Positions 1 through 64,000 of a stretch of 64,000 nt of DNA are shown here, piece by piece. Within the stretch, counting starts at the first letter, position 1; the number at the start of each line of letters is the position of its first letter. A model generated the notes under the pieces. The model searched no databases, was not told the origin of the DNA, and worked only from the letters and a program-made list of their open reading frames with translations. The DNA lies in the IMG/VR virus record IMGVR_UViG_2687453479_000001. The stretch is one strand, 5' to 3'. The stretch is from an uncultured virus (IMG/VR IMGVR_UViG_2687453479_000001). Lineage: Duplodnaviria; Heunggongvirae; Uroviricota; Caudoviricetes. The position numbers were made by a program, and so were the translations under genes.

Positions 1-2535
1 TCATGCCCGCGCTCCCTGGGTATCGGTGTGACCGGCAGCGCGGTCCTGATTCTTGTTGATCATGAAATTGAGCAGGTAATCGCGGTACAACTGCACCACA
101 GCCAAGCCGGGGTTGGCCTTGCCCGCCACCTCGCGCACGTCCTGCGCCATGGTTTTGAAGGATTCATCCGCATCGGTGACGATGAACACCTGCGACAAGC
201 CGGTGCGACCTTCCAGCGACTTCAGCAGACGGCCCATACGGGTTTCATCCAGCAGCACCACGAAATTGCTGCCCTCTGGCGCAAACAGCGCGGGTTCTGG
301 CTCTCCGCGTTTCAATTCAGGCCGCGGCCCCACAGCGCCCGCCTTCAGCCACAGCAGCGGCAAGATTTCGCGGAAGGCGCGGCGCAGCGACACGCGTTCT
401 CGCTCCAGAAAATCCAGCTTGAAGTAGGCGAGGTTGGCAGCAAAGCCCGCGCTCATCGGGCGTTTTTCTTCCTCCGGCACCAGTAACGGCCCGAGCAGCT
501 CCACCACCTGCGCCTTCAACTGGTCGTACACACGCTTGACGGGCGTGACGATGTAGAAGTCGGTAATGTGCTCTTGTCCGTCGAGTGCCTCCAGCCAATC
601 TTCTGCGGCTGCTGGGTCAAACAGCACGCTGGCCTTGTGGTCTTCGGAAACGATGAACCGACAGGGATCTTTCACCAGCGTTTGCGGCAGCCCATCGATC
701 AGTGCCACCACCTGCTTCTTCTTGGGCAGTGCGTCGAGCTGCGCCGGATCGACAAAGCCGATCTGCGTGAATCTGCGCGCTTTCTCACGCTCCACGGTTT
801 TGCCGGTCAGGTATTCACCCGACAGCACCGAGCCATCGTCACGCTGGCCCAGGATGGTGTACTTGCTGCGCGGCCAGGTCACCGAGCGGCAGATGCCTTG
901 CGCTTCCCATTCGGCGTCGCCGGGTTGCAAGCCGCGGGCGCTCAAGGATGCGGCCTCCTCTGCGGAGACTTCGTTGTTGGTGACCAGGATGCAGCGCCGC
1001 TGGCCGCCATCGGTGGCGTTGAGCAGGTTGACGGCATTCAGTGTGGTGCCACTGCCTGCGAAGAAATCCACGATTAGGGCGTTGGGACGATCACGCACAA
1101 CGGCGGCCACTGCATCACGAGTGGCATAGAGCGATTTGGGAAACGAGAATTTTCGTCCTTCGCCAAAGATCGATTTGAGTATGTCAGCGCCGTAGGCCCC
1201 GGCATCGTGTGCACTGCGATGCCAGACGGTTTTGATCTGTCGCTCGCGCTCCTCAGCGTACTCAACGCTTACAACATTGCGTAGTTTGTCAAACTCGACG
1301 ACCCGAATCGCGCCACTTTCAATTTGCAGTTGAAGTTTGCGACTAAGGTACGAGATACCCCAAGTTCGTCTGCTCTCGTCAAAACCGCCTAGGCTTACGT
1401 AGCCTTTCTTAATCAATCCACGCAACGATTCAGGACCAACGCCCCAGTTCCCGAAACTTCCATCCATGCGAATCGGCCAAGCAGCGGCAAAACCGTCAAC
1501 TTTCGCGTCCAAGTCTGGAGTTTGATCCAAAGGAAGGTAATCACCGGCCCCAACAATGGCATTCCGCTCAGTATCAATAAGCACTGGGAAGAACATCTTG
1601 TGTCGATCCTGGCGGCGCGCATTTGTACCTGACCGAAGAAGCCCCTTCCATCGCGGAGTCGTATTTGTGCCAGGTTTAGCTGGCGAGAGCAGGTCATCAC
1701 CCAAGCTGTTTACGAATGCTTGGTTTCCAAAACAAAAAAGTGCGTACTCCTCAACCCTAGAGAAACGCCCCTGAGTTACACCTTTTGGGTTAATAACGAT
1801 GGTTACCAACTGCCGGTACGCCTCCGGAAATTCCCGTTCCAGCAGCATCCCGAGGTGATGCACCTCGTGCTCGTCAATCGTGACGATCAGTACCCCGGTA
1901 TCCGGCTTGAGCAGCCGCTTGGCCAGCTTTAGCCGCTTTTCCATGAAGGCCAGCCACTTGCTGTGCCGCCAGCCATCGTTGCCGTCCACGTAATCGTTGT
2001 TGTATTTCCAATCGCGCGCGCCGGTGTTGTAGGGCGGGTCGATGTAGATGCAATCGACCTGACCGGCATACAGGTAATCCAGCAATTGCAGCGCGTGGTA
2101 GTTGTCGGCCTCGATCAGCGTGTGCCAGGGGGCATCTGCTGGGCCGTTGGCCACTGAATCTACCGGCACTAGCGCGGGGAAGATCGGCTCGCCAAACTCC
2201 CGCACCACCAGCAGTTCATCCACCGGAAACTGCACCGGCTCTGCCGCTGCGCGGGTCGGTTCGCTAGGGTGCGCCTCGTTGCTGGGTTTAACGCAGGTGG
2301 CCACGCCCGCGTGGATGGTCTTGATTTGCCACACATCTTTCAGCGCACCCTGACGGCGACACACCAGATCGCCCTTGCGTGGCTTGGCTCCGTGCAGCGG
2401 CAACAACTCGGGCAGGTGGTCTTCAAACACCAGGCCGAATTTCTTTTCTTTCTTGGCGTTGTCCCACTCAGCAGTGAGGCGCTCGCGCAGGCGGGGATCG
2501 CTGATTTGGGCGATCAGGGTATCAATGGCGGACAA
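1..2535 (-). CDS. Adenine DNA methyltransferase, type III Mod-like
   Basis: IDPPY motif, DFFAGSGTT motif I, TTG start after GGAGG; stop overlaps an ATG (ATGA) of the next gene off-window. Confidence 0.85.
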   Translation of the reverse strand: MSAIDTLIAQISDPRLRERLTAEWDNAKKEKKFGLVFEDHLPELLPLHGAKPRKGDLVCRRQGALKDVWQIKTIHAGVATCVKPSNEAHPSEPTRAAAEPVQFPVDELLVVREFGEPIFPALVPVDSVANGPADAPWHTLIEADNYHALQLLDYLYAGQVDCIYIDPPYNTGARDWKYNNDYVDGNDGWRHSKWLAFMEKRLKLAKRLLKPDTGVLIVTIDEHEVHHLGMLLEREFPEAYRQLVTIVINPKGVTQGRFSRVEEYALFCFGNQAFVNSLGDDLLSPAKPGTNTTPRWKGLLRSGTNARRQDRHKMFFPVLIDTERNAIVGAGDYLPLDQTPDLDAKVDGFAAAWPIRMDGSFGNWGVGPESLRGLIKKGYVSLGGFDESRRTWGISYLSRKLQLQIESGAIRVVEFDKLRNVVSVEYAEERERQIKTVWHRSAHDAGAYGADILKSIFGEGRKFSFPKSLYATRDAVAAVVRDRPNALIVDFFAGSGTTLNAVNLLNATDGGQRRCILVTNNEVSAEEAASLSARGLQPGDAEWEAQGICRSVTWPRSKYTILGQRDDGSVLSGEYLTGKTVEREKARRFTQIGFVDPAQLDALPKKKQVVALIDGLPQTLVKDPCRFIVSEDHKASVLFDPAAAEDWLEALDGQEHITDFYIVTPVKRVYDQLKAQVVELLGPLLVPEEEKRPMSAGFAANLAYFKLDFLERERVSLRRAFREILPLLWLKAGAVGPRPELKRGEPEPALFAPEGSNFVVLLDETRMGRLLKSLEGRTGLSQVFIVTDADESFKTMAQDVREVAGKANPGLAVVQLYRDYLLNFMINKNQDRAAGHTDTQGARA

Positions 2536-2614
2536 ACTTCCCTCCTTTTGGCCTACCAGCCCACACGGGCTGCAGACTCGTGTTCATTCAGCAATTCGAT
2601 GGGGCCAGTCATTA

Positions 2615-2818
2615 CTAGCCCTTTTCTTCCGGAGCCGCATGCTCATCAGCTCCACCGGCGCGCACCCAGTCATCCACCTCGGAAACCTGGAACTTCCACA
2701 ACCGACCCACGCGGTGCGCTGGCAGCCCCTTGCGGTCGATCCAGCGGTAGATCGAGTCGCGCGTGACACCCAGATGCTCGGCAATCTGGTCCACGGACAC
2801 CCAAGGTTCAGCAGTCAT
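2615..2818 (-). CDS. Excisionase-like helix-turn-helix protein, probable regulator of the R-M operon
   Basis: MTAEPWVSVDQIAEHLGVTRDSIYRWI...LPAHRVGRLWKF. Confidence 0.8.
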   Translation of the reverse strand: MTAEPWVSVDQIAEHLGVTRDSIYRWIDRKGLPAHRVGRLWKFQVSEVDDWVRAGGADEHAAPEEKG

Positions 2819-2937
2819 CGCAGCGCTCCGGTTGCAGGGGTTCGGATGGCATAAAGTCGGTCTAAATCGTAAAGGTTGCAATTTATCAGGTTGAAGGGCG
2901 GTAGACGAGGGGTCGATGCCGTGGGCATCATCTTTTT

Positions 2938-2967
2938 CTTGGCTTCCTGATCATTCAGCGCGTGAAT
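2938..2967 (+). promoter_or_regulatory. Conserved 30-bp upstream motif, copy 1
   Basis: CTTGGCTTC-N7-TTCAGCGCGTGAAT; six more copies in window. Confidence 0.7.
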
Positions 2968-2998
2968 GGTGGCGTCATCCATCAACCCGGAGCCCACC

Positions 2999-3202
2999 AT
3001 GACCAGCCAGACCGCCGCCATCGACGCCTATCTCGACCGCACCGCCGCCATCCGCATCAAGCTGGCCCGGCTGCAGCAACTGGCCGACGACCACTTCGGC
3101 CACGACCCTGACGCCATCCACTGGGGCCACGTTGGCGACCTGGGGCGGGTGGAGCAGGCACTGGATGAGTTGCTGGCGATCTTCGACGGCCAGACCAAGT
3201 GA
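2999..3202 (+). CDS. Small hypothetical protein (67 aa)
   Basis: GGAG RBS, ATG, follows conserved motif, overlaps next gene (GTGA). Confidence 0.7.
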   Translation: MTSQTAAIDAYLDRTAAIRIKLARLQQLADDHFGHDPDAIHWGHVGDLGRVEQALDELLAIFDGQTK

Positions 3203-3699
3203 CGGAGGCCATGATGGAGACCCTGCTCAAACTCTCCCCGGCTCAAAGCCTGCTGCTCCGCACCGCTGCCCGCCGTGCCGATCGACGCGTGATCCCGCCC
3301 GACACCCTGCGCGGTGGCGCACGGGCCAAGGTGCTGACCGCACTGCTGCGGCGCGGCTGGATTGAGTCCGCCGACGGCGGGCACGTGCTGACCGACGCGG
3401 GCTACGCTGCCATCGGCCTGCAGCGGCCAGTTCAGCCGGATGACGTCCAGCCGATGGACACCATCGACGACCTCCAACTTCTGGAGGGCATCCCGGTGCG
3501 CCCTGGCACCAAGCTCGCCGCGCTGGTGATGGCACTGCGCCGCCCGCAGGGGGCGACCAGTCTCCAACTGATGCTGGTCACCGGCTGGCAGCCGCACACC
3601 GTGCGCGGTGCGATCTCCGGGATGCTGCGCAAGAAGCTGGGACTGAACGTGGTGCTGTCACACAACGGCAGCGGCGAGCGGGTATATCGCGTAGTCTGA
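3199..3699 (+). CDS. DUF3489-like protein
   Basis: C-terminal LRRPQGAT...TGWQPHTVRGAISG...GERVYR; paralog at 37843. Confidence 0.75.
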   Translation: MTEAMMETLLKLSPAQSLLLRTAARRADRRVIPPDTLRGGARAKVLTALLRRGWIESADGGHVLTDAGYAAIGLQRPVQPDDVQPMDTIDDLQLLEGIPVRPGTKLAALVMALRRPQGATSLQLMLVTGWQPHTVRGAISGMLRKKLGLNVVLSHNGSGERVYRVV

Positions 3700-3949
3700 C
3701 TGTGGCCAAGGGTGTCCAGTTTCTGGAGGCCCTTGCGCCCGCTATCACGATGGCCGATTTCGCGATCCGCGTGTGTAGAACACCTGCAAACCCGCGCCAG
3801 CATTGATTTTTTGACCCTGGCCGTTTTTCATTCGGATGGGGTGCAAACCTGCGAACCCGGTACGCACTCAGGTTCGCACCTTTCCCATTCTTCTCCATCC
3901 CACACAGGCCCGCGCTGTCGCAGCATTCGGCCTATCGGGGCGTGCAGTG

Positions 3950-4050
3950 GGGTGCGAACCGCAAACCCTGCAAACCTTGTTTTCTGGTCGGACGGTGGCG
4001 CAATGCTGCGCTGTCGCCCCCCGTATTGGAATATCGCCAGGAAGGACCCG
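3950..4050 (-). other. Putative lambda-like cos site 1 (cosQ-cosN plus repeats)
   Basis: Minus strand GGGTCCT-N20-GGGGGGCGACAGCGC then GGTTTGC repeats; homologous to 41160-41260. Confidence 0.7.
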
Positions 4051-4111
4051 CTTTGCCTGTGGTGGTCGATGGGGTCGCAAATCGCGACATCATCCACGCG
4101 AGTGAGGTGAG

Positions 4112-4327
4112 CATTCCCAATGCTCACCCTCTCTTTAGAGAGGAAACACCGGGAACCCGGGAATGCGTTGATTTCATTGGGTTTTAATCCTTCCCGGCTC
4201 AGCTGGGAAGGAATTGCCCCGGGAACGATTTAAACCCTTGTGTTTGCTGGCGGTAAATCGTTCCCACCCCTTGCGCGTTCCCGCTGGGAAAGCGGGAAGC
4301 CGGGGACGATTGTTGGGGGCGGGAACC
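4112..4327. repeat. Iteron-like GGGAA/TTCCC repeats, putative replication origin of element A
   Basis: About ten GGGAA/TTCCC units in both orientations directly downstream of primase-helicase. Confidence 0.6.
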
Positions 4328-4328
4328 A

Positions 4329-6476
4329 TTATTCGATCACCGGCCGACCGGCACTGGAGCGGGTCAGGTGGCCGGTGACGAACACGGCCTGACCTTGGGC
4401 GACCGGTCCGTCGGGCACGTCGAGCCACTTCACCAGCTTGGAGCCGTCGGCCATGGCGGTGACCAGTTCACCCTGCGCCAGCAAGGTATCCACCCAGCCG
4501 GTAAGCCGATGCTTGCCGATGGCATGGAAGGCGTCGGGCAGCTCGTGGCGGCGTTCGTACAGACCGTTGCCACCGGTCTTGGTGTAGGGCTGGCCATCCC
4601 GCGCAGCGCGAGCGATGGCGGATTTGAGCGCAGGCAACAGGTCATCTGGCTCCGGTCGGGCCTGGCGCAGACGGTCACTGCAATCGACCAGCAAGCCGCT
4701 GGTACTGCGCAAGAAGGTGGTCACGCGCAGGTTGGCGCGGCTATTGGCCTTGACCACACCGCCCATCACCACGCGGCCGCGCTCAAAGGGTTCGCCCAAG
4801 GCCTCGCAGAGTTTCTTGGCCTGATCTTCCTTGGGCTGCCACAGGGCATAGACCGCCCGCACGCCATCAACCAGGCCGCCAGTGCCCCGGATCGCCTCGC
4901 GGGCCTGCTCGGGTGTGGAGGCTTCGCGCTTGGCAAAGTGGTGCGACACGATGACAGAGGCACCCGTGCTGGCCGCCAGCGCCGCCAAACGCGAGCAGAC
5001 GAACTGGGCGTTCTCCGGCACGTTCAAATCCAGCGCGCATAGCGGCTGCAGCGGATCGAGCACCACCAGGCACAGGCTGGGCATGGCCTTGAGTTGCCGC
5101 TCCAGATCCATCCACGCCGCCGTGGTCGCGGGGCCTCGGGTGGCCGGGTCGGGCGCAAACAGCGGCACCGCGCCTCCGGCATCGGGCAGTGGCAGCACGT
5201 ACAGGCGATCCGGAATCGGCCCGAGGGCGTTGAGCCGGTTGTGCACTTCGATGGCATCGTCCTCGGCGGTGATGTAGATCGCCATGCCGTGGCCAGCCAA
5301 GGCGCCGCCGAACAGTGTGGGCGCATTGGCCCAGACGCCGTCGAAAGCTGCGACCTCCCGCGTGAGCGCCAGCAGCAGGAAAGATTTTCCGACCCCGCCC
5401 GCAGCGGCGATCAGCGCGGCTTGCGCTTGGGGGAACACCCCTTCGACCAGCCAGCGGCGTTGCTGGGGCTGCCCGGTAAAACGATCTGCCGCGCGCCAGT
5501 GGTTGATTTCCAGCGCTGGGGTGGCTGCTGTTGTGATGCCTGTGACCGGCTGTGAAGCGCGCAGCAGCGCTTCGACATCAAAGCCTTCCGCCACGGCGTC
5601 GGCCGCATCCCACTTGGCGGGCTTGTCCTGCGGCACATAAACACGGCGGACCGTGGCCCCGATGCTCGCCAGTTTCTGGATGACGGCAGCGGCATAGCGC
5701 GCCCCCGCCTCATCGTGATCGGGCCAGACGGCGACTGTCTTGCCTGCCAGCGGCGTCCAGTCGGTTTTATCGATGGCCGTGGCCGCGCCGCCCATCGCGG
5801 TGGTGGCTGCGATGCCCAGTTGCATCAAGGCTTCGGCACATTTTTCACCTTCGACCAGCACCACGGCATCGGCGGCAGCAATCGCAGGAAGGTTGTAGAG
5901 CGGACGCGGTTCCGGCATGCGCATGACCCGCGCCCGCACATCCCACGGGCGGTACTGCTTGCCGCTGGGTGTGTCGTGCCGATACACACAGGCCAGGAGA
6001 CTGCCATCGGCCGCCAGGTAATCCCATTTGCCGGTGTGGGGGCCAAGCTCGTCATAGGCACGGCGGGTGTGCAGTACTGGCGCAGCGGCGATACGCGGCA
6101 CCATCAGCCAATCGCCCGCGTCCTCCAACAGCTCGTTGAAATCGTTGGGCAAGCAATAGCCCCGTGTACTGGCCCACAGCGCCAGCACATCGCCCGATTC
6201 GCCGGTGGCGAAGTCGATCCACACGCCGCGTTTGGGGCCCTCCAGTTCAACCACCAGACTGTCGCCCGGCTCACCTTGCAGATTGCCGATGTAGAACTGG
6301 TTGCCGCGCCGTTTGCCGCGTGGCAACAGATAGAGCAGCACCGATTCCAATTGATCCAGCAATCGAGAGCGGATTTCATCCTTGTCGTGGCGCGGCAGGA
6401 TGAGGTCGGCGGCATCGTTGAAATCAAAGAAGGGATGGCTGGCCACCGTGGTGGTTTGCGTTGCGGTCGCCATCAT
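4329..6476 (-). CDS. Primase-helicase (Toprim + AAA_25/RepA-like)
   Basis: LVEGEKCA, WPDHDEAG Toprim motifs; GGVGKS Walker A; VVLDP Walker B. Confidence 0.85.
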   Translation of the reverse strand: MMATATQTTTVASHPFFDFNDAADLILPRHDKDEIRSRLLDQLESVLLYLLPRGKRRGNQFYIGNLQGEPGDSLVVELEGPKRGVWIDFATGESGDVLALWASTRGYCLPNDFNELLEDAGDWLMVPRIAAAPVLHTRRAYDELGPHTGKWDYLAADGSLLACVYRHDTPSGKQYRPWDVRARVMRMPEPRPLYNLPAIAAADAVVLVEGEKCAEALMQLGIAATTAMGGAATAIDKTDWTPLAGKTVAVWPDHDEAGARYAAAVIQKLASIGATVRRVYVPQDKPAKWDAADAVAEGFDVEALLRASQPVTGITTAATPALEINHWRAADRFTGQPQQRRWLVEGVFPQAQAALIAAAGGVGKSFLLLALTREVAAFDGVWANAPTLFGGALAGHGMAIYITAEDDAIEVHNRLNALGPIPDRLYVLPLPDAGGAVPLFAPDPATRGPATTAAWMDLERQLKAMPSLCLVVLDPLQPLCALDLNVPENAQFVCSRLAALAASTGASVIVSHHFAKREASTPEQAREAIRGTGGLVDGVRAVYALWQPKEDQAKKLCEALGEPFERGRVVMGGVVKANSRANLRVTTFLRSTSGLLVDCSDRLRQARPEPDDLLPALKSAIARAARDGQPYTKTGGNGLYERRHELPDAFHAIGKHRLTGWVDTLLAQGELVTAMADGSKLVKWLDVPDGPVAQGQAVFVTGHLTRSSAGRPVIE

Positions 6477-6718
6477 TGCGTGTGCTCCACACCCAGACGG
6501 GCCTTGAACCAGTCGCCATTGGCGCGCACGCAGTAGTAGGCGCGACCAGGGCCGGTGCTTTTGGCATCCGGCACGATCCACAGCTGTTCGCGAGCGTCGT
6601 AACGCCAACTGCCCGGGCCGAACATTTTGTCGAGCATGGCCTCGATGCCGTGCTCGGCAATGTGGGCACGCAGTTGCCGGGTAAGGTTGTCGCGCTGACG
6701 GCGTTGAGCGCGGTTCAT
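6473..6718 (-). CDS. Hypothetical protein
   Basis: ORF overlapping both neighbours by 4 nt. Confidence 0.65.
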   Translation of the reverse strand: MNRAQRRQRDNLTRQLRAHIAEHGIEAMLDKMFGPGSWRYDAREQLWIVPDAKSTGPGRAYYCVRANGDWFKARLGVEHTQ

Positions 6719-6939
6719 TGCCAGATTCCTTCGCTGACAGACTGCCCTGCGGTGCAGCGGCGGGTGCGCTGCGCCTCATGTGCTGACACATCGTCCATGC
6801 GGTACAGCACCCGGCTACCCAGCTTGAGAAACGTGGGGCCATTGCCGGTCATGCGCCAGCGTTCAAGGGTTTTTTCAGAAAGGCCCCAGCGGGTCGCCAA
6901 AGTGCGCGGGGTAATCAATTCGGGCAGCGTGGTTTGCAT
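6715..6939 (-). CDS. AlpA/excisionase-like HTH regulator
   Basis: LATRWGLSEKTLERWRMTGNGPTFLKLGSRVLY; GGAG RBS. Confidence 0.85.
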   Translation of the reverse strand: MQTTLPELITPRTLATRWGLSEKTLERWRMTGNGPTFLKLGSRVLYRMDDVSAHEAQRTRRCTAGQSVSEGIWQ

Positions 6940-7140
6940 CGGAATCTCCTGTCGTCGGTGGGGGACGCTGTCCCGCCAAGAGGGATGTGCGCCCGCGATG
7001 AGGAGATTCTTCGCCTGCTGATTTCTGAAGGCAAATGGCCAAAATTCGCTTTTGTACGAAACGGCCACCAATAGCCCCAGGCATTACTCTAAATTGCTAT
7101 CCGCTTCAGGGCTTTTTTACAACAGCACCCGGGATATTGA

Positions 7141-7581
7141 GTGCGACCGAAGCTGAATCGTGCCCGCAAAGCCGCCAAAACCTTCGTACAGGCCTGGCGC
7201 GAGATGCAAAGCGTGGAGGCGGTGCTGTTGCAGCGCGTGCGCCTGACCCACACCCGCGTGACAGGCGACACCTGCGCTCGCTTCGACCACGAGCTGATCG
7301 GACAAACGCGTGATGGCGAGCTGCTGCCGACCTTGATCGCGGGCATCTCGTATGAAGAGCTGCGTGATCTGAACGACCAGTTCACTCGCACCGACAACGA
7401 ACTGGTCGTGGCACTGGACAACGCCCTGCGCAGGGCAGGCTTCGACGGTTGGGGGCTTAAGGTCTATCACCCGAAGGCCAAAGGTGATGAGCGTCGCATC
7501 TACGCGCCCGATCCCAATCCACCGAAGAAGCATCTCGGTCATGGCACGGGCCTGTCGACCGTGGTGCGCGTGGATGTGTGA
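7141..7581 (+). CDS. Hypothetical protein divergent from the HTH gene
   Basis: 146-aa ORF after an AT-richer intergenic region. Confidence 0.5.
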   Translation: MRPKLNRARKAAKTFVQAWREMQSVEAVLLQRVRLTHTRVTGDTCARFDHELIGQTRDGELLPTLIAGISYEELRDLNDQFTRTDNELVVALDNALRRAGFDGWGLKVYHPKAKGDERRIYAPDPNPPKKHLGHGTGLSTVVRVDV

Positions 7582-7970
7582 GGGCTGCCGTCATGGAAAT
7601 CCAGCCATCGCGCCAGCATCTGCCTGATCGCTTCGGGCCGCTGTCGCCACGTATTGCACCCGGACCGGAAGGTCTGGAGCGCCAGCCCGCCCGACAGAAG
7701 TTATTGCCACCGGCAGCACATGCCACCATCACGTGCGATGACGGCATTGGCGTGTTGCCGTCCGTTTCGCAAGCCTCGTGGGGTGAGGCATCGATCGGCG
7801 TACCGGGCAGGCCATCGTCATCCATCGTGCACAGGCCGCGCCGCGTGCGGATCAAGCTGCCGTGGTGGTGGCGCTGGTTGTGTGCCGCCGCGCGTATTGA
7901 ACGCCGCCTCTGGCATTGGTGGCAGCGCCATTTCCTGCGCCCGACGCGTCGGCATCGCCGCCGGTGAAAT

Positions 7971-8073
7971 GGGTCCTTCCCTCACAAGAACCGATACGGG
8001 TGGCGCGAGCGCGCGCCCTCGTCAGCGACAGATTCCGAAACTGGGTTACCACCCGAGGTTACCGGTTACCACC
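7971..8073 (+). other. Putative lambda-like cos site 2
   Basis: GGGTCCT-N20-GGGTGGCGCGAGCGC followed by three GGTTACC repeats. Confidence 0.6.
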
Positions 8074-8095
8074 TGATCGAAAGAGCACGGTTTGA

Positions 8096-8125
8096 CTTGG
8101 CTTCTGCCTGCCACAGCGCGTTCAT
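8096..8125 (+). promoter_or_regulatory. Conserved 30-bp upstream motif, copy 2
   Basis: CTTGGCTTC-N7-CACAGCGCGTTCAT. Confidence 0.7.
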
Positions 8126-8156
8126 GGACCTGTCTCAACCACAGGAGAAATTTGAA

Positions 8157-8618
8157 ATGACGGTCACCCTTAACAGCAGCATCTCGGCCCAGCTGGCCGT
8201 GCTGCCATCCCTGCCGATGGCCGAGCTCTGGGCGCTGTGGGATCTGTACTTTCCCCGGCGCCCCAGCCATCGCAATCGCCATTACGTGGAATCGCGTCTG
8301 GCCTACCGCATTCAGGAGAAAGCCTACGGCGCGCTGCCCACCAATATTCGCAAGATGCTGGTCGAGGCCGGGGCCAAGCATTCCAAGATCAAGTCGGCTG
8401 CCGGTCGCAGCGCGCAGACCCTGCTGATGCCTGGCACCACGCTGATCCGCGAATGGGATGAGCGCCAACACCGTGTAACGGTCACGCCCGATGGTCTGTA
8501 CGAACTCAACGGGCAGGTGTTCAAGAGCCTGTCGGCGGCCGCACGCCACATCACCGGCACGCGCTGGAACGGGCCGAAGTTCTTTGGCCTGTGCGATCGC
8601 AAGGGGGATGGTCAATGA
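8157..8618 (+). CDS. DUF2924-like protein
   Basis: LAYRIQE, PGTTLIREW, SLSAAARHITGTRWNGPKFFGL; directly upstream of recombinase. Confidence 0.8.
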   Translation: MTVTLNSSISAQLAVLPSLPMAELWALWDLYFPRRPSHRNRHYVESRLAYRIQEKAYGALPTNIRKMLVEAGAKHSKIKSAAGRSAQTLLMPGTTLIREWDERQHRVTVTPDGLYELNGQVFKSLSAAARHITGTRWNGPKFFGLCDRKGDGQ

Positions 8619-9955
8619 ATGCGCCATTGCTCGTGCCACCGAAACGCTGCGCGGTGTATTGCCGCGTGTCCAGTGATGAGCGTCTGGACCAGTCCTTCAA
8701 TTCCATCGACGCGCAGAAGGAAGCCGGGCACGCCTTCATCAAGAGCCAGAACCACGAGGGTTGGATTGCCGTGGCCGACGACTACGACGATGGTGGTTTC
8801 TCCGGCGGCAACATGGAGCGTCCTGCCTTGAAGCGCCTGATGGCAGACATCCAGATGGGTAAGGTCGACATCGTGGTGGTTTACAAGATCGACCGGCTGT
8901 CACGGTCGCTGGCGGATTTCGCGCGAATGGTCGATGTGTTTGACCGCCACCGGGTCTGTTTCAGCGCTGTCACGCAGCAGATCAACTCGGCCACCTCGAT
9001 GGGCCGCCTGATGCTCAACGTCCTGCTGTCCTTCGCGCAGTTCGAACGGGAGGTGACCGGCGAGCGCATCCGCGACAAGATCGCCGCCAGCAAGGCCAAG
9101 GGTATGTGGATGGGCGGGCCGCTGCCGCTCGGGTACGACGTCGATAACCGACTGTTGGTGATCAACGAAGTTGAGGTCAAGCTGGTTCGCCGCATCTTTG
9201 ATGACTTCGTGACCGTGCGCTCGGCCACGCTGATGGCCAAGGCCTACGGCGCGCAAGGCGTGGTCACCAAGGGCGGCAAGCCCTTCACCAAGCAGACCAT
9301 CTACAAGATGCTGCACAACCGGATGTACCTGGGCGAGATCGTTCACAAGGGGCAGAGTTTCCCGGGCCAGCATCAAGCCATCATCACCCAGGCACAGTGG
9401 GATGCGGTGCACGCGTTGATCGCCACCGATGGGATCGAACGGCGGCGTGCGACGAATGACCGCCAGAGTGAGCCAGTGTTGCTGCGTGGTTTGCTGTTCA
9501 CGTCCGATGGCGAACGGCTGGTGCCCAGCTACACGGTCAAGAAGGGCAAGACCTACCGCTATTACAGTCCGATCAAACACCGTCGCTTTGGCGCATGGGC
9601 CAGTCAACACGGCCCGTTGCCAGCCGTGCCGATTGAAGAGTTGGTCACGCAGCAGATCGTGGCGGCGCTGTCAGCCCCGCACATCGTGCAATCGGTGTGG
9701 GGCCGAATGCAGAACATCCGGCCAGATCTCACCGAACCGCAGGTCGTGCTGCCAATGCGTAACCTCGCCAGCTTATGGCGGGAGTTGTTTCCAGCCGAGC
9801 AGTGCCGACTGGCGCAACTGCTGATCGAGCGCGTGGTGATTGCCGACGGCGGGCTGGAAATCATCTGGCGCGATCAGGGCTGGCAGGAACTGGCCGGGGA
9901 ACTGATGCCCGGCACCATCGGTGCGGAATTGCAGGAAATGGAGGAAATCGTATGA
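8615..9955 (+). CDS. Large serine recombinase (integrase)
   Basis: YCRVSS catalytic motif, DDGGFSGG, KIDRLSRS, FAQFERE. Confidence 0.92.
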   Translation: MNAPLLVPPKRCAVYCRVSSDERLDQSFNSIDAQKEAGHAFIKSQNHEGWIAVADDYDDGGFSGGNMERPALKRLMADIQMGKVDIVVVYKIDRLSRSLADFARMVDVFDRHRVCFSAVTQQINSATSMGRLMLNVLLSFAQFEREVTGERIRDKIAASKAKGMWMGGPLPLGYDVDNRLLVINEVEVKLVRRIFDDFVTVRSATLMAKAYGAQGVVTKGGKPFTKQTIYKMLHNRMYLGEIVHKGQSFPGQHQAIITQAQWDAVHALIATDGIERRRATNDRQSEPVLLRGLLFTSDGERLVPSYTVKKGKTYRYYSPIKHRRFGAWASQHGPLPAVPIEELVTQQIVAALSAPHIVQSVWGRMQNIRPDLTEPQVVLPMRNLASLWRELFPAEQCRLAQLLIERVVIADGGLEIIWRDQGWQELAGELMPGTIGAELQEMEEIV

Positions 9956-10404
9956 AGCCGAAAGTGCAGCCCTTGGGCGCAGCCATCGCCCGCGAACGTC
10001 AGGACGGCGGACGGGTGAAGTTGTCCACCTTCATCCCGCTGAAGATCCGCAAGCGTGGTGGCTGCAAGGTGGTGGTACGCCCGGACGGCCAGCTCGATGC
10101 GCCGGGCAAGGTGGCCACCCAGATCGACCAGCCCTTGCTGGTGGCGCTGACGCGGGCCTTCTACTGGCAGCAACTGCTCGATGATGGTGTGGTGGGCAGT
10201 GGCAGCGAGATCGCCCAGCACGAAGGCCTGCACCACTCGACGGTCAACGAACTGCTGCGTCTGACCCTGCTGGAGCCCGCCATCATCCAGACCATCCTGG
10301 CCGGGCAGCAGCCCAAGTGCATGAGCCTGCTGTGGTTCCAGCGCAATCCGCTGCCGACGGACTGGGTGGCGCAGCGGGAGGTGGTGGCGGGGTTTGATGC
10401 CTGA
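9952..10404 (+). CDS. Recombinase-associated HTH protein (possible directionality factor)
   Basis: ATGA overlap with integrase; paralog at 54184. Confidence 0.7.
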   Translation: MKPKVQPLGAAIARERQDGGRVKLSTFIPLKIRKRGGCKVVVRPDGQLDAPGKVATQIDQPLLVALTRAFYWQQLLDDGVVGSGSEIAQHEGLHHSTVNELLRLTLLEPAIIQTILAGQQPKCMSLLWFQRNPLPTDWVAQREVVAGFDA

Positions 10405-10722
10405 CTGGGTTACGAGCCCTCGATCACCCGTGCCACATCACTGCGGCATTCAGCGCACTTGCCGCCACCCTTGATGGCGCCGCTGAAATTGGTGATCGTT
10501 GTCTCAAAACGGCACTGGCCGCACCAGACGTTGGACAGCAGTCGCTGGCGGATATCGGCAGGGATGGTCTCTCAGCGCTGACGGGTGGGTTTGGTGAAGC
10601 TGGGAAATGACTCAACGCCTACTGTGGACTCTGCCAGTTCAGGCACCCGCTTGATCGCCATCGCCCTGGCTTCTTTCATCGCAGCCTGAGTCTGCAGGTT
10701 CGGTGTTTTCTCGTTCATGGCA

Positions 10723-11103
10723 TCACTCTGCGGCGACGGCAAACGACCGCAGCCAGGGATCGAGGTGGGCGATATCAAAGGTGCCCGAGTCGAACATCTG
10801 CATCATCTCGGCATAGATCTGCATCGGCGCACGCTGCAAGCGCCAGCCATTGATGCGCAGGAACACGTCGGCCGCCGCAAAGGCGATGCGCTTGTTCCCG
10901 TCCACGAACGGGTGGTTGATTGCCAGGCTTTCCAACAGAGCAGCAGCCTCAGCCACGATGTCATCGTAGTAGCCGGTCTGCGGCCGGAACAGTGCGGCCT
11001 CCAGCGCCCCTGGGTCACGCACGCCCGGCGCGCCGCCGTAACGCTGCATCAGCACCGTGTGCATGCCCAGCACATCGGCCACGGTCAGGTAATCGTGAGC
11101 CAC
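10723..11103 (-). CDS. doc: Death-on-curing (Fic/Doc) family toxin
   Basis: NHPFVDGNKR motif, GVRDPGALEAAL, 126 aa. Confidence 0.88.
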   Translation of the reverse strand: MAHDYLTVADVLGMHTVLMQRYGGAPGVRDPGALEAALFRPQTGYYDDIVAEAAALLESLAINHPFVDGNKRIAFAAADVFLRINGWRLQRAPMQIYAEMMQMFDSGTFDIAHLDPWLRSFAVAAE

Positions 11104-11106
11104 GGT

Positions 11107-11352
11107 TTACTTGGCCAATTCGCGGTAGAGGCTGTCGAACTCTTCCAGACTGGAAGCGAAAGAAGCCATCACGTGGCGGCGTGGGCGCTCTTTTTGCTGC
11201 CGGTCGATATAGTCGCGCAGGGCGTCATCGAGCACCGCCTGGAACTGGCGGCCCTGGCTTTCTGCGATCTGGCGCAGCGCCGCCAGCACATCGGGCGCGG
11301 CCTGGGAGGAAAACTTTTCGCGGACAGCAGTGGTCATGGCCATCTCCATCAT
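11107..11352 (-). CDS. Putative antitoxin (ribbon-helix-helix-like)
   Basis: Small ORF immediately upstream of doc. Confidence 0.72.
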   Translation of the reverse strand: MMEMAMTTAVREKFSSQAAPDVLAALRQIAESQGRQFQAVLDDALRDYIDRQQKERPRRHVMASFASSLEEFDSLYRELAK

Positions 11353-11459
11353 GATTCATCTTGACGCTTCATGATAGAGCAAGACAGGAAGGTTTGCTAC
11401 CGCGTTGACGGCGTTCGATGCCTGACCGGTGGCCTTGGTTGACGGTGAACCGGCGCTCG

Positions 11460-11472
11460 TAAGTTGTTGATT
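11460..11472 (-). promoter_or_regulatory. IHF-consensus site near element A end
   Basis: AATCAACAACTTA matches WATCAANNNNTTR. Confidence 0.5.
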
Positions 11473-11614
11473 TTACTAGACCGCCATCTGCGCCTACCCG
11501 CAGGCCAAACGGAGAACAGAGACGGCTCTGACCGAGAAAGTGGCCGATTTCGGGTGTTTCGGGTGATGGTCACCCGCAGCACAGGTGGCCGGAACCCCGC
11601 GTGGTGCGGGGATT

Positions 11615-11672
11615 TCGGGCAAGAAAAAGGGCCCGGAGATTATCCGAGCCCTTATATATGGTGGTGGGGCGG
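11615..11672 (-). terminator. CCACCA end + intrinsic terminator; att-like right end of element A
   Basis: Minus strand CCACCA...AAGGGCTCGGA-loop-TCCGGGCCCTTTTTCTTGCCCGA; same layout at 55713-55773. Confidence 0.6.
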
Positions 11673-11852
11673 CAGCCCGCGCCAAACGACCGTTGAAAGT
11701 ACGCGATACCGGCGTTCCGGCAAGTTGATAAGTCCTGCTGGCTGCTGCGAAAAGCGGGGGTTGACAGGCCAGAGGCAGCGGACGATCAAGCGGTTTTTCC
11801 CGTGGATCGGTCACCGATATGGCCGTTCAAACTCGTATGCTTCTCTGGTCCG

Positions 11853-11888
11853 GTTCGATTCCGGAATCGGGAATTGAACCCGCGTCCG
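11853..11888. repeat. att-like motif with tmRNA 3'-arm-like sequence
   Basis: GTTCGATTCCGG-N4-GGGAATTGAACCCGCGTCC; degenerate copy at 15533. Confidence 0.5.
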
Positions 11889-11975
11889 TCCCCCCGACCA
11901 AGAGCACACCCATTCACACCCATTCCGGGGTAAGGCAGCCCGGGGTGCGGGGAATCGCACCTTCTATCGCCGCAT

Positions 11976-13093
11976 TATTGATCCGGCCCTTGCGCACTTG
12001 AAATTTTCTGCACCACCCTCAACTCGGATTCATGCAAGCAACCGACATGAGATCGCTGAGCCGCGAAGCGCGGCACGAGCGCCGCGTGCAGGTCATTCGA
12101 CTGCGCAAAGCCGGCAACACGTACGAGGAAATCGCCGTACTCACCGGCCTGAGCCGCACGGGCGTCTTCAACATCTGCAAGCGCCATGAAGCGCTCGGCG
12201 CCAAGGCCCTGCACGACACCATCGGAGGCCGCAAGGTGGGGCAGAACCGCTTGCTCGATGCCGCGCAGGAGGGGCAGGTTCGCAAGCTCATTGCCGACAA
12301 GACACCCGATCAGCTGAAGATGCCCTACGCGCTGTGGAGCCGCGCTGCAGTGGCCCAACTCATCGAGCAGCGGTTTGGCATTCGATTGCAGGTGCGCACC
12401 ATGGGCAAGTACCTGGCGCGCTGGGGCTTCACACCGCAAAAGCCGATGAAGAAGGCCTACGAGCAGTCACCGGCGGCAGTCAAGAAGTGGCTCGATGAGG
12501 ACTACCCGGCCATCGCCGCGCGCGCCAAGGCCGAAGGGGCGGAGATTCATTGGGGCGACGAGAGCGGGCTGCGCAGCGACGACGTGCGCGGCCGAGGTTT
12601 CGCGCCCAAGGGCCAGACGCCGGTGGTGCGGGTCAACAACAAGCGCCACGGCCTGTCTGTCATCTCTACCGTCACCAACAAGGGGCAGATGCGCTGGCGC
12701 ATTTTTGACGGCGCGCTCAACACCACGATCCTGATCGACTTTCTGCGCCGCCTGATCAAGGGACAGACCAGAAAGCTATTCCTGATCCTGGACAACCTGC
12801 GGGTGCATCACGCCAGGCAGGTCAAGACCTGGCTAGCAGAGCATGCCGATGCCATCGAGGTGTTCTACCTACCGAGCTACAGCCCGGAGTTGAACCCGGA
12901 TGAGATGGCCAATGCAGACATCAAGCAGGCGGTAACCAAGCAGGCGCCGGCGCGCACGAAGCTGCAATTGGTGAAGGCCGCCGCAAAGCACTTACGCAGC
13001 GTGCAACGCCAGCCCGAACGAATTCGCAAGTATTTCGAGCACGGCCCTGTTCGCTATGCAGCTTGATACAAGTTCACAGGGGCCGGATCAATA
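11976..13093 (+). mobile_element. IS630-family insertion sequence
   Basis: Terminal IRs TATTGATCCGGCCC/GGGCCGGATCAATA including duplicated TA. Confidence 0.93.
12032..13066 (+). CDS. IS630 DDE transposase
   Basis: WGDES, ILDNLRVH, LPSYSPELNPDE. Confidence 0.95.
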   Translation: MQATDMRSLSREARHERRVQVIRLRKAGNTYEEIAVLTGLSRTGVFNICKRHEALGAKALHDTIGGRKVGQNRLLDAAQEGQVRKLIADKTPDQLKMPYALWSRAAVAQLIEQRFGIRLQVRTMGKYLARWGFTPQKPMKKAYEQSPAAVKKWLDEDYPAIAARAKAEGAEIHWGDESGLRSDDVRGRGFAPKGQTPVVRVNNKRHGLSVISTVTNKGQMRWRIFDGALNTTILIDFLRRLIKGQTRKLFLILDNLRVHHARQVKTWLAEHADAIEVFYLPSYSPELNPDEMANADIKQAVTKQAPARTKLQLVKAAAKHLRSVQRQPERIRKYFEHGPVRYAA

Positions 13094-13143
13094 TATGCGG
13101 TGAATAACTTGCGCATGCGGAGAATGAAGCCCATAATCTCCGC

Positions 13144-14265
13144 ATGAACAGCGGCGATTACAAGTACATCTGGCAGGCCAGTGACTGGCCGGACTGGCGC
13201 TTCGACCTGGCGGCGCTCGCTGGCCCTATGGCGGATGTGAGTCGTGCTCAAGGGCTCTTGCTGGGGCGTCTGGCCGACGTGGGCATGGCGCTGCGCGATC
13301 AGGCCAGCCTGGCGGCGCTCACCGAAGACGTGGTCAAGACCAGCGAAATCGAGGGCGAGCAGCTCAACGTCGAGTCCGTGCGCTCAAGCATCGCTCGCCG
13401 GCTGGGCGTCGACATCGGGGCGTTGGCTCCAGTCGATCGTCATGTCGAAGGCGTGGTGGAGATGGTGCTCGACGCCACGGTCAACTGCGCGGCGCCGGTG
13501 ACCCGCGAGCGGTTGTTCGGCTGGCACGCGGCGCTCTTTCCCACTGGTTACTCCGGCCTCTCCAGGATCAAGGTCGGCAGTTGGCGCGACGACGCCAGTG
13601 GCCCCATGCAGGTGGTCTCCGGCCCCATCGGCCGCCAGCGCGTGCATTTCGAGGCGCCGCCCGCCGATCGACTGGAGACCGAGACAGGTCGTTTCCTCGA
13701 ATGGGTCAATGCGGACTCGGGTGAGCCACCGCTCGTCAAGGCGGGGCTTGCCCATCTGTGGTTCGTGACCTTGCACCCGTTCGACGACGGCAACGGCCGT
13801 ATCGCCCGGGCCATCGGCGACCTGCTGTTGGCGCGCGCCGACGGCAGCCCGCAGCGCTTCTACAGCCTGTCGGCGCAGATCCAGCGGGAGCGCAAGGCCT
13901 ACTACGATATTCTGGAGCGCACCCAGAAGCGGTCCATGGACGTCACCGAGTGGCTGGCCTGGTTCCTCGACACCCTGCATCGCGCCGTCGATCAGGCGCA
14001 GCACACCCTCGATGCCGTGCTGACCAAGGCACGCTTCTGGCAGCACTGGGCAGCCACACCTTTGAACGAGCGACAGGTGAAATTGCTCAACCGGCTACTC
14101 GATGGCTTTGAAGGTAAGCTCACCAGCAGCAAGTGGGCGGCGATCGCCAAGTGCTCGCCAGACACGGCGCTGCGCGACATCAACGACCTGCTCGCGCGCG
14201 GCGTGCTGCGGAAATCGAATGCGGGCGGGCGCAGTACCAGCTACGAGCTGAACGATCTCCCGTAG
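13144..14265 (+). CDS. Fic family protein (DUF4172-type N-terminus, C-terminal HTH)
   Basis: HPFDDGNGRIAR; YIWQASDWPDW; DTALRDINDL. Confidence 0.9.
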   Translation: MNSGDYKYIWQASDWPDWRFDLAALAGPMADVSRAQGLLLGRLADVGMALRDQASLAALTEDVVKTSEIEGEQLNVESVRSSIARRLGVDIGALAPVDRHVEGVVEMVLDATVNCAAPVTRERLFGWHAALFPTGYSGLSRIKVGSWRDDASGPMQVVSGPIGRQRVHFEAPPADRLETETGRFLEWVNADSGEPPLVKAGLAHLWFVTLHPFDDGNGRIARAIGDLLLARADGSPQRFYSLSAQIQRERKAYYDILERTQKRSMDVTEWLAWFLDTLHRAVDQAQHTLDAVLTKARFWQHWAATPLNERQVKLLNRLLDGFEGKLTSSKWAAIAKCSPDTALRDINDLLARGVLRKSNAGGRSTSYELNDLP

Positions 14266-14288
14266 TAACCGCGCGTCTTCTGAATTGA

Positions 14289-14318
14289 CTTGGCTGGCGG
14301 ACCGAACAGCGCCTTCAT
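14289..14318 (+). promoter_or_regulatory. Conserved 30-bp upstream motif, copy 3
   Basis: CTTGGCTGG-N7-AACAGCGCCTTCAT. Confidence 0.65.
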
Positions 14319-14352
14319 GGACTCCTGCCAACTCATGCGGAAGGAGACCAAG

Positions 14353-14571
14353 ATGGACGTCGTTCACCTCAATCAAAAACAACTGGCCGCCCGCTGGAGT
14401 ATCAGCGAAGCCACCCTCGAACGCTGGCGCAGCGCGGGGATAGGGCCCAAGTTCCTGAAGATCTGCGGCCGGGTGTTGTACCGCCAAGTCGACATCGAAG
14501 CCTACGAGGAGTCGTGCCTGCAGATATCAACCAGCCAGTCTGCGGTCGTTGCCCATGGCCAAACAAACTGA
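14353..14571 (+). CDS. AlpA-like HTH regulator
   Basis: HLNQKQLAARWSISEATLERWRSAGIGP; close paralog of 50197-50409. Confidence 0.85.
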   Translation: MDVVHLNQKQLAARWSISEATLERWRSAGIGPKFLKICGRVLYRQVDIEAYEESCLQISTSQSAVVAHGQTN

Positions 14572-15172
14572 GATCGTCAGCCGCTGGATCGATGCGCAGC
14601 CGGAGGGCGCCTTGCTCAGGAGCCTGGACCTGGAGCACTTGGTCAATCGCGATCAAGCGTCGCGGCAGTTGGTTCGCTTGGCACGGCATGGGCGTTTGAG
14701 GCGCGTGGCGCGCAGCATGTACGTCGCCGTGACGGCCAGCCGCTTCGGTCCAGTCCCGCCGCCCGCCGACAAACTGGTCCAGTCCCTCGCGCGCATCACG
14801 GGGCACGCCATCGTCCGTCATGGCGCGGCTGCGGCCAGTGCCCTGGGGCTGACCACGCAGGTCCCCGTCCGACAGATCTACCTGACCGACGGCCGCGCGC
14901 GGACGCTCAATCTCGGCAAGCAGGTCATCGAGATCCGCCGTGCCCCCAGGTGGATGTTGGTGCTGGGCGATAGTCTCGCCGGTGGTGTCGTCAGAGCCCT
15001 TGAATGGCTTGGCCCGGACCTCGCCGAAACCATGGTCGGCAAGTTGGTTGGGCGCATCGGGCGGGATGACTGGAACGCCGTGCTCGAAACCAGGACTCAC
15101 CTGCCGGCGTGGATGGTAGTGGCAATCCAGAAAGGTCTTCCCGCGTCGGCACTTGTTCCGTTTCGTCGGTAG
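14555..15172 (+). CDS. DUF6088 / AbiEi-antitoxin-like protein
   Basis: LVRLARHGRLRRVARSMY, LGLTTQVP, YLTDGRARTL. Confidence 0.7.
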   Translation: MAKQTEIVSRWIDAQPEGALLRSLDLEHLVNRDQASRQLVRLARHGRLRRVARSMYVAVTASRFGPVPPPADKLVQSLARITGHAIVRHGAAAASALGLTTQVPVRQIYLTDGRARTLNLGKQVIEIRRAPRWMLVLGDSLAGGVVRALEWLGPDLAETMVGKLVGRIGRDDWNAVLETRTHLPAWMVVAIQKGLPASALVPFRR

Positions 15173-15689
15173 ATGTCGACAAGTACCGACGTTTCGAAAC
15201 ACGGCGGCATCCGACCACGGTTACAAGCGGATTGCCGGCATACCGAAAGTCCGCAGTCCGCAAGTGCGGACTGGTCAAGCAGGTTGTTCAAAATCAAGGA
15301 CCTGCCATCAGACCGTGCGGGCTGGCGAGGGTTCCTGCGGGTTCGTGCGGAATGGTTCGGACTCCTGCGGGGAATCGGTGGGGTGGAACCCAGCACCAAA
15401 CCTATGTAACTCAGCGCCTTAGAGCCGCAACAAACTCCTGCGGAAAGGAGCGGAAGCCAGCCCCCCAGTGCCGGCAATCGTATCAGTTCCCGCCGGCCGT
15501 GGCATCAGCCAAGTGCCTCAGGTCGACGTCCAGTTCGATTCCGGGTTTGGGAACCGAACCTGCCTCCACCTATCGGGTCGCGCCGTCCTTCGGCGGAAGT
15601 GAGCTTGGGTGCTTGGGTAACCATCACTGCTAGTGAGGATTCGGGGCGGGTCCACTGAGCAGTAGAAGAGTGCATCCGGCCCTCGCTAG

Positions 15690-16544
15690 TTAGGCAGGAA
15701 TCTCACCAACGGGAAGAAAATCCCCTTGCTTGTCGTCGCGTAAGCTGATGTATTCGAGTCGCCACTGATCTACGCGTCGAAGATCGGCAAGCGTCATGTG
15801 CGTGTCGGGCACAGCTTCGCAGGCATCGAGAGCGATTTCGGTGGCTATATCTGGTGTCCCGTAGGCCTTCTCGAAAAGGTCGCGCAACTGCTTTGCGACG
15901 CGTTCGGCGGATTCACGTGCAGATGAGCCCCCATTGACGGCGTCGTAAACCACGGATATGGACAGCACGTATGGTTCATCCTCTGCTACTTCAGTCCAGC
16001 GCTGCTCCCCCAAATCAAAGAACAGACCAACCAGATGTCTTGCTTCCGGCTCCAGAATCTTTCCAACCCAGTTCTTGACCTCTCGTTTGCCGGAGCGCTT
16101 GCTCAGCCGGTTCTCGAATGCATTTGGAAACGCCGGCCTTCCATAGCGGGCGGCAAGCCACTGTTTCAAAACTCGCTTCGATTCGATCGGGAGCAAGACG
16201 CTATCGTCCCTCGCCGCGTACTTGGCAAAGGTGTCTTTGGTGATGGCGCGTCGATTCCCTTGCCGAAGCTCTAGTATCAGTAGACTGCCATCCGCAGCGT
16301 CGTACGCAAGATGGAGTCGACGCGGGTTCTTGGCATAAGAGAGCTGCGGGTCAAGCGTTGCATCGCCGATTACGTCAGCGAGGATGACCTCGATGCAATG
16401 CTCGGCTTCATGTGAGATGTCACAGTCATGCGTGATGATGATGGCACGGACCTCGTCATCCGCCGTCTCGACCAAACCCAGTAGTGCCGCAGTTTGGCGA
16501 GTGAGTATGTCGCCCTGTCGCCAATCCGTATCCCGTGCCAGCAT
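15690..16544 (-). CDS. Hypothetical protein, third gene of TIGR04255-like operon
   Basis: 284 aa, GGAGG RBS, WRQGDIL and ITHDCDI motifs. Confidence 0.75.
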   Translation of the reverse strand: MLARDTDWRQGDILTRQTAALLGLVETADDEVRAIIITHDCDISHEAEHCIEVILADVIGDATLDPQLSYAKNPRRLHLAYDAADGSLLILELRQGNRRAITKDTFAKYAARDDSVLLPIESKRVLKQWLAARYGRPAFPNAFENRLSKRSGKREVKNWVGKILEPEARHLVGLFFDLGEQRWTEVAEDEPYVLSISVVYDAVNGGSSARESAERVAKQLRDLFEKAYGTPDIATEIALDACEAVPDTHMTLADLRRVDQWRLEYISLRDDKQGDFLPVGEIPA

Positions 16545-16560
16545 TCATCTTCCTCCCAGG

Positions 16561-17235
16561 TCATTGCTCGGGAGACCCGGGAATGGAAGCCTCGGCACGC
16601 CAATCGTCCGAAGGTTCGGCTTTGGTTCGCGCCAGCCCGGAACGGTCGTATGCCATATCCATGGCCCGTGCTTCGGCAATCAATGACTGAACGTGCGATG
16701 GCAAAAGCTGGTCGGATGTGATTAGATCCATCAGCGACCGGCCTTCGAACGCCTTCATTTTCAGCATCGCAGGCGCGCGTGTGATTCCAGCTTCGTGAAA
16801 AGCATCGGCCACATGGCTGAGCGATTGGATTCGCTTGAAATTATCGGCCTCAGGCATCGACTCGCCGCCAATCCACTTGTAGATCGCTTGCCTGGAGACA
16901 CCAAATACCGCCGCCAGATCAGCGATGGCAGGATTGAGCACCTGCCGGATGTTGGCTAGGTGTTCCGAAGCGGAACGAAGATCCGGACGCTCGACGACGT
17001 CGTCTGTCACTCCAATATCGACATAGACCGGAACGCGAGCCTCGACCAGCTTGCGCCACTCCCCGGCGCGGGAGATATCGAACACGCTACCGGTACCGCT
17101 GACAGCGAGCGTCGAGCCGATCAACGCGAATGCTGCCGTGGCGGCAGCACTGATTGGCACGACGAACGGCGCACTTCGATGTGTAGGCAATGCTTCGGTG
17201 TACATAGCGGATGCCTCCAATGATCTCATGCCCAT
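16561..17235 (-). CDS. HTH-containing protein (start may be 17229 or 17205)
   Basis: IADLAAVFGVSRQAIYKWIGGE. Confidence 0.75.
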   Translation of the reverse strand: MGMRSLEASAMYTEALPTHRSAPFVVPISAAATAAFALIGSTLAVSGTGSVFDISRAGEWRKLVEARVPVYVDIGVTDDVVERPDLRSASEHLANIRQVLNPAIADLAAVFGVSRQAIYKWIGGESMPEADNFKRIQSLSHVADAFHEAGITRAPAMLKMKAFEGRSLMDLITSDQLLPSHVQSLIAEARAMDMAYDRSGLARTKAEPSDDWRAEASIPGSPEQ

Positions 17236-18026
17236 GCCTTGCGTGCGTGACCCGTCGTGGTTGCTTCGAACACGGATTTGATCGTCGCATGAAGCGAAAG
17301 CAGCTGCTCTCCAAGCTTGTCCATATCGATTGGCATACGCCCTTCGGTGTAATGATCCGTGTCGATCACGCCATGTTCGCGAGGTTCTTTCATCTCGAAC
17401 CGTGGATTCACCGCCAGACCGCTAGGTAGCATGTCTGGAGGGAAGCCGAGCGGTGCAGTCATTCTGTACACGCGGGCCACCAACGTCCCAGTTGGTAGGA
17501 GTGGGCGAGTTTCTGTAGTAAACACAGACTCGGTCATCGTGTGTCGGCGAGTTGCATTGAAGTCCACGCCATGCAGTCCACCGACCAGGTACTGTTCGAC
17601 GGTTTCGCCAGCTTGTGGCAATACGGCATCCAGGTAGCGCAGTCCCAGTCGGCCAACGTGGTCGAGGGTTACGGTTTCATGCACTGCATTCAAACCGCGC
17701 AGCAATTCCGGGATGAACTCATTGTGGGTTTCGTAATGAGTCGTGTGGAAGGTGATCGCCGAGGGCGAAAGGATGTAACCGGCCGTCCGGTCGCTCCTGG
17801 TCATGAGCCAGGAAACCGTCTGCTGGATCTGCGGCTCGACGCGCTGTGCCTGTCCAGGACCCGGGACCACCAAGTGAGTGACCTGCTGCGGCTCGAATAG
17901 TGGGTAGCCCTCGCGCCGCAGCCGATCCTGGATCTGGTCGACGTACTTGGCCATCGCGGCAACAGGATTGAAATGCGCCTGTGCCAGCGCATAGTAAACA
18001 GGCGCCTTCGACATTCGCTCGCTCAC
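17226..18026 (-). CDS. TIGR04255-like protein
   Basis: MSKAPVYYALAQAHF, TTHYET, RLGLRYLD, IDTDH; GTG start after GGAG. Confidence 0.75.
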   Translation of the reverse strand: MSERMSKAPVYYALAQAHFNPVAAMAKYVDQIQDRLRREGYPLFEPQQVTHLVVPGPGQAQRVEPQIQQTVSWLMTRSDRTAGYILSPSAITFHTTHYETHNEFIPELLRGLNAVHETVTLDHVGRLGLRYLDAVLPQAGETVEQYLVGGLHGVDFNATRRHTMTESVFTTETRPLLPTGTLVARVYRMTAPLGFPPDMLPSGLAVNPRFEMKEPREHGVIDTDHYTEGRMPIDMDKLGEQLLSLHATIKSVFEATTTGHARKAWA

Positions 18027-18147
18027 AGGCTGCTCCATTTCATTGGTTGACACTTCAGTTGTCAGTTTACACTGTGGTTGACGATGGCGCCAGGTGGGTT
18101 TGGTCTTCAGTGTTGGTCGCGAAGAGGATTTTTGGTTGACGCTGCGC

Positions 18148-18180
18148 TTGACAAGACGATGCGATATTGCAAATATCGCA
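18148..18180 (+). promoter_or_regulatory. hsdM promoter with palindromic operator
   Basis: TTGACA at 18148; TGCGATATT-GCA-AATATCGCA at 18160-18180. Confidence 0.65.
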
Positions 18181-18183
18181 AAC

Positions 18184-20018
<1,835 letters not shown>

Positions 20019-20022
<4 letters not shown>

Positions 20023-21298
20023 TCCCAGACGAGTGGAGGGTAGTGCGCTTCGCTGAAATTGCCGATTACAAGGCTGGACGAACTCCTGCGCGTGCCAACC
20101 CAGAATATTGGGATGGAGCGGGGGATGGTGTGCCATGGGTTGCCATCTCGGACATGACCGAGTTCGACACGGTGACGGCCACGAAAGAGAAGATATCCAG
20201 GGCAGCCTTCGAGCACGTCTTCAGAAGCCAAGCGGTGCGTGCTGGAACGCTCATCATGAGCTTCAAGCTCACCATCGGGCGGGTTGCGACGCTCGGGGTC
20301 GACGCCTGCCACAACGAAGCCATTATCTCCATCTACCCCAAGCCGGAGGTTGATCAGCGCTACCTCGGCTATTTCTTGGCACAAGTCGACTATGACGCTC
20401 TCCAGGATCGCCAAGTCAAGGGGAATACCCTCAATCAGGAAAAGATCGACCGAATCGAGGTTTTGCTGCCGCCGCTCGACGAGCAATCATCAATAGCGAA
20501 TGTGCTGGATCTGCTAAGGCATTCCATTGACTTGCAGGACAGAGCACTTGCCACCGCCGAGGACCTAAAGCGTTCCGCCATGCGCGAGCTATTCACGCGC
20601 GGCCTGCGGGGCGAGCCGCAGAAGGAGACCGAGATCGGGCCGGTACCGGAGAGTTGGGTGTTGGAGCCCATCGGCGCACACTTTTCTGTCGTATCTGGCG
20701 GTACCCCCTCGCGAGGCAATCCCGCCTACTGGATCGGCGGCAACGTTCCCTGGGTGAAGACCACCGAGGTGGATTACTGCGAGATCACGGAGACCGAGGA
20801 GCACATCACACCCGAGGGACTGGAAAACTCCGCAGCCAAACTACTACCCAAGGGAACACTGTTGATGGCCATGTATGGCCAAGGAATTACTCGCGGCAAA
20901 GTTGCCATCCTTGGCATTGAAGCAGCATGCAATCAGGCATCTGCGGCCATGTCGCCCTTGGATGACGCAGTTCCAACGCGATTCCTCTACCACTTCCTGA
21001 CTTGGCAATATGAGGAGATTCGGTCGCTGGCTCATGGCGGCCAGCAGCAGAACCTCAATCTGGAAATCGTCCGGAGCCTGCTGGTTGTGGTTCCTCCCAC
21101 GCGCGCCGAGCAGGACGAGATCGTCGCCATCCTCGACGCCATCGACCGCAAGATCGATTTGCACCGCAAGAAGCGGGTGGTACTGGAAGAGCTGTTCAAG
21201 GCTCTGCTGCACAAGTTGATGACGGGCGAGATCCGGGCCGATGAACTGGACCTGTCGGCGCTGGATCGCGTCGAGTCCGAAGCCGAGGAGGCCGTGGC

Positions 21299-21302
<4 letters not shown>
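20019..21302 (+). CDS. hsdS: Type I R-M specificity subunit
   Basis: Two TRDs (IPDEW/VPESW, GRTP/GGTP, PPLDEQ/PPTRAEQ). Confidence 0.93.
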
Positions 21303-24234
<2,932 letters not shown>

Positions 24235-24238
<4 letters not shown>

Positions 24239-24609
24239 TGAAGTCCGGCGGTGCCGCGTGTCGCGACTCCCGCTCCTCGAGCCGCACAGGCCCTGGGAAA
24301 GGCTCGCTCTACCCGGCCCAGGAGCTCAAGCGCCGTGCCATGGCTTGGGCGGTGACGCTGCGCGTCAACCCCAAGGTGATCCGGGTGCAGGAGATGCGCA
24401 GGAAGTGGGGCTCATGCTCCTCTGCGGGTACCGTCACCCTCGCATCCGATCTCGTCGAGCAGGAAGAGCGGTTCCAGGATTACGTCATCGTCCATGAACT
24501 GCTGCACCTCCGTTTCTCGACGCACGGCAGGATGTTCAAGGCGCTGATGAGCGCGCATGTGCCGGGGTGGCGTCGCTGGGAAGTGGCGCGACGCTGCAAC
24601 GCCGACTGA
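24235..24609 (+). CDS. Short M48/YgjP-like metalloprotein
   Basis: [16 protein letters not shown]; usual position after hsdR. Confidence 0.8.
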
Positions 24610-24623
24610 AGGGGAACCGGCAC

Positions 24624-25328
24624 GTGGATCCGAAACACCTCTTCGTGGATGAGCGCCTGAAAGGAAGCTGCGTCTACTGTGGTGGCCGACCCGATACCGT
24701 CGACCACGTGCCATCGCGCGTCTTCCTCGACGATCCGCTACCTGAGAACCTTCCGGTCGTCGAAGCCTGCCGGGAGTGCAACGGCGGCTTTTCGTTGGAC
24801 GAGGAATATCTGGCGTGCCTGCTGGAGTGCGTCATGGCCGGCACGACCGAGACTGATGGGCTTGCGAGAGAAAAGGTCAAACGGGCGCTATCGAGGAATC
24901 CTCGGCTCACTGCTCAATTGGATGCGTGTCGCTGGGATGATCTCTTCGGCCGCCCCTGGTGGCGGCCCGATGAAGCGCGGGTACGCAACGTCGTCTTGAA
25001 ATTGGCGAAGGGGCATGCCGCCTATGAATTGAGCGAGTCCTGGCACGACGAGCCCGACGCTTACTCGGTTCGTGCAATTCCTGCGATGCTGGAGGCGGAG
25101 AGGCAGGAGTTCGAATGCATAGGGGGAGAAGCCCAGTGTTTATGGCCAGAGCTGGGAAGCCGCGCTTTCCTGCGTGCCTTGGGAAAATCCGTCCCTCCGG
25201 CCCAGGTCGGAGCGTGGCTGATCGTACAGCCAGGTCGTTATAGATATTCGGTCGACTGGCAGACCGGGATCGATGTCCGCATGGTGATCGGTGAGTATCT
25301 CGCCTGTAGGGTCGTGTGGAACCGATAG
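24624..25328 (+). CDS. HNH endonuclease-like protein
   Basis: CVYCG..TVDHVP..ACRECN. Confidence 0.75.
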
Positions 25329-25350
25329 GCAGGCACGCGTGGGAGGGGGC

Positions 25351-26505
25351 GTGGAAGAAACCAAGGTAGACAGGGTCGTCAGAGACTTGGTCGCGGACCA
25401 TGATCGACTGGATGGTTTTCTATCCAAGGCCCATGTGGAGAGGTTGCTCGAGAAACGACAGCTGACCGTCGAGGAAGGCGCAGAGGTTTATCGACAGCTC
25501 AATGCGCTCGGCATCAGTGTCGAGGACGAATCCGAGAACCCGGATGAGACCGAAGGCCCGAACGTCGATGAGGTCGACTCTGTCGACGCCGGCGTCGATG
25601 GTTCGTTTGAACGCCTAGACCTCAGGCTGCGCAGTCTGAGCTCCAGGCTTCTAACCGCCGAGGAAGAAGTGGAACTGGGGCGGCGGATGGAACTCGGACG
25701 CCGTGCTCTGCGTGAACTGGAAGAAGGCGTGCCTAGATCGGAGGAGCACGACAGGATCATCGAACGAGGAAGGCGTGCGAAGGAGACGATGATCATGGCG
25801 AACCTCCGGCTCGTGCTCCACATCGCGAAACCGTACGTCGGCCTTTCCGATCTCAGCCTGGATGATCTCTTCCAAGAGGGCGTGATGGGGCTGATGCGCG
25901 CGGCGGACAAGTACGATCACACGCTCGGGTACAAGTTTTCCACTTATTCGACATGGTGGATCAGACAGTCCATCACGAGATCCCTCGCCGATCGGGGGAC
26001 GACGATACGGCTCCCGGTGCATGCCTATGACGACGTGCTCCGGCTGAAACGCGCACACAAACTCCTGGGGCAAGCACATCCAGAGCGACGCACGAGCATG
26101 GGCGAGCTCGCCGACGAACTCGCCTGGACGATCGACAAAGTCCATTTCATACAACAGATCGCTGCCTTCGTTCCCGCATCATTGGACGAGAGGATCAACG
26201 GGTATGACGATCTCACGCTGATGGAGACACTGGTCTCCGATCTCCCTTCGCCGGAGGAGCACCTGGATCAGGCCGATCTGGCGAGGTGCATCGACGACGC
26301 CCTGAGTGGCCTGAAAGAGCGAGAGAGCAAAGTGTTACGCCTCCGATTCGGTTTGAGTGATTCCGGTCACGGGGCGACGCTGGAAGAAATTGGGCAGATG
26401 TTCGGTCTGACCCGCGAGCGGATTCGGCAGATCGAAGCCAAAGCCCTCGGTCGACTCAGGCATCCAAGTCGAGGAGATGTGCTTCGCGACTTTCTGGACT
26501 CGTGA
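25351..26505 (+). CDS. RpoD-like sigma-70 family factor
   Basis: ANLRLV, DLFQEG, YKFSTYSTWWIRQSI, TLEEIG..LTRERIRQIEAKAL. Confidence 0.9.
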   Translation: MEETKVDRVVRDLVADHDRLDGFLSKAHVERLLEKRQLTVEEGAEVYRQLNALGISVEDESENPDETEGPNVDEVDSVDAGVDGSFERLDLRLRSLSSRLLTAEEEVELGRRMELGRRALRELEEGVPRSEEHDRIIERGRRAKETMIMANLRLVLHIAKPYVGLSDLSLDDLFQEGVMGLMRAADKYDHTLGYKFSTYSTWWIRQSITRSLADRGTTIRLPVHAYDDVLRLKRAHKLLGQAHPERRTSMGELADELAWTIDKVHFIQQIAAFVPASLDERINGYDDLTLMETLVSDLPSPEEHLDQADLARCIDDALSGLKERESKVLRLRFGLSDSGHGATLEEIGQMFGLTRERIRQIEAKALGRLRHPSRGDVLRDFLDS

Positions 26506-26554
26506 GGAGTGCAGGGAGTGTGGCGAGGGCAGAGCTTCATAGAGGAGAACGAGA

Positions 26555-28380
26555 ATGAACGCAGAAACGGCTCGAGAGAAATTCGTCGATTGGTTGGCAA
26601 GGCGCATGACCCTGGCCGGCAGGGGCGACTGCGACGACGTGTTGAAGGTCGAGCCGTCAGGGAAGTATTGGTTGGGAAGATTGCAATCCGCCGAGGCCGT
26701 GGCCGAAAGCGACTGGGGTGATCGGGGGGAACGGCTAGAACCCTGCGCATTCGGGATCAAGGTTAAACCCAGAGGGGCGGGACCCTGGCGCTTCCGTGTC
26801 GTCACGAGTTTTCGGGTTTGGCTGTGGGACAAGTCGGCGAAGATATGGAAGAAGACCGGGCCCGTCCGCGTTGGATTCGCGATCGAAGTGCCAGCACGGA
26901 TAGGGATACATCGATATGGAGAGGAGGAGATCGCGAGTGCCCTGGCCAGCGTGACTGGGCGCGACGGACTCGCCGCGCGGATCGATGTCGAAGTCGACAC
27001 CGGACAGTCCGGTGATCATGAGCTGAGCGTGTCTCTGGTCAATTGCTCCCCCAAGGAACATCCGGACTTCAAAGACACACGGCTCTACCAGTCCGAGTTG
27101 CGAGTCGAGAATCTCGACACGCTCCCTTTCATGCTCGAAGCACTGGAGGATTCGTTCAGATACGACAGGTGTATCGAGGCGTACGGCATCAACTGCGGCG
27201 TACGTACAGAGTCTGGAGCCATCGTCACGGAAGATGCGGTCACGGTCGACCGCCATAGACCTCGGTACTGGAGCGTGGACGATCCGATGCCAACCATGCG
27301 ATTCATGGATTTGGCGGCCGATCCGATCGGGCCGGCGGAAGCTCTACTTTCGGCGCTGAGGAGTTGGGGAGGCGCCAACTGGGCGGCCGATGTACTGGAA
27401 CATCGGGCGGACGCAGAGAGATGGTCGACCGAGATGCAGCAACAAGCGACCAGGGCCGCCGAGGAATTTGAGCGAGAGTGTGAGCGACTCGCGAAAGGCA
27501 TTGAGCTATTGAAGTCCGACGAAGCCTTGTTTCGCGCGTTCACCGGAATGAATCGCGCGATGTCATTCAGTGCCCGGGGCAAGTATGACTCCTGGCGTCC
27601 GTTCCAGTTGGGGTTCTTGCTCGCGAACCTTTCGTCGGTCGTGGACAAGGAGCATGAGCCGGATGTCGTCGACGTCGTCTGGTTCGCGACGGGCGGAGGC
27701 AACACGGACTGTGTAGCGAATGGTGACGCTCTGCCGATATACGTGGTCGACGAGGAGATCTACAGATTTCTGCCTACGGTGGTCGTCGGCACCCTCGACA
27801 AGGCGGCATCGATCTCCCTTCAGGCGTCCATGCGCGGCATGGTCGGCGCGCCTCTGGGGGTGTGCTCCAAAGAAGGGCATGGATACATCTATGCCCCGAG
27901 GAGTTCACGTCCTTCGGGATGTCTCGTTCCCGGTTGTCGGGGGACTCGCCAGGCGCTGCCCATGGAGGAGGATAAGTATGGACCGTCCTTCCGACTCCAA
28001 GACGAACTGCACCTCCTGCGGGACAGTCTCGGGGCTGTCGACTCACACTACGAGGCTTTGTACGACGCGCTGCAGGACGAACTTTGCGGCAGGAAGCCAA
28101 AGGTACTTGCGTCCTCCGCGACACTTACGGGTTACGAAAAGCAGGTAGACGTTCTGTATCGGCGAGCGGCGCGTGTTTTCCCCGTTCCTCCACCGCGTGT
28201 CGGCGGAGGTTTCTGGACCGCGGATTCGGAAAGCTTGATGCGCCGGTTCGTGGCGATAGCGCCGCGGGGGGTGACCATCGAGTACACGGTCGATCGATTG
28301 CTGACCGAGTTGCAGATCGCTGTGCGGGATCTGGCGCGAGATCCCGTATCCACGTGTGCCGATATGCAAGTCCTGCAAGA
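26555..28380 (+). pseudogene. DrmA-like SF2 helicase, internally deleted and 3'-truncated
   Basis: WRPFQL, WFATGGG with broken Walker A, VVDEEIYR, QDELHL, SSAT; no HelicaseC domain. Confidence 0.75.
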
Positions 28381-29258
28381 GGGTAAGCCAGATCGTGCGC
28401 CAGGGTGTTGAGGGAGTTCTGGGTCCCGGACCCGATGTAGCCCGCGCGGTTGTTGGTCGCATTGGCGTAGCTTGAGCACCCGTAGGCGTCCAACTGTTCA
28501 GTCGTGTACGAGCCGGTCGAGATCAGCCGCCAACCGACCGTCCAACCATCGATGTCGGCCCGGACGTAGGTACCGGGATAGCCGTTCGACGCTAGCGCCG
28601 ATCGCGACGGCCCTTGGCCGTTCGATCCGAACGGAATCATGTGATTCGTGGCGTTGAAGGCGTATGGCGCGGTCGTAGGTGACTCGATGGGGCAGCCGGC
28701 GGTCAGGTACTGGCCACCGGCGAAAGCGCCGTACTTATTGATAAAACCAAAGGAGAGATGGCGGAAGCGCCCCGGGGTCTCCTCGATCACCACGTGCACG
28801 AAGTCACCGTTGGAGAACAAGTGGTAGGCATAGAGCGAGGTGGGCAAGGGACCTACCATCACGAACTTGCGGTTGTTGGTCTGCAGGTTGGCGGCCGCGC
28901 CGGCAGCGAAGCTGTCGCACACCCAGGCCTCCAGGCAGGCGTAGGTGCCGTTGACGCCGTTCTTGTAGAGCTTCTTGTTGACTGCGAACAACTGGTAGGA
29001 CACGCCGTTCTTGGTCAGCACGACCCGGTTTGCGACGAGGCTCGTTTCCGATTGGTTCTTGTACGCATCGGAGCTGCTGACCGAGGAAATCATCGACGTC
29101 GTGCTAATGTGCGTGGCGCCACCGTTTGATCCATAAGTGCGAAACGTCAGCGTGAAGGTGTCGGTGGCGTTGGCCGTCCAGCCGTTGGCCACCGCGAAAT
29201 TCTTGATGGCGGTCAGTAGCGTGTTGATGTCTGCCGACGCGCCAGTCACGTAAGCCAT
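28380..29258 (-). pseudogene. Phage tail-region/virion protein, 3'-truncated
   Basis: GAGG RBS + MAYVTGASADINTLL...ANGWT; runs into the helicase antisense strand. Confidence 0.65.
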
Positions 29259-29289
29259 AATTGCCTCAAGCCAGTTTTCAGTTGAGTTG

Positions 29290-32200
29290 GATGGCGGCGA
29301 GGCTTCCGGCACGAGGCCGCCAGCGGCAAAGGCCAAGCGCCCGCCGGAAATACGCGGTCCGGCCGACAGGCCGTTGATGGCCTGCAGAAAGCCGACGCCC
29401 AGGCGCTTCACGGCGGCGGCATTGACGACGAACTCGCCGGCAGACAGTCGCGCCGGGATCGAATCCGAGGTCGAGGTGCCGGGGCCGGTGACGTAGCCAC
29501 CCGTGGCGAAGCCGCTGAAGAACGAGGCAATCAAGCCGCCCAGTCCACTCGCGCCGCCCGTGCTACCGCCGCCCATCAAGCTGCCGAACAAGGCCTCGGC
29601 CAGTTTCTGCGAGGCGATGCGATTGATCGTCTGTAGCACGGTTCGACCGAAATCCGCGAATGCGTCCTTCGCCGACTTGGCGCTGCTGCCGATATCCTGG
29701 AACAGTTGGGCGAATCCATCTTGGACCGCACCGTCGATGGCAATGGCCACGTCGTCGACGACTAACTTCACCTGCGCGATCTCGTTCTTCCAGGCCTGGA
29801 GTCGGGCGACGGCGTCCGGGCCGATGGCTGTGGCAGCGGCCTCCAGCTGCGGCAGCAGCGCGTCGAGCGATTGGCCGGTTTGGCGATGCAGCGCGAGGAT
29901 CTGCTGGCGGGCCTGCGATTCCGTGAGAAGCCCCGATTTGCGCTGCAGGTTGATCGACTCCTCCGCGGTACGCATCCGAGCGAGCGCATCGTTGAACTGG
30001 CGCTCGTAGTCGGCCAGATCGGCTGCTGCCGCTTTGACGTCGATGAGGCGCCCGATGGTGTGCAGGCCCTCGGTGTCGCCCTCGGCGTGCAGCCGCTCGA
30101 TCAGGCTCCGGTACTGCTGCTCGATGGCCGCGCGGCGATCCTGGCTAGTCGCGGCACCGGTGAAATCGAGCAGTTCATCGCGGACCTTGGCGAGTTCCTC
30201 GCGCAGCCCGCGCTCGGCCTGGCCAGCTTTGCGGGCATTGGCGACCTCGACGTCGGCGCGCTTCTTGTTGAGGACGATCAGGTCGGCCTCGATCTTCGCG
30301 ACTTCTCCTTTCGCCTTGAGGCGTGCGGGCTCGTCCTTGCCCGTCTTTTCCAGGCGCTGCTGCTCCGCGAGCGAGACCTGCACGCGCCGGATCTCCGCAT
30401 CGATCTCCTGCTGCTCGATCCGGGTCTTCGCCGCGTAGTAGTCCTTGATCGAGATCAGCCGGTCTTCGAGGGAGGCGTCCAGCGCCTGCGCCTGGCGATC
30501 CAGCACGTCCTTGAGGAGCTTGAATTCGGCCTCGGCTTGCGCCTGCACGAGGGCGAGCTTCGCTGCTTCGGCTCCCTTGTCGGGTGTCGGCTTGGCCGGC
30601 GGCTGCGAACGGCCGAAGACGCCCGGCTGGGTTGGGTCGGGCCGGATGCGCCGGGAGATGGCTTGGGCGGCTTCCCCGACGTAGTCGCGCGTGACGGCGT
30701 CGCGCACGGCTCCAGCCAGCTCTTTCCCGAAATCCCGTACCTCGCCGAGCTGGCGGCCGAGTACCGCGCGCAGCGACTGCATTGAGAAGTCGCCGCTGAA
30801 GGCCGCTGCCACGTCCTGGCCCAAGGCCTTCGCCAGATCCCCGATGTCGGAGAAAGCGCTACGAAAGCGCTCGATCAGGAAGGCGGCCGTGATGCCGACG
30901 ACGCTGCCGATGGCGTTGAACGCGCCGATGACGACGTTCACCATCGCGCGGACCGCCGTGCCGATGGCGTTCAGCGCGTCGACCATCGCCGCGCGCACGC
31001 GGGCCCAGGACAGGTCGTTGATACCGACCAGCCGCCCCAAGGCGCTGACGACTTCGCCGACCTTCTCGAGGACCAGGTCCCAGGCGGCAGCGACGACCTG
31101 TTTTATCGAGGCGGATTTGCCGCCGAACTCGACCACGGCGTCACGCGCCGAATAGAGCGCGCCCGCGAGTACCCCCGCAGCAGTCACGATGACGCCGATG
31201 GGTCCACCCAGGAGCGCGAGCACCCCGCGTAACAGACCCGCCGCGCGACCGAGCAGGGACGTGGACGCGACGGCCTGAGCCACGGCACCGGAAGCAGCGG
31301 TGGCTTGCAGCCGGGCCTTGGCCGCATCCGCGACCAGCGCGCTGGTGGCAAGCCCTTGTGCACGTGCCTGAGCCAAGGCGGCATCGGCGAGCCGCACCCG
31401 AGCGAGCGCCTCGGCTTCCAGCGTGCGCAGATTGGCTAGGCGCGCGGCCGCTTCCGCCCGGGCGGCAGCAACACTGGTCGCGAAGGCGCCTGCCATCCGC
31501 CCGAAAGCGGCGACCAGCACGACACCGGCCAAGTCGATCAGCAGCTCGAGATGCAGGGCGATGAACTGGATGGCCTGCGCCAGTCCCGCCGTCAGACCCG
31601 AGCTCGCGTCGCGTTCGCCGAAGGCTCGCAGGAAGGTGTTCTTGAGGCGGGTGAGCGCACCCGACACCGTATCGGGGAGGCTCGCGTACTCCTCGGCGAG
31701 GCGCGTCCGCTCCTTGAGCAAGGCGTCGAGCACGGCCTTCGAGGTGATCTTGCCTTCCTGCGCCAGGGCCCTCAGTGAGCCGAGCGGTACGCCCATGCCG
31801 TCGGCGATGGCCTGCGCCAGGCGCGGCGTCTGCTCGATGACGGAATTGAACTCCTCGCCACGCAGTTGCCCCGAGGCGAAGGCCTGCCCCAACTGCAGCA
31901 GGGCACCGGCCGCCGCGTCGCTGGATGCGCCGGAGAGCGACACGGCCTGCCCGATGGCATCGGTAGCCGCCAGCACGTCCGCCTGCGAACGCCCCAAGGC
32001 CTGCACCGAGGGTGCGAGCCGCGCATAGAGCGTGACGGTTTCTGCCAGGGGCGCGCGGTTTTTCTGGGCGATCTCGAAGAGGGCCGCGTCGGCGCGATTG
32101 AATTCCTCTTGCGAGGTGACCGCGAGCTTGAGGCGCGCCTGCAGGTTCTTGTACTGGTCGGCGACCTCGACCAGTTCGCGCACCCCCAGCCCAAGGCCGA

Positions 32201-32342
32201 TCGCGCCGCCGATGCGGGAGAGCACCTGGCCGACCTGGGCGGCTTCGCCGCGCAGGCGGGCGAGATTTCCCTGTACAGACTGGAAGGCCCGTCGCGTCTC
32301 ATCGACGGCGGTGATGAGGACCTGGGCACGGTTACCGGCCAC
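29290..32342 (-). pseudogene. Tape measure protein, C-terminus lost and fused in frame to downstream DNA
   Basis: LQLGQAFASGQLRGEEFNSVIEQTPRL, FATGGYVTGPGTSTSDSIPARLSAGEFV. Confidence 0.85.
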
Positions 32343-32344
32343 GT

Positions 32345-32992
32345 TCAAACCTTCGACATTGCTTTGCGGATGGCCGCCGTCAGGCGGGGAAGACCGACCC
32401 GCACCGAGCGGGCGAGGTCGAACCGTTTTCTCAGGCTCACGCGTCGCACGAGCACGGCGATGGGGATCTCCTGGCCGCGCCGCACGCGCCTGGTGCCGGT
32501 GCGCTCCCGCTCGGCACGGCGAAAGCGCGCGAGCGGCCGGGCGTTGTCGGCGATGTTCTCGGCCATCAGGATCTGCCGGCCGTTCTTTTCGATGAAGAAG
32601 GCATTGCCGGAGCGCATTAAGGCATCGATCACCCGAGCGAACGCCCTGCGCCCGATACGCCGGTGCTGCGGCAGCAGCGGGATGAGCATCCGCCCCCGGA
32701 TCGTTCCTCCCCGTTCGTGGATACCCAGCCAGGGCACTTTCGAGCCGATGTAGAGGGCCGGGAATTCCTCGGCCTTGCGGTCGAACACCTTGGCGTGCAT
32801 CGAACGGAGAAACTTCGGCTTCACGACCCTGAAACCGGCGCGCATTTCGCTCCGCGCCCGCTCGGCCATCTCCTTGCCTGTGTCGCGCATCGCGCGGGCC
32901 ACGGCGGCGTGGATCGCTTTGCGGGTGTCACCTTGCCAAGTGCTGAAGCGCCGCCGATCCAGTAATCCCTCAGCGACCAGATCGATCTTCAT
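32345..32992 (-). CDS. Phage tail-region protein (DUF6441-like)
   Basis: Basic ORF with HERGGTIRG upstream of tape measure. Confidence 0.65.
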   Translation of the reverse strand: MKIDLVAEGLLDRRRFSTWQGDTRKAIHAAVARAMRDTGKEMAERARSEMRAGFRVVKPKFLRSMHAKVFDRKAEEFPALYIGSKVPWLGIHERGGTIRGRMLIPLLPQHRRIGRRAFARVIDALMRSGNAFFIEKNGRQILMAENIADNARPLARFRRAERERTGTRRVRRGQEIPIAVLVRRVSLRKRFDLARSVRVGLPRLTAAIRKAMSKV

Positions 32993-33400
32993 CACGCATG
33001 CCCCGTTGGAGTTCGGCCTGGAGCGCACGGATGCCGTCGCGACTGCCCTGGGCAGCAGCAGTCATGACGGCAAGCTGGGTGGCGAGCCGTTCGTGTTCGA
33101 GGCGGCAATCGGCGGCGAGAAAGGCGTTCATCTGCCCCAACGTGTAGCCGAGGATATCCGGGTAGCGGTGACCGCCTCGGATCAGGCGGGCGACGGCATC
33201 AGCCCAGCCAGACGCCCGTTCAGCCGCTGGGCCAGATCGCCCACCTTCGGTGCGACCCGGTGCACGAAAAAATCCGCGTTCACCTCGAACACGGTCGCCG
33301 CCAGGGTGATCGCGTCGTCGAGAGCCAGCGCGTTCACCCAATCGCGTGGCTGTCGGCTGGCAAGCGCCAATGCGGTTAGCAAGGCATCGCCGTGGTCCGA
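32970..33400 (-). pseudogene. Tail assembly chaperone G/GT pair, 5'-truncated
   Basis: DHGDALLTAL...VFEVNADFF then -1 frame LIRGGHRYPDILGYTLGQ. Confidence 0.6.
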
Positions 33401-34685
33401 GGCCGGCGCGGATGGCGGTGAGCATCGCGTCGAACTCCTTCTTCGGATCGACCCACTGCCAGCCCTGCGGAATCCACTTCGCGGCGAGGAACTCGCGCTG
33501 GCGGCGCGCGAAGCCGGGCAGGGACAGCGCGCCTTCCAGCACCGCTTGTTCCATCCATGCGCGCCAGACGGGCCGGCACAGCTGGTGCACTATCACGCCG
33601 TGCTGAATCGCCTCGCAGCGGCGGCGGAACTCCAGCAGGCCCGCGCGGATGGAGGAGTAGTTCACCTGCGTGAGATCGCCGGTAAGCATCTCGTAGGTGA
33701 TGCCCATCGCGGCCGCCACGGCGCGGAACTGCTGGCGCATGAACTCGGCGTAGCTCGATCCCACGTCCGCCGGTTGCGAGAACTTGATGTCCTCGCCGGG
33801 CTCCAGGATCTGCAGGGTGCCGGGCTCGAGGCCCGCGAGTGCCGTGCCCTGGACATCCGGCAAGCCTTCGCCCATCAGGTTGTCCTCGGGCGAGAGCCGG
33901 GTGATGAAGCCGGCGAACATCGCGGCGGTCTTCTTGCGTACCAGTTCCGCATCGTCGTACTGGTCCAGCTCGTTGAGCTTCACCAGGGCGCGGGCCAGCC
34001 AGGGCTCGCCCCGGATTTGCCCCGGGCGCAGCGGCCGGAACAGGTGAATGACCTCGTCCGCCGGCACCCGCACGGTGTCCATGCCGCCCGTGCCCGACAT
34101 CGGCGCGAGGCTGCCGTCGCCGGGATGCGAGCGGTAGAGGTGGTAGGCCACCCGCCGCCCGAGCCGGTCGAACTCGATGCCGGCGCGCACCACGTGGCCG
34201 TTGGCCAGTTCGCGGTTCAGCGTTGCCGGCAGGTGCTCCGGCTCCAGCAGCTGCAGTTGTAGGCCGTCCTCGGGGCGGCGCCAGCGCAGGCGCACCAGGC
34301 ATTCGCCGCCTTCGAGCATGGCCCGGCAGGCCAGTGCCTGCAGGCCATAGAAATCGGTGAGGCCCGCCGCGTCGGCTTCCTCGCACCAGTCCCACCACAG
34401 GGCATGAATGACCTCGCGCAGAACGTTGTCCGCCACCATCGACTGGGGCTTGATGCCTGTGCCGATGGCGTTGGCGACGAAGGCCTCGACACCGGCGGCC
34501 GCCCAGGCATTGCGGCGCACCAGGTCGCGGCTCTTGGCGCGCAGCTCGTTCTGGGTGAAGGCGAGCGCCGCTACCGCGCCGGGGTTGCCGACTTGCCAGG
34601 CAAGCGCACGGCGACCGCCGCCGACGCCATCGTAGGTCGGCGTGGTCCCGAACAGGCGGTGCTTGAGGCGCGAGAACCAGGCCAT
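33400..34685 (-). pseudogene. Lambda-family portal protein, C-terminally truncated
   Basis: LRAKSRDLVRRNAWA, RPGQIRGEP, VNYSSIRAG, WVDPKKE; ends at AIRAGL junction. Confidence 0.88.
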
Positions 34686-34891
34686 CAGAAACCCTTAGTT
34701 GTCGTGACGCGGATCTGGCGCTTGGACGCCGAGCCGGCGCCGCGTGCCAGTTCGGATTCCACGGCGCGGATGGCGGCACGCAGTTCGTCGATCGAGCGGT
34801 ACTCGACCGTCTTGTCGCCGAAAGTGACGCGGCGTTCGCCGGTGGCCAGCGCACGCTTGAGCGCGTCCAGCTGTTCGAGGGTGTAGGTCAC
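34685..34891 (-). CDS. gpW-like head-tail joining protein
   Basis: 68 aa between terminase and portal, VEYRSIDEL. Confidence 0.8.
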   Translation of the reverse strand: MTYTLEQLDALKRALATGERRVTFGDKTVEYRSIDELRAAIRAVESELARGAGSASKRQIRVTTTKGF

Positions 34892-34901
34892 GAGATCCTC
34901 A

Positions 34902-36872
34902 TCACGTCAGCCAGCGGCTCTTGATCACACGCCGGCCGGTATTCCGGGTTCCAGAAACGGCGAGGCCACCGCTATGGGTGGCCTCGTTCGAGTCGATGTC
35001 TTGCGGGGGTGACGGCGCGTCGGGCGGCCTCGCCACACCGAGTTGCCGTTCCAGCTCACGCCAATGGCGCTCCTCGAAACGGTCGAGCCCTGCGGCCGCA
35101 GCGGCGGCGCGGGCATACACGTAGCAGTCGAGGGCTTCGTTCCTCTCGCGCATCTTCTGCCACTCGCGCACCGGAAAGCCGTTACGGTTGCGGCGGGTGA
35201 TCAACTGCTCCGCGCAGAGTTGCTGGATAAACTCGGCGTCGATCCTGGGCAGATGGACGAAACCGGCGGGGTAGGCGATGCCCACCCCATCCTCGTCCAC
35301 CAGCGCCGTCTTGCGCAGGTTGTTGTAGAACTCGAGCTTGGCGATGCCGACCGCGACCGCGAACACCTTGAGCCCCCGGCGCAGCTTGCGACCGCCCTGG
35401 GAGACGTCGACGGCGGTGGGGGTGCCGATGAGCGCCGCGCCGCGCGCCACGCCCTTCACCGCCATCACACGGGAGTCGCGGCAAGCGCGCACAAAGCCGT
35501 AGGCCTCCTGCGTCGCAAAGCCGGTGTCGAGCGCGAAGCGGGCCAGCGGCATGGCCGCGCCCGAGGCGTGGGTCCAGGTCTCGCCGATCAACGCAGCCAA
35601 GCGCTTCCACACCGCGTCGCGCGCCGTGTCACCCATCAGCACCCGGTGCTCGATCAGCCAGCACTCCTTGCCGCGCCCGAAGGCCCAGATCGAGGCCTCG
35701 ATGCGGTCCTTCTGCACGTCGGCACCGCCAACGAGCAGGAGCCCACCGGCCGGGATGCTTCCGATGGCATAGTCCTCGCGCCGCTCCAGCAGGCGTTGCC
35801 AGTCGGGCGCTTCGCCTTCCTCAACCCAAGTCTCGCCGAGCTCGGTGTTCTTGAAGGTTTTGATCGCGGCGCTCGATCCGGTTTCCTTGCTCACGGCGGC
35901 TTCCCATGCGGCGGCGATCTCGCGCCAGGCGCGCCAGCCCAGCGGGCTGTAAAGCGAGGACAGGTGAAAACCGGCCGTCTTGCCCGTGCCTTCCGCCGTC
36001 GCGCGCCACTCGCCGTGCTCCAGCATCCAGGTCTTGTGGTGCTCGGCGATCGGCGTATCGCACGATTCGCAGACGTAGGCCGCCGATTCGGGCGCGCCCT
36101 TGTCCCAACGCAGCTGCTCGAAACGCAGCCACTGCCGGTGCGAGCAATGCGGACAGGGCACGAAGTAGCGACGCTGGTCCGACGCCTCGTACTCACGCTC
36201 GACGGCGCTCGCGCCCGCGATGGTCGGCGTCGAGACGATGAAGATCTTGCGCCGCGCGAAGGTGCGGGTGCGCGCCTCGGCGAGCGAGATCGCATCACCT
36301 TCGCCTTCGACGTCGAGCGGATAGCCGTCGACCTCGTCGAGAAACAGATACCGCACCGGCATCGAGCGCAGTCCGACCGCGCTGTTGGCGCCCGTCATCA
36401 CCAGTACGCCGCCTCGGAACTCCTTGGCGAGGATGGTGTTGCCCGAGTCGCGCGAGCGGGCCGGCGCGATCAGTTCCGAGAGCACCGACGACTCCTCGAT
36501 CAGTGGATCGATGCGCTGCTTGGAGTTGCGCTTGGCCATCTCCACGGTCGGCCAGACCGCCATCATCGGCCCCGGTGCGTGGTGGATGACGTAGCCGATC
36601 CAGTTCGAACCCGTCTCGGTCGCGCCCACCTGCGCGCCCTTCATGAACACCACGCGCTCGACCGGTGAGGTCGGCGACAGGCAATCCATGATCGCCTTCA
36701 GATACGGCGTGCGCGCGGTGCGCCAGCGCCCCGGTTCGCTCGAGGCCTTGCTCGACAGTACCCGGTGACGGTCGGCCCACTCGGAGACGGTCAGTAACGG
36801 GTCGGGCGTCAACCCTTCGCGCCAGGCGCGCTCGATGGCGTCCCAGCCTTCGTAGGCGAACTCGTCCATCAA
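34902..36872 (-). CDS. terL: Terminase large subunit, lambda GpA family
   Basis: KGAQVGATE, LFLDEVD, VSTPT, GADVQKDR, RNEALDC. Confidence 0.93.
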   Translation of the reverse strand: MMDEFAYEGWDAIERAWREGLTPDPLLTVSEWADRHRVLSSKASSEPGRWRTARTPYLKAIMDCLSPTSPVERVVFMKGAQVGATETGSNWIGYVIHHAPGPMMAVWPTVEMAKRNSKQRIDPLIEESSVLSELIAPARSRDSGNTILAKEFRGGVLVMTGANSAVGLRSMPVRYLFLDEVDGYPLDVEGEGDAISLAEARTRTFARRKIFIVSTPTIAGASAVEREYEASDQRRYFVPCPHCSHRQWLRFEQLRWDKGAPESAAYVCESCDTPIAEHHKTWMLEHGEWRATAEGTGKTAGFHLSSLYSPLGWRAWREIAAAWEAAVSKETGSSAAIKTFKNTELGETWVEEGEAPDWQRLLERREDYAIGSIPAGGLLLVGGADVQKDRIEASIWAFGRGKECWLIEHRVLMGDTARDAVWKRLAALIGETWTHASGAAMPLARFALDTGFATQEAYGFVRACRDSRVMAVKGVARGAALIGTPTAVDVSQGGRKLRRGLKVFAVAVGIAKLEFYNNLRKTALVDEDGVGIAYPAGFVHLPRIDAEFIQQLCAEQLITRRNRNGFPVREWQKMRERNEALDCYVYARAAAAAAGLDRFEERHWRELERQLGVARPPDAPSPPQDIDSNEATHSGGLAVSGTRNTGRRVIKSRWLT

Positions 36873-37399
36873 TCGACCCGAACCTTCAGCTCACCGAGCT
36901 CGGCGAGGTGCTCGCGCACGGCTGCCTCCAGCGCCACGTGCAGCGTGTGAGCATCCACGCCGAGCCGGGCCGCCATCTGCGCCGAGATCCGCGCCGGCCA
37001 GTTGAGCCAGGCATCGCGCTCGGTGCGCGCGAGCCGGAACACGTGCGCGATGGCCTGGTTGCGGTCGACCAGTTCGCCCTTGAGGCGGGCCAGGCGCACC
37101 TTGTTGGTCTGCGCCTTGACCACCTCGTTGACCGTGCGTGCCTGCACGAACGTGGTGCCGCCCGCAGGGAGTCCGGTGGCCAGGTTCGGTGCTACGTCCT
37201 CGGCCACGCGCACCTTGGCGGCCTTCGCGCGTGTGCCGGGCTTCGCCGACTCGGAATTGCGCGCCCATTCGGCGTCGGCCTTGTCCGGGTCAATGGTGCC
37301 GTCGGTTTCCGGCGTGATGCGCCCGGCGCGGATGGCCTTGTGCACCGCCGTGTCGGTCACGCCCCGGTGTCGCGCGTAGGCGCGGATCGAGATTCCCAT
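36869..37399 (-). CDS. terS: Terminase small subunit (Nu1-like wHTH)
   Basis: SIRAYARHRGVTDTAVHKAI, GELVDR; overlaps terL start. Confidence 0.8.
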   Translation of the reverse strand: MGISIRAYARHRGVTDTAVHKAIRAGRITPETDGTIDPDKADAEWARNSESAKPGTRAKAAKVRVAEDVAPNLATGLPAGGTTFVQARTVNEVVKAQTNKVRLARLKGELVDRNQAIAHVFRLARTERDAWLNWPARISAQMAARLGVDAHTLHVALEAAVREHLAELGELKVRVD

Positions 37400-37576
37400 C
37401 GGCCCCTTCAATCAAATCATCGTCATTCCTTCGGACAAAACGGCAGGACAGCCGCTTTGCACGGCGAAGCCGCCCGTAGGGCGAGCCACATGGATGTCGC
37501 GAGTGAATCAGCTTGGCTTCCATCGGGAACAGCGCGTTCATGTCATCACCATCAACGGCGTCGCAAGGTGACGAAC

Positions 37577-37765
37577 ATGAGCAAGCCAGCCGACAAAGGC
37601 CTCGAAAACCTGCTCCAGGCAATTGCCCTGGACCACTCCTTCATCGACACCTTGGAAACCCGCAACAGCGACCACCTCGACTTCCACGAAGTCAGCGTCT
37701 GGGCCGTCAAGAGCGCCCTTATGGCCGCCTACGAGGCGGGCCGACAGGCCGCGACGCAGGACTGA
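37577..37765 (+). CDS. Small protein (DUF6900-like)
   Basis: IDTLETRNSDHLDFHEVSVWAVKSALMAAYEAG. Confidence 0.75.
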   Translation: MSKPADKGLENLLQAIALDHSFIDTLETRNSDHLDFHEVSVWAVKSALMAAYEAGRQAATQD

Positions 37766-37842
37766 GGAAGAAGCGGAAAACGCTTGGCTTCGATCCCGAA
37801 CAGCGCGTTCATCACGACACCCCATCAACCAAGGAGCACGCC

Positions 37843-38340
37843 ATGAGCACCCTGCAGCTCAGTCCCACCCAGCACGCCATCCTGGCCTACGCCGTCGAGC
37901 ACGCCGGCGGCAAGATTGAGTGGTTCCCCGACAATGTCAAAGGTGGCGCCCGCAAGAAGGTCCTCGACGGGCTCTTCAACCGGGCTCTGATTACGACCGA
38001 CGGCACCGATTGGTTCGTCGCCGCCGAGGGCTACGACGCGCTGGGCCACCCGCGTCCCGCGCCGCCCACGTTGGAGACCGACGCCGGCCTCGAGGCGGAT
38101 GTCGCCGCCGCCGAGGCGTCCTGGGCCAAGCCGCGCCGGCGCGAGAACAGCAAGCAGGCCGAAGTGATCCGGATGCTGCAGCGCCCTGAGGGCGCGACCA
38201 TCCGCCAGATCTGCGAGGCCACCGGCTGGCAGCAGCACACGGTGCGCGGCACCTTCGCCGGGGCCTTCAAGAAGAAGCTGGGCCTGAACCTGGTTTCCGA
38301 GAAGTCCGCGGGCGGCGAACGGGTCTACCGGATCGCCTGA
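37843..38340 (+). CDS. DUF3489-like protein
   Basis: SKQAEVIRMLQRPEGATI..TGWQQHTVRG; AAGGAG RBS. Confidence 0.82.
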   Translation: MSTLQLSPTQHAILAYAVEHAGGKIEWFPDNVKGGARKKVLDGLFNRALITTDGTDWFVAAEGYDALGHPRPAPPTLETDAGLEADVAAAEASWAKPRRRENSKQAEVIRMLQRPEGATIRQICEATGWQQHTVRGTFAGAFKKKLGLNLVSEKSAGGERVYRIA

Positions 38341-38435
38341 TGGTCGGGACGGGGGAGCCAAGCGGAGAAAGCTTGGCTTCCCGGTCGATCAGCGCGTTCA
38401 TACGGATGCCGCAACGATCTACCAAGGAGCCCGAC

Positions 38436-38654
38436 ATGAATGCCGCACACGAGATCCTCACCCACAGCAACTACGACGCCGACGATTACGCCTACCTCGT
38501 CGCCAAGGGATGGAGTGACGAGGAGATCCTGGCCCGCTGGACGGCAGAAGCCGCGCATGGCCAAGGACCTTGCCGTTGGGAAAGCGAGGGCGCCCGCGCC
38601 AAGCTCGCCGCCGTCACCAGTCGCCCGCAGAAGATGTTTGCCGGCCGCGATTGA
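38436..38654 (+). CDS. Hypothetical protein
   Basis: AAGGAG RBS, follows motif copy 6. Confidence 0.7.
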   Translation: MNAAHEILTHSNYDADDYAYLVAKGWSDEEILARWTAEAAHGQGPCRWESEGARAKLAAVTSRPQKMFAGRD

Positions 38655-38721
38655 GCTTGGCTTCTCCATCGAACAGCGCGTTCATACGGATGTCGCAACC
38701 ACCCACGCCAAGGAGCCGACC

Positions 38722-39090
38722 ATGAACACGACGCACGAGATCCCCGCCACCCGCAACGAAGCCTGGGGCTTCTGGGGCACGATGGACACGCACGCCAGCA
38801 AGGCGTGGCCCATCGCGATGACCGCGATCGCCGAGGCCACCGGCCAGCCCTCGGAGGCGGTGCGGGCCTTCCTCGATAGCCGCCACGGACGCCACTTCGC
38901 GGACGACGTCCACAACGCCCTCTACGACGGCCACGCCCTGCCTGACGCCATCGTCGCCGCCACCCAGAGGTGGATGGGCTGGAAAATAGGCCAGCGCAAC
39001 AGCAGGGACTACGGCATCCCGAGCCACCTGCCGTACCTGACGGGCTTCGTGATTCACTGCGAGATCGTCGAGGAGGAACTCGTCGCCTGA
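38722..39090 (+). CDS. Hypothetical protein
   Basis: AAGGAG RBS, follows motif copy 7; FLDSRHGRHFADDV. Confidence 0.75.
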   Translation: MNTTHEIPATRNEAWGFWGTMDTHASKAWPIAMTAIAEATGQPSEAVRAFLDSRHGRHFADDVHNALYDGHALPDAIVAATQRWMGWKIGQRNSRDYGIPSHLPYLTGFVIHCEIVEEELVA

Positions 39091-40319
39091 TCGAACGCCA
39101 GGCCATCCGCCGCGCGGGTGGCCTGCTTGCCCGTCCAGTCCTGCCAGCGCCGCACGATCACGTCCGCGTACTTCGGGTCGAGTTCGATCAGGCGCGCCAC
39201 GCGCCCGGCCTTCTCGGCGGCGATCAGGGTCGTGCCCGAGCCGCCGAATGGATCGAGCACCACGTCGCCGGCACGGCTCGAATTGCGGATCGCGCGCTCG
39301 ACCAGCTCCACCGGCTTCATGGTCGGGTGCAGGTCGTTCTTCTGCGGCTTCTTGATCTGCCACACGTCACCCTGGTCGCGGTCGCCGCACCAGTGGCGCT
39401 CGGCGCCCTCCGGCCAGCCGTAGAGGATCGGCTCGTATTGGCGCTGATAGTCGGCGCGGCCGAGCGTGAAGGTGTTCTTCGCCCAGATGATGAAGGTCGA
39501 CCAGTGGCCGCCGACGGCGCGGAAGGCCGCTTGCAGCGTGTCCAGCTCACTCGACGACATGGCGACGTAGATCGCGCCGCGCGTGTGTGCATTGATCAGC
39601 GCCAGCGCGTCGTAGAGGAAATCGTAGAAGCCTTCGCCCAGCGCATCGTTGAGAATGGGGCGGTGTTTGCCCCGCAGTTTGTCCTTGGCGCTGTTGGCGT
39701 AGTTGACGTTGTAGGGCGGATCGGTGAACACCATGTCCGCCCGTTCGCCGTCCGGGAGCAGGAGCGCGAAGGCCTCGGCGGTGGTCGCGTCGCCGCAGAT
39801 GAGGCGGTGCGGCCCGAGCAGCCAGACATCGCCCGGCTGGGAGACGGGCTCCTCGGGCACGTCGGGGACGGCGTCGTCTTCCGTCTGGCCCTCGTGCTCG
39901 GGCTCCTCGCCGGCGAGCAAGTCGGCCAGTGCATCGGCGTCGAATCCGGTCAAGTCGAGATCGAAGCCTTCGTCCTGCAGCGCCTCCAGTTCCACGCGCA
40001 GCAGCGCATCGTCCCAGGTCGCGAGTTCCGCGAGCCGATTGTCCGCGAGCACCAAGGCGCGGCGCTGGGTCGGTGTCAGATGATCGAGCACCACCACCGG
40101 AACGGTGGTCAGGCCCAGCTTGCGTGCGGCAGCGAGGCGCCCGTGGCCCGCGACCAGAACACCGTCGGCGCCCACGAGGCAAGGATTCACGAACCCAAAT
40201 TCGGCAATCGATGCTGCAATCTGCGCCACTTGCTCGTCCGAATGCAGGCGAGCGTTCCGGACGTAGGGCAGCAGCTTGTCGAGCGACCAATGCTCGATGC
40301 GGTCGGCCAGCCAACTCAT
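39054..40319 (-). CDS. Phage DNA methyltransferase with ParB-like N-terminus
   Basis: AGHGRL, TDPPY, HPTMKP, DPFGGSGTT. Confidence 0.9.
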   Translation of the reverse strand: MSWLADRIEHWSLDKLLPYVRNARLHSDEQVAQIAASIAEFGFVNPCLVGADGVLVAGHGRLAAARKLGLTTVPVVVLDHLTPTQRRALVLADNRLAELATWDDALLRVELEALQDEGFDLDLTGFDADALADLLAGEEPEHEGQTEDDAVPDVPEEPVSQPGDVWLLGPHRLICGDATTAEAFALLLPDGERADMVFTDPPYNVNYANSAKDKLRGKHRPILNDALGEGFYDFLYDALALINAHTRGAIYVAMSSSELDTLQAAFRAVGGHWSTFIIWAKNTFTLGRADYQRQYEPILYGWPEGAERHWCGDRDQGDVWQIKKPQKNDLHPTMKPVELVERAIRNSSRAGDVVLDPFGGSGTTLIAAEKAGRVARLIELDPKYADVIVRRWQDWTGKQATRAADGLAFDQATSSSSTISQ

Positions 40320-41094
40320 GCAGCGACCTCCGCCGCCTCACCCAGCCGCTCGGCGGCGACCTCGGCGAAGGTCTGGCCGGTCGCGGCAAGCACCGGCGCT
40401 GTGCCCGGGTGGTGCTGCAGCCAGCGGTGCAGCGCGACATCGACGTACTCCGGCGCGAGCTCGAGGGCGCGCACCTTGCGGCCGGTGAGTTGGCCGGCGA
40501 GCAGCGTGGTACCGCTGCCGGAGAACGGCTCGAACACGATCTCAGCTTCGTCCGAATAGGCCTCGATAAAGAACTTCGGCAGACCCAGCGGGAACACCGC
40601 CGGATGATCGATGCCGTCGCCGATGCGACCGCGCTGGCGCGTCACCTCGACGACCGAGTCGGGGATGCGGAACTCCTGCGTCGGCGTGCCGGCGTGGTTC
40701 CATTCGCCAACCTTGCCGTCCTTGCCGCGCATCGCGGTGGAGGAGCCGTCGGCACGCAGGTGCGTCTCGTGGCCGGCCCATTTGCAGGGCACGATCTTGT
40801 TCGGCTTGCGCGCCTGGCGGTTGAAGTGGAACACGAACTCGTGGCGTGGCGCGAGGCGACCGGCCCAGTCACCGGGCACGGTGACCGACTGGTCCCAGAC
40901 GTACCAACCGAAGCGCCGCCAACCCTGAGTGCGCATCCACTCGATCCAGCCGTCCCAGTACGGTTGGTCCAGCCGAACTCGGCGATGCTGGCGGCGATGC
41001 GCGCGACCTGTTCGTCGCTGTGCATGCGCGGATTGCGGGCGTAGGGAATCAGCGTCTCGACCTTGCGGTACGCGACGGCGAGCGTGTCCAGAAT
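40316..41094 (-). pseudogene. Second ParB-methyltransferase, central deletion and frameshift
   Basis: LIPYARNPRMHS..EFGWTN joined out of frame to PYWDGW..HPAVFP..EPFSGSGTT; catalytic PPY motif absent. Confidence 0.8.
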
Positions 41095-41159
41095 CGGTTC
41101 CTCGGAAACAGAAAGCCCGCCGACGGCGGACCGTGGGCGGGCTCGTGGCGTCGGGGTGG

Positions 41160-41260
41160 GGGTGCAAACCGCAAACCCTGCAAACCTTGGTTTGCAGTCT
41201 GACGCTAGTAAAGCGCCGCGCTCGCGCCCCCCGCATGGCTCGGTGCCCAGGAAGGACCCG
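41160..41260 (-). other. Putative prophage cos site
   Basis: GGGTCCT-N20-GGGGGGCGCGAGCGC plus GGTTTGC repeats upstream of the methylase-terminase operon. Confidence 0.72.
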
Positions 41261-41451
41261 TGGCAGTCCGCGTTCGTGGGCGAAGTCCAGAAATGACGAA
41301 GGCCACCGGTGGTACGGTGGCCCTCTGACGCACTTCGCTCGCGAGATTAGCTGCAATCCTAGCCAAAAACGCCGGAAATGTTGCGCCCGCTTTTTGCCGC
41401 TCACCTCGCAGCGACCCGCAGCGGTTTGCATGGGCACGCGCCGCCCGAAAA

Positions 41452-41856
41452 TTACCCGCAGCGTCTATCGCGCCGCGATGTCGCGGGCTCGTTCAACTGG
41501 GCGACGATCTTCGCCAGGGCCGCTTCCCAGCGCCGCCACGCCGTGGTGCGGTCGCAGCCGAACCGGCAGCAGATCTTCTTCCACGGGTAGCGCTCGGCCC
41601 GCATCCAGACGAGGTGGCGTTGCTCCAGTTCCAACCAGGAGACCCAGCGCATGGTCTCCAGCATGCGCTCGACGGCCGCCGGATCGGGCGGAAAGCGGTA
41701 GGTCACCGTCTCGGCGCCGAGGTTTTCCCAGGGCATCCGCTTGATCGCCGGCCAGGTGTTGAAGTAGCCCTGGACGCGCACCGGAGGGAGGCGGTGTGCC
41801 GTGCTGGCCGCCTCGCGGAAGCGTTCCGCGACACGCTCGGTCGTCCACTCAGCCAT
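41452..41856 (-). CDS. DUF6362-like probable late transcription regulator
   Basis: VQGYFNTWP, C-terminal HTH-like WKKICCRFGCDRTTAWRRW; just before cos. Confidence 0.7.
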   Translation of the reverse strand: MAEWTTERVAERFREAASTAHRLPPVRVQGYFNTWPAIKRMPWENLGAETVTYRFPPDPAAVERMLETMRWVSWLELEQRHLVWMRAERYPWKKICCRFGCDRTTAWRRWEAALAKIVAQLNEPATSRRDRRCG

Positions 41857-42213
41857 GGCGCGCACCTCCCGCACCGTAGAGGCGCTCGCCGATCTGTCGC
41901 ACCAGTTCGCGTTCCATCCAGTCGAGCCGATCGTCATCCGGCGACACGACGAGGATGTGCTGGTCGCGCCAGCCACGTCGCTTCACCGCTTCCAGGTCCG
42001 TGACTTCGGGTTGCAAGCCGGCGCTGGTCGCGCGTCTGGCGCTGCACGTAGAGCGTGCGACTGTCGCGCGACCACTTCACGCGGGCCAGATAAATACCGC
42101 GCTGTACGATGCCAGCGGCCGGCGCCTGCGCTGGATCGAACAGAATGCGCTCGATGCCACGCATCCGTCAGCTTGGCCAGCGGGCAGCGGTAACGCGGGT
42201 TCGGGATGTCCAT
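41849..42213 (-). pseudogene. Small phage protein interrupted by ~155-bp foreign insert
   Basis: MDIPNPRYRCPLAKL / QPEVTDLEAVKRRGWRDQ halves flank 42014-42168. Confidence 0.65.
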
Positions 42214-42214
42214 G

Positions 42215-42988
42215 TCACACCTCCTGCGTGGCGATCGCCCAGCGCAAGAGGGCCAGGGCATCGGCTTCGTTGTCGTCGACCGGATCGAAGCTCCAGGCGC
42301 GGACGGCGGCGATCACCGCGTCCTTGCCGGCGTTGCCCTTGCCGGTGGCGTGTTTCTTGATCGTGCCGACCGGCACGCCCCGGTACGGAATCTGGTGGTG
42401 CTCACACCAGGCCGTGAGATGCGCCATGAAACCGCCGTAGGCGTGGGCGGCATCGACCCCGACGTGGCGGCGGACCTCCTCGAAGTACACCGCATCGATG
42501 CCGTCCGCCGATTGCTTGATCTCGGTGAGCCAGCGCTTGAAGCGCAGATAGCGCATGCCGCCGCCCTCGAAGCGCTGCGGCTTGAAGCACTCCGAGCCGC
42601 TGGTGATGGAGCCGTCGCGCCCGCGCAGCGCCCAGCCGGTCCGTGTGCCGAGGTCGAGGCTCAGGATGGCAGCAAAGGGTTCTCGGCCCCGACCGTCCAA
42701 GCTGGGCAGACCCCTTCGGGTCGGGGGAGAGGACACGACGTGGTCCTCTCCCCCCGAAGGGGGGAAGGAGTTTTCGCCAACTTGGAAATCTCCGCAAACC
42801 CAGCAACCACGCGGGGTTGGGGAAGTTGGCAAGTTGGCAGCGTTGCCAACATGCCAATCTGCCGACAACTCCGTAACGCGTTGATCAGCAGGGGATTTAA
42901 GTTGGCAGGCGTTTGCCAACTTGCCAACGTCTCTGAAAATCGGGGGGAAGTTGGCAGCGGTTTTGCCAACTTGGCTGTGCGTCTTCAT
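42215..42988 (-). CDS. RuvC-like Holliday junction resolvase (true start may be ~42742)
   Basis: ILSLDLGTRTGW, FEEV, DDNEADA. Confidence 0.8.
   Translation of the reverse strand: MKTHSQVGKTAANFPPIFRDVGKLANACQLKSPADQRVTELSADWHVGNAANLPTSPTPRGCWVCGDFQVGENSFPPSGGEDHVVSSPPTRRGLPSLDGRGREPFAAILSLDLGTRTGWALRGRDGSITSGSECFKPQRFEGGGMRYLRFKRWLTEIKQSADGIDAVYFEEVRRHVGVDAAHAYGGFMAHLTAWCEHHQIPYRGVPVGTIKKHATGKGNAGKDAVIAAVRAWSFDPVDDNEADALALLRWAIATQEV
42776..42974. repeat. TTGCCAAC/GTTGGCA iterons, putative prophage origin
   Basis: About ten copies in both orientations right after primase-helicase. Confidence 0.65.
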
Positions 42989-45171
42989 GCGGGCTCCTGG
43001 GTATCGTCGAGGTCGTCTTGGTAAACCCACACCTCGGGGTTCTCGACCGGCAGCGCGGCCCCCGATTGCGGGCATTTGAAGTGGGTGGGCAGCACCGGTA
43101 GTTCGCGCAGCGACACCTCGCCGGTGTCTTGATCGGGCTCGCCTAGACCCAAGCGCAGCACCATGGCCTCGACGCAGAGGTAGCCGAACTTGGTGCGGGC
43201 GGGCGGAAGGCCGTAGTCCGCGGCGTTGCGGAAGTACTTGATGTAACCCTGGGTCGAGAGTGCGGAGAGGCGCTCGCGGATGGTGCGCTCGCCACCCAGC
43301 CCGGCCTTGCCCTCGAAGGATTCGGCGAACTGGTTCGCGGTGTAGCAGCGGCCCTGGGCCGCCTCGTCGAACAGGATCTGCAGGATCGCGTCGCGCTTGC
43401 GCCGCCGTTCGGCGTCGAGGCGCTCGCCGTAGTCCCTCATCACCAGCCGCGCGTTGGCCTGGACTTCGCGCCACTCGCCCTGGATCTTGTCGACGTGCGT
43501 CGAGGGGATGGCGGCGCCGTTGCGCAGCTCGAAGAAGAGCTGGCGCGTGGTTCGGGTTTCGTCCGGCCGAAACAGCAGCATGCCGGTGGTGTAGTAGCCG
43601 CGCAGGCTGCCGGCTCCGGCGAGAGCCTGAAACGGGTCTTCCTCGAACTGCTTCTTGCCGAGCTTCTTGGTGTGGTGGGCCAGCACGATGCCGGCGTCAG
43701 GGTTCACCGCGTCGCGCAGGCGCTCGACCCGCTGCGACAGGAAGAACAGCATGGCGGCGTTGTCGTTCTCGCCGCCGGACTCCCCGCCGTCGAAGACGTT
43801 GCGAATGGGGTCGATGGCGATGATGTCCGGCAGTTCGTCGCCGAATGCCTGTTTGATCGCGGGGATGACCTGGGCCAAGCCGGCGTCGTCCAGGATCAGC
43901 CGCAGCTGCGGCGTGGCGACGAAGTTGACGCGCGCCGCACCGATGCGACTGGGCGGGAGGCGGATCTCCTTCACGCGCTCGCGCAGGTAGTGGTACTGCA
44001 CCTCGGCTTGCAGGTAGAACACCCGCAGCGCACGCGGCGGCTTCATGGCGAGGAAGGTGGCGCCCGCCGCCATGTGCGTGAGCCACGCGAGCAGAAAGTC
44101 ACTCTTGCCGACCTTGGGTGCGCCGCCGAACACCAGCAGTCCGCCGGGTGTGAGCACGCGCGGTGCGATGAGATCGGGCGGCAACGGGGAGTCGTCGTCG
44201 AGCAGCGCGCCCAGGGTGAAGGTCGGCAGTGCCCGCGCCGCAGCCTTGACGAGCCTGCGCTCGCCCTCACGAATGAAGGCGGCGCAGTTGAACCCTTCGG
44301 CCACGGCATCGGCCGCATCCCATTTGTCGGGTTTGTCGGTCGGCGGAACGAGAATGACGACTGACGTCGCGCCCGCCGTCACGCAGGAGCGGGCAGCGTT
44401 CTCCGCGTAGTCCCAGCCGGGGGCGTCGCGATCCGGCCAGATGATCACGTGCTTGCCGGCCAGCGGCGACCAGTCGGTCTTGTCGACCGGCGCCCGCGCA
44501 CCGTTCATCGCCGTGGTCGCCGTGATGCCGGCGTCGATCAGCGCCGAGGCGGCCTTCTCACCCTCGACCAGCACCACCTCGCGCGCCTTGGCGACCGCCG
44601 GTAGGTTGTAGAGCGGACGCGGATCGGGGGCGCGCCACATGCGGGCGCGCACGTCCCAGGGGCGGTACTCCTTGCCGGTGGGCGGGTCGTAGCGATAGAC
44701 GCAGGCGATGAGACGACCGTCCGCCGCGAGGTAGTCCCACTTGGCGGTGTAGGGGCCGAGTTCGTCGACAGGCGCGCTGCGAATGTTGGATCGGGCCTCT
44801 GGATGACGAGCAGACGGCACGATCCCGAGGCATTGACGGATTTCCTCCGCGATCCGGGGAAAGTCATGCCGGGCGGAGAGTCCACGGGAACGCGCCCACA
44901 GATCGATGACGTCGCCGCCTTCGTCGGTGGCGAAATCCTTCCACAGCCCACGCCGTTCACCGTCGAGCTCCACCACCAGGCTCTTGCCGCGATTGCCGTC
45001 GATGTCGCCGACATAGAACTTGCTTCCCCGGGTGCGGCCCTGGGGGAACAGGTAGAGCAGCACGGCCTCCAGGCGATCGAGCAGGCCTCGGCGGAGCGTG
45101 TCGGTATCGGGGAGTGCCGTTCCCTGCTGTTCGGGCGCGTCGTTGTAGTCGAGCCAAATGACGTCTGCCAT
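42985..45171 (-). CDS. Primase-helicase (Toprim + AAA_25)
   Basis: LVEGEKAA, WPDRDAPG, GAPKVGKS, IAIDP. Confidence 0.88.
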   Translation of the reverse strand: MADVIWLDYNDAPEQQGTALPDTDTLRRGLLDRLEAVLLYLFPQGRTRGSKFYVGDIDGNRGKSLVVELDGERRGLWKDFATDEGGDVIDLWARSRGLSARHDFPRIAEEIRQCLGIVPSARHPEARSNIRSAPVDELGPYTAKWDYLAADGRLIACVYRYDPPTGKEYRPWDVRARMWRAPDPRPLYNLPAVAKAREVVLVEGEKAASALIDAGITATTAMNGARAPVDKTDWSPLAGKHVIIWPDRDAPGWDYAENAARSCVTAGATSVVILVPPTDKPDKWDAADAVAEGFNCAAFIREGERRLVKAAARALPTFTLGALLDDDSPLPPDLIAPRVLTPGGLLVFGGAPKVGKSDFLLAWLTHMAAGATFLAMKPPRALRVFYLQAEVQYHYLRERVKEIRLPPSRIGAARVNFVATPQLRLILDDAGLAQVIPAIKQAFGDELPDIIAIDPIRNVFDGGESGGENDNAAMLFFLSQRVERLRDAVNPDAGIVLAHHTKKLGKKQFEEDPFQALAGAGSLRGYYTTGMLLFRPDETRTTRQLFFELRNGAAIPSTHVDKIQGEWREVQANARLVMRDYGERLDAERRRKRDAILQILFDEAAQGRCYTANQFAESFEGKAGLGGERTIRERLSALSTQGYIKYFRNAADYGLPPARTKFGYLCVEAMVLRLGLGEPDQDTGEVSLRELPVLPTHFKCPQSGAALPVENPEVWVYQDDLDDTQEPA

Positions 45172-45926
45172 CAAGCCGACCCCCAACACCGGTCCTGCCA
45201 AGGGCACGACTTGCACTCGAAGTGGGTGGGCGTGGTGGCGTGCCGGGGCAGCAGCTCGCCCGCCTCGGTGGCGGTTATGACATGCACGGCCCGGTCCGAC
45301 ATGCGCTGCGCGAGCCCGCCGTCGAACGGTACGAGCTCGAACCAGATCTCCTCGCTGTCCTTGTTGATGGCGGTGAACAGCGCGGTATTGCTCGCGATGC
45401 CCGGCACGGCGCCTTCCATGTAGGCCTGGTAGACGGCGATCTGCGCGGCATAGATCGGTTTGGCGCGCGCCACACCTTGCTTGACGGTCTCGCGCCAGGA
45501 CTTGTCGTTCATCGTCTTGCACTCCCACAGCGCGGGATAAGCAAGCTCGATGTCGGCAGGGCCGGCGGCGAGAATCCCGTCGACGTGCCCCTGGATGCGT
45601 CCGCCGGCCACCGAGAACCCGAACTGCTCGCCGTCAGCCCTGCGCGTGTAGAGCTCGAAGCCGGCCAGCCGCAGCCAGCGGATCGCGAGATCCTCCAGGA
45701 CATGGCCGACCTCGAACACGCGCAGCACCCGGCCGGGCAGCTCGCGCCCGGGATCGACCGGCGTCTGGGCGTACTCGTACTGCAGGGCGCGTTCGCAGGC
45801 GACGCCGAGGCGCGAAGCGCCAAGGTAACTGCGGGATACCTGTGCTGCCCGTTCGCGCGCCAGCGCTTCGTCGATGACAGCGTTGACGCGCTCGTGGAAC
45901 CTGGGGCGGTGGTTGTAATCGAGCAT
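45171..45926 (-). CDS. PD-(D/E)XK Cas4-like exonuclease
   Basis: GHVDG..WECK..Q..Y, CKSC. Confidence 0.78.
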   Translation of the reverse strand: MLDYNHRPRFHERVNAVIDEALARERAAQVSRSYLGASRLGVACERALQYEYAQTPVDPGRELPGRVLRVFEVGHVLEDLAIRWLRLAGFELYTRRADGEQFGFSVAGGRIQGHVDGILAAGPADIELAYPALWECKTMNDKSWRETVKQGVARAKPIYAAQIAVYQAYMEGAVPGIASNTALFTAINKDSEEIWFELVPFDGGLAQRMSDRAVHVITATEAGELLPRHATTPTHFECKSCPWQDRCWGSA

Positions 45927-45936
45927 CACCGCCTCC

Positions 45937-46293
45937 TCAAAACGGCACATCGTCGGGCGTGAGCTCCCGCAGGTTGTCGAAGTAGGCGGTGAGCACCACG
46001 TCGACCAGTTGCAGAACCTCCTCGCGCTTGTAGGCCGACAGCGGCCGGTCCATGCCAATCGACGCGACGTACTCGCCGAGGTGGGGCAGGACGGCCGCCA
46101 TCGCGGCCTTCTCGTTATGGGTGGGATCGATCACGACGCCGCCTCCCACCTTCAGTCGTTGCAGATGAATGTCCTGGCAGCGCATCGAGCAGAAGCGCTT
46201 GAACAGGGGCTTTCCGTCCGGCGCACGCGGGCCGTTCCTCGGCGAAAGCCAGCAGAAGCCGCGTCCCTCTCGTCCGCAGATCGCGCATATCAC
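45937..46293 (-). CDS. Zn-finger protein (DUF6511-like)
   Basis: CAIC..FCSMRC. Confidence 0.65.
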   Translation of the reverse strand: MICAICGREGRGFCWLSPRNGPRAPDGKPLFKRFCSMRCQDIHLQRLKVGGGVVIDPTHNEKAAMAAVLPHLGEYVASIGMDRPLSAYKREEVLQLVDVVLTAYFDNLRELTPDDVPF

Positions 46294-47966
46294 GCCGCCC
46301 TCCGGTGTTCGTCGTTGGCCGCCAGCACGAGGCGCTGGATCGACGACTTGTTGAACTGGAAGGCGAGCAGTGCCGAGGCCTGATAGCGCGTGAGTCCGAA
46401 GTCGGCCCGCAGGGCAGGCGGCAAGTAGCGCAGCTGCTTCTCGGAGGGTGGCTCGTTGAGCCAGCGGCGGGTCTTGTGGGCGGTGTCGAGGGACTCGTTG
46501 TCGTTGAGCCAGTCGTCCGCCTTGGCCATGCAGACGGTGCGATCGCCGACCGCCAGCAGACGGGGCTGCAGATCCTTGCCGCCGCCGACCGCGTGCCAGC
46601 GGCCGTTGAGGAAAAAGATGCCGCCCCAGGCACCAAAGCCGGTGGCCATCAAGGCGTCGTCGCAGCCGAAGAGATCGCACCAGCGAAAGTTGGAGCGCTT
46701 GAGCAGATCGATCTCCGTCATGACGAAGTCGTCCAGCGCCTCTGCCTGCTCCGTTTCTTCGCGGGTCCATTCGAAGCCGCACAGGGGGCACTCGCGGCAG
46801 CCGAGCGGGACCAATGCTTCGCAGGAGGGGCAGTCCTTGGTCGGCGCCTCGCCCTGGCGCTGATGGCCGTCGAGGTTGGCCTCCTGCTCCAGCGAGCCGT
46901 GCATGAGCGTCGCCGTGCCGAAGTCGAGCACGATGCAGTCGGTCTTGACCACGCCGGGATGCTCGGCCGGATCGACGGTGCGCAGCCCACGACCGATCAT
47001 CTGGGTCAGCGTCGACTTGTGCGAGCTCGGGCGCAGCAGCACCACGCAGGAGGTGGGCGTGTAGTCGTAGCCTTCGGTCAGCACCGCCACGTTGACCACG
47101 ACCTGGGCGTCGCCGGTTTCGTACTCGGCCAGGCGGGTTGCACGCTCGGCATCCGACAGCTCGCCGTGGATCAGCACGGCGCGGATGCCGGCGACGACGA
47201 ACGCCTCGGCTACACACTGCGCGTGCGCCACGGTCGAGCAGAACACGATGGTCTTGCGCTCACCTGCCTTCTCGCGCCAGTGGCGGACCACCGCATCAGT
47301 GATCGGCGTCTTGTTGAGGATCGCCTCCACCTCGGTCATGTCGAAGTCGGTGGCGGTGCGCCGCACCTGCGCGAGGGCCGACTGCGCGCCGACGTCGATG
47401 ACGAAGGTGCGCGGCGGCACCAGATGGCCGGAGGCGATGAGCTCGCCCAGGGTGATCTGGTCGGCGACGTTGCTGAAGACCTCGCGCAGCCCCTTGCCGT
47501 CGCTGCGTGCGGGTGTGGCGGTGGCACCGAAGATCTGCGCCCGGGGGTTGCGCGACAGCACGCGGTCGATCACGCGCCGGTAGGAGGGCGAGGCGGCGTG
47601 ATGCGCCTCGTCGACCACCAGCAGATCGAGCGTGGGCATCGCGTCGAGATGAGCGTCGCGCGAGAGCGTCTGCACCATCGCGAAAGTGGCGCGCCCGGCC
47701 CAGGACTTCTCCTTGGCGTCGAACACCGAGGTGGCGAGGCCGGGATTGACGCGGCCGAACTTCTCCCGGTTCTGACCGGTGAGTTCGTCGCGGTGGGCGA
47801 GGATGCAGGCCTTTGCGTCGGGCTCGTCCAGCACGCTGCCGGCTACCGCCGACAGCATTATGGTCTTGCCCGAGCCGGTGGGACCGATGGCCAGGGTGTT
47901 GCCGTGCTGGTACAGCGCCGCGAGTGAGCGCTCCACCAGCAAGGCTTGACGGGGACGAAGCATCAT
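46290..47966 (-). CDS. SF2 DEAD/DEAH helicase
   Basis: PTGSGKT, DEAHH, TAT, QMIGRGLR, Zn ribbon. Confidence 0.9.
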   Translation of the reverse strand: MMLRPRQALLVERSLAALYQHGNTLAIGPTGSGKTIMLSAVAGSVLDEPDAKACILAHRDELTGQNREKFGRVNPGLATSVFDAKEKSWAGRATFAMVQTLSRDAHLDAMPTLDLLVVDEAHHAASPSYRRVIDRVLSRNPRAQIFGATATPARSDGKGLREVFSNVADQITLGELIASGHLVPPRTFVIDVGAQSALAQVRRTATDFDMTEVEAILNKTPITDAVVRHWREKAGERKTIVFCSTVAHAQCVAEAFVVAGIRAVLIHGELSDAERATRLAEYETGDAQVVVNVAVLTEGYDYTPTSCVVLLRPSSHKSTLTQMIGRGLRTVDPAEHPGVVKTDCIVLDFGTATLMHGSLEQEANLDGHQRQGEAPTKDCPSCEALVPLGCRECPLCGFEWTREETEQAEALDDFVMTEIDLLKRSNFRWCDLFGCDDALMATGFGAWGGIFFLNGRWHAVGGGKDLQPRLLAVGDRTVCMAKADDWLNDNESLDTAHKTRRWLNEPPSEKQLRYLPPALRADFGLTRYQASALLAFQFNKSSIQRLVLAANDEHRRAA

Positions 47967-47980
47967 GACGGCAGTCCCCC

Positions 47981-48577
47981 TTACTGCGCCCAGCTCGGGC
48001 GGCCCGAGACTGGGGCGCGACCGGTGGCCTGGGCGTAGGAGTTCGCCGTGGTGGATGCCGGGGAGGTGGCAGGCGCGCTACCCATCCGCGCGGCGTAGTC
48101 CTTGTGATCGGGCTGGATCGCCTGCTTGATGACGGCCTTGTCCTGACCGTGCTGATCCTTCTCCCAGTCGACCTTGCCGAGGAACTCGATACCGTCGAGG
48201 TCGGCGAAGCCGGCGATGCGCCGCGCGTTCTGGGCCTGGGGGCTGGCATCGCCCGGGTGGACGCCGCGCGCGGAGTTCAGGATCGCCTTGACGAAGGCGC
48301 GGCCCATGTTCGCCCACTCGGGGCCCTTGGGGCTGTGGAGGCCGATCAGCGACCACATTTTTCGGCGGGCGTACTCGCCCTCCATTACGACGAACTCGCA
48401 ATTGAGGTACACCGAGCCGGTGTTCTCGTTGCGGGTCGCGTAGCCGCCGGTCCAACCCTGGCTCGCATCGTCGAAGCCGCCGGGACGGATGGTCATGCGC
48501 ACGCGCACCAGCGTGCCTTTCGGGATCAGGTCGAACGAGGACTGCTCGTTGGCGTCGTTGAAATCGAAGTAAGTCAT
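47981..48577 (-). CDS. Phage single-stranded DNA-binding-like protein
   Basis: FDLIPKG..EFVV..GEYARRKMW, C-terminal PSW; follows AAA_24. Confidence 0.65.
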   Translation of the reverse strand: MTYFDFNDANEQSSFDLIPKGTLVRVRMTIRPGGFDDASQGWTGGYATRNENTGSVYLNCEFVVMEGEYARRKMWSLIGLHSPKGPEWANMGRAFVKAILNSARGVHPGDASPQAQNARRIAGFADLDGIEFLGKVDWEKDQHGQDKAVIKQAIQPDHKDYAARMGSAPATSPASTTANSYAQATGRAPVSGRPSWAQ

Positions 48578-48588
48578 GGCGTAGTTCC

Positions 48589-49446
48589 TTATTGCTGCGC
48601 GGATTCGGAAGGCGCGGGGCGCGCGAAATCGAGGCGTTCGAGAGCGGGGCGGGCAGGCCCGGCGATCTTGGTCATCAGCCGGCCGAGGTGCGGTTCCTCG
48701 ATCTGGTCGAGGCGCCCGGAGCGGTCCTTGGCGGGGTAGCCCCAGGGGTTGAGCGTGTGGCAGACGAAGGCGCGATAGGCGGTGCCGTCGTCCGCCTTGA
48801 GCTCGGCGAGCGTCACCACTTCGTCGACGATGCCGGGCAGTTCCAGCCCGGTCTTGGAACCGTCGATCTGCAGCTGGAAGACGCGGCGATTGAAGTCGTC
48901 GAGCCGCTCGTCGAGGATGCCGACGAACCAGACGTTCTTGCCCCGGGTGTGCTGCAGGTGGGTGAGCCAGGCGATCATCTCCTGGCCCATCAGGCCGTAG
49001 GCCCCGCGCGTGTCCGGCTTGCCCGTCTTCTCGGAGAAGGCCTGCGGCTGGCCCTTGCACCACTGCAAGCACAGACGCCCGGCGACGGTGATCGAGTCGA
49101 CGAACACGGTCTCGTACTTGTCGAGCACGGACGGATCGCCGACGCGGGCGCAGACGGCGTCGAAGTGCGCCTGGCTGAACGGTTGCTCGTCGCGCAGCGC
49201 CGGGTTCGGGCCGCCGATGAACACTGCGAAGTCGCGGCATTCCTGCCAGGTGCGCGGCCGGATCGTGTCGCCGGCCCAACCTTCGACGGCGAGATCGCCC
49301 GCCTCGAGGTCGAAGAACAAGGTGGCCTCGGGCGTCAGCGTCCAGAGCTGCGAGGTCTTGCCGATGCCGCTCTTGCCGACCAGCACGCCCTTGACGCCGC
49401 GCTTCTCGGCCAGGCGCTGGTCGGCGGAGATGATGGGGAGGTTCAT
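48589..49446 (-). CDS. AAA_24 (Sak4-like) ATPase
   Basis: GKSGIGKT, DLEAG, FVDSIT, AKDRSG. Confidence 0.82.
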   Translation of the reverse strand: MNLPIISADQRLAEKRGVKGVLVGKSGIGKTSQLWTLTPEATLFFDLEAGDLAVEGWAGDTIRPRTWQECRDFAVFIGGPNPALRDEQPFSQAHFDAVCARVGDPSVLDKYETVFVDSITVAGRLCLQWCKGQPQAFSEKTGKPDTRGAYGLMGQEMIAWLTHLQHTRGKNVWFVGILDERLDDFNRRVFQLQIDGSKTGLELPGIVDEVVTLAELKADDGTAYRAFVCHTLNPWGYPAKDRSGRLDQIEEPHLGRLMTKIAGPARPALERLDFARPAPSESAQQ

Positions 49447-49724
49447 GCGCGGCCCTCCGTGTCGGAAAAGGCCTGCTCGATGCGGTACGCGCCGAGTGCG
49501 CCGCGCTTGCGGGCGAGGTCGTAGAGTTCGCGCAGGGCATTCATGCGGCGGCTGATCGGTCGGAGCTCGTTTTCGAGGGCGATCACGGCGAAGGCGATCT
49601 GATCCAGGGTGGCGCTTTCGAGCGGCACCTCGACGCCATCCACGCGGACCGTAGCCGGCAACTCGTCCAGCAGGTAGGGATGCTTGTTCTTCAGCTTCTC
49701 GAGCAAAGTGCGGTTCTTGAACAT
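49443..49724 (-). CDS. Hypothetical protein
   Basis: GGAG RBS, coupled ORF. Confidence 0.65.
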   Translation of the reverse strand: MFKNRTLLEKLKNKHPYLLDELPATVRVDGVEVPLESATLDQIAFAVIALENELRPISRRMNALRELYDLARKRGALGAYRIEQAFSDTEGRA

Positions 49725-49729
49725 GGCGG

Positions 49730-50200
49730 TCACTCCTTCATCAGGGCGAGGCGGAAGCCGGGCTTGCCGGTCTTGAGCGTGCGGGCGGGCGCGAAGGCGC
49801 TCTTCAGCGACTCCGGCCAGGCGTTGAACTTGGTTTCCGAGACGCGATAGCTGATCTCGACGTACTCGGTCGGGTCCTCGCCGCCGTTGGCGATGCGGCG
49901 GACGACCTCGGCAAGCCGCTGCTGATCCCACTCGATCCGCTTGGGCAGGTCGGCGGTGATGCGCACATGGCCGTCATCGAAATGCACGACGCCGGTGTCC
50001 TTGCCGGCGGCCAGGCGCAGGGCATGGGCGCGGTCGGCGTACTTCAGGTCGAGCGCTCGGTCGATGTGCTCGACGATGGCGCGGGCCACCGAGAGCAGAT
50101 CGGCGGCATCGTTCTTCAGCTGAAACAGCGCCTCGCTTTGCAGCGCGGCGAGATCGCCGGCGGGCGTGGCGAGGACCTGATCGGGCGTGAGGCGGCTCAT
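49730..50200 (-). CDS. Conserved phage hypothetical protein
   Basis: GGAGG RBS, PKRIEWDQ, operon context. Confidence 0.7.
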   Translation of the reverse strand: MSRLTPDQVLATPAGDLAALQSEALFQLKNDAADLLSVARAIVEHIDRALDLKYADRAHALRLAAGKDTGVVHFDDGHVRITADLPKRIEWDQQRLAEVVRRIANGGEDPTEYVEISYRVSETKFNAWPESLKSAFAPARTLKTGKPGFRLALMKE

Positions 50201-50409
50201 GCGACACCTCCCGCGCTGGCGCGCTCGGAGGTGCTCTTGCGCAGGCACTCCGCTTCGTAGGACTCGACGTCCTCGACGCGGTAGAGCACGCGGCCTTGGA
50301 TCTTCAGAAAGACCGGCCCGATCCCTTCGGAGCGCCAGCGTTCCAAGGTGGCTTCGCTGACGCCCCAACGGTCGGCCAGTTGGCGTTGGTTGAGGTGTTT
50401 GATACTCAC
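50197..50409 (-). CDS. AlpA-like HTH regulator
   Basis: HLNQRQLADRWGVSEATLERWRSEGIGP. Confidence 0.85.
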   Translation of the reverse strand: MSIKHLNQRQLADRWGVSEATLERWRSEGIGPVFLKIQGRVLYRVEDVESYEAECLRKSTSERASAGGVA

Positions 50410-50540
50410 GGTTCGCTCCTTACGGGTTGTTGCGGAAACGTGAGGTCATTCTGGTTTTCAGGGGGTGGGCAAACCGGCGGGCAAAGCGGGCAGGATTGGC
50501 GGGCAGATCGTGCAAATCGGCCCTTCGTTGAGCCAGAAAG

Positions 50541-50574
50541 AAAAAGGCCCGGAGTTTTTGGCTCCGGGCCTTGT
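50541..50574 (-). terminator. Intrinsic terminator
   Basis: AGGCCCGGAG stem followed by T-tract on minus strand. Confidence 0.65.
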
Positions 50575-50597
50575 TGGGGGATGGAAATGCGGGGCGG

Positions 50598-50822
50598 TCA
50601 GCCGCGGGGCGGGAACGGGTCCTTGCCGTAGGTGTTGCGCTCGCGAATCTTTCCATCCGTGCCTTGGATGAACACCTCGCTGCCCTGGTTGCGCGCGATG
50701 TCGCGTGCGCGCTCGAAGGCTTCTTGTTGCGTATCGTGTACGGAGGTCAGGCGGTCGTTGCCTTCCCCCCGGACACCCCACTTGTCGCCGTTGCGGACGA
50801 CCCACTGGTTCTTACCACTCAT
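50598..50822 (-). CDS. DUF2188-like protein
   Basis: WVVRNGDKWGVRGEG..TQQEA..DGKIRERNTYGKDPFPPRG. Confidence 0.8.
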   Translation of the reverse strand: MSGKNQWVVRNGDKWGVRGEGNDRLTSVHDTQQEAFERARDIARNQGSEVFIQGTDGKIRERNTYGKDPFPPRG

Positions 50823-50887
50823 GTCATTCACCTCATCGAGATCGAAGTTGCACTGCCGGATGAAAGGATTGCGCTTCGTTGGGTGCA

Positions 50888-51844
50888 TCACCTCCTTTGG
50901 TCGTTGACGAATTCGGGTTTGAGCCAATAGTGGCCGTCGGTGTCGTGGGCGACGAAGGTGCGGTAGACCGCCTTGTGCCGCTTGAAGATGTCCGCGCCCT
51001 TGCACTTGTCGACATCGATCTCCAGGGCGTCGGCGATGGTGCGTTTGTGGACGGGATCGCCGGCAGCCCGCTGAAGCACGGAAAGAAAACCGCAGACTTG
51101 GGGTGACAGCGCGTGCCGCCCACCGTCGATCAGTGCGATGCGACCGGAGTGCATGAGCCGCAGGGAGGTTTCCGAATCCGGTTCGCCGATACCGACGGAG
51201 CCGTCGAGGTATGCGTCGAGATTTTCGATGACGAAGCCGGCCTTGCGGAGATGCGCCACGGCACGCAGCGGAACGATGAGATGGCCAGAAGCGTGGATGG
51301 TTTGAGCGACGTCAGCCGTGGTGGTGAGCAGGACGCCGCAGCCGGGTGCGCAGGCAGTGCGCAATCGATGGTCTATGGAGGGCATCAGGACCGGATCGTC
51401 TAGCTTCCGGCCGAAGAAGACAGTGCGCCGCTTTCGTCGATGTTCGATCTCGCCCAGGCGCCACAGCGCTGTCGGAACCAGCTCTTCGTGTTGATAGCGT
51501 CCCGCAAGGCCCAGGGCGGAGGCGAGCCACCGGACGATGCGCGTGGTGTCCACCCTGAGCCATGTCACTTGATCACTGGCCAGATCAACCCAGCCGCAGT
51601 CCGTGCAGTACCCCTGGCGGCGTCCTTGCTCGAAGCGAATCCCCTCCAAATCGCCCATTCCGCACCAGGGACAGAGGATGCTTGATCCGACACCATCACT
51701 CGCCCCGAGGGCACCGAGGTCGAGGAGATGCCGATAGGCATCCATCTGTCCGGAATACCGGGCGGCATCCGGATGGAGGTTTCCATCGGATTCCTCGACG
51801 AGCCCGCAGAGCAGGCCGAAGGCGATGTCGTTGCGTGCTTGCAC
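50888..51844 (-). CDS. Hypothetical protein with Zn ribbon and C-terminal wHTH-like region
   Basis: CPWC..CTDC; GGAGA RBS + GTG. Confidence 0.65.
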   Translation of the reverse strand: MQARNDIAFGLLCGLVEESDGNLHPDAARYSGQMDAYRHLLDLGALGASDGVGSSILCPWCGMGDLEGIRFEQGRRQGYCTDCGWVDLASDQVTWLRVDTTRIVRWLASALGLAGRYQHEELVPTALWRLGEIEHRRKRRTVFFGRKLDDPVLMPSIDHRLRTACAPGCGVLLTTTADVAQTIHASGHLIVPLRAVAHLRKAGFVIENLDAYLDGSVGIGEPDSETSLRLMHSGRIALIDGGRHALSPQVCGFLSVLQRAAGDPVHKRTIADALEIDVDKCKGADIFKRHKAVYRTFVAHDTDGHYWLKPEFVNDQRR

Positions 51845-51852
51845 GGCGTCTC

Positions 51853-52659
51853 CTACGCGACCAGGGCCAGTTCGACCTCGGTCGGTTCGGAAACGCGCCA
51901 CGCACGCAGGAGGCTCTCGGCGAGCTTGGCATCCTCCTCTCCCATGTCCTGGAGGTTGGAGATGCCAGATTGCTTGAGGTCGATGTTCAGTACGCGGCCG
52001 CGCTTGCCCACCTCGGCAGGGGCGAAGTAGATGCTGATAAGGGCCTCGACGATATTGAACGGACCGCGGAACAGGTCGTGATTCTTCAAGTGGGCGCTCG
52101 ATGCAGTGAGTGCGCAGGGTTCGGAGTGGTCCGCAGGTACGCCCACCCAGAAGTCGCAGACGGGCGCCTTGGTGCTCCTGAGTCGGGCTCGGCGAAGGCG
52201 GATGCGATCGATGCCATGGGCGGCGAGGTTGATGTCGCTGTCCTCCGGAAGGCCCAAGCCGTGCCGCAGCCGGTTGAGATAGAACATCGGCTGCTTCACC
52301 GCCTCGGGCTTGACCTCCTGCTTCAGCAGGTGGCGAGCGAAGAGAGTCACCAGCGGTTGGTGAACCTTGGCGCCGCCCCGGCCGACGGTGTCGACAATGC
52401 CGGATGCGGGAAAGTAGACCAGCGCGAGATTGGTCGCCGGGCGGGTCGTCCGGCGGCGCATGCCCTCCTCGACGAACTCCACCAGATCGTTAGGATCGTC
52501 CTCCACGTAGACGCTGATCTGCACACCGCCGTCCAGGTGACGGTCGCAGACGTCCACGTGGCAGGCGCGCCGCGGCCCTTTACGCTTGGAGAGCACCTCG
52601 GACAATGCGGCCTGCAACCCCTCGATATCGGCAGCCTCTCGGGACACCGGCTCGGTCAC
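51853..52659 (-). pseudogene. Hypothetical protein, probably 5'-truncated
   Basis: ORF begins at the junction with the DUF2924 remnant, no RBS. Confidence 0.55.
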
Positions 52660-52670
52660 CTTGATGGCTT

Positions 52671-52835
52671 GTCGCTACCGCCGATGGTCAGTACGAATTC
52701 CAGGGGCGCACCTTCGCCAGCCTTTCGATGATCGCCCGCGAGATCACGGGCACACGGTGGTCCGGTCCGCTGTTCTTCGGACTCAAGCCGTCGGCCAATC
52801 CCAAGCCTGGCACCAGGAAGGGAGGCCGGCGATGA
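52671..52835 (+). pseudogene. DUF2924 3' remnant
   Basis: VATADGQYEFQGRTFASLSMIAREITGTRWSGPLFFGL, matches C-terminus of 8157-8618. Confidence 0.75.
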
Positions 52836-54187
52836 GCGAAGTCTTGAAGCGTCGCATGCGCTGCGCGGTCTACACGCGCAAGTCCACGGACGAAGGCCTG
52901 GACCAGGAATACAACTCCATCGATGCGCAGCGCGACGCGGGCCATGCCTACATCGCCAGCCAGCGCGCCGAGGGCTGGATTCCAGTTGCCGACGATTACG
53001 ACGATCCCGCGTTCTCGGGCGGCAACATGGACCGGCCGGCGCTCAAACGGATGTTGGCGGATATCGAGGCCGGCAAGATCGATGTGGTTGTCATCTACAA
53101 GATCGACCGCCTGACACGCAGTCTGGCGGACTTCTCCAAGATGGTCGAAGTGTTCGAGCGGTACGGGGTGTCCTTCGTCTCGGTCACACAGCAGTTCAAC
53201 ACCACCACGTCGATGGGACGGCTGATGTTGAACATCCTCCTGTCCTTCGCCCAGTTCGAGCGGGAGGTGACCGGCGAGCGCATTCGCGACAAGATCGCCG
53301 CCAGCAAGCGCAAGGGCATGTGGATGGGCGGCGTGCCGCCACTTGGCTACGACGTCGAGAACCGCCGGCTGGTCCCAAACGAAAGCGAGGCCAAGCTGGT
53401 CCGCCACATCTTCCGCCGTTTCGTCGAGCTCGGCTCCAGCACGATGCTCGTCAAGGAGTTGAGACTGGATGGCGTGACGTCGAAGTCCTGGACCACGCAG
53501 GACGGCAAGGTCAGGGAAGGCAAGCCGATCGACAAGAGCCTGGTGTACAAGCTGCTCAACAACCGCACCTACCTCGGCGAACTGCGCCACAAGGAGCAGT
53601 GGTACCCGGCCGAGCATCCGCCGATCATCGACCGGGAGCTGTGGGATCAGGCTCACGCCATCCTGGCCACCAACGGCCGGGTCCGCGGCAATACCACGCG
53701 GGCGACCGTGCCCTATCTGCTCAAGGGCATCGTGTTCGGCAACGATGGTCGGGCGCTGTCGCCCTGGCACACCACGAAAAAGAACGGGCGCCGCTATCGC
53801 TATTACGTCCCGCAACGAGACTGCAAGGAATATGCGGGAGCGTCCGGGTTGCCGCGCTTGCCGGCCGCCGAACTGGAATCGGCGGTGCTCGACCAGTTGC
53901 GCGCGATCCTGCGCGCGCCTGATCTCCTGGGCGCGGTATTGCCGCAGGCGATCAAGCTCGACCCGACCTTGGATGAAGCGCAGGTCACGGTGGCCATGAC
54001 CCGGCTCGACGCGATCTGGGATCAGCTGTTCCCGGCCGAGCAGAGCCGGATCGTCCGGCTGCTGGTTGAGAAAGTCATCGTGTCGCCCAACGATCTCGAG
54101 GTGCGGCTGCGCGCCAACGGCATCGAGCGTCTGGTGCTGGAGCTGCGTCCTGAGCCCGTCAAGCAGACGGAGGAGGCGTTGGCATGA
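52832..54187 (+). CDS. Large serine recombinase (integrase)
   Basis: YTRKST, KIDRLTRS, FAQFERE; paralog of 8615-9955. Confidence 0.93.
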   Translation: MSEVLKRRMRCAVYTRKSTDEGLDQEYNSIDAQRDAGHAYIASQRAEGWIPVADDYDDPAFSGGNMDRPALKRMLADIEAGKIDVVVIYKIDRLTRSLADFSKMVEVFERYGVSFVSVTQQFNTTTSMGRLMLNILLSFAQFEREVTGERIRDKIAASKRKGMWMGGVPPLGYDVENRRLVPNESEAKLVRHIFRRFVELGSSTMLVKELRLDGVTSKSWTTQDGKVREGKPIDKSLVYKLLNNRTYLGELRHKEQWYPAEHPPIIDRELWDQAHAILATNGRVRGNTTRATVPYLLKGIVFGNDGRALSPWHTTKKNGRRYRYYVPQRDCKEYAGASGLPRLPAAELESAVLDQLRAILRAPDLLGAVLPQAIKLDPTLDEAQVTVAMTRLDAIWDQLFPAEQSRIVRLLVEKVIVSPNDLEVRLRANGIERLVLELRPEPVKQTEEALA

Positions 54188-54615
54188 GCGACATCCGCAT
54201 TCAGAAGACCGGCGAGCCGGATATTCTCCAGACCAGCGACGGCAGGCTGACCCTGTCGGTGCCGATTCAGATCAAGCGGCGCAGCGGGCGCAAGCTGGTC
54301 ACGCTGCCGAACGGCGAAACTGCCCCCGTGAGGCCGTGGGATATGACACCGACGCCGCTTCAGTTGGCGCTGGCCAGAGGGCATCGCTGGCTGGCCATGC
54401 TGGAGTCGGGGGAAGCGAAGTCACTGAAGGAGATCGCCGCGCGGGAGGGGATCGACAACAGCTACGTCAGCCGGATGGTCAACCTGACCACGCTGGCGCC
54501 GGACATCGTAGCCGCGATCCTGGACGATACGCTGCCGAGCCACATCACGTTGTTCGACCTGGCGGTTGATCCACCGGCGCTGTGGGATGAGCAGCGGGAG
54601 AGAGTCGGACTCTGA
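54184..54615 (+). CDS. Recombinase-associated HTH protein
   Basis: IKRRSGRK, ALARGHRW, LAPDIV; paralog of 9952-10404. Confidence 0.72.
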   Translation: MSDIRIQKTGEPDILQTSDGRLTLSVPIQIKRRSGRKLVTLPNGETAPVRPWDMTPTPLQLALARGHRWLAMLESGEAKSLKEIAAREGIDNSYVSRMVNLTTLAPDIVAAILDDTLPSHITLFDLAVDPPALWDEQRERVGL

Positions 54616-54630
54616 GGCGGAAACTCCGCC

Positions 54631-55134
54631 TCAGCTCAACATGCTTTTGAGATCCTTGAGCATCAGGAACAGATGGTACGGATCGGTCGGGCTGGGCTCG
54701 AATTCCCAGGATTCGTACCACTGCCGCGCCGCGTCGTCCTTGGCATGGACCAACAGGCAGCGAATCCCGGCGATGTCGGCAGCCTGTGCGGTGCGCAGCA
54801 GGGCGTCTTTGAGCAAGGCCTGGCCCAGACCTTTACACTGATGCGCCTTGTCCACGGCGAGCCGAGCCAGGATCATGACCGGCACCGGGTGACGCGCCAG
54901 CCCCTTCATCACTCGCGACGGCGCGGCTTCCGGATCGACACTGCCGACCGCGAGGCTGTAGAAGCCGACCACCACATCACCCTGGCAGCAGACATAGGTC
55001 TGCGCGCTATTGGCCTTTTGGTTGATCAGCGCGTAGCGCTGCAGGAACTGGTTCAGCGCGGCCTGGCCGCAGTCGAACGCATCGACCTGATCCGTTGCAG
55101 CCAGCTTGCGAACGGGCGAGTAGTCATTGCTCAA
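54631..55134 (-). CDS. GNAT acetyltransferase toxin (TacT/AtaT-like)
   Basis: FDCGQAALN, LARLAVD..QCKGLG. Confidence 0.88.
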   Translation of the reverse strand: MSNDYSPVRKLAATDQVDAFDCGQAALNQFLQRYALINQKANSAQTYVCCQGDVVVGFYSLAVGSVDPEAAPSRVMKGLARHPVPVMILARLAVDKAHQCKGLGQALLKDALLRTAQAADIAGIRCLLVHAKDDAARQWYESWEFEPSPTDPYHLFLMLKDLKSMLS

Positions 55135-55409
55135 TCCAGCACCCCAGGTTCACGCAGCAACTTCTTCAGACGCGGCTTGCTTTGCACCGGGCGGTCCAGC
55201 GCCTCCTGGAAGGCCTGCCACTGTGTGTCGTCCAGCACGAACTGGCGACGATCCGCCAGCGTCTGCGCGGCCGCCGTCACGCCCGCGTCGAGCAGGAACT
55301 CGCTCACGTTCTTGTGGCAGGCGCGTGCGGCTTCCTGCAGCAGTTGCTTGACTGGCGTGCTGGCACGAACGTCAATGCGTTCGGTCTTGGAAAGATTCAG
55401 GGTGCTCAT
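55131..55409 (-). CDS. DUF1778 RHH antitoxin
   Basis: KTERIDVR..KQLLQEAA..VSEFLL..FQEALDRP. Confidence 0.88.
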   Translation of the reverse strand: MSTLNLSKTERIDVRASTPVKQLLQEAARACHKNVSEFLLDAGVTAAAQTLADRRQFVLDDTQWQAFQEALDRPVQSKPRLKKLLREPGVLD

Positions 55410-55712
55410 GGTGCCCCTCCGGACTGATCTTGGATGCTTCTATTGTAGGCGTCCGGACATTGTCCTGACAAGGTGTTTCCTCTGCCACCCAATGCTGCAA
55501 TCCAACCGCTTGATTCGTCCGCGCGTAACGCATTGATTTATAATGGCCTTGTTCGCGGCGTTTGCGGACTTCGGGCGTGTATGGGGGAGCGAGGCCGGAG
55601 AGAAAAACGGCCGGGAGAGAGAGGAAGGTGGCCTTGGACGGGGCCAGGGGCCGGACGCCGAAGTCCGCAGGCTTTCGCAGGAAGCCCCGCGAACACGCGG
55701 GAACCGGCGCGA

Positions 55713-55773
55713 TCGGGCAAGAAAAAAACCCCAACTGAGAACAGTTGGGGTTTGGGTATTGGTGGGCCGGGGG
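55713..55773 (-). terminator. CCACCA end + intrinsic terminator; att-like junction of elements C and D
   Basis: Minus strand CCCCCGGCCCACCA..AAACCCCAACTG-TTCT-CAGTTGGGGTTTTTTTCTTGCCCGA. Confidence 0.65.
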
Positions 55774-55857
55774 CTATAGAATGTTGCGTCTAAGCCACTG
55801 ATTGATAGGAAAATTCCATATCGCGTAAAGGTCGGCTACCCGTAAAACTACCCGCAC

Positions 55858-56136
55858 TCACACGGCCATGGCCCGGTACGGGTTCAGCAGGCGCTCGTAG
55901 GTCAGGCTGGCATAAAGCTGGCGGTCGGCCTGGCGCTCGCGGTTCTCGTACAGATCGCCCACTTGCAGCAGGATGGCGGCCTGGACCGGCGACGGCGTGC
56001 CGTTGCTGTCGAAGGCGTCCAGGTTCAGGTAATCCAGGGTGGCCGCTTCCGCCGCGTCGATCATCGCCAGGATGGCTTCGTCTTCGTCGTCATGGGTGAT
56101 GCGCAGGTGCGCTTTGGCTTGCTCAAGGGTAATCAC
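55858..56136 (-). CDS. Head-tail connector (HK97 gp6-like)
   Basis: ITLEQAKAHLRI..DEDE..LYENRE..LLNPYR. Confidence 0.9.
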   Translation of the reverse strand: MITLEQAKAHLRITHDDEDEAILAMIDAAEAATLDYLNLDAFDSNGTPSPVQAAILLQVGDLYENRERQADRQLYASLTYERLLNPYRAMAV

Positions 56137-56468
56137 GATATCTTCACTCCAGTTTCGGCCATCATGACAAGCTGACGGCGGCGGTTGTCGGGCAGAATGG
56201 CTTTCACGTCAAAGGTCACGCCGTCCAGTACTAGGCGCTTGTCCTGGCTGATTTCTATGTCGGTGCGGTAGCGCGTGATGATGCGCCAGGTGGTTTCGGC
56301 CTGCTCGGCGGCAGCTGCCAGGAACTCGCGGCCCTGGATGCCCTCGACCTTGGCCCACATGTGGCCGATCTCCACCCACTCGTAGATCACTTCGCCGGTC
56401 ACCGGGTCTTGGCTGACGTACCGATGCTCTTGGATCGACAGCCGGTGCCTCATTTCACCGCTACGCAT
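56133..56468 (-). CDS. Head closure / head-tail adaptor (SPP1 gp16-like)
   Basis: MRSGEMRHRLSIQ..WAKVE..GREF..RYRTDI. Confidence 0.88.
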   Translation of the reverse strand: MRSGEMRHRLSIQEHRYVSQDPVTGEVIYEWVEIGHMWAKVEGIQGREFLAAAAEQAETTWRIITRYRTDIEISQDKRLVLDGVTFDVKAILPDNRRRQLVMMAETGVKIS

Positions 56469-56606
56469 ACTTCCTCCATCGAATAGGTGCCGGTCGCGGC
56501 GCGCGTCTGCGTCCCACCGGCTGACGGGGTTTTCAAGGAGGCGCGGCACTCGCCGTCTAATCCGCGTCCGGTCTTCCTGCTTGCGCAGCCCTCACCGGCG
56601 AAGGGT

Positions 56607-58103
56607 TTAAATGAAGAAGATTTCATCCGGGACCCCTTGGGTTTGCTCGGTTCTGGTCGCCACGCCAAAGGCCATCGCCAGTGCTTGGATGCCATCGATG
56701 CGGCCGGTCTGGCGGCTCTTGTCCAGCTTGCGGTTGCCGGCCGGGTCTTTCGTGGTCGTCGCATTGGCCGCGCACCAGGTCAGCACCGGGTGATTGCCGT
56801 GGGCCACTTCCTCGTTCAGCAGCGCTGCTTCCAGTGCATCGAGCGCGGGGGACATGTCCTTGAAGCCTTGGCCCCATTCGACTAGGGGGAAGTCCAGGCC
56901 CAGACGGTCCAGTTCACGCTTGAGCACGTCCATGCGCCAGCGATCGAAAGCAACGGCCTGTATATCCACGTCGGACAGGATCGAGGCCATATCGCTGGCT
57001 ACCTGTTCGTAGTCGATAGCAGCGCTATCACAGACGCGCAGGAAGCCTTGCTGCGCCCAGGTAAGGTACGGAGCGCGGTCGCGGCGTTCGCGGTCCTGTA
57101 GGCCCTGCTTGGGCGTCCAGAAGTGCGGCTGGACGCACCACACGCCATCAACCTGGCCGATCAGCACCAGGGCCGTCAGGTCAGTGCGTGCCGACAAATC
57201 CAAGCCGGCGAATACCGGACCATCGAAAGCCACAGGATCGGCGCTGTTGGCCTTCCATACGTCCGGGCTGATAAAGGGGCTGTTCAGGCTCACGCGCTGG
57301 TTCAGCAGCAGGTTGCGGGCCGTGTTCGCCATGCTGGGCATGCGGGCGGCCTGTTGCATCTGTTCGCGCAGGTCGGCCAGACTGCGGAACGTGCCCAGGG
57401 CCGGGTTGGCAGCCCTCCAGGCGGCCTCGTCCAACAGTTCGCAATCTTTCGGCGCTTCGTACACTCGGCACACTGTGCGCGGGTCGTTGCTGGTCTTGGC
57501 ATCGTCAATCCAGGTGCTCAGCAGATCTGCATCGCTCGCCGCTTGCGTGCTGATGGCAATCAGCAGCGGCGCTTCGTGTGCCCCCTGGCTGGTGGTGATG
57601 GCGTCCACGAAGTCGGACTGCGGGCCGCGAACTTGGCCGATCTCGTCCAGGATTGCCAGCACCGGTGACAGGCCGTGCGCCGTTCTGCCGTCAGCGGCCA
57701 GGGCGCGGTATTCCACGTTCAGCGGCAAGCCAATCAGACGTTTGCCGCTGGGGATGATCCGCACCAAGTCAACCAGGCGCGGGGACTGCTGGACCATCTT
57801 GGCCGCCAGGTTGAATACTAGGCTGGCTTGATCTCGTGACATGGCGCCGCTGACGATCTGGCTGTTCTGGCGGGCTTCCGGGCCTACCAGGTGCGCCAGC
57901 AATAGGCCGGCAATCAATCCGGTCTTACCGTTCTTGCGGGCAATCGACAGGATGGCACGGCGCGTACCGGCCGGGTTGTCGTAGGTGTCGCGGATGAAGT
58001 CCTTCTGAAAATTAGCCAAGCGCAGAGGCTGGCCCACCAGCGCACCTTCAGGCACGCGGCAGTAGCTCTCCACGAAGCGGATGATCTTCTCGGCGCGGGT
58101 CAT
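56607..58103 (-). CDS. terL: Terminase large subunit (HK97-like)
   Basis: ARKNGKT, ILDE, ISTQ, GLDLS, RIDG. Confidence 0.92.
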   Translation of the reverse strand: MTRAEKIIRFVESYCRVPEGALVGQPLRLANFQKDFIRDTYDNPAGTRRAILSIARKNGKTGLIAGLLLAHLVGPEARQNSQIVSGAMSRDQASLVFNLAAKMVQQSPRLVDLVRIIPSGKRLIGLPLNVEYRALAADGRTAHGLSPVLAILDEIGQVRGPQSDFVDAITTSQGAHEAPLLIAISTQAASDADLLSTWIDDAKTSNDPRTVCRVYEAPKDCELLDEAAWRAANPALGTFRSLADLREQMQQAARMPSMANTARNLLLNQRVSLNSPFISPDVWKANSADPVAFDGPVFAGLDLSARTDLTALVLIGQVDGVWCVQPHFWTPKQGLQDRERRDRAPYLTWAQQGFLRVCDSAAIDYEQVASDMASILSDVDIQAVAFDRWRMDVLKRELDRLGLDFPLVEWGQGFKDMSPALDALEAALLNEEVAHGNHPVLTWCAANATTTKDPAGNRKLDKSRQTGRIDGIQALAMAFGVATRTEQTQGVPDEIFFI

Positions 58104-58558
58104 TGCAAGGTCGCCATCGTCGGAATCAGGTCATCATCGGGGCGCTGGCGGGCCTGCCGTTCAAGCTCCAGCGCCTTGCCCTGATTCTGACTGCGGCCGG
58201 TCGTGGCTTCAGCGTGAACATGCAAGGCGCGGGCCATCGACACCACGCGGCGCGCCAGCGTCTCGGCCAGTTTGTGCTTGGGGTTCAGCCTGCCTTCGAT
58301 CACGTCGCCCTCGATGTCCAACTCGCCTTGCAGGCGCTCCAGCGTGGCTTGGTCGCGGGCCATGACGGCAGCCAGCGCCAGGTCGGCATCGTTCCACCGA
58401 TCACGCGGACGGTTCAACACGATGGCATTCCAGAACGGCTTGGCGGCATCGGGAAGCGCGACATGCGCAGGAGGCAGCAGCGGACCAAGCGCAGCATTCT
58501 GCGTAGCCTGTACAGCAGCCTTGGCGCTATCAGAGCGGGTGTGTCTGTCGGTTTTCAT
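58100..58558 (-). CDS. terS: Terminase small subunit
   Basis: PPAH..FW..NP pattern; between HNH and terL with ATGA overlap. Confidence 0.75.
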   Translation of the reverse strand: MKTDRHTRSDSAKAAVQATQNAALGPLLPPAHVALPDAAKPFWNAIVLNRPRDRWNDADLALAAVMARDQATLERLQGELDIEGDVIEGRLNPKHKLAETLARRVVSMARALHVHAEATTGRSQNQGKALELERQARQRPDDDLIPTMATLQ

Positions 58559-58593
58559 GATGTGAAATATCTGCCCTTAGCGATAAAGGAAAG

Positions 58594-58607
58594 CTGGGGG
58601 CGCGGTC
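58594..58607 (-). other. Possible HK97-type cos site
   Basis: GACCGCGCCCCCAG in the HNH-terS intergenic gap. Confidence 0.35.
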
Positions 58608-58608
58608 T

Positions 58609-59046
58609 TTAGCCATCAGCTTCCAGTGAGTTCCGTTGGCGTCCTTCAACGTTCCAGGGATGGTCAGGGTCAAGCGGCATGCCGTTCACGTCGCAGCCCA
58701 TGTACACGCTCTTGCCGTGGTCGCGTGCGGTCTTGATCGAATGGCACGAATGACACAGGCTGGCCAGGTTCGCCATGCTGTTGTCGCTGGGGTCACCGTT
58801 CACATGGTCAACATCGGTGGCCTGGACGACCAAGCCGCGCTCTGCGCAGTGCTCACACAAGGGGGACTCCGCCAGGATGTAGGCTCGCAGCTTGCGCCAA
58901 GCGCTGCTGTTCAGCGGTATGGCGCGGCGTGGGTCGGCGTTGCGTCCGCTCGGTCGGGCCTTCTTGCTGCCCAAGGTCCGGATGCCTTTTTCTTCCAGGA
59001 TGGTGCTCATGGTGCGGATGCGCGGTTCAAGGCGACGTAGCTTCAT
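58609..59046 (-). CDS. Terminase-associated HNH endonuclease
   Basis: PLCEHC..DVDH..NLASLCHSCHSIKT. Confidence 0.88.
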   Translation of the reverse strand: MKLRRLEPRIRTMSTILEEKGIRTLGSKKARPSGRNADPRRAIPLNSSAWRKLRAYILAESPLCEHCAERGLVVQATDVDHVNGDPSDNSMANLASLCHSCHSIKTARDHGKSVYMGCDVNGMPLDPDHPWNVEGRQRNSLEADG

Positions 59047-60257
59047 TCTCCGCGCTCCTTGCTCGGATAGGGTTGTGTGGGTGTGATCGGGGCCTGGCCT
59101 TGCGTCGGGGTATCGTCCAGGCCCTCGATGGGCGGCAGGTTTTCCAGTTCGCGGGCCTCGCTCTTGCGCATCCATCCGGCCTGTATGCCGCTGGCGTAGA
59201 AGGCGGCGCGGGTAGTGCTGTCGCCACGCAGCAGACCTTCTACCGAATGTTCAGCAAAGTAGGTCCGGCGTCCGGCTTCGGTCAGGCACTTGGTGCTGAT
59301 GGCCTGTTCCCACATGGTCAGCCAGCGGCGCAAGGTCAGCGTCACGAACTGCCGGTTCAGTTCCACGCTGTTGGAGTAGTTCGCGGCCTCCATCGCACCG
59401 ATGATGGTGGGAGGCACGCGGAAAAGGCGGGCCACCTCGGCCACGTTGAACTTGCGCGCCTCGATCCACTCGGCGTCTTCCAGACTCATGCTGATGGGCT
59501 TGTAGGTCAGGCCAGCTTCCAGCACGGGCGTCTTGCCACTGTTGCCAGCGCCGCCGTACTGATTCGCCCAGGACTGCTTCAGCGCCTCACGTTGTTCAGG
59601 CTTGAGCACCGCCGCTGTCTCCAGCACGCCGGCCAGCTTGGCACCATGGCGGAAGGTAGCCGTGCCGTGCTCCTGCTCGGATTGGGCAAGCTCGATCACG
59701 CCCCGCGCCACGGCAATGGGCGACAAGCCCAGCACGCCGTCAGGGCCGATACGATGGCGCAGGTGTAGGCATTCGTCGGCCAGCAGGCGGATGACCGCGC
59801 CATGCCGGTCGGTGTACTCGTAAGCCAGCTTGCCGTTGGCAAGGCGCAGCACCTGGACATTCGACAATGGCCACAGTTCGCGCACCTGGCCATCGCTGCC
59901 GCGCACGATGCGGGCAAAGGCGTTGCCGGTCAGCAGCACCGATGCCGTCATCATCTCGCGGAACTCCATCGCGGTCTGCTCGGGGTTCGGCTGGTCTTGC
60001 AGCACCTTGTACAGCGGGTGATTGCGGGCCTTCTCGCGGCTTGCGCCGGTGTCGCGGTACAGGTGCAGCGGCAAGGTGCTGACGGTCTCTGCAATGGCCG
60101 ACACACACGCGAAAACGGCGCTTACGCCTTGCGCCGTCTGTGCGTTCACCGGGCCGGTGCGCAGGGCCGCGAAGTCCTGCCAATAGCTGTCACCGCCTGG
60201 CGCTTGATTCGTGCTGCGGCGCTCGTAGCCCAGGCGGTTCATGATTCGGCTCAGCAT
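59043..60257 (-). CDS. HK97-family portal protein
   Basis: AVFACVSAIAETVSTLP, GLSPI, VARLFRVPP, LLRGD. Confidence 0.93.
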   Translation of the reverse strand: MLSRIMNRLGYERRSTNQAPGGDSYWQDFAALRTGPVNAQTAQGVSAVFACVSAIAETVSTLPLHLYRDTGASREKARNHPLYKVLQDQPNPEQTAMEFREMMTASVLLTGNAFARIVRGSDGQVRELWPLSNVQVLRLANGKLAYEYTDRHGAVIRLLADECLHLRHRIGPDGVLGLSPIAVARGVIELAQSEQEHGTATFRHGAKLAGVLETAAVLKPEQREALKQSWANQYGGAGNSGKTPVLEAGLTYKPISMSLEDAEWIEARKFNVAEVARLFRVPPTIIGAMEAANYSNSVELNRQFVTLTLRRWLTMWEQAISTKCLTEAGRRTYFAEHSVEGLLRGDSTTRAAFYASGIQAGWMRKSEARELENLPPIEGLDDTPTQGQAPITPTQPYPSKERGE

Positions 60258-60796
60258 CGCACAGTCTCCAGCCAGCGGCGGGCATTCAGGAAGAACATCT
60301 GCGGCTCACGCGGGCGGCTGCGCAGGGCCACGCTTGTATCCTGATAGGCAGGGTCATGGGTCAGCGTGATCTCGGCCAGGTCCACATCCAGCAGTTCGCG
60401 CACGAAGGTGCCATCGCCTCGATCTTCCCAGCGGTCGCCACCAGCGTTCACGCGAAAGCCGAAAGAACAGCCGGACACGTCGCCACGGTCAACCAGTACG
60501 GCCAGGTCGCGGCCATGCGTGGTATCAGGCAGGGCAAGATCAAAAGCCAGGCCATGGTCATCCTCACGAAGTTGAAGCGTGCCGCCTCGGGTCGTACCCA
60601 GCAGCGCATCGCCTTGATGGTGGTACAAGGCGCGGATGTTGGTGCCAGCCGCGAGCGCCTTTTGGAATGCGCCGGGCCGGATGATCTCGATAAAGCCGCC
60701 CAGGTTCGCTTCGCTGTTGAAGCGGGCGGCGTATCCGGTCAGGCGGCCAGGCGAAGCGGCACGCAAGGTGCCGGATGCGCGAATCTCCAGTGCCAT
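60251..60796 (-). CDS. HK97-family prohead protease
   Basis: GYAARF, CSFGF, EIT..PAY. Confidence 0.92.
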   Translation of the reverse strand: MALEIRASGTLRAASPGRLTGYAARFNSEANLGGFIEIIRPGAFQKALAAGTNIRALYHHQGDALLGTTRGGTLQLREDDHGLAFDLALPDTTHGRDLAVLVDRGDVSGCSFGFRVNAGGDRWEDRGDGTFVRELLDVDLAEITLTHDPAYQDTSVALRSRPREPQMFFLNARRWLETVRC

Positions 60797-60811
60797 GCGT
60801 GCCGCTCCCGA

Positions 60812-62020
60812 TCAGGCCGTCAGGTCGTTGGCGATCACGAAGGCTTGTTCATGGCGGCAAGCCGTGCCCACCGTCGCCATCGCTCGCACCTGGACACCGC
60901 CGCGGCTGTATGCCGGTTCGGCATAGGGATTGACCAGGATGTCCAACTCGGACCAGACGCCCAGCAGGATTTGCGAGAAGTCGCCCAGGATGACAGGCTC
61001 GCCGTTACTGTCGCCTTCCAGGCTGCGGGTGACGTACAGGGGGCGATCCGCCATCGCGCCGCCTTCCAGCAGGTAGCCAGGCAGGCCCGCTTCCTTCAGC
61101 GTCGATGCCAGGATCGTCTTGCCGGTGCCGGTAGTCAGCCACGCACCGCCGAAGATTTCTTCGTCTTCCAGCTTCTGCGCGAAGGCCAGGACGTTGGCCC
61201 AGGTCAGGCTCGACAGGCTTCCAGTCTGCGCGCCAGCGAAGTTCAGCACGCCCAGCGGTTCATTGTTGGTGCCGGTGCCGGCGATGATGGCGCGGTCGAT
61301 CTGCTTGGCGATCAGGAAAGCCAAGTCATCGCGTACAAGCTGCTCGATTTCGGGGCTGGACTGCTGGATCAGTTGGCGGGACATTTCGGTCTTTCCGCCC
61401 ACATGCTTGGGCTCCAGGCCCACCGAGTCGAAGGCCATTTCCCCTTCAGGCACCGCGCCCCCTTCAGCCACCCAGCCGGTTTCCAGGCCGCTGCCGTACT
61501 TCGGGATGGACAGATTGCCGCGCAGTCCAGTCAGCACACGCACGCCCAGGCGGCGGGCGATTAGGGCCTCACGCAGCGGGCCGATGTACAGATCGGCGCG
61601 GTGAACGGTCGGCACGATCTCCGATGCGCTGGTCGTGGTGTTGGCACGGGTTTCCAGCAGCGAAAGGGGAACGAAAGCGCCTTGCGCCTTGCGTCCGGTG
61701 CGACGTTCGGCTTCCTGGCTGTACTCGGCGGCGGCGCCGCTCAGGGTACGGCCCTCCATCTGGCTGCGCAGCACGTCCAGCAGGGACACGCGCTTTTCCA
61801 GGTCGGCCAGGCCGTCGCCGCCGTTGACAGGCTCGCCGGCGGCGCGGCGCTCCATGTCGTCGATGAATTGCTGGCGGTGTTCGGCGGCTTCCAGGTCGGT
61901 GATCTCGGCCTTCAGCTTGTCGAAGGCAGTTTGCTTCTCGGCGGTCATGTCGCCGGCTAGCAGGGCGCGGGCTTCGGCCACCTTGGCGGCGCGGGCCTCG
62001 CGGATTTCGTGAAGTTTCAT
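60812..62020 (-). CDS. Major capsid protein (HK97 fold)
   Basis: N-terminal coiled scaffold, WVAEG, SRQLIQQS, GDFS. Confidence 0.9.
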   Translation of the reverse strand: MKLHEIREARAAKVAEARALLAGDMTAEKQTAFDKLKAEITDLEAAEHRQQFIDDMERRAAGEPVNGGDGLADLEKRVSLLDVLRSQMEGRTLSGAAAEYSQEAERRTGRKAQGAFVPLSLLETRANTTTSASEIVPTVHRADLYIGPLREALIARRLGVRVLTGLRGNLSIPKYGSGLETGWVAEGGAVPEGEMAFDSVGLEPKHVGGKTEMSRQLIQQSSPEIEQLVRDDLAFLIAKQIDRAIIAGTGTNNEPLGVLNFAGAQTGSLSSLTWANVLAFAQKLEDEEIFGGAWLTTGTGKTILASTLKEAGLPGYLLEGGAMADRPLYVTRSLEGDSNGEPVILGDFSQILLGVWSELDILVNPYAEPAYSRGGVQVRAMATVGTACRHEQAFVIANDLTA

Positions 62021-62044
62021 GGTGGGTTCCTATAGGAAGAAGTG

Positions 62045-62089
62045 CTGTATTTCCATACAGGAAATAGCATTCCTACAGGGACCGTGCAA
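62045..62089 (-). promoter_or_regulatory. Sigma70 promoter with LexA (SOS) box
   Basis: TTGCAC-N17-TATTTC directly followed by CTGT-N8-ACAG (62045-62060). Confidence 0.72.
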
Positions 62090-62197
62090 TATGCCTAATT
62101 GAATGAAAACGGCAGTGGATTTTGGTGGACGATGAATATTTTCTAGCGTTGGATTTCGGCGACGAACAGAAGACTGTTTGTCGATGGCCGCCAGTCG

Positions 62198-62273
62198 CCG
62201 AAGGTGCTCAAACTTTCCCGAAGGTGCTCAGTTATTTTGTTGAGCACCTTCGGCGTTTTTTGAGCACCTTCGG
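62198..62273. repeat. Four 13-bp iterons, putative origin of element D
   Basis: CCGAAGGTGCTCA at 62198 and 62218; inverted copies at 62241 and 62261. Confidence 0.8.
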
Positions 62274-62278
62274 GAGAA

Positions 62279-63430
62279 TCAGGGCAAGCGCCATATCCAG
62301 CGCTGCTTGCTGCCGCTGCCCGGCTGGCCTTCCTTGATCGCTTGCGCGTTGATTTCTTTCTGGGCGCGCCGGATGGTCGCCCACGAGTATCCGGCGTCCG
62401 TTGCGTCGGCTCGGATTGCCTTGACCGGCACAGGGCCATCGGACAGCAGATCACGCAGAAACTGCACAGCATCGGCCAGATCGGATGCGCCGCCTTCGGG
62501 TTGGTGCTCTACCGTGCCCAAGATTTCACGGGCGCTGCCCTCGATCCTTCCGCCCCACAAGACGCGGGTAGTTTCGATGCCACTATCGAGAATGTACGAC
62601 TCGACGGTGTAGGACACGCCCCCATCGTCCAGTGCCAGATTGTTCTTGGCACGCGCCAGGACTCTGATGTTTTCTTCCTCCTTCTTGGCTGCCATCAGAA
62701 CTGTGCGCGCCAAGGCACCGAATGCTTGGGAACCTATGACGCGATCCTGGGGCTTTGTCCCGTCCGACCCCTTGCGAAGATGGCTGATTCCGATGACTGC
62801 ACAACCCTGTGCTTCGGCAAGATCGACCAAGGGCTGAAGTGCCCGGCGCACATCGTTGCTGCGGTGCATGTCGCCTGCCACGGCGGATACGATAGGGTCC
62901 ACGATCAGCAAGGACGCGCCCCCGATCTGCGCCACAGCGTCAATCAACCCTGGCGTATCCGTCGCGGGATCAAAGGGCTGCGTCTTCCCTTGTGTGTCGA
63001 TCAGCCCATCAATAAAGAAAACGCGCGAACATTCTGCCCCGCAAGCTGCAAGGCGCGGCTTGAGCGTATCAGCCGCATCGTCTTCGCCGGACCAGATCAA
63101 GACGTTGCCTACGTCCCGGTGCGGCGCGCCATCCGGCCAATAACCGCCGGCAGTTACTGTGGCGGCCAGGCCCAAGGCGAGGGTGGTTTTGCCGCAGCCT
63201 GCGTCGCCGGCCAAGATGGTCAGCTTGCCGCGTGCAAGCCAGCCAGGCCAAAGCCACTCAACCGATTTCTCGATCACGTCGGTGGCCTGGGTCAGCTTTA
63301 CATTGGATCGTTTCCCTTCGCCATGCGGTATCTGGAAATACGCATCAATCGGCGGCAATGGTTCCTGGGGCGGCAGGGTGGCGTCAATTCTGGCTTGTGC
63401 CTGCTCCAGCAGGGTCATGCTATCGGACAT
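62279..63430 (-). CDS. AAA_25/RepA-like helicase
   Basis: WLWPGWL, GDAGCGKT, SGEDD, IVDP, SHLRK. Confidence 0.85.
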   Translation of the reverse strand: MSDSMTLLEQAQARIDATLPPQEPLPPIDAYFQIPHGEGKRSNVKLTQATDVIEKSVEWLWPGWLARGKLTILAGDAGCGKTTLALGLAATVTAGGYWPDGAPHRDVGNVLIWSGEDDAADTLKPRLAACGAECSRVFFIDGLIDTQGKTQPFDPATDTPGLIDAVAQIGGASLLIVDPIVSAVAGDMHRSNDVRRALQPLVDLAEAQGCAVIGISHLRKGSDGTKPQDRVIGSQAFGALARTVLMAAKKEEENIRVLARAKNNLALDDGGVSYTVESYILDSGIETTRVLWGGRIEGSAREILGTVEHQPEGGASDLADAVQFLRDLLSDGPVPVKAIRADATDAGYSWATIRRAQKEINAQAIKEGQPGSGSKQRWIWRLP

Positions 63431-63845
63431 GGCACACCTCCAGCGCGTGATTGATGCGGCCCGCTGCCACCATCAGGCGGGATCGGTCGCTGTCGGTAAG
63501 GACCACACCTTGGGCCAGATTGCCGGCAGCAACCGCCGCCAGCGTAGCCTCGAAGCCAATGCAGCGCAGCGCATCGGCGTAACTGAAGGGCATGCGTTCA
63601 CGCCGGGTCTTATCTATCGGCGCAGGCTTCTCCGGATACAGGTCTCGGCTACCCAGGCCGATGGCACCCAGCACTTCGCCAATGCCGCATCCGGCAAAGC
63701 AGTGCATCAGCACCGTGCCATCCTCTTTTTCTCGGACGGCAAGGGACGGATGTTTGTCGCCGTGGGCCGGGCAACGGGCCACCCATCGGTCAGTGCCCGT
63801 TCGGCGCACGCCTTCCAGGCGATTCAGGATGGTATCTATGCTCAA
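63420..63845 (-). CDS. Primase zinc-binding-domain protein
   Basis: ARCPAHGDKHPSL..HCFAGC. Confidence 0.8.
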   Translation of the reverse strand: MSIDTILNRLEGVRRTGTDRWVARCPAHGDKHPSLAVREKEDGTVLMHCFAGCGIGEVLGAIGLGSRDLYPEKPAPIDKTRRERMPFSYADALRCIGFEATLAAVAAGNLAQGVVLTDSDRSRLMVAAGRINHALEVCHVR

Positions 63846-63858
63846 TTGCCGTCCCCTG

Positions 63859-64000
63859 TTACGCGGTGACGGCGCGGGCAGCCTGGACACGCTCGGCGAT
63901 CCAGTTATCAATGTCTCGTTCCAGCCAGCCGACAGCACGCATGCCCATCGGCAGGCTTTGGGGGAAATTGCCCAAGGCCATGTGCTTGTAGATTGAGCTG
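63859..64000 (-). CDS. alpA: AlpA family regulator, partial (5' end off-window)
   Basis: Manual translation SSIYKHMALGNFPQSLPMGMRAVGWLERDIDNWI. Confidence 0.85.
   Translation of the reverse strand, partial: SSIYKHMALGNFPQSLPMGMRAVGWLERDIDNWIAERVQAARAVTA

Follow-up and report, generated by a model that had tools for sequence, protein, structure and literature searches.

A capsid-less, tmRNA-integrated element family with lambda-type cos sites: a probable PICI-like satellite derived from GpA-terminase temperate phages

We describe a family of capsid-less, tmRNA-integrated elements of 12-20 kb hosted by Beta- and Gammaproteobacteria, one member of which, element A, lies near a prophage (prophage C) in a 64,000-nucleotide stretch of DNA, hereafter the window, from an uncultured caudoviricete (IMG/VR record IMGVR_UViG_2687453479_000001). 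We consider it probable that element A is a PICI-like satellite that arose from AcaML1/RcC/WO-like temperate phages with a GpA-type terminase, and that two TerS classes are usable by it. The family was not found described in the literature searched; two-cos satellites and serine-recombinase satellites are both already known, but separately.

Table 1. Features of element A, with the cos site and TerS gene of prophage C (window coordinates)
Feature	Position	Strand	Basis or remark
Type III R-M Mod subunit, cargo	1..2535	-	PADLOC MTase_III, E 4e-137
Excisionase-family HTH heading R-M cargo	2615..2821	-	HTH_17, E 1e-15; mad1-like
Bipartite motif CTTGGCT-N11-CAGCGCGTKMAT, probable promoter, 5' of phrog_14596/DUF3489	2938..2967	+	Motif comparison
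phrog_14596, 67-aa phage protein without assigned function	2999..3202	+	PHROG profile match
DUF3489 protein	3199..3699	+	Homolog of helper gene lying between MTase and TerS
Second repeat array behind cos1: inverted TGCGAACC, then GGTTCGCA and GGTTTGCA	3842..3878	-	Class-C-like
cos1	3953..4049	-	cosQ 4049-4043; predicted 11-nt 5' overhang 4021-4011; cosB repeats 3976-3953
Putative replication origin, GGGAA iterons in both orientations	4114..4325	.	Predicted function
Toprim primase-AAA_25 helicase, 715 aa	4329..6476	-	Profile matches
81-aa protein, no known family	6473..6718	-	Also 5' of primase in some helper-type loci
AlpA/Xis-like HTH_17 regulator	6715..6939	-	HTH_17, E 1.7e-5, below Pfam cut-off; phrog_66; assigned by profile only
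3' remnant of 295-aa orphan gene	7141..7581	+	Comparison with relatives
cos2, inverted relative to cos1	7971..8070	+	cosQ 7971-7977; predicted overhang 7999-8009; GGTTACC repeats 8044-8070
Bipartite motif 5' of DUF2924-integrase operon, probable helper-responsive promoter	8096..8125	+	Motif comparison
DUF2924	8157..8618	+	Pfam profile match
Large serine recombinase (integrase)	8615..9955	+	Profile match
Recombinase accessory protein, phrog_14161	9952..10404	+	PHROG profile match
Doc/Fic toxin, variable slot	10723..11103	-	Profile matches
Probable antitoxin	11107..11352	-	Position; RHH/RelB-like matches weak
Attachment junction, CCACCA of tmRNA-type 3' end; tandem-array junction	11659..11664	-	Sequence comparison
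Prophage C TerS, class-T helix DTAVHK	36869..37411	-	PHROG match, helix comparison
Prophage C cos, class T	41163..41259	-	cosQ 41259-41253; overhang 41231-41221; repeats 41196-41163

A first-pass annotation of the window had proposed a mini-element with an AlpA-like HTH, a primase-helicase, iterons, R-M cargo and no visible terminase, capsid or tail gene. This gene inventory is borne out (Table 1): Pfam and PHROG profile scans of the 16 ORFs of 1-11352 returned no terminase, capsid or tail match, and the GGGAA/TTCCC word occurs in 11 copies in the putative iteron origin, which lies downstream of the primase gene, against 1.55 per kb across the window and about 0.4 expected. A general repeat search of the window gave families at chance level only. 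The proposed left boundary at 2600 has to be given up, as element A continues leftward beyond the window edge. The cargo of the family consists of R-M and Abi systems; in one relative (L009) a Mod 96% identical to that of element A has Res, GmrSD and TOTE-AEP genes after it and then host genes, and across the family the position of the toxin-antitoxin pair is a variable slot. No interference gene was identified in element A, and the element was absent from the plasmid and phage records searched. In element A a deletion at ~7170 has removed about 570 bp from the orphan gene, for which the atlas, Pfam, PHROG and NCBIfam gave no family; a single-sequence structure model of its 295-aa product (pLDDT 41) was too poor to use. 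The DUF3489 model (pLDDT 80) predicts two small helix/strand domains of winged-helix-like aspect, with weak fold matches (E at least 0.016), many of them to winged-helix proteins; neither the atlas nor the available portion of the De-DUF paper gave a function.

Several of these parts are held in common with prophage C, namely DUF3489 and phrog_14596 of its packaging region, the primase (39% identical) and the integrase (51% identical). The right ends, earlier described as the same, agree in the integrase and differ in the toxin-antitoxin pair, which has no homolog at the right end of prophage C. The bipartite motif also stands 5' of the prophage C genes at 37512, 37783, 38372 and 38656, and it precedes 46 of 47 DUF2924 genes of the family; further copies were seen in genome G008. 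The element A integrase is sister to that of AcaML1, which itself occupies tmRNA and begins with the same CCACCA, and in genome G005 a prophage follows the satellite element in tandem. Prophage C is without capsid, protease and most tail genes; having lost its capsid and most of its tail, it is not a working helper or particle donor.

One link to phage packaging is provided by cos1. As the first-pass annotation had noticed for 3950-4050, this non-coding stretch aligns with the prophage: 3949-4050 is 75.5% identical over 102 nt to 41159-41260 (E 1e-12), with a local alignment score of 84 where the maximum in 300 shuffles was 33. The accompanying comparison with lambda holds up less well, for the direct alignment of cos1 with lambda cos scores 24, near chance (equalled in 7 of 300 shuffles), and the cosQ-to-nick spacing is 21 nt in element A versus 23 in lambda. 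Against GenBank phages, blastn gave a single weak Ralstonia match for one cos and none for the other. The identification is owed to the mapped ends of the Rhodobacter RcC phages, not to similarity to lambda. RcC phages have 11-base 5' overhangs (Table 3, PMC8601537), and, as had been predicted for the virion termini of related phages, the records of RcDormio, RcKemmy and RcFrancesLouise begin exactly where the predicted overhang has its homolog, that of RcBaka begins 2 nt earlier, and the fifth, RcOceanus, was opened elsewhere. The RcC TerL is about 55%, and the RcBaka TerS 44%, identical to the prophage C counterpart. In IMG/VR, 109 of 120 loci bearing the motif lie in phage context (9 are too short to tell). 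Judged by this homology to mapped virion ends, the motif, a cosQ with a symmetric cosN, is a genuine cos of the lambda type.

In cos1 the overhang is flanked by symmetric TACG/CGCA, and the cosB repeats are of class T, the last being C-type; the cos2 repeats are of class A, and its overhang differs from the consensus by one G>T. We found cos1 kept in 32 of the 34 family members whose flank is covered. Its cosQ is invariant across dS near 1, and conservation across the family amounts to 1.00 for cosQ, 0.92-0.98 for cosN and 0.88 for the repeats versus 0.54-0.62 for the flanks, the latter lowered by indels. The family falls into subclades: of the subclade I loci covered, 23 in all, 17 have cos2 and 6 lack it; no cos2 was seen in subclade II. 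Most subclade I loci conserve the second array behind cos1; a degenerate third cosN there was rejected as not conserved. Subclade I cos1, including that of element A, has a rearranged cosB beside the DUF3489 gene and, being without the first of the inverted repeats found in class-T helpers, is not an exact helper mimic. In subclade II the cos is a canonical one of class T and DUF3489 is mostly absent, this gene occurring mostly in the loci with the rearranged cos1. Hence, the earlier picture of a cis-only hijacker fits subclade II best and applies less well to subclade I.

The repeat class agrees with the TerS recognition helix in all 38 classified phages and in three of three further prophages, while the cosB class changes 10-12 times on the TerL and MTase trees; two more repeat classes, each with its own TerS helix, were also found. 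This strong covariation, a statistical coupling, suggests that the cosB repeats are recognized by the TerS helix, and a candidate two-residue TerS-DNA code would pair D/H then T/A/V/E in the helix with the xGC/xCC repeat core. A nearest-neighbour statistic for the TerS HTH (22/38) was uninformative with near-identical neighbours left out, and was discarded; alignment with lambda Nu1 found nothing. In AcaML1 it is gp23 that resembles TerS, and not the annotated small terminase gp33. The core genes of element A have no TerS-family PHROG match, the sole phrog_57 match in the element being the cargo HTH at 2615 (E 1e-6). With cos1 of class T and cos2 of class A, element A probably exploits two helper types without a TerS of its own. 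The same T+A pair occurs in an unrelated D5-primase element (L070), which we read as convergence.

Independent occurrences of the element were recovered: 76 loci have a primase at least 70% identical, and their 40 non-redundant primases form a single clade with the same gene order. The primase and the serine integrase each form a separate clade in trees whose satellite rows owe their labels in part to identity with the window proteins, the independent part of the labels being that helper markers occur in none of these rows. Both genes are under purifying selection (dN/dS 0.09-0.21; primase median 0.12). DUF6362 is found in 0/76 loci, and 75 of 76 have no match to the structural markers tested, the remaining one (L244) adjoining a prophage remnant. 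Five relatives could be bounded, at 12.4, 15.0, 18.4, 19.6 and 19.8 kb; traced to the far-end junction, their checked ORFs are defence cargo with no terminase or capsid, and scans of bounded members showed no conjugation gene. By proxy, these relatives answer the first-pass condition that terminase or capsid genes to the left of the window would refute the satellite idea. The hosts span two bacterial classes, with near-identical elements across them. Members of the family are uncommon: among 401 genomes searched at order level, only 2 had its primase, and 23 had helper-type primases.

These observations can be assembled into a life cycle. The DUF2924-serine integrase-accessory module would insert the element at the tmRNA 3' end, where it is indeed found; a growing helper would switch on the integrase operon via the shared motif, acting as a promoter; and the primase-helicase and iterons may replicate the element into concatemers. 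The helper TerS would then bind the cosB-type repeats and TerL cut cosN to leave 11-nt 5' ends, and 2-3 units of 12-20 kb would together fill a full-size head. Class-T repeats at cos1 and class-A repeats at cos2 would let at least two TerS classes be used, and the R-M/Abi cargo would be delivered to new hosts. We further advance, with somewhat less than even confidence, the idea that the family collects "keys" to its helpers: cosB arrays of two, perhaps three, TerS classes in opposite orientation and a helper-activated integrase promoter, but no packaging protein encoded by the element itself. On this idea the opposite orientation of cos1 and cos2 would keep each from terminating the packaging of the other, and the second array behind cos1 might address a third TerS class.

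Alternatively, DUF3489, the 295-aa orphan or the 81-aa protein might, like Rpp of EcCICFT073 (PMC6739421), modify the helper TerS or bind the rearranged cos1 arrays; packaging would then need more than sites in cis, and the helper would be actively blocked. The rearranged subclade I cos1 with its second array, the concentration of DUF3489 in the same loci and its faint winged-helix resemblance speak for this. Nevertheless, subclade II combines a canonical class-T cos with a general lack of DUF3489, which is in any case also an ordinary helper gene; moreover, the core genes have no TerS-family match, and the element A repeats equal natural helper repeats, unlike those of EcCICFT073. We therefore regard such a mechanism as unlikely.

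We assign a still smaller probability to a self-integrating, self-replicating, prophage-derived defence island on which the cos sites are passengers, a terminase decoy or a means of lateral transduction, and whose spread would not rely on its own packaging. Its appeal lies in the helper homologs of all core genes, the att site common with AcaML1 and the data on packaged forms: the five IMG/VR records checked are proviral or linear, with no virion, excised circle or concatemer; one IMG/VR scan for virion-type ends of the element returned a single match, a helper, and another none; and 0 of the 24 SRA runs listed is labelled virome, the sources being genomic or metagenomic contigs. The contig depths in X2, 206 for the element and 149 for the prophage contig, do not give a copy number and were set aside. 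Co-resident classes likewise tend to mismatch: prophage C matches cos1, and an exact match was found in 0/3 other genomes checked, two satellites with cos1 only (T-type) lying beside class-A prophages (G009, G010) and a T+A satellite beside a class C prophage (G005); cos2, too, is absent from several members. Against a defence island stand the conservation of cosQ, cosN and repeats while the flanks drift, the second cos of another class where helpers have none, and the near-identical elements across classes with no conjugation gene in the bounded members scanned. As for one-off decay of a prophage resembling C, for which independent recurrence had been named beforehand as a test, the tandem position near prophage C and the ~7170 deletion might have hinted at it; it is refuted by the 40 non-redundant primases, which group in a single clade and whose loci share one gene order, and the purifying selection and the mere 39% primase identity to prophage C agree, leaving it a negligible chance.

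If the satellite reading is true, the family gives R-M and Abi systems a concrete path between Beta- and Gammaproteobacteria, and it is the first candidate parasite named for a very common prophage family. Stacked-cos satellites would also explain the switching of TerS/cosB class while TerL remains ~85% conserved, and the TerS helix-repeat code might furnish orthogonal cosmid systems for environmental bacteria. Virus catalogues miss such elements; the nearest IMG/VR record covers only the prophage side.

The "new satellite type" of the first-pass annotation is better described as a new family of PICI-like kind than as a new category. Gram-negative PICIs are defined by a conserved integrase, replication module and master regulator, a private att site, a size of ~12-15 kb, absence of structural and lytic genes, helper-dependent induction, interference and high-frequency packaging (Methods of PMC6092414); the SatelliteFinder PICI model uses a quorum of five core components (PMC10085698). 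The element A family has the integrase, the replication module and, by profile only, the HTH_17 regulator, and the structural markers tested have no match in 75/76 loci, nor did Pfam scans find structural genes in the cargo of bounded members; its att site, on the other hand, is used by prophages, as AcaML1 in tmRNA and the G005 tandem attest. Like EcCICFT073 and other cos PICIs, it joins an integrase, an AlpA-like regulator and a primase/ori to two cos sites without virion genes (PMC6092414, PMC6739421, PMC9026076), and a lambda-type terminase would likewise pack it into heads of full size. It differs from them in using a serine recombinase, accompanied by DUF2924 and accessory genes, and in an att site common with prophages. 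The cosB of EcCICFT073 differs from those of its helpers and its cos1 needs Rpp-TerS, whereas both cos of element A copy natural helper classes and its core genes, by profile, include neither an Rpp nor a TerS; where a protein reprogrammes TerS in known cos PICIs, this family seems to widen its helper range in cis, by stacked cos. PICMI (PMC10803314) is similar in its minimal int-alpA-small ORF-primase core, in leaving the capsid unremodelled and in concatemer packaging, the last a presumed trait here. Its definition comprises an integrase, AlpA (PF12728 allowed), a DUF3987/DUF5906 primase and adjacency to fis, and PICMI itself has a virulent helper, random headful-like ends and no cos found; element A has the integrase and PF12728, but a Toprim-AAA_25 primase, the tmRNA site, a larger size and defined cos of temperate phages. 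Serine recombinases are also used by PLE, VEIME module 3 and a minority of tycheposons (PMC9618062; bioRxiv 10.1101/2020.12.28.424599), and VEIMEs carry R-M and Abi-like cargo as well; in the available parts of their descriptions these elements have other hosts and no cos mimicry was found. Finally, AcaML1, the RcC phages and WO have in common with element A the primase type, DUF3489, the cos architecture, the bipartite motif, the DUF2924-serine recombinase-accessory module and the tmRNA att, but they encode TerS/TerL, heads and tails, of which element A has none, and it also lacks the DUF6362, RuvC and Cas4-like nuclease of the helpers.

The gene set named for element A, the left part of the window, by the first-pass annotation is present at 4329-11352, and the reported absence of virion genes holds, with no structural gene among the 16 ORFs scanned in 1-11352. 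Its non-coding match to the neighbouring prophage C (3949-4050 with 41159-41260) also holds up (75.5% identity, E 1e-12; score 84, where shuffles reach at most 33). The proposed likeness to lambda cos stands only in that GGGTCCT and a G-rich cosN lie at a similar distance; nothing beyond these is alike, and the score is equalled or exceeded in 7 of 300 shuffles. The same local comparison yielded a third copy of the motif at 7971, inside element A on the opposite strand.

Nevertheless, comparison with sequenced phages identifies the motif of A and C as a cos site. The prophage C large terminase (TerL) shares about 55% identity with the enzymes of the Rhodobacter RcC phages, for which 11-base 5' overhangs were determined from sequencing reads (PMC8601537, Table 3). 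The records of RcDormio, RcKemmy and RcFrancesLouise start with the 11 nt between symmetric TGCG/CGCG flanks, and that of RcBaka 2 nt earlier than the overhang homolog, placing virion termini of related phages at the motif as anticipated; the RcOceanus record was opened at the first gene. A cosQ-like heptamer precedes those 11 nt by 21 nt in the RcC records whose right end was fetched, and the overhangs of A and C were placed by the RcC spacing. IMG/VR contains at least 120 motif loci; among the matches listed, 109 sit in a phage context, as a rule with DUF6362 on one side and MTase-TerS-TerL on the other, while one belongs to the family of element A, one is L070 and nine are too short.

Predicted cos overhangs in the window
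Feature	Coordinates	Carrier	Basis
cos1 overhang	4021-4011	element A	spacing as in RcC phages
cos2 overhang	7999-8009	element A	spacing as in RcC phages
prophage C overhang	41231-41221		spacing as in RcC phages

Primase searches returned 47, 46 and 17 loci, and 76 loci have a primase of at least 70% identity. The order accessory-LSR-DUF2924 / HTH-81aa-primase-cos1-cargo is constant wherever flanks permit, and structural remnants occur in a single locus (L244), where they derive from a neighbour. In a FastTree phylogeny (84 rows cut to 64 at 97%), a 99-supported branch splits 40 non-redundant family primases from 22 helper-type ones; similarly, 34 family integrases lie beyond a 100-supported branch, with the AcaML1 integrase as sister. 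Measured against the copy in the window, primase dN/dS ranges over 0.09-0.21 around a median of 0.12 (dS at most 1.4). The compact architecture thus recurs, as had been surmised, with a primase clade of its own, and these comparisons place element A within a family rather than among decay products, even as the 5' half of an orphan gene, 295 aa long when complete, is missing from its copy. cos1 is found in 32 of 34 members having 500 bp of flank; across 31 members, column conservation is 1.00 for cosQ, 0.98 for TRCG, 0.92 for the overhang and 0.88 for the repeats, and 0.54-0.62 for the flanks (ungapped, hence understated). cos2 occurs in 17 of 23 covered subclade I loci (counts include redundant loci) and was not seen in subclade II; in three aligned members lacking it, the site is gone as a clean ~110-bp block. 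Named hosts include Burkholderiaceae, Comamonadaceae, Alcaligenaceae, Azonexaceae, Zoogloeaceae, Alcanivoracaceae, Chromatiaceae, Woeseiaceae and Stenotrophomonas, and the family is infrequent, turning up in 2 of the 401 genomes searched within one order. A sister lineage (L016, L264, L265, L272; primase 63-65%) has its own TerS with helix HEAVRK and GGTTGCC repeats; L264 has gpW and portal, with no TerL or capsid seen.

Downstream repeats were surveyed in 122 motifs, namely the 121 IMG/VR matches listed and prophage C: GGTTTGCA (class T) follows 49, GGTTACC (class A) 38 and GGTTCGCA (class C) 27 of these listed motifs, with eight unclassified. A complete TerS adjoins 39 of them, and in all 38 that are classified its putative recognition helix agrees with the repeat class: DTAVHK with T (n=15), DAAVRK or EAAVRK with C (n=13) and HVAVKK with A (n=10). 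On the TerL tree the classes require 10 changes, and on that of the MTase sitting between cos and TerS they require 12 (minimum 2); hence, the agreement exceeds linkage, although classes are more clustered on the trees than in shuffles. The rule also held in three later-fetched prophages; RcBaka and AcaML1 pair GGTTTCCA with HTAV[G/A]K, and L264 pairs GGTTGCC with HEAVRK. The second helix of lambda TerS reads cosB repeats (PMC9026076); we infer that TerS proteins of the present helpers would bind theirs through the putative recognition helix. cos1 of element A has repeats T,T,C, and ~75 bp beyond them lies another array, which is C-like; cos2 has class A repeats. In L228 a canonical class-T site replaces cos1. 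L070, a D5-primase element unrelated to A, carries inverted class-T and class-A cos sites (996-1030 and 5645-5679) plus DUF3489, an apparent convergence. AcaML1 gp23 (L174:16261-16794), annotated as hypothetical, is 40% identical to the prophage C TerS, directly follows the cos at 16094 and is probably the true small terminase.

In element A, a bipartite motif, CTTGGCT-N11-13-CAGCGCGTKMAT, stands upstream of both the DUF2924 operon and the phrog_14596 operon, and prophage C has it ahead of four small genes (control: 2 matches in 30 shuffled windows). It occurs in 39 of 46 loci having 5 kb downstream of cos, and upstream of 46 of 47 family DUF2924 genes and that of AcaML1. Of its 15 copies in five host genomes, 12 fall within already mapped elements; the remaining 3 lie close to additional integrase or Fic genes or are unmapped. 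We posit that it is a promoter activated by helper DUF6362, which weakly matches sigma-70 region 4 (E 0.04) and is found in none of the 76 family loci.

The integrase end abuts tmRNA in 9 of 29 and 7 of 31 scanned loci and, in L221, tRNA-Ala instead (L221:2074-2149); the junction itself reads CCACCA (11659-11664 in the window), and a hairpin comes next. Five relatives measure 12.4, 15.0, 18.4, 19.6 and 19.8 kb, their far junctions assigned by eye. The predicted R-M cargo is represented by type I and III systems, alongside GmrSD, McrBC, Shedu, AbiD, AbiE, TOTE-AEP, Schlafen and Fic. Further along the window, 11675-28100 codes for IS630, Fic, AbiEi, type I R-M, YgjP-like, sigma-70-like and DrmA-like proteins, and an HTH gene there bears the bipartite motif of A (14289); the region is either cargo of prophage C or a further element. 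At 55765-64000, a region that continues in G001, L281, genes for an HK97-type capsid, a protease, portal, HNH, TerS, TerL, head closure and a primase stand behind what is, by its translation, probably a tyrosine integrase, with no tail seen; the region resembles a PICI of the capsid-forming kind, belonging to the same tandem array.

The weight of the evidence makes it likely that element A is a phage satellite; that it draws on two classes of helper through cis-acting sites alone, with excision wired to the helper, is a more tentative proposal, somewhat short of even odds. Prophage C (28125-55765) is cryptic: compared with the intact prophage of G005, it is missing the genes for the S49 protease and the capsid and most of those for the tail, and its portal is fused to a tail-chaperone remnant. 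Its first MTase gene (40316-41100) is apparently split, the ParB-like start at ~41090 lying apart from the rest. The class of the co-resident prophage mismatches that of the element in G005, G009 and G010, and IMG/VR records, end scans and SRA-derived contigs revealed neither a packaged nor a circular form.

We found no description of the family in the literature, where subscription journals were thinly covered and supplements such as SatelliteFinder element tables might list members; only 4 of the papers covered name DUF2924 or DUF3489. Serine recombinases are reported in PLEs, VEIME module 3 and a few tycheposons (PMC9618062; bioRxiv 10.1101/2020.12.28.424599). Two cos sites are described as functional in EcCICFT073 and putative in SaPIbov4 (PMC6092414). 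EcCICFT073, with a cosB unlike its helpers', requires Rpp (PMC6739421), whereas A, likewise with two cos sites, apparently lacks Rpp, its core genes giving no TerS-family hit. Since AcaML1 is also reported to sit in tmRNA (PMC3826726), the attachment site is not exclusive as in PICIs. Element A would thus probably work much as a cos PICI does but differs in its shared attachment site and apparent lack of Rpp.
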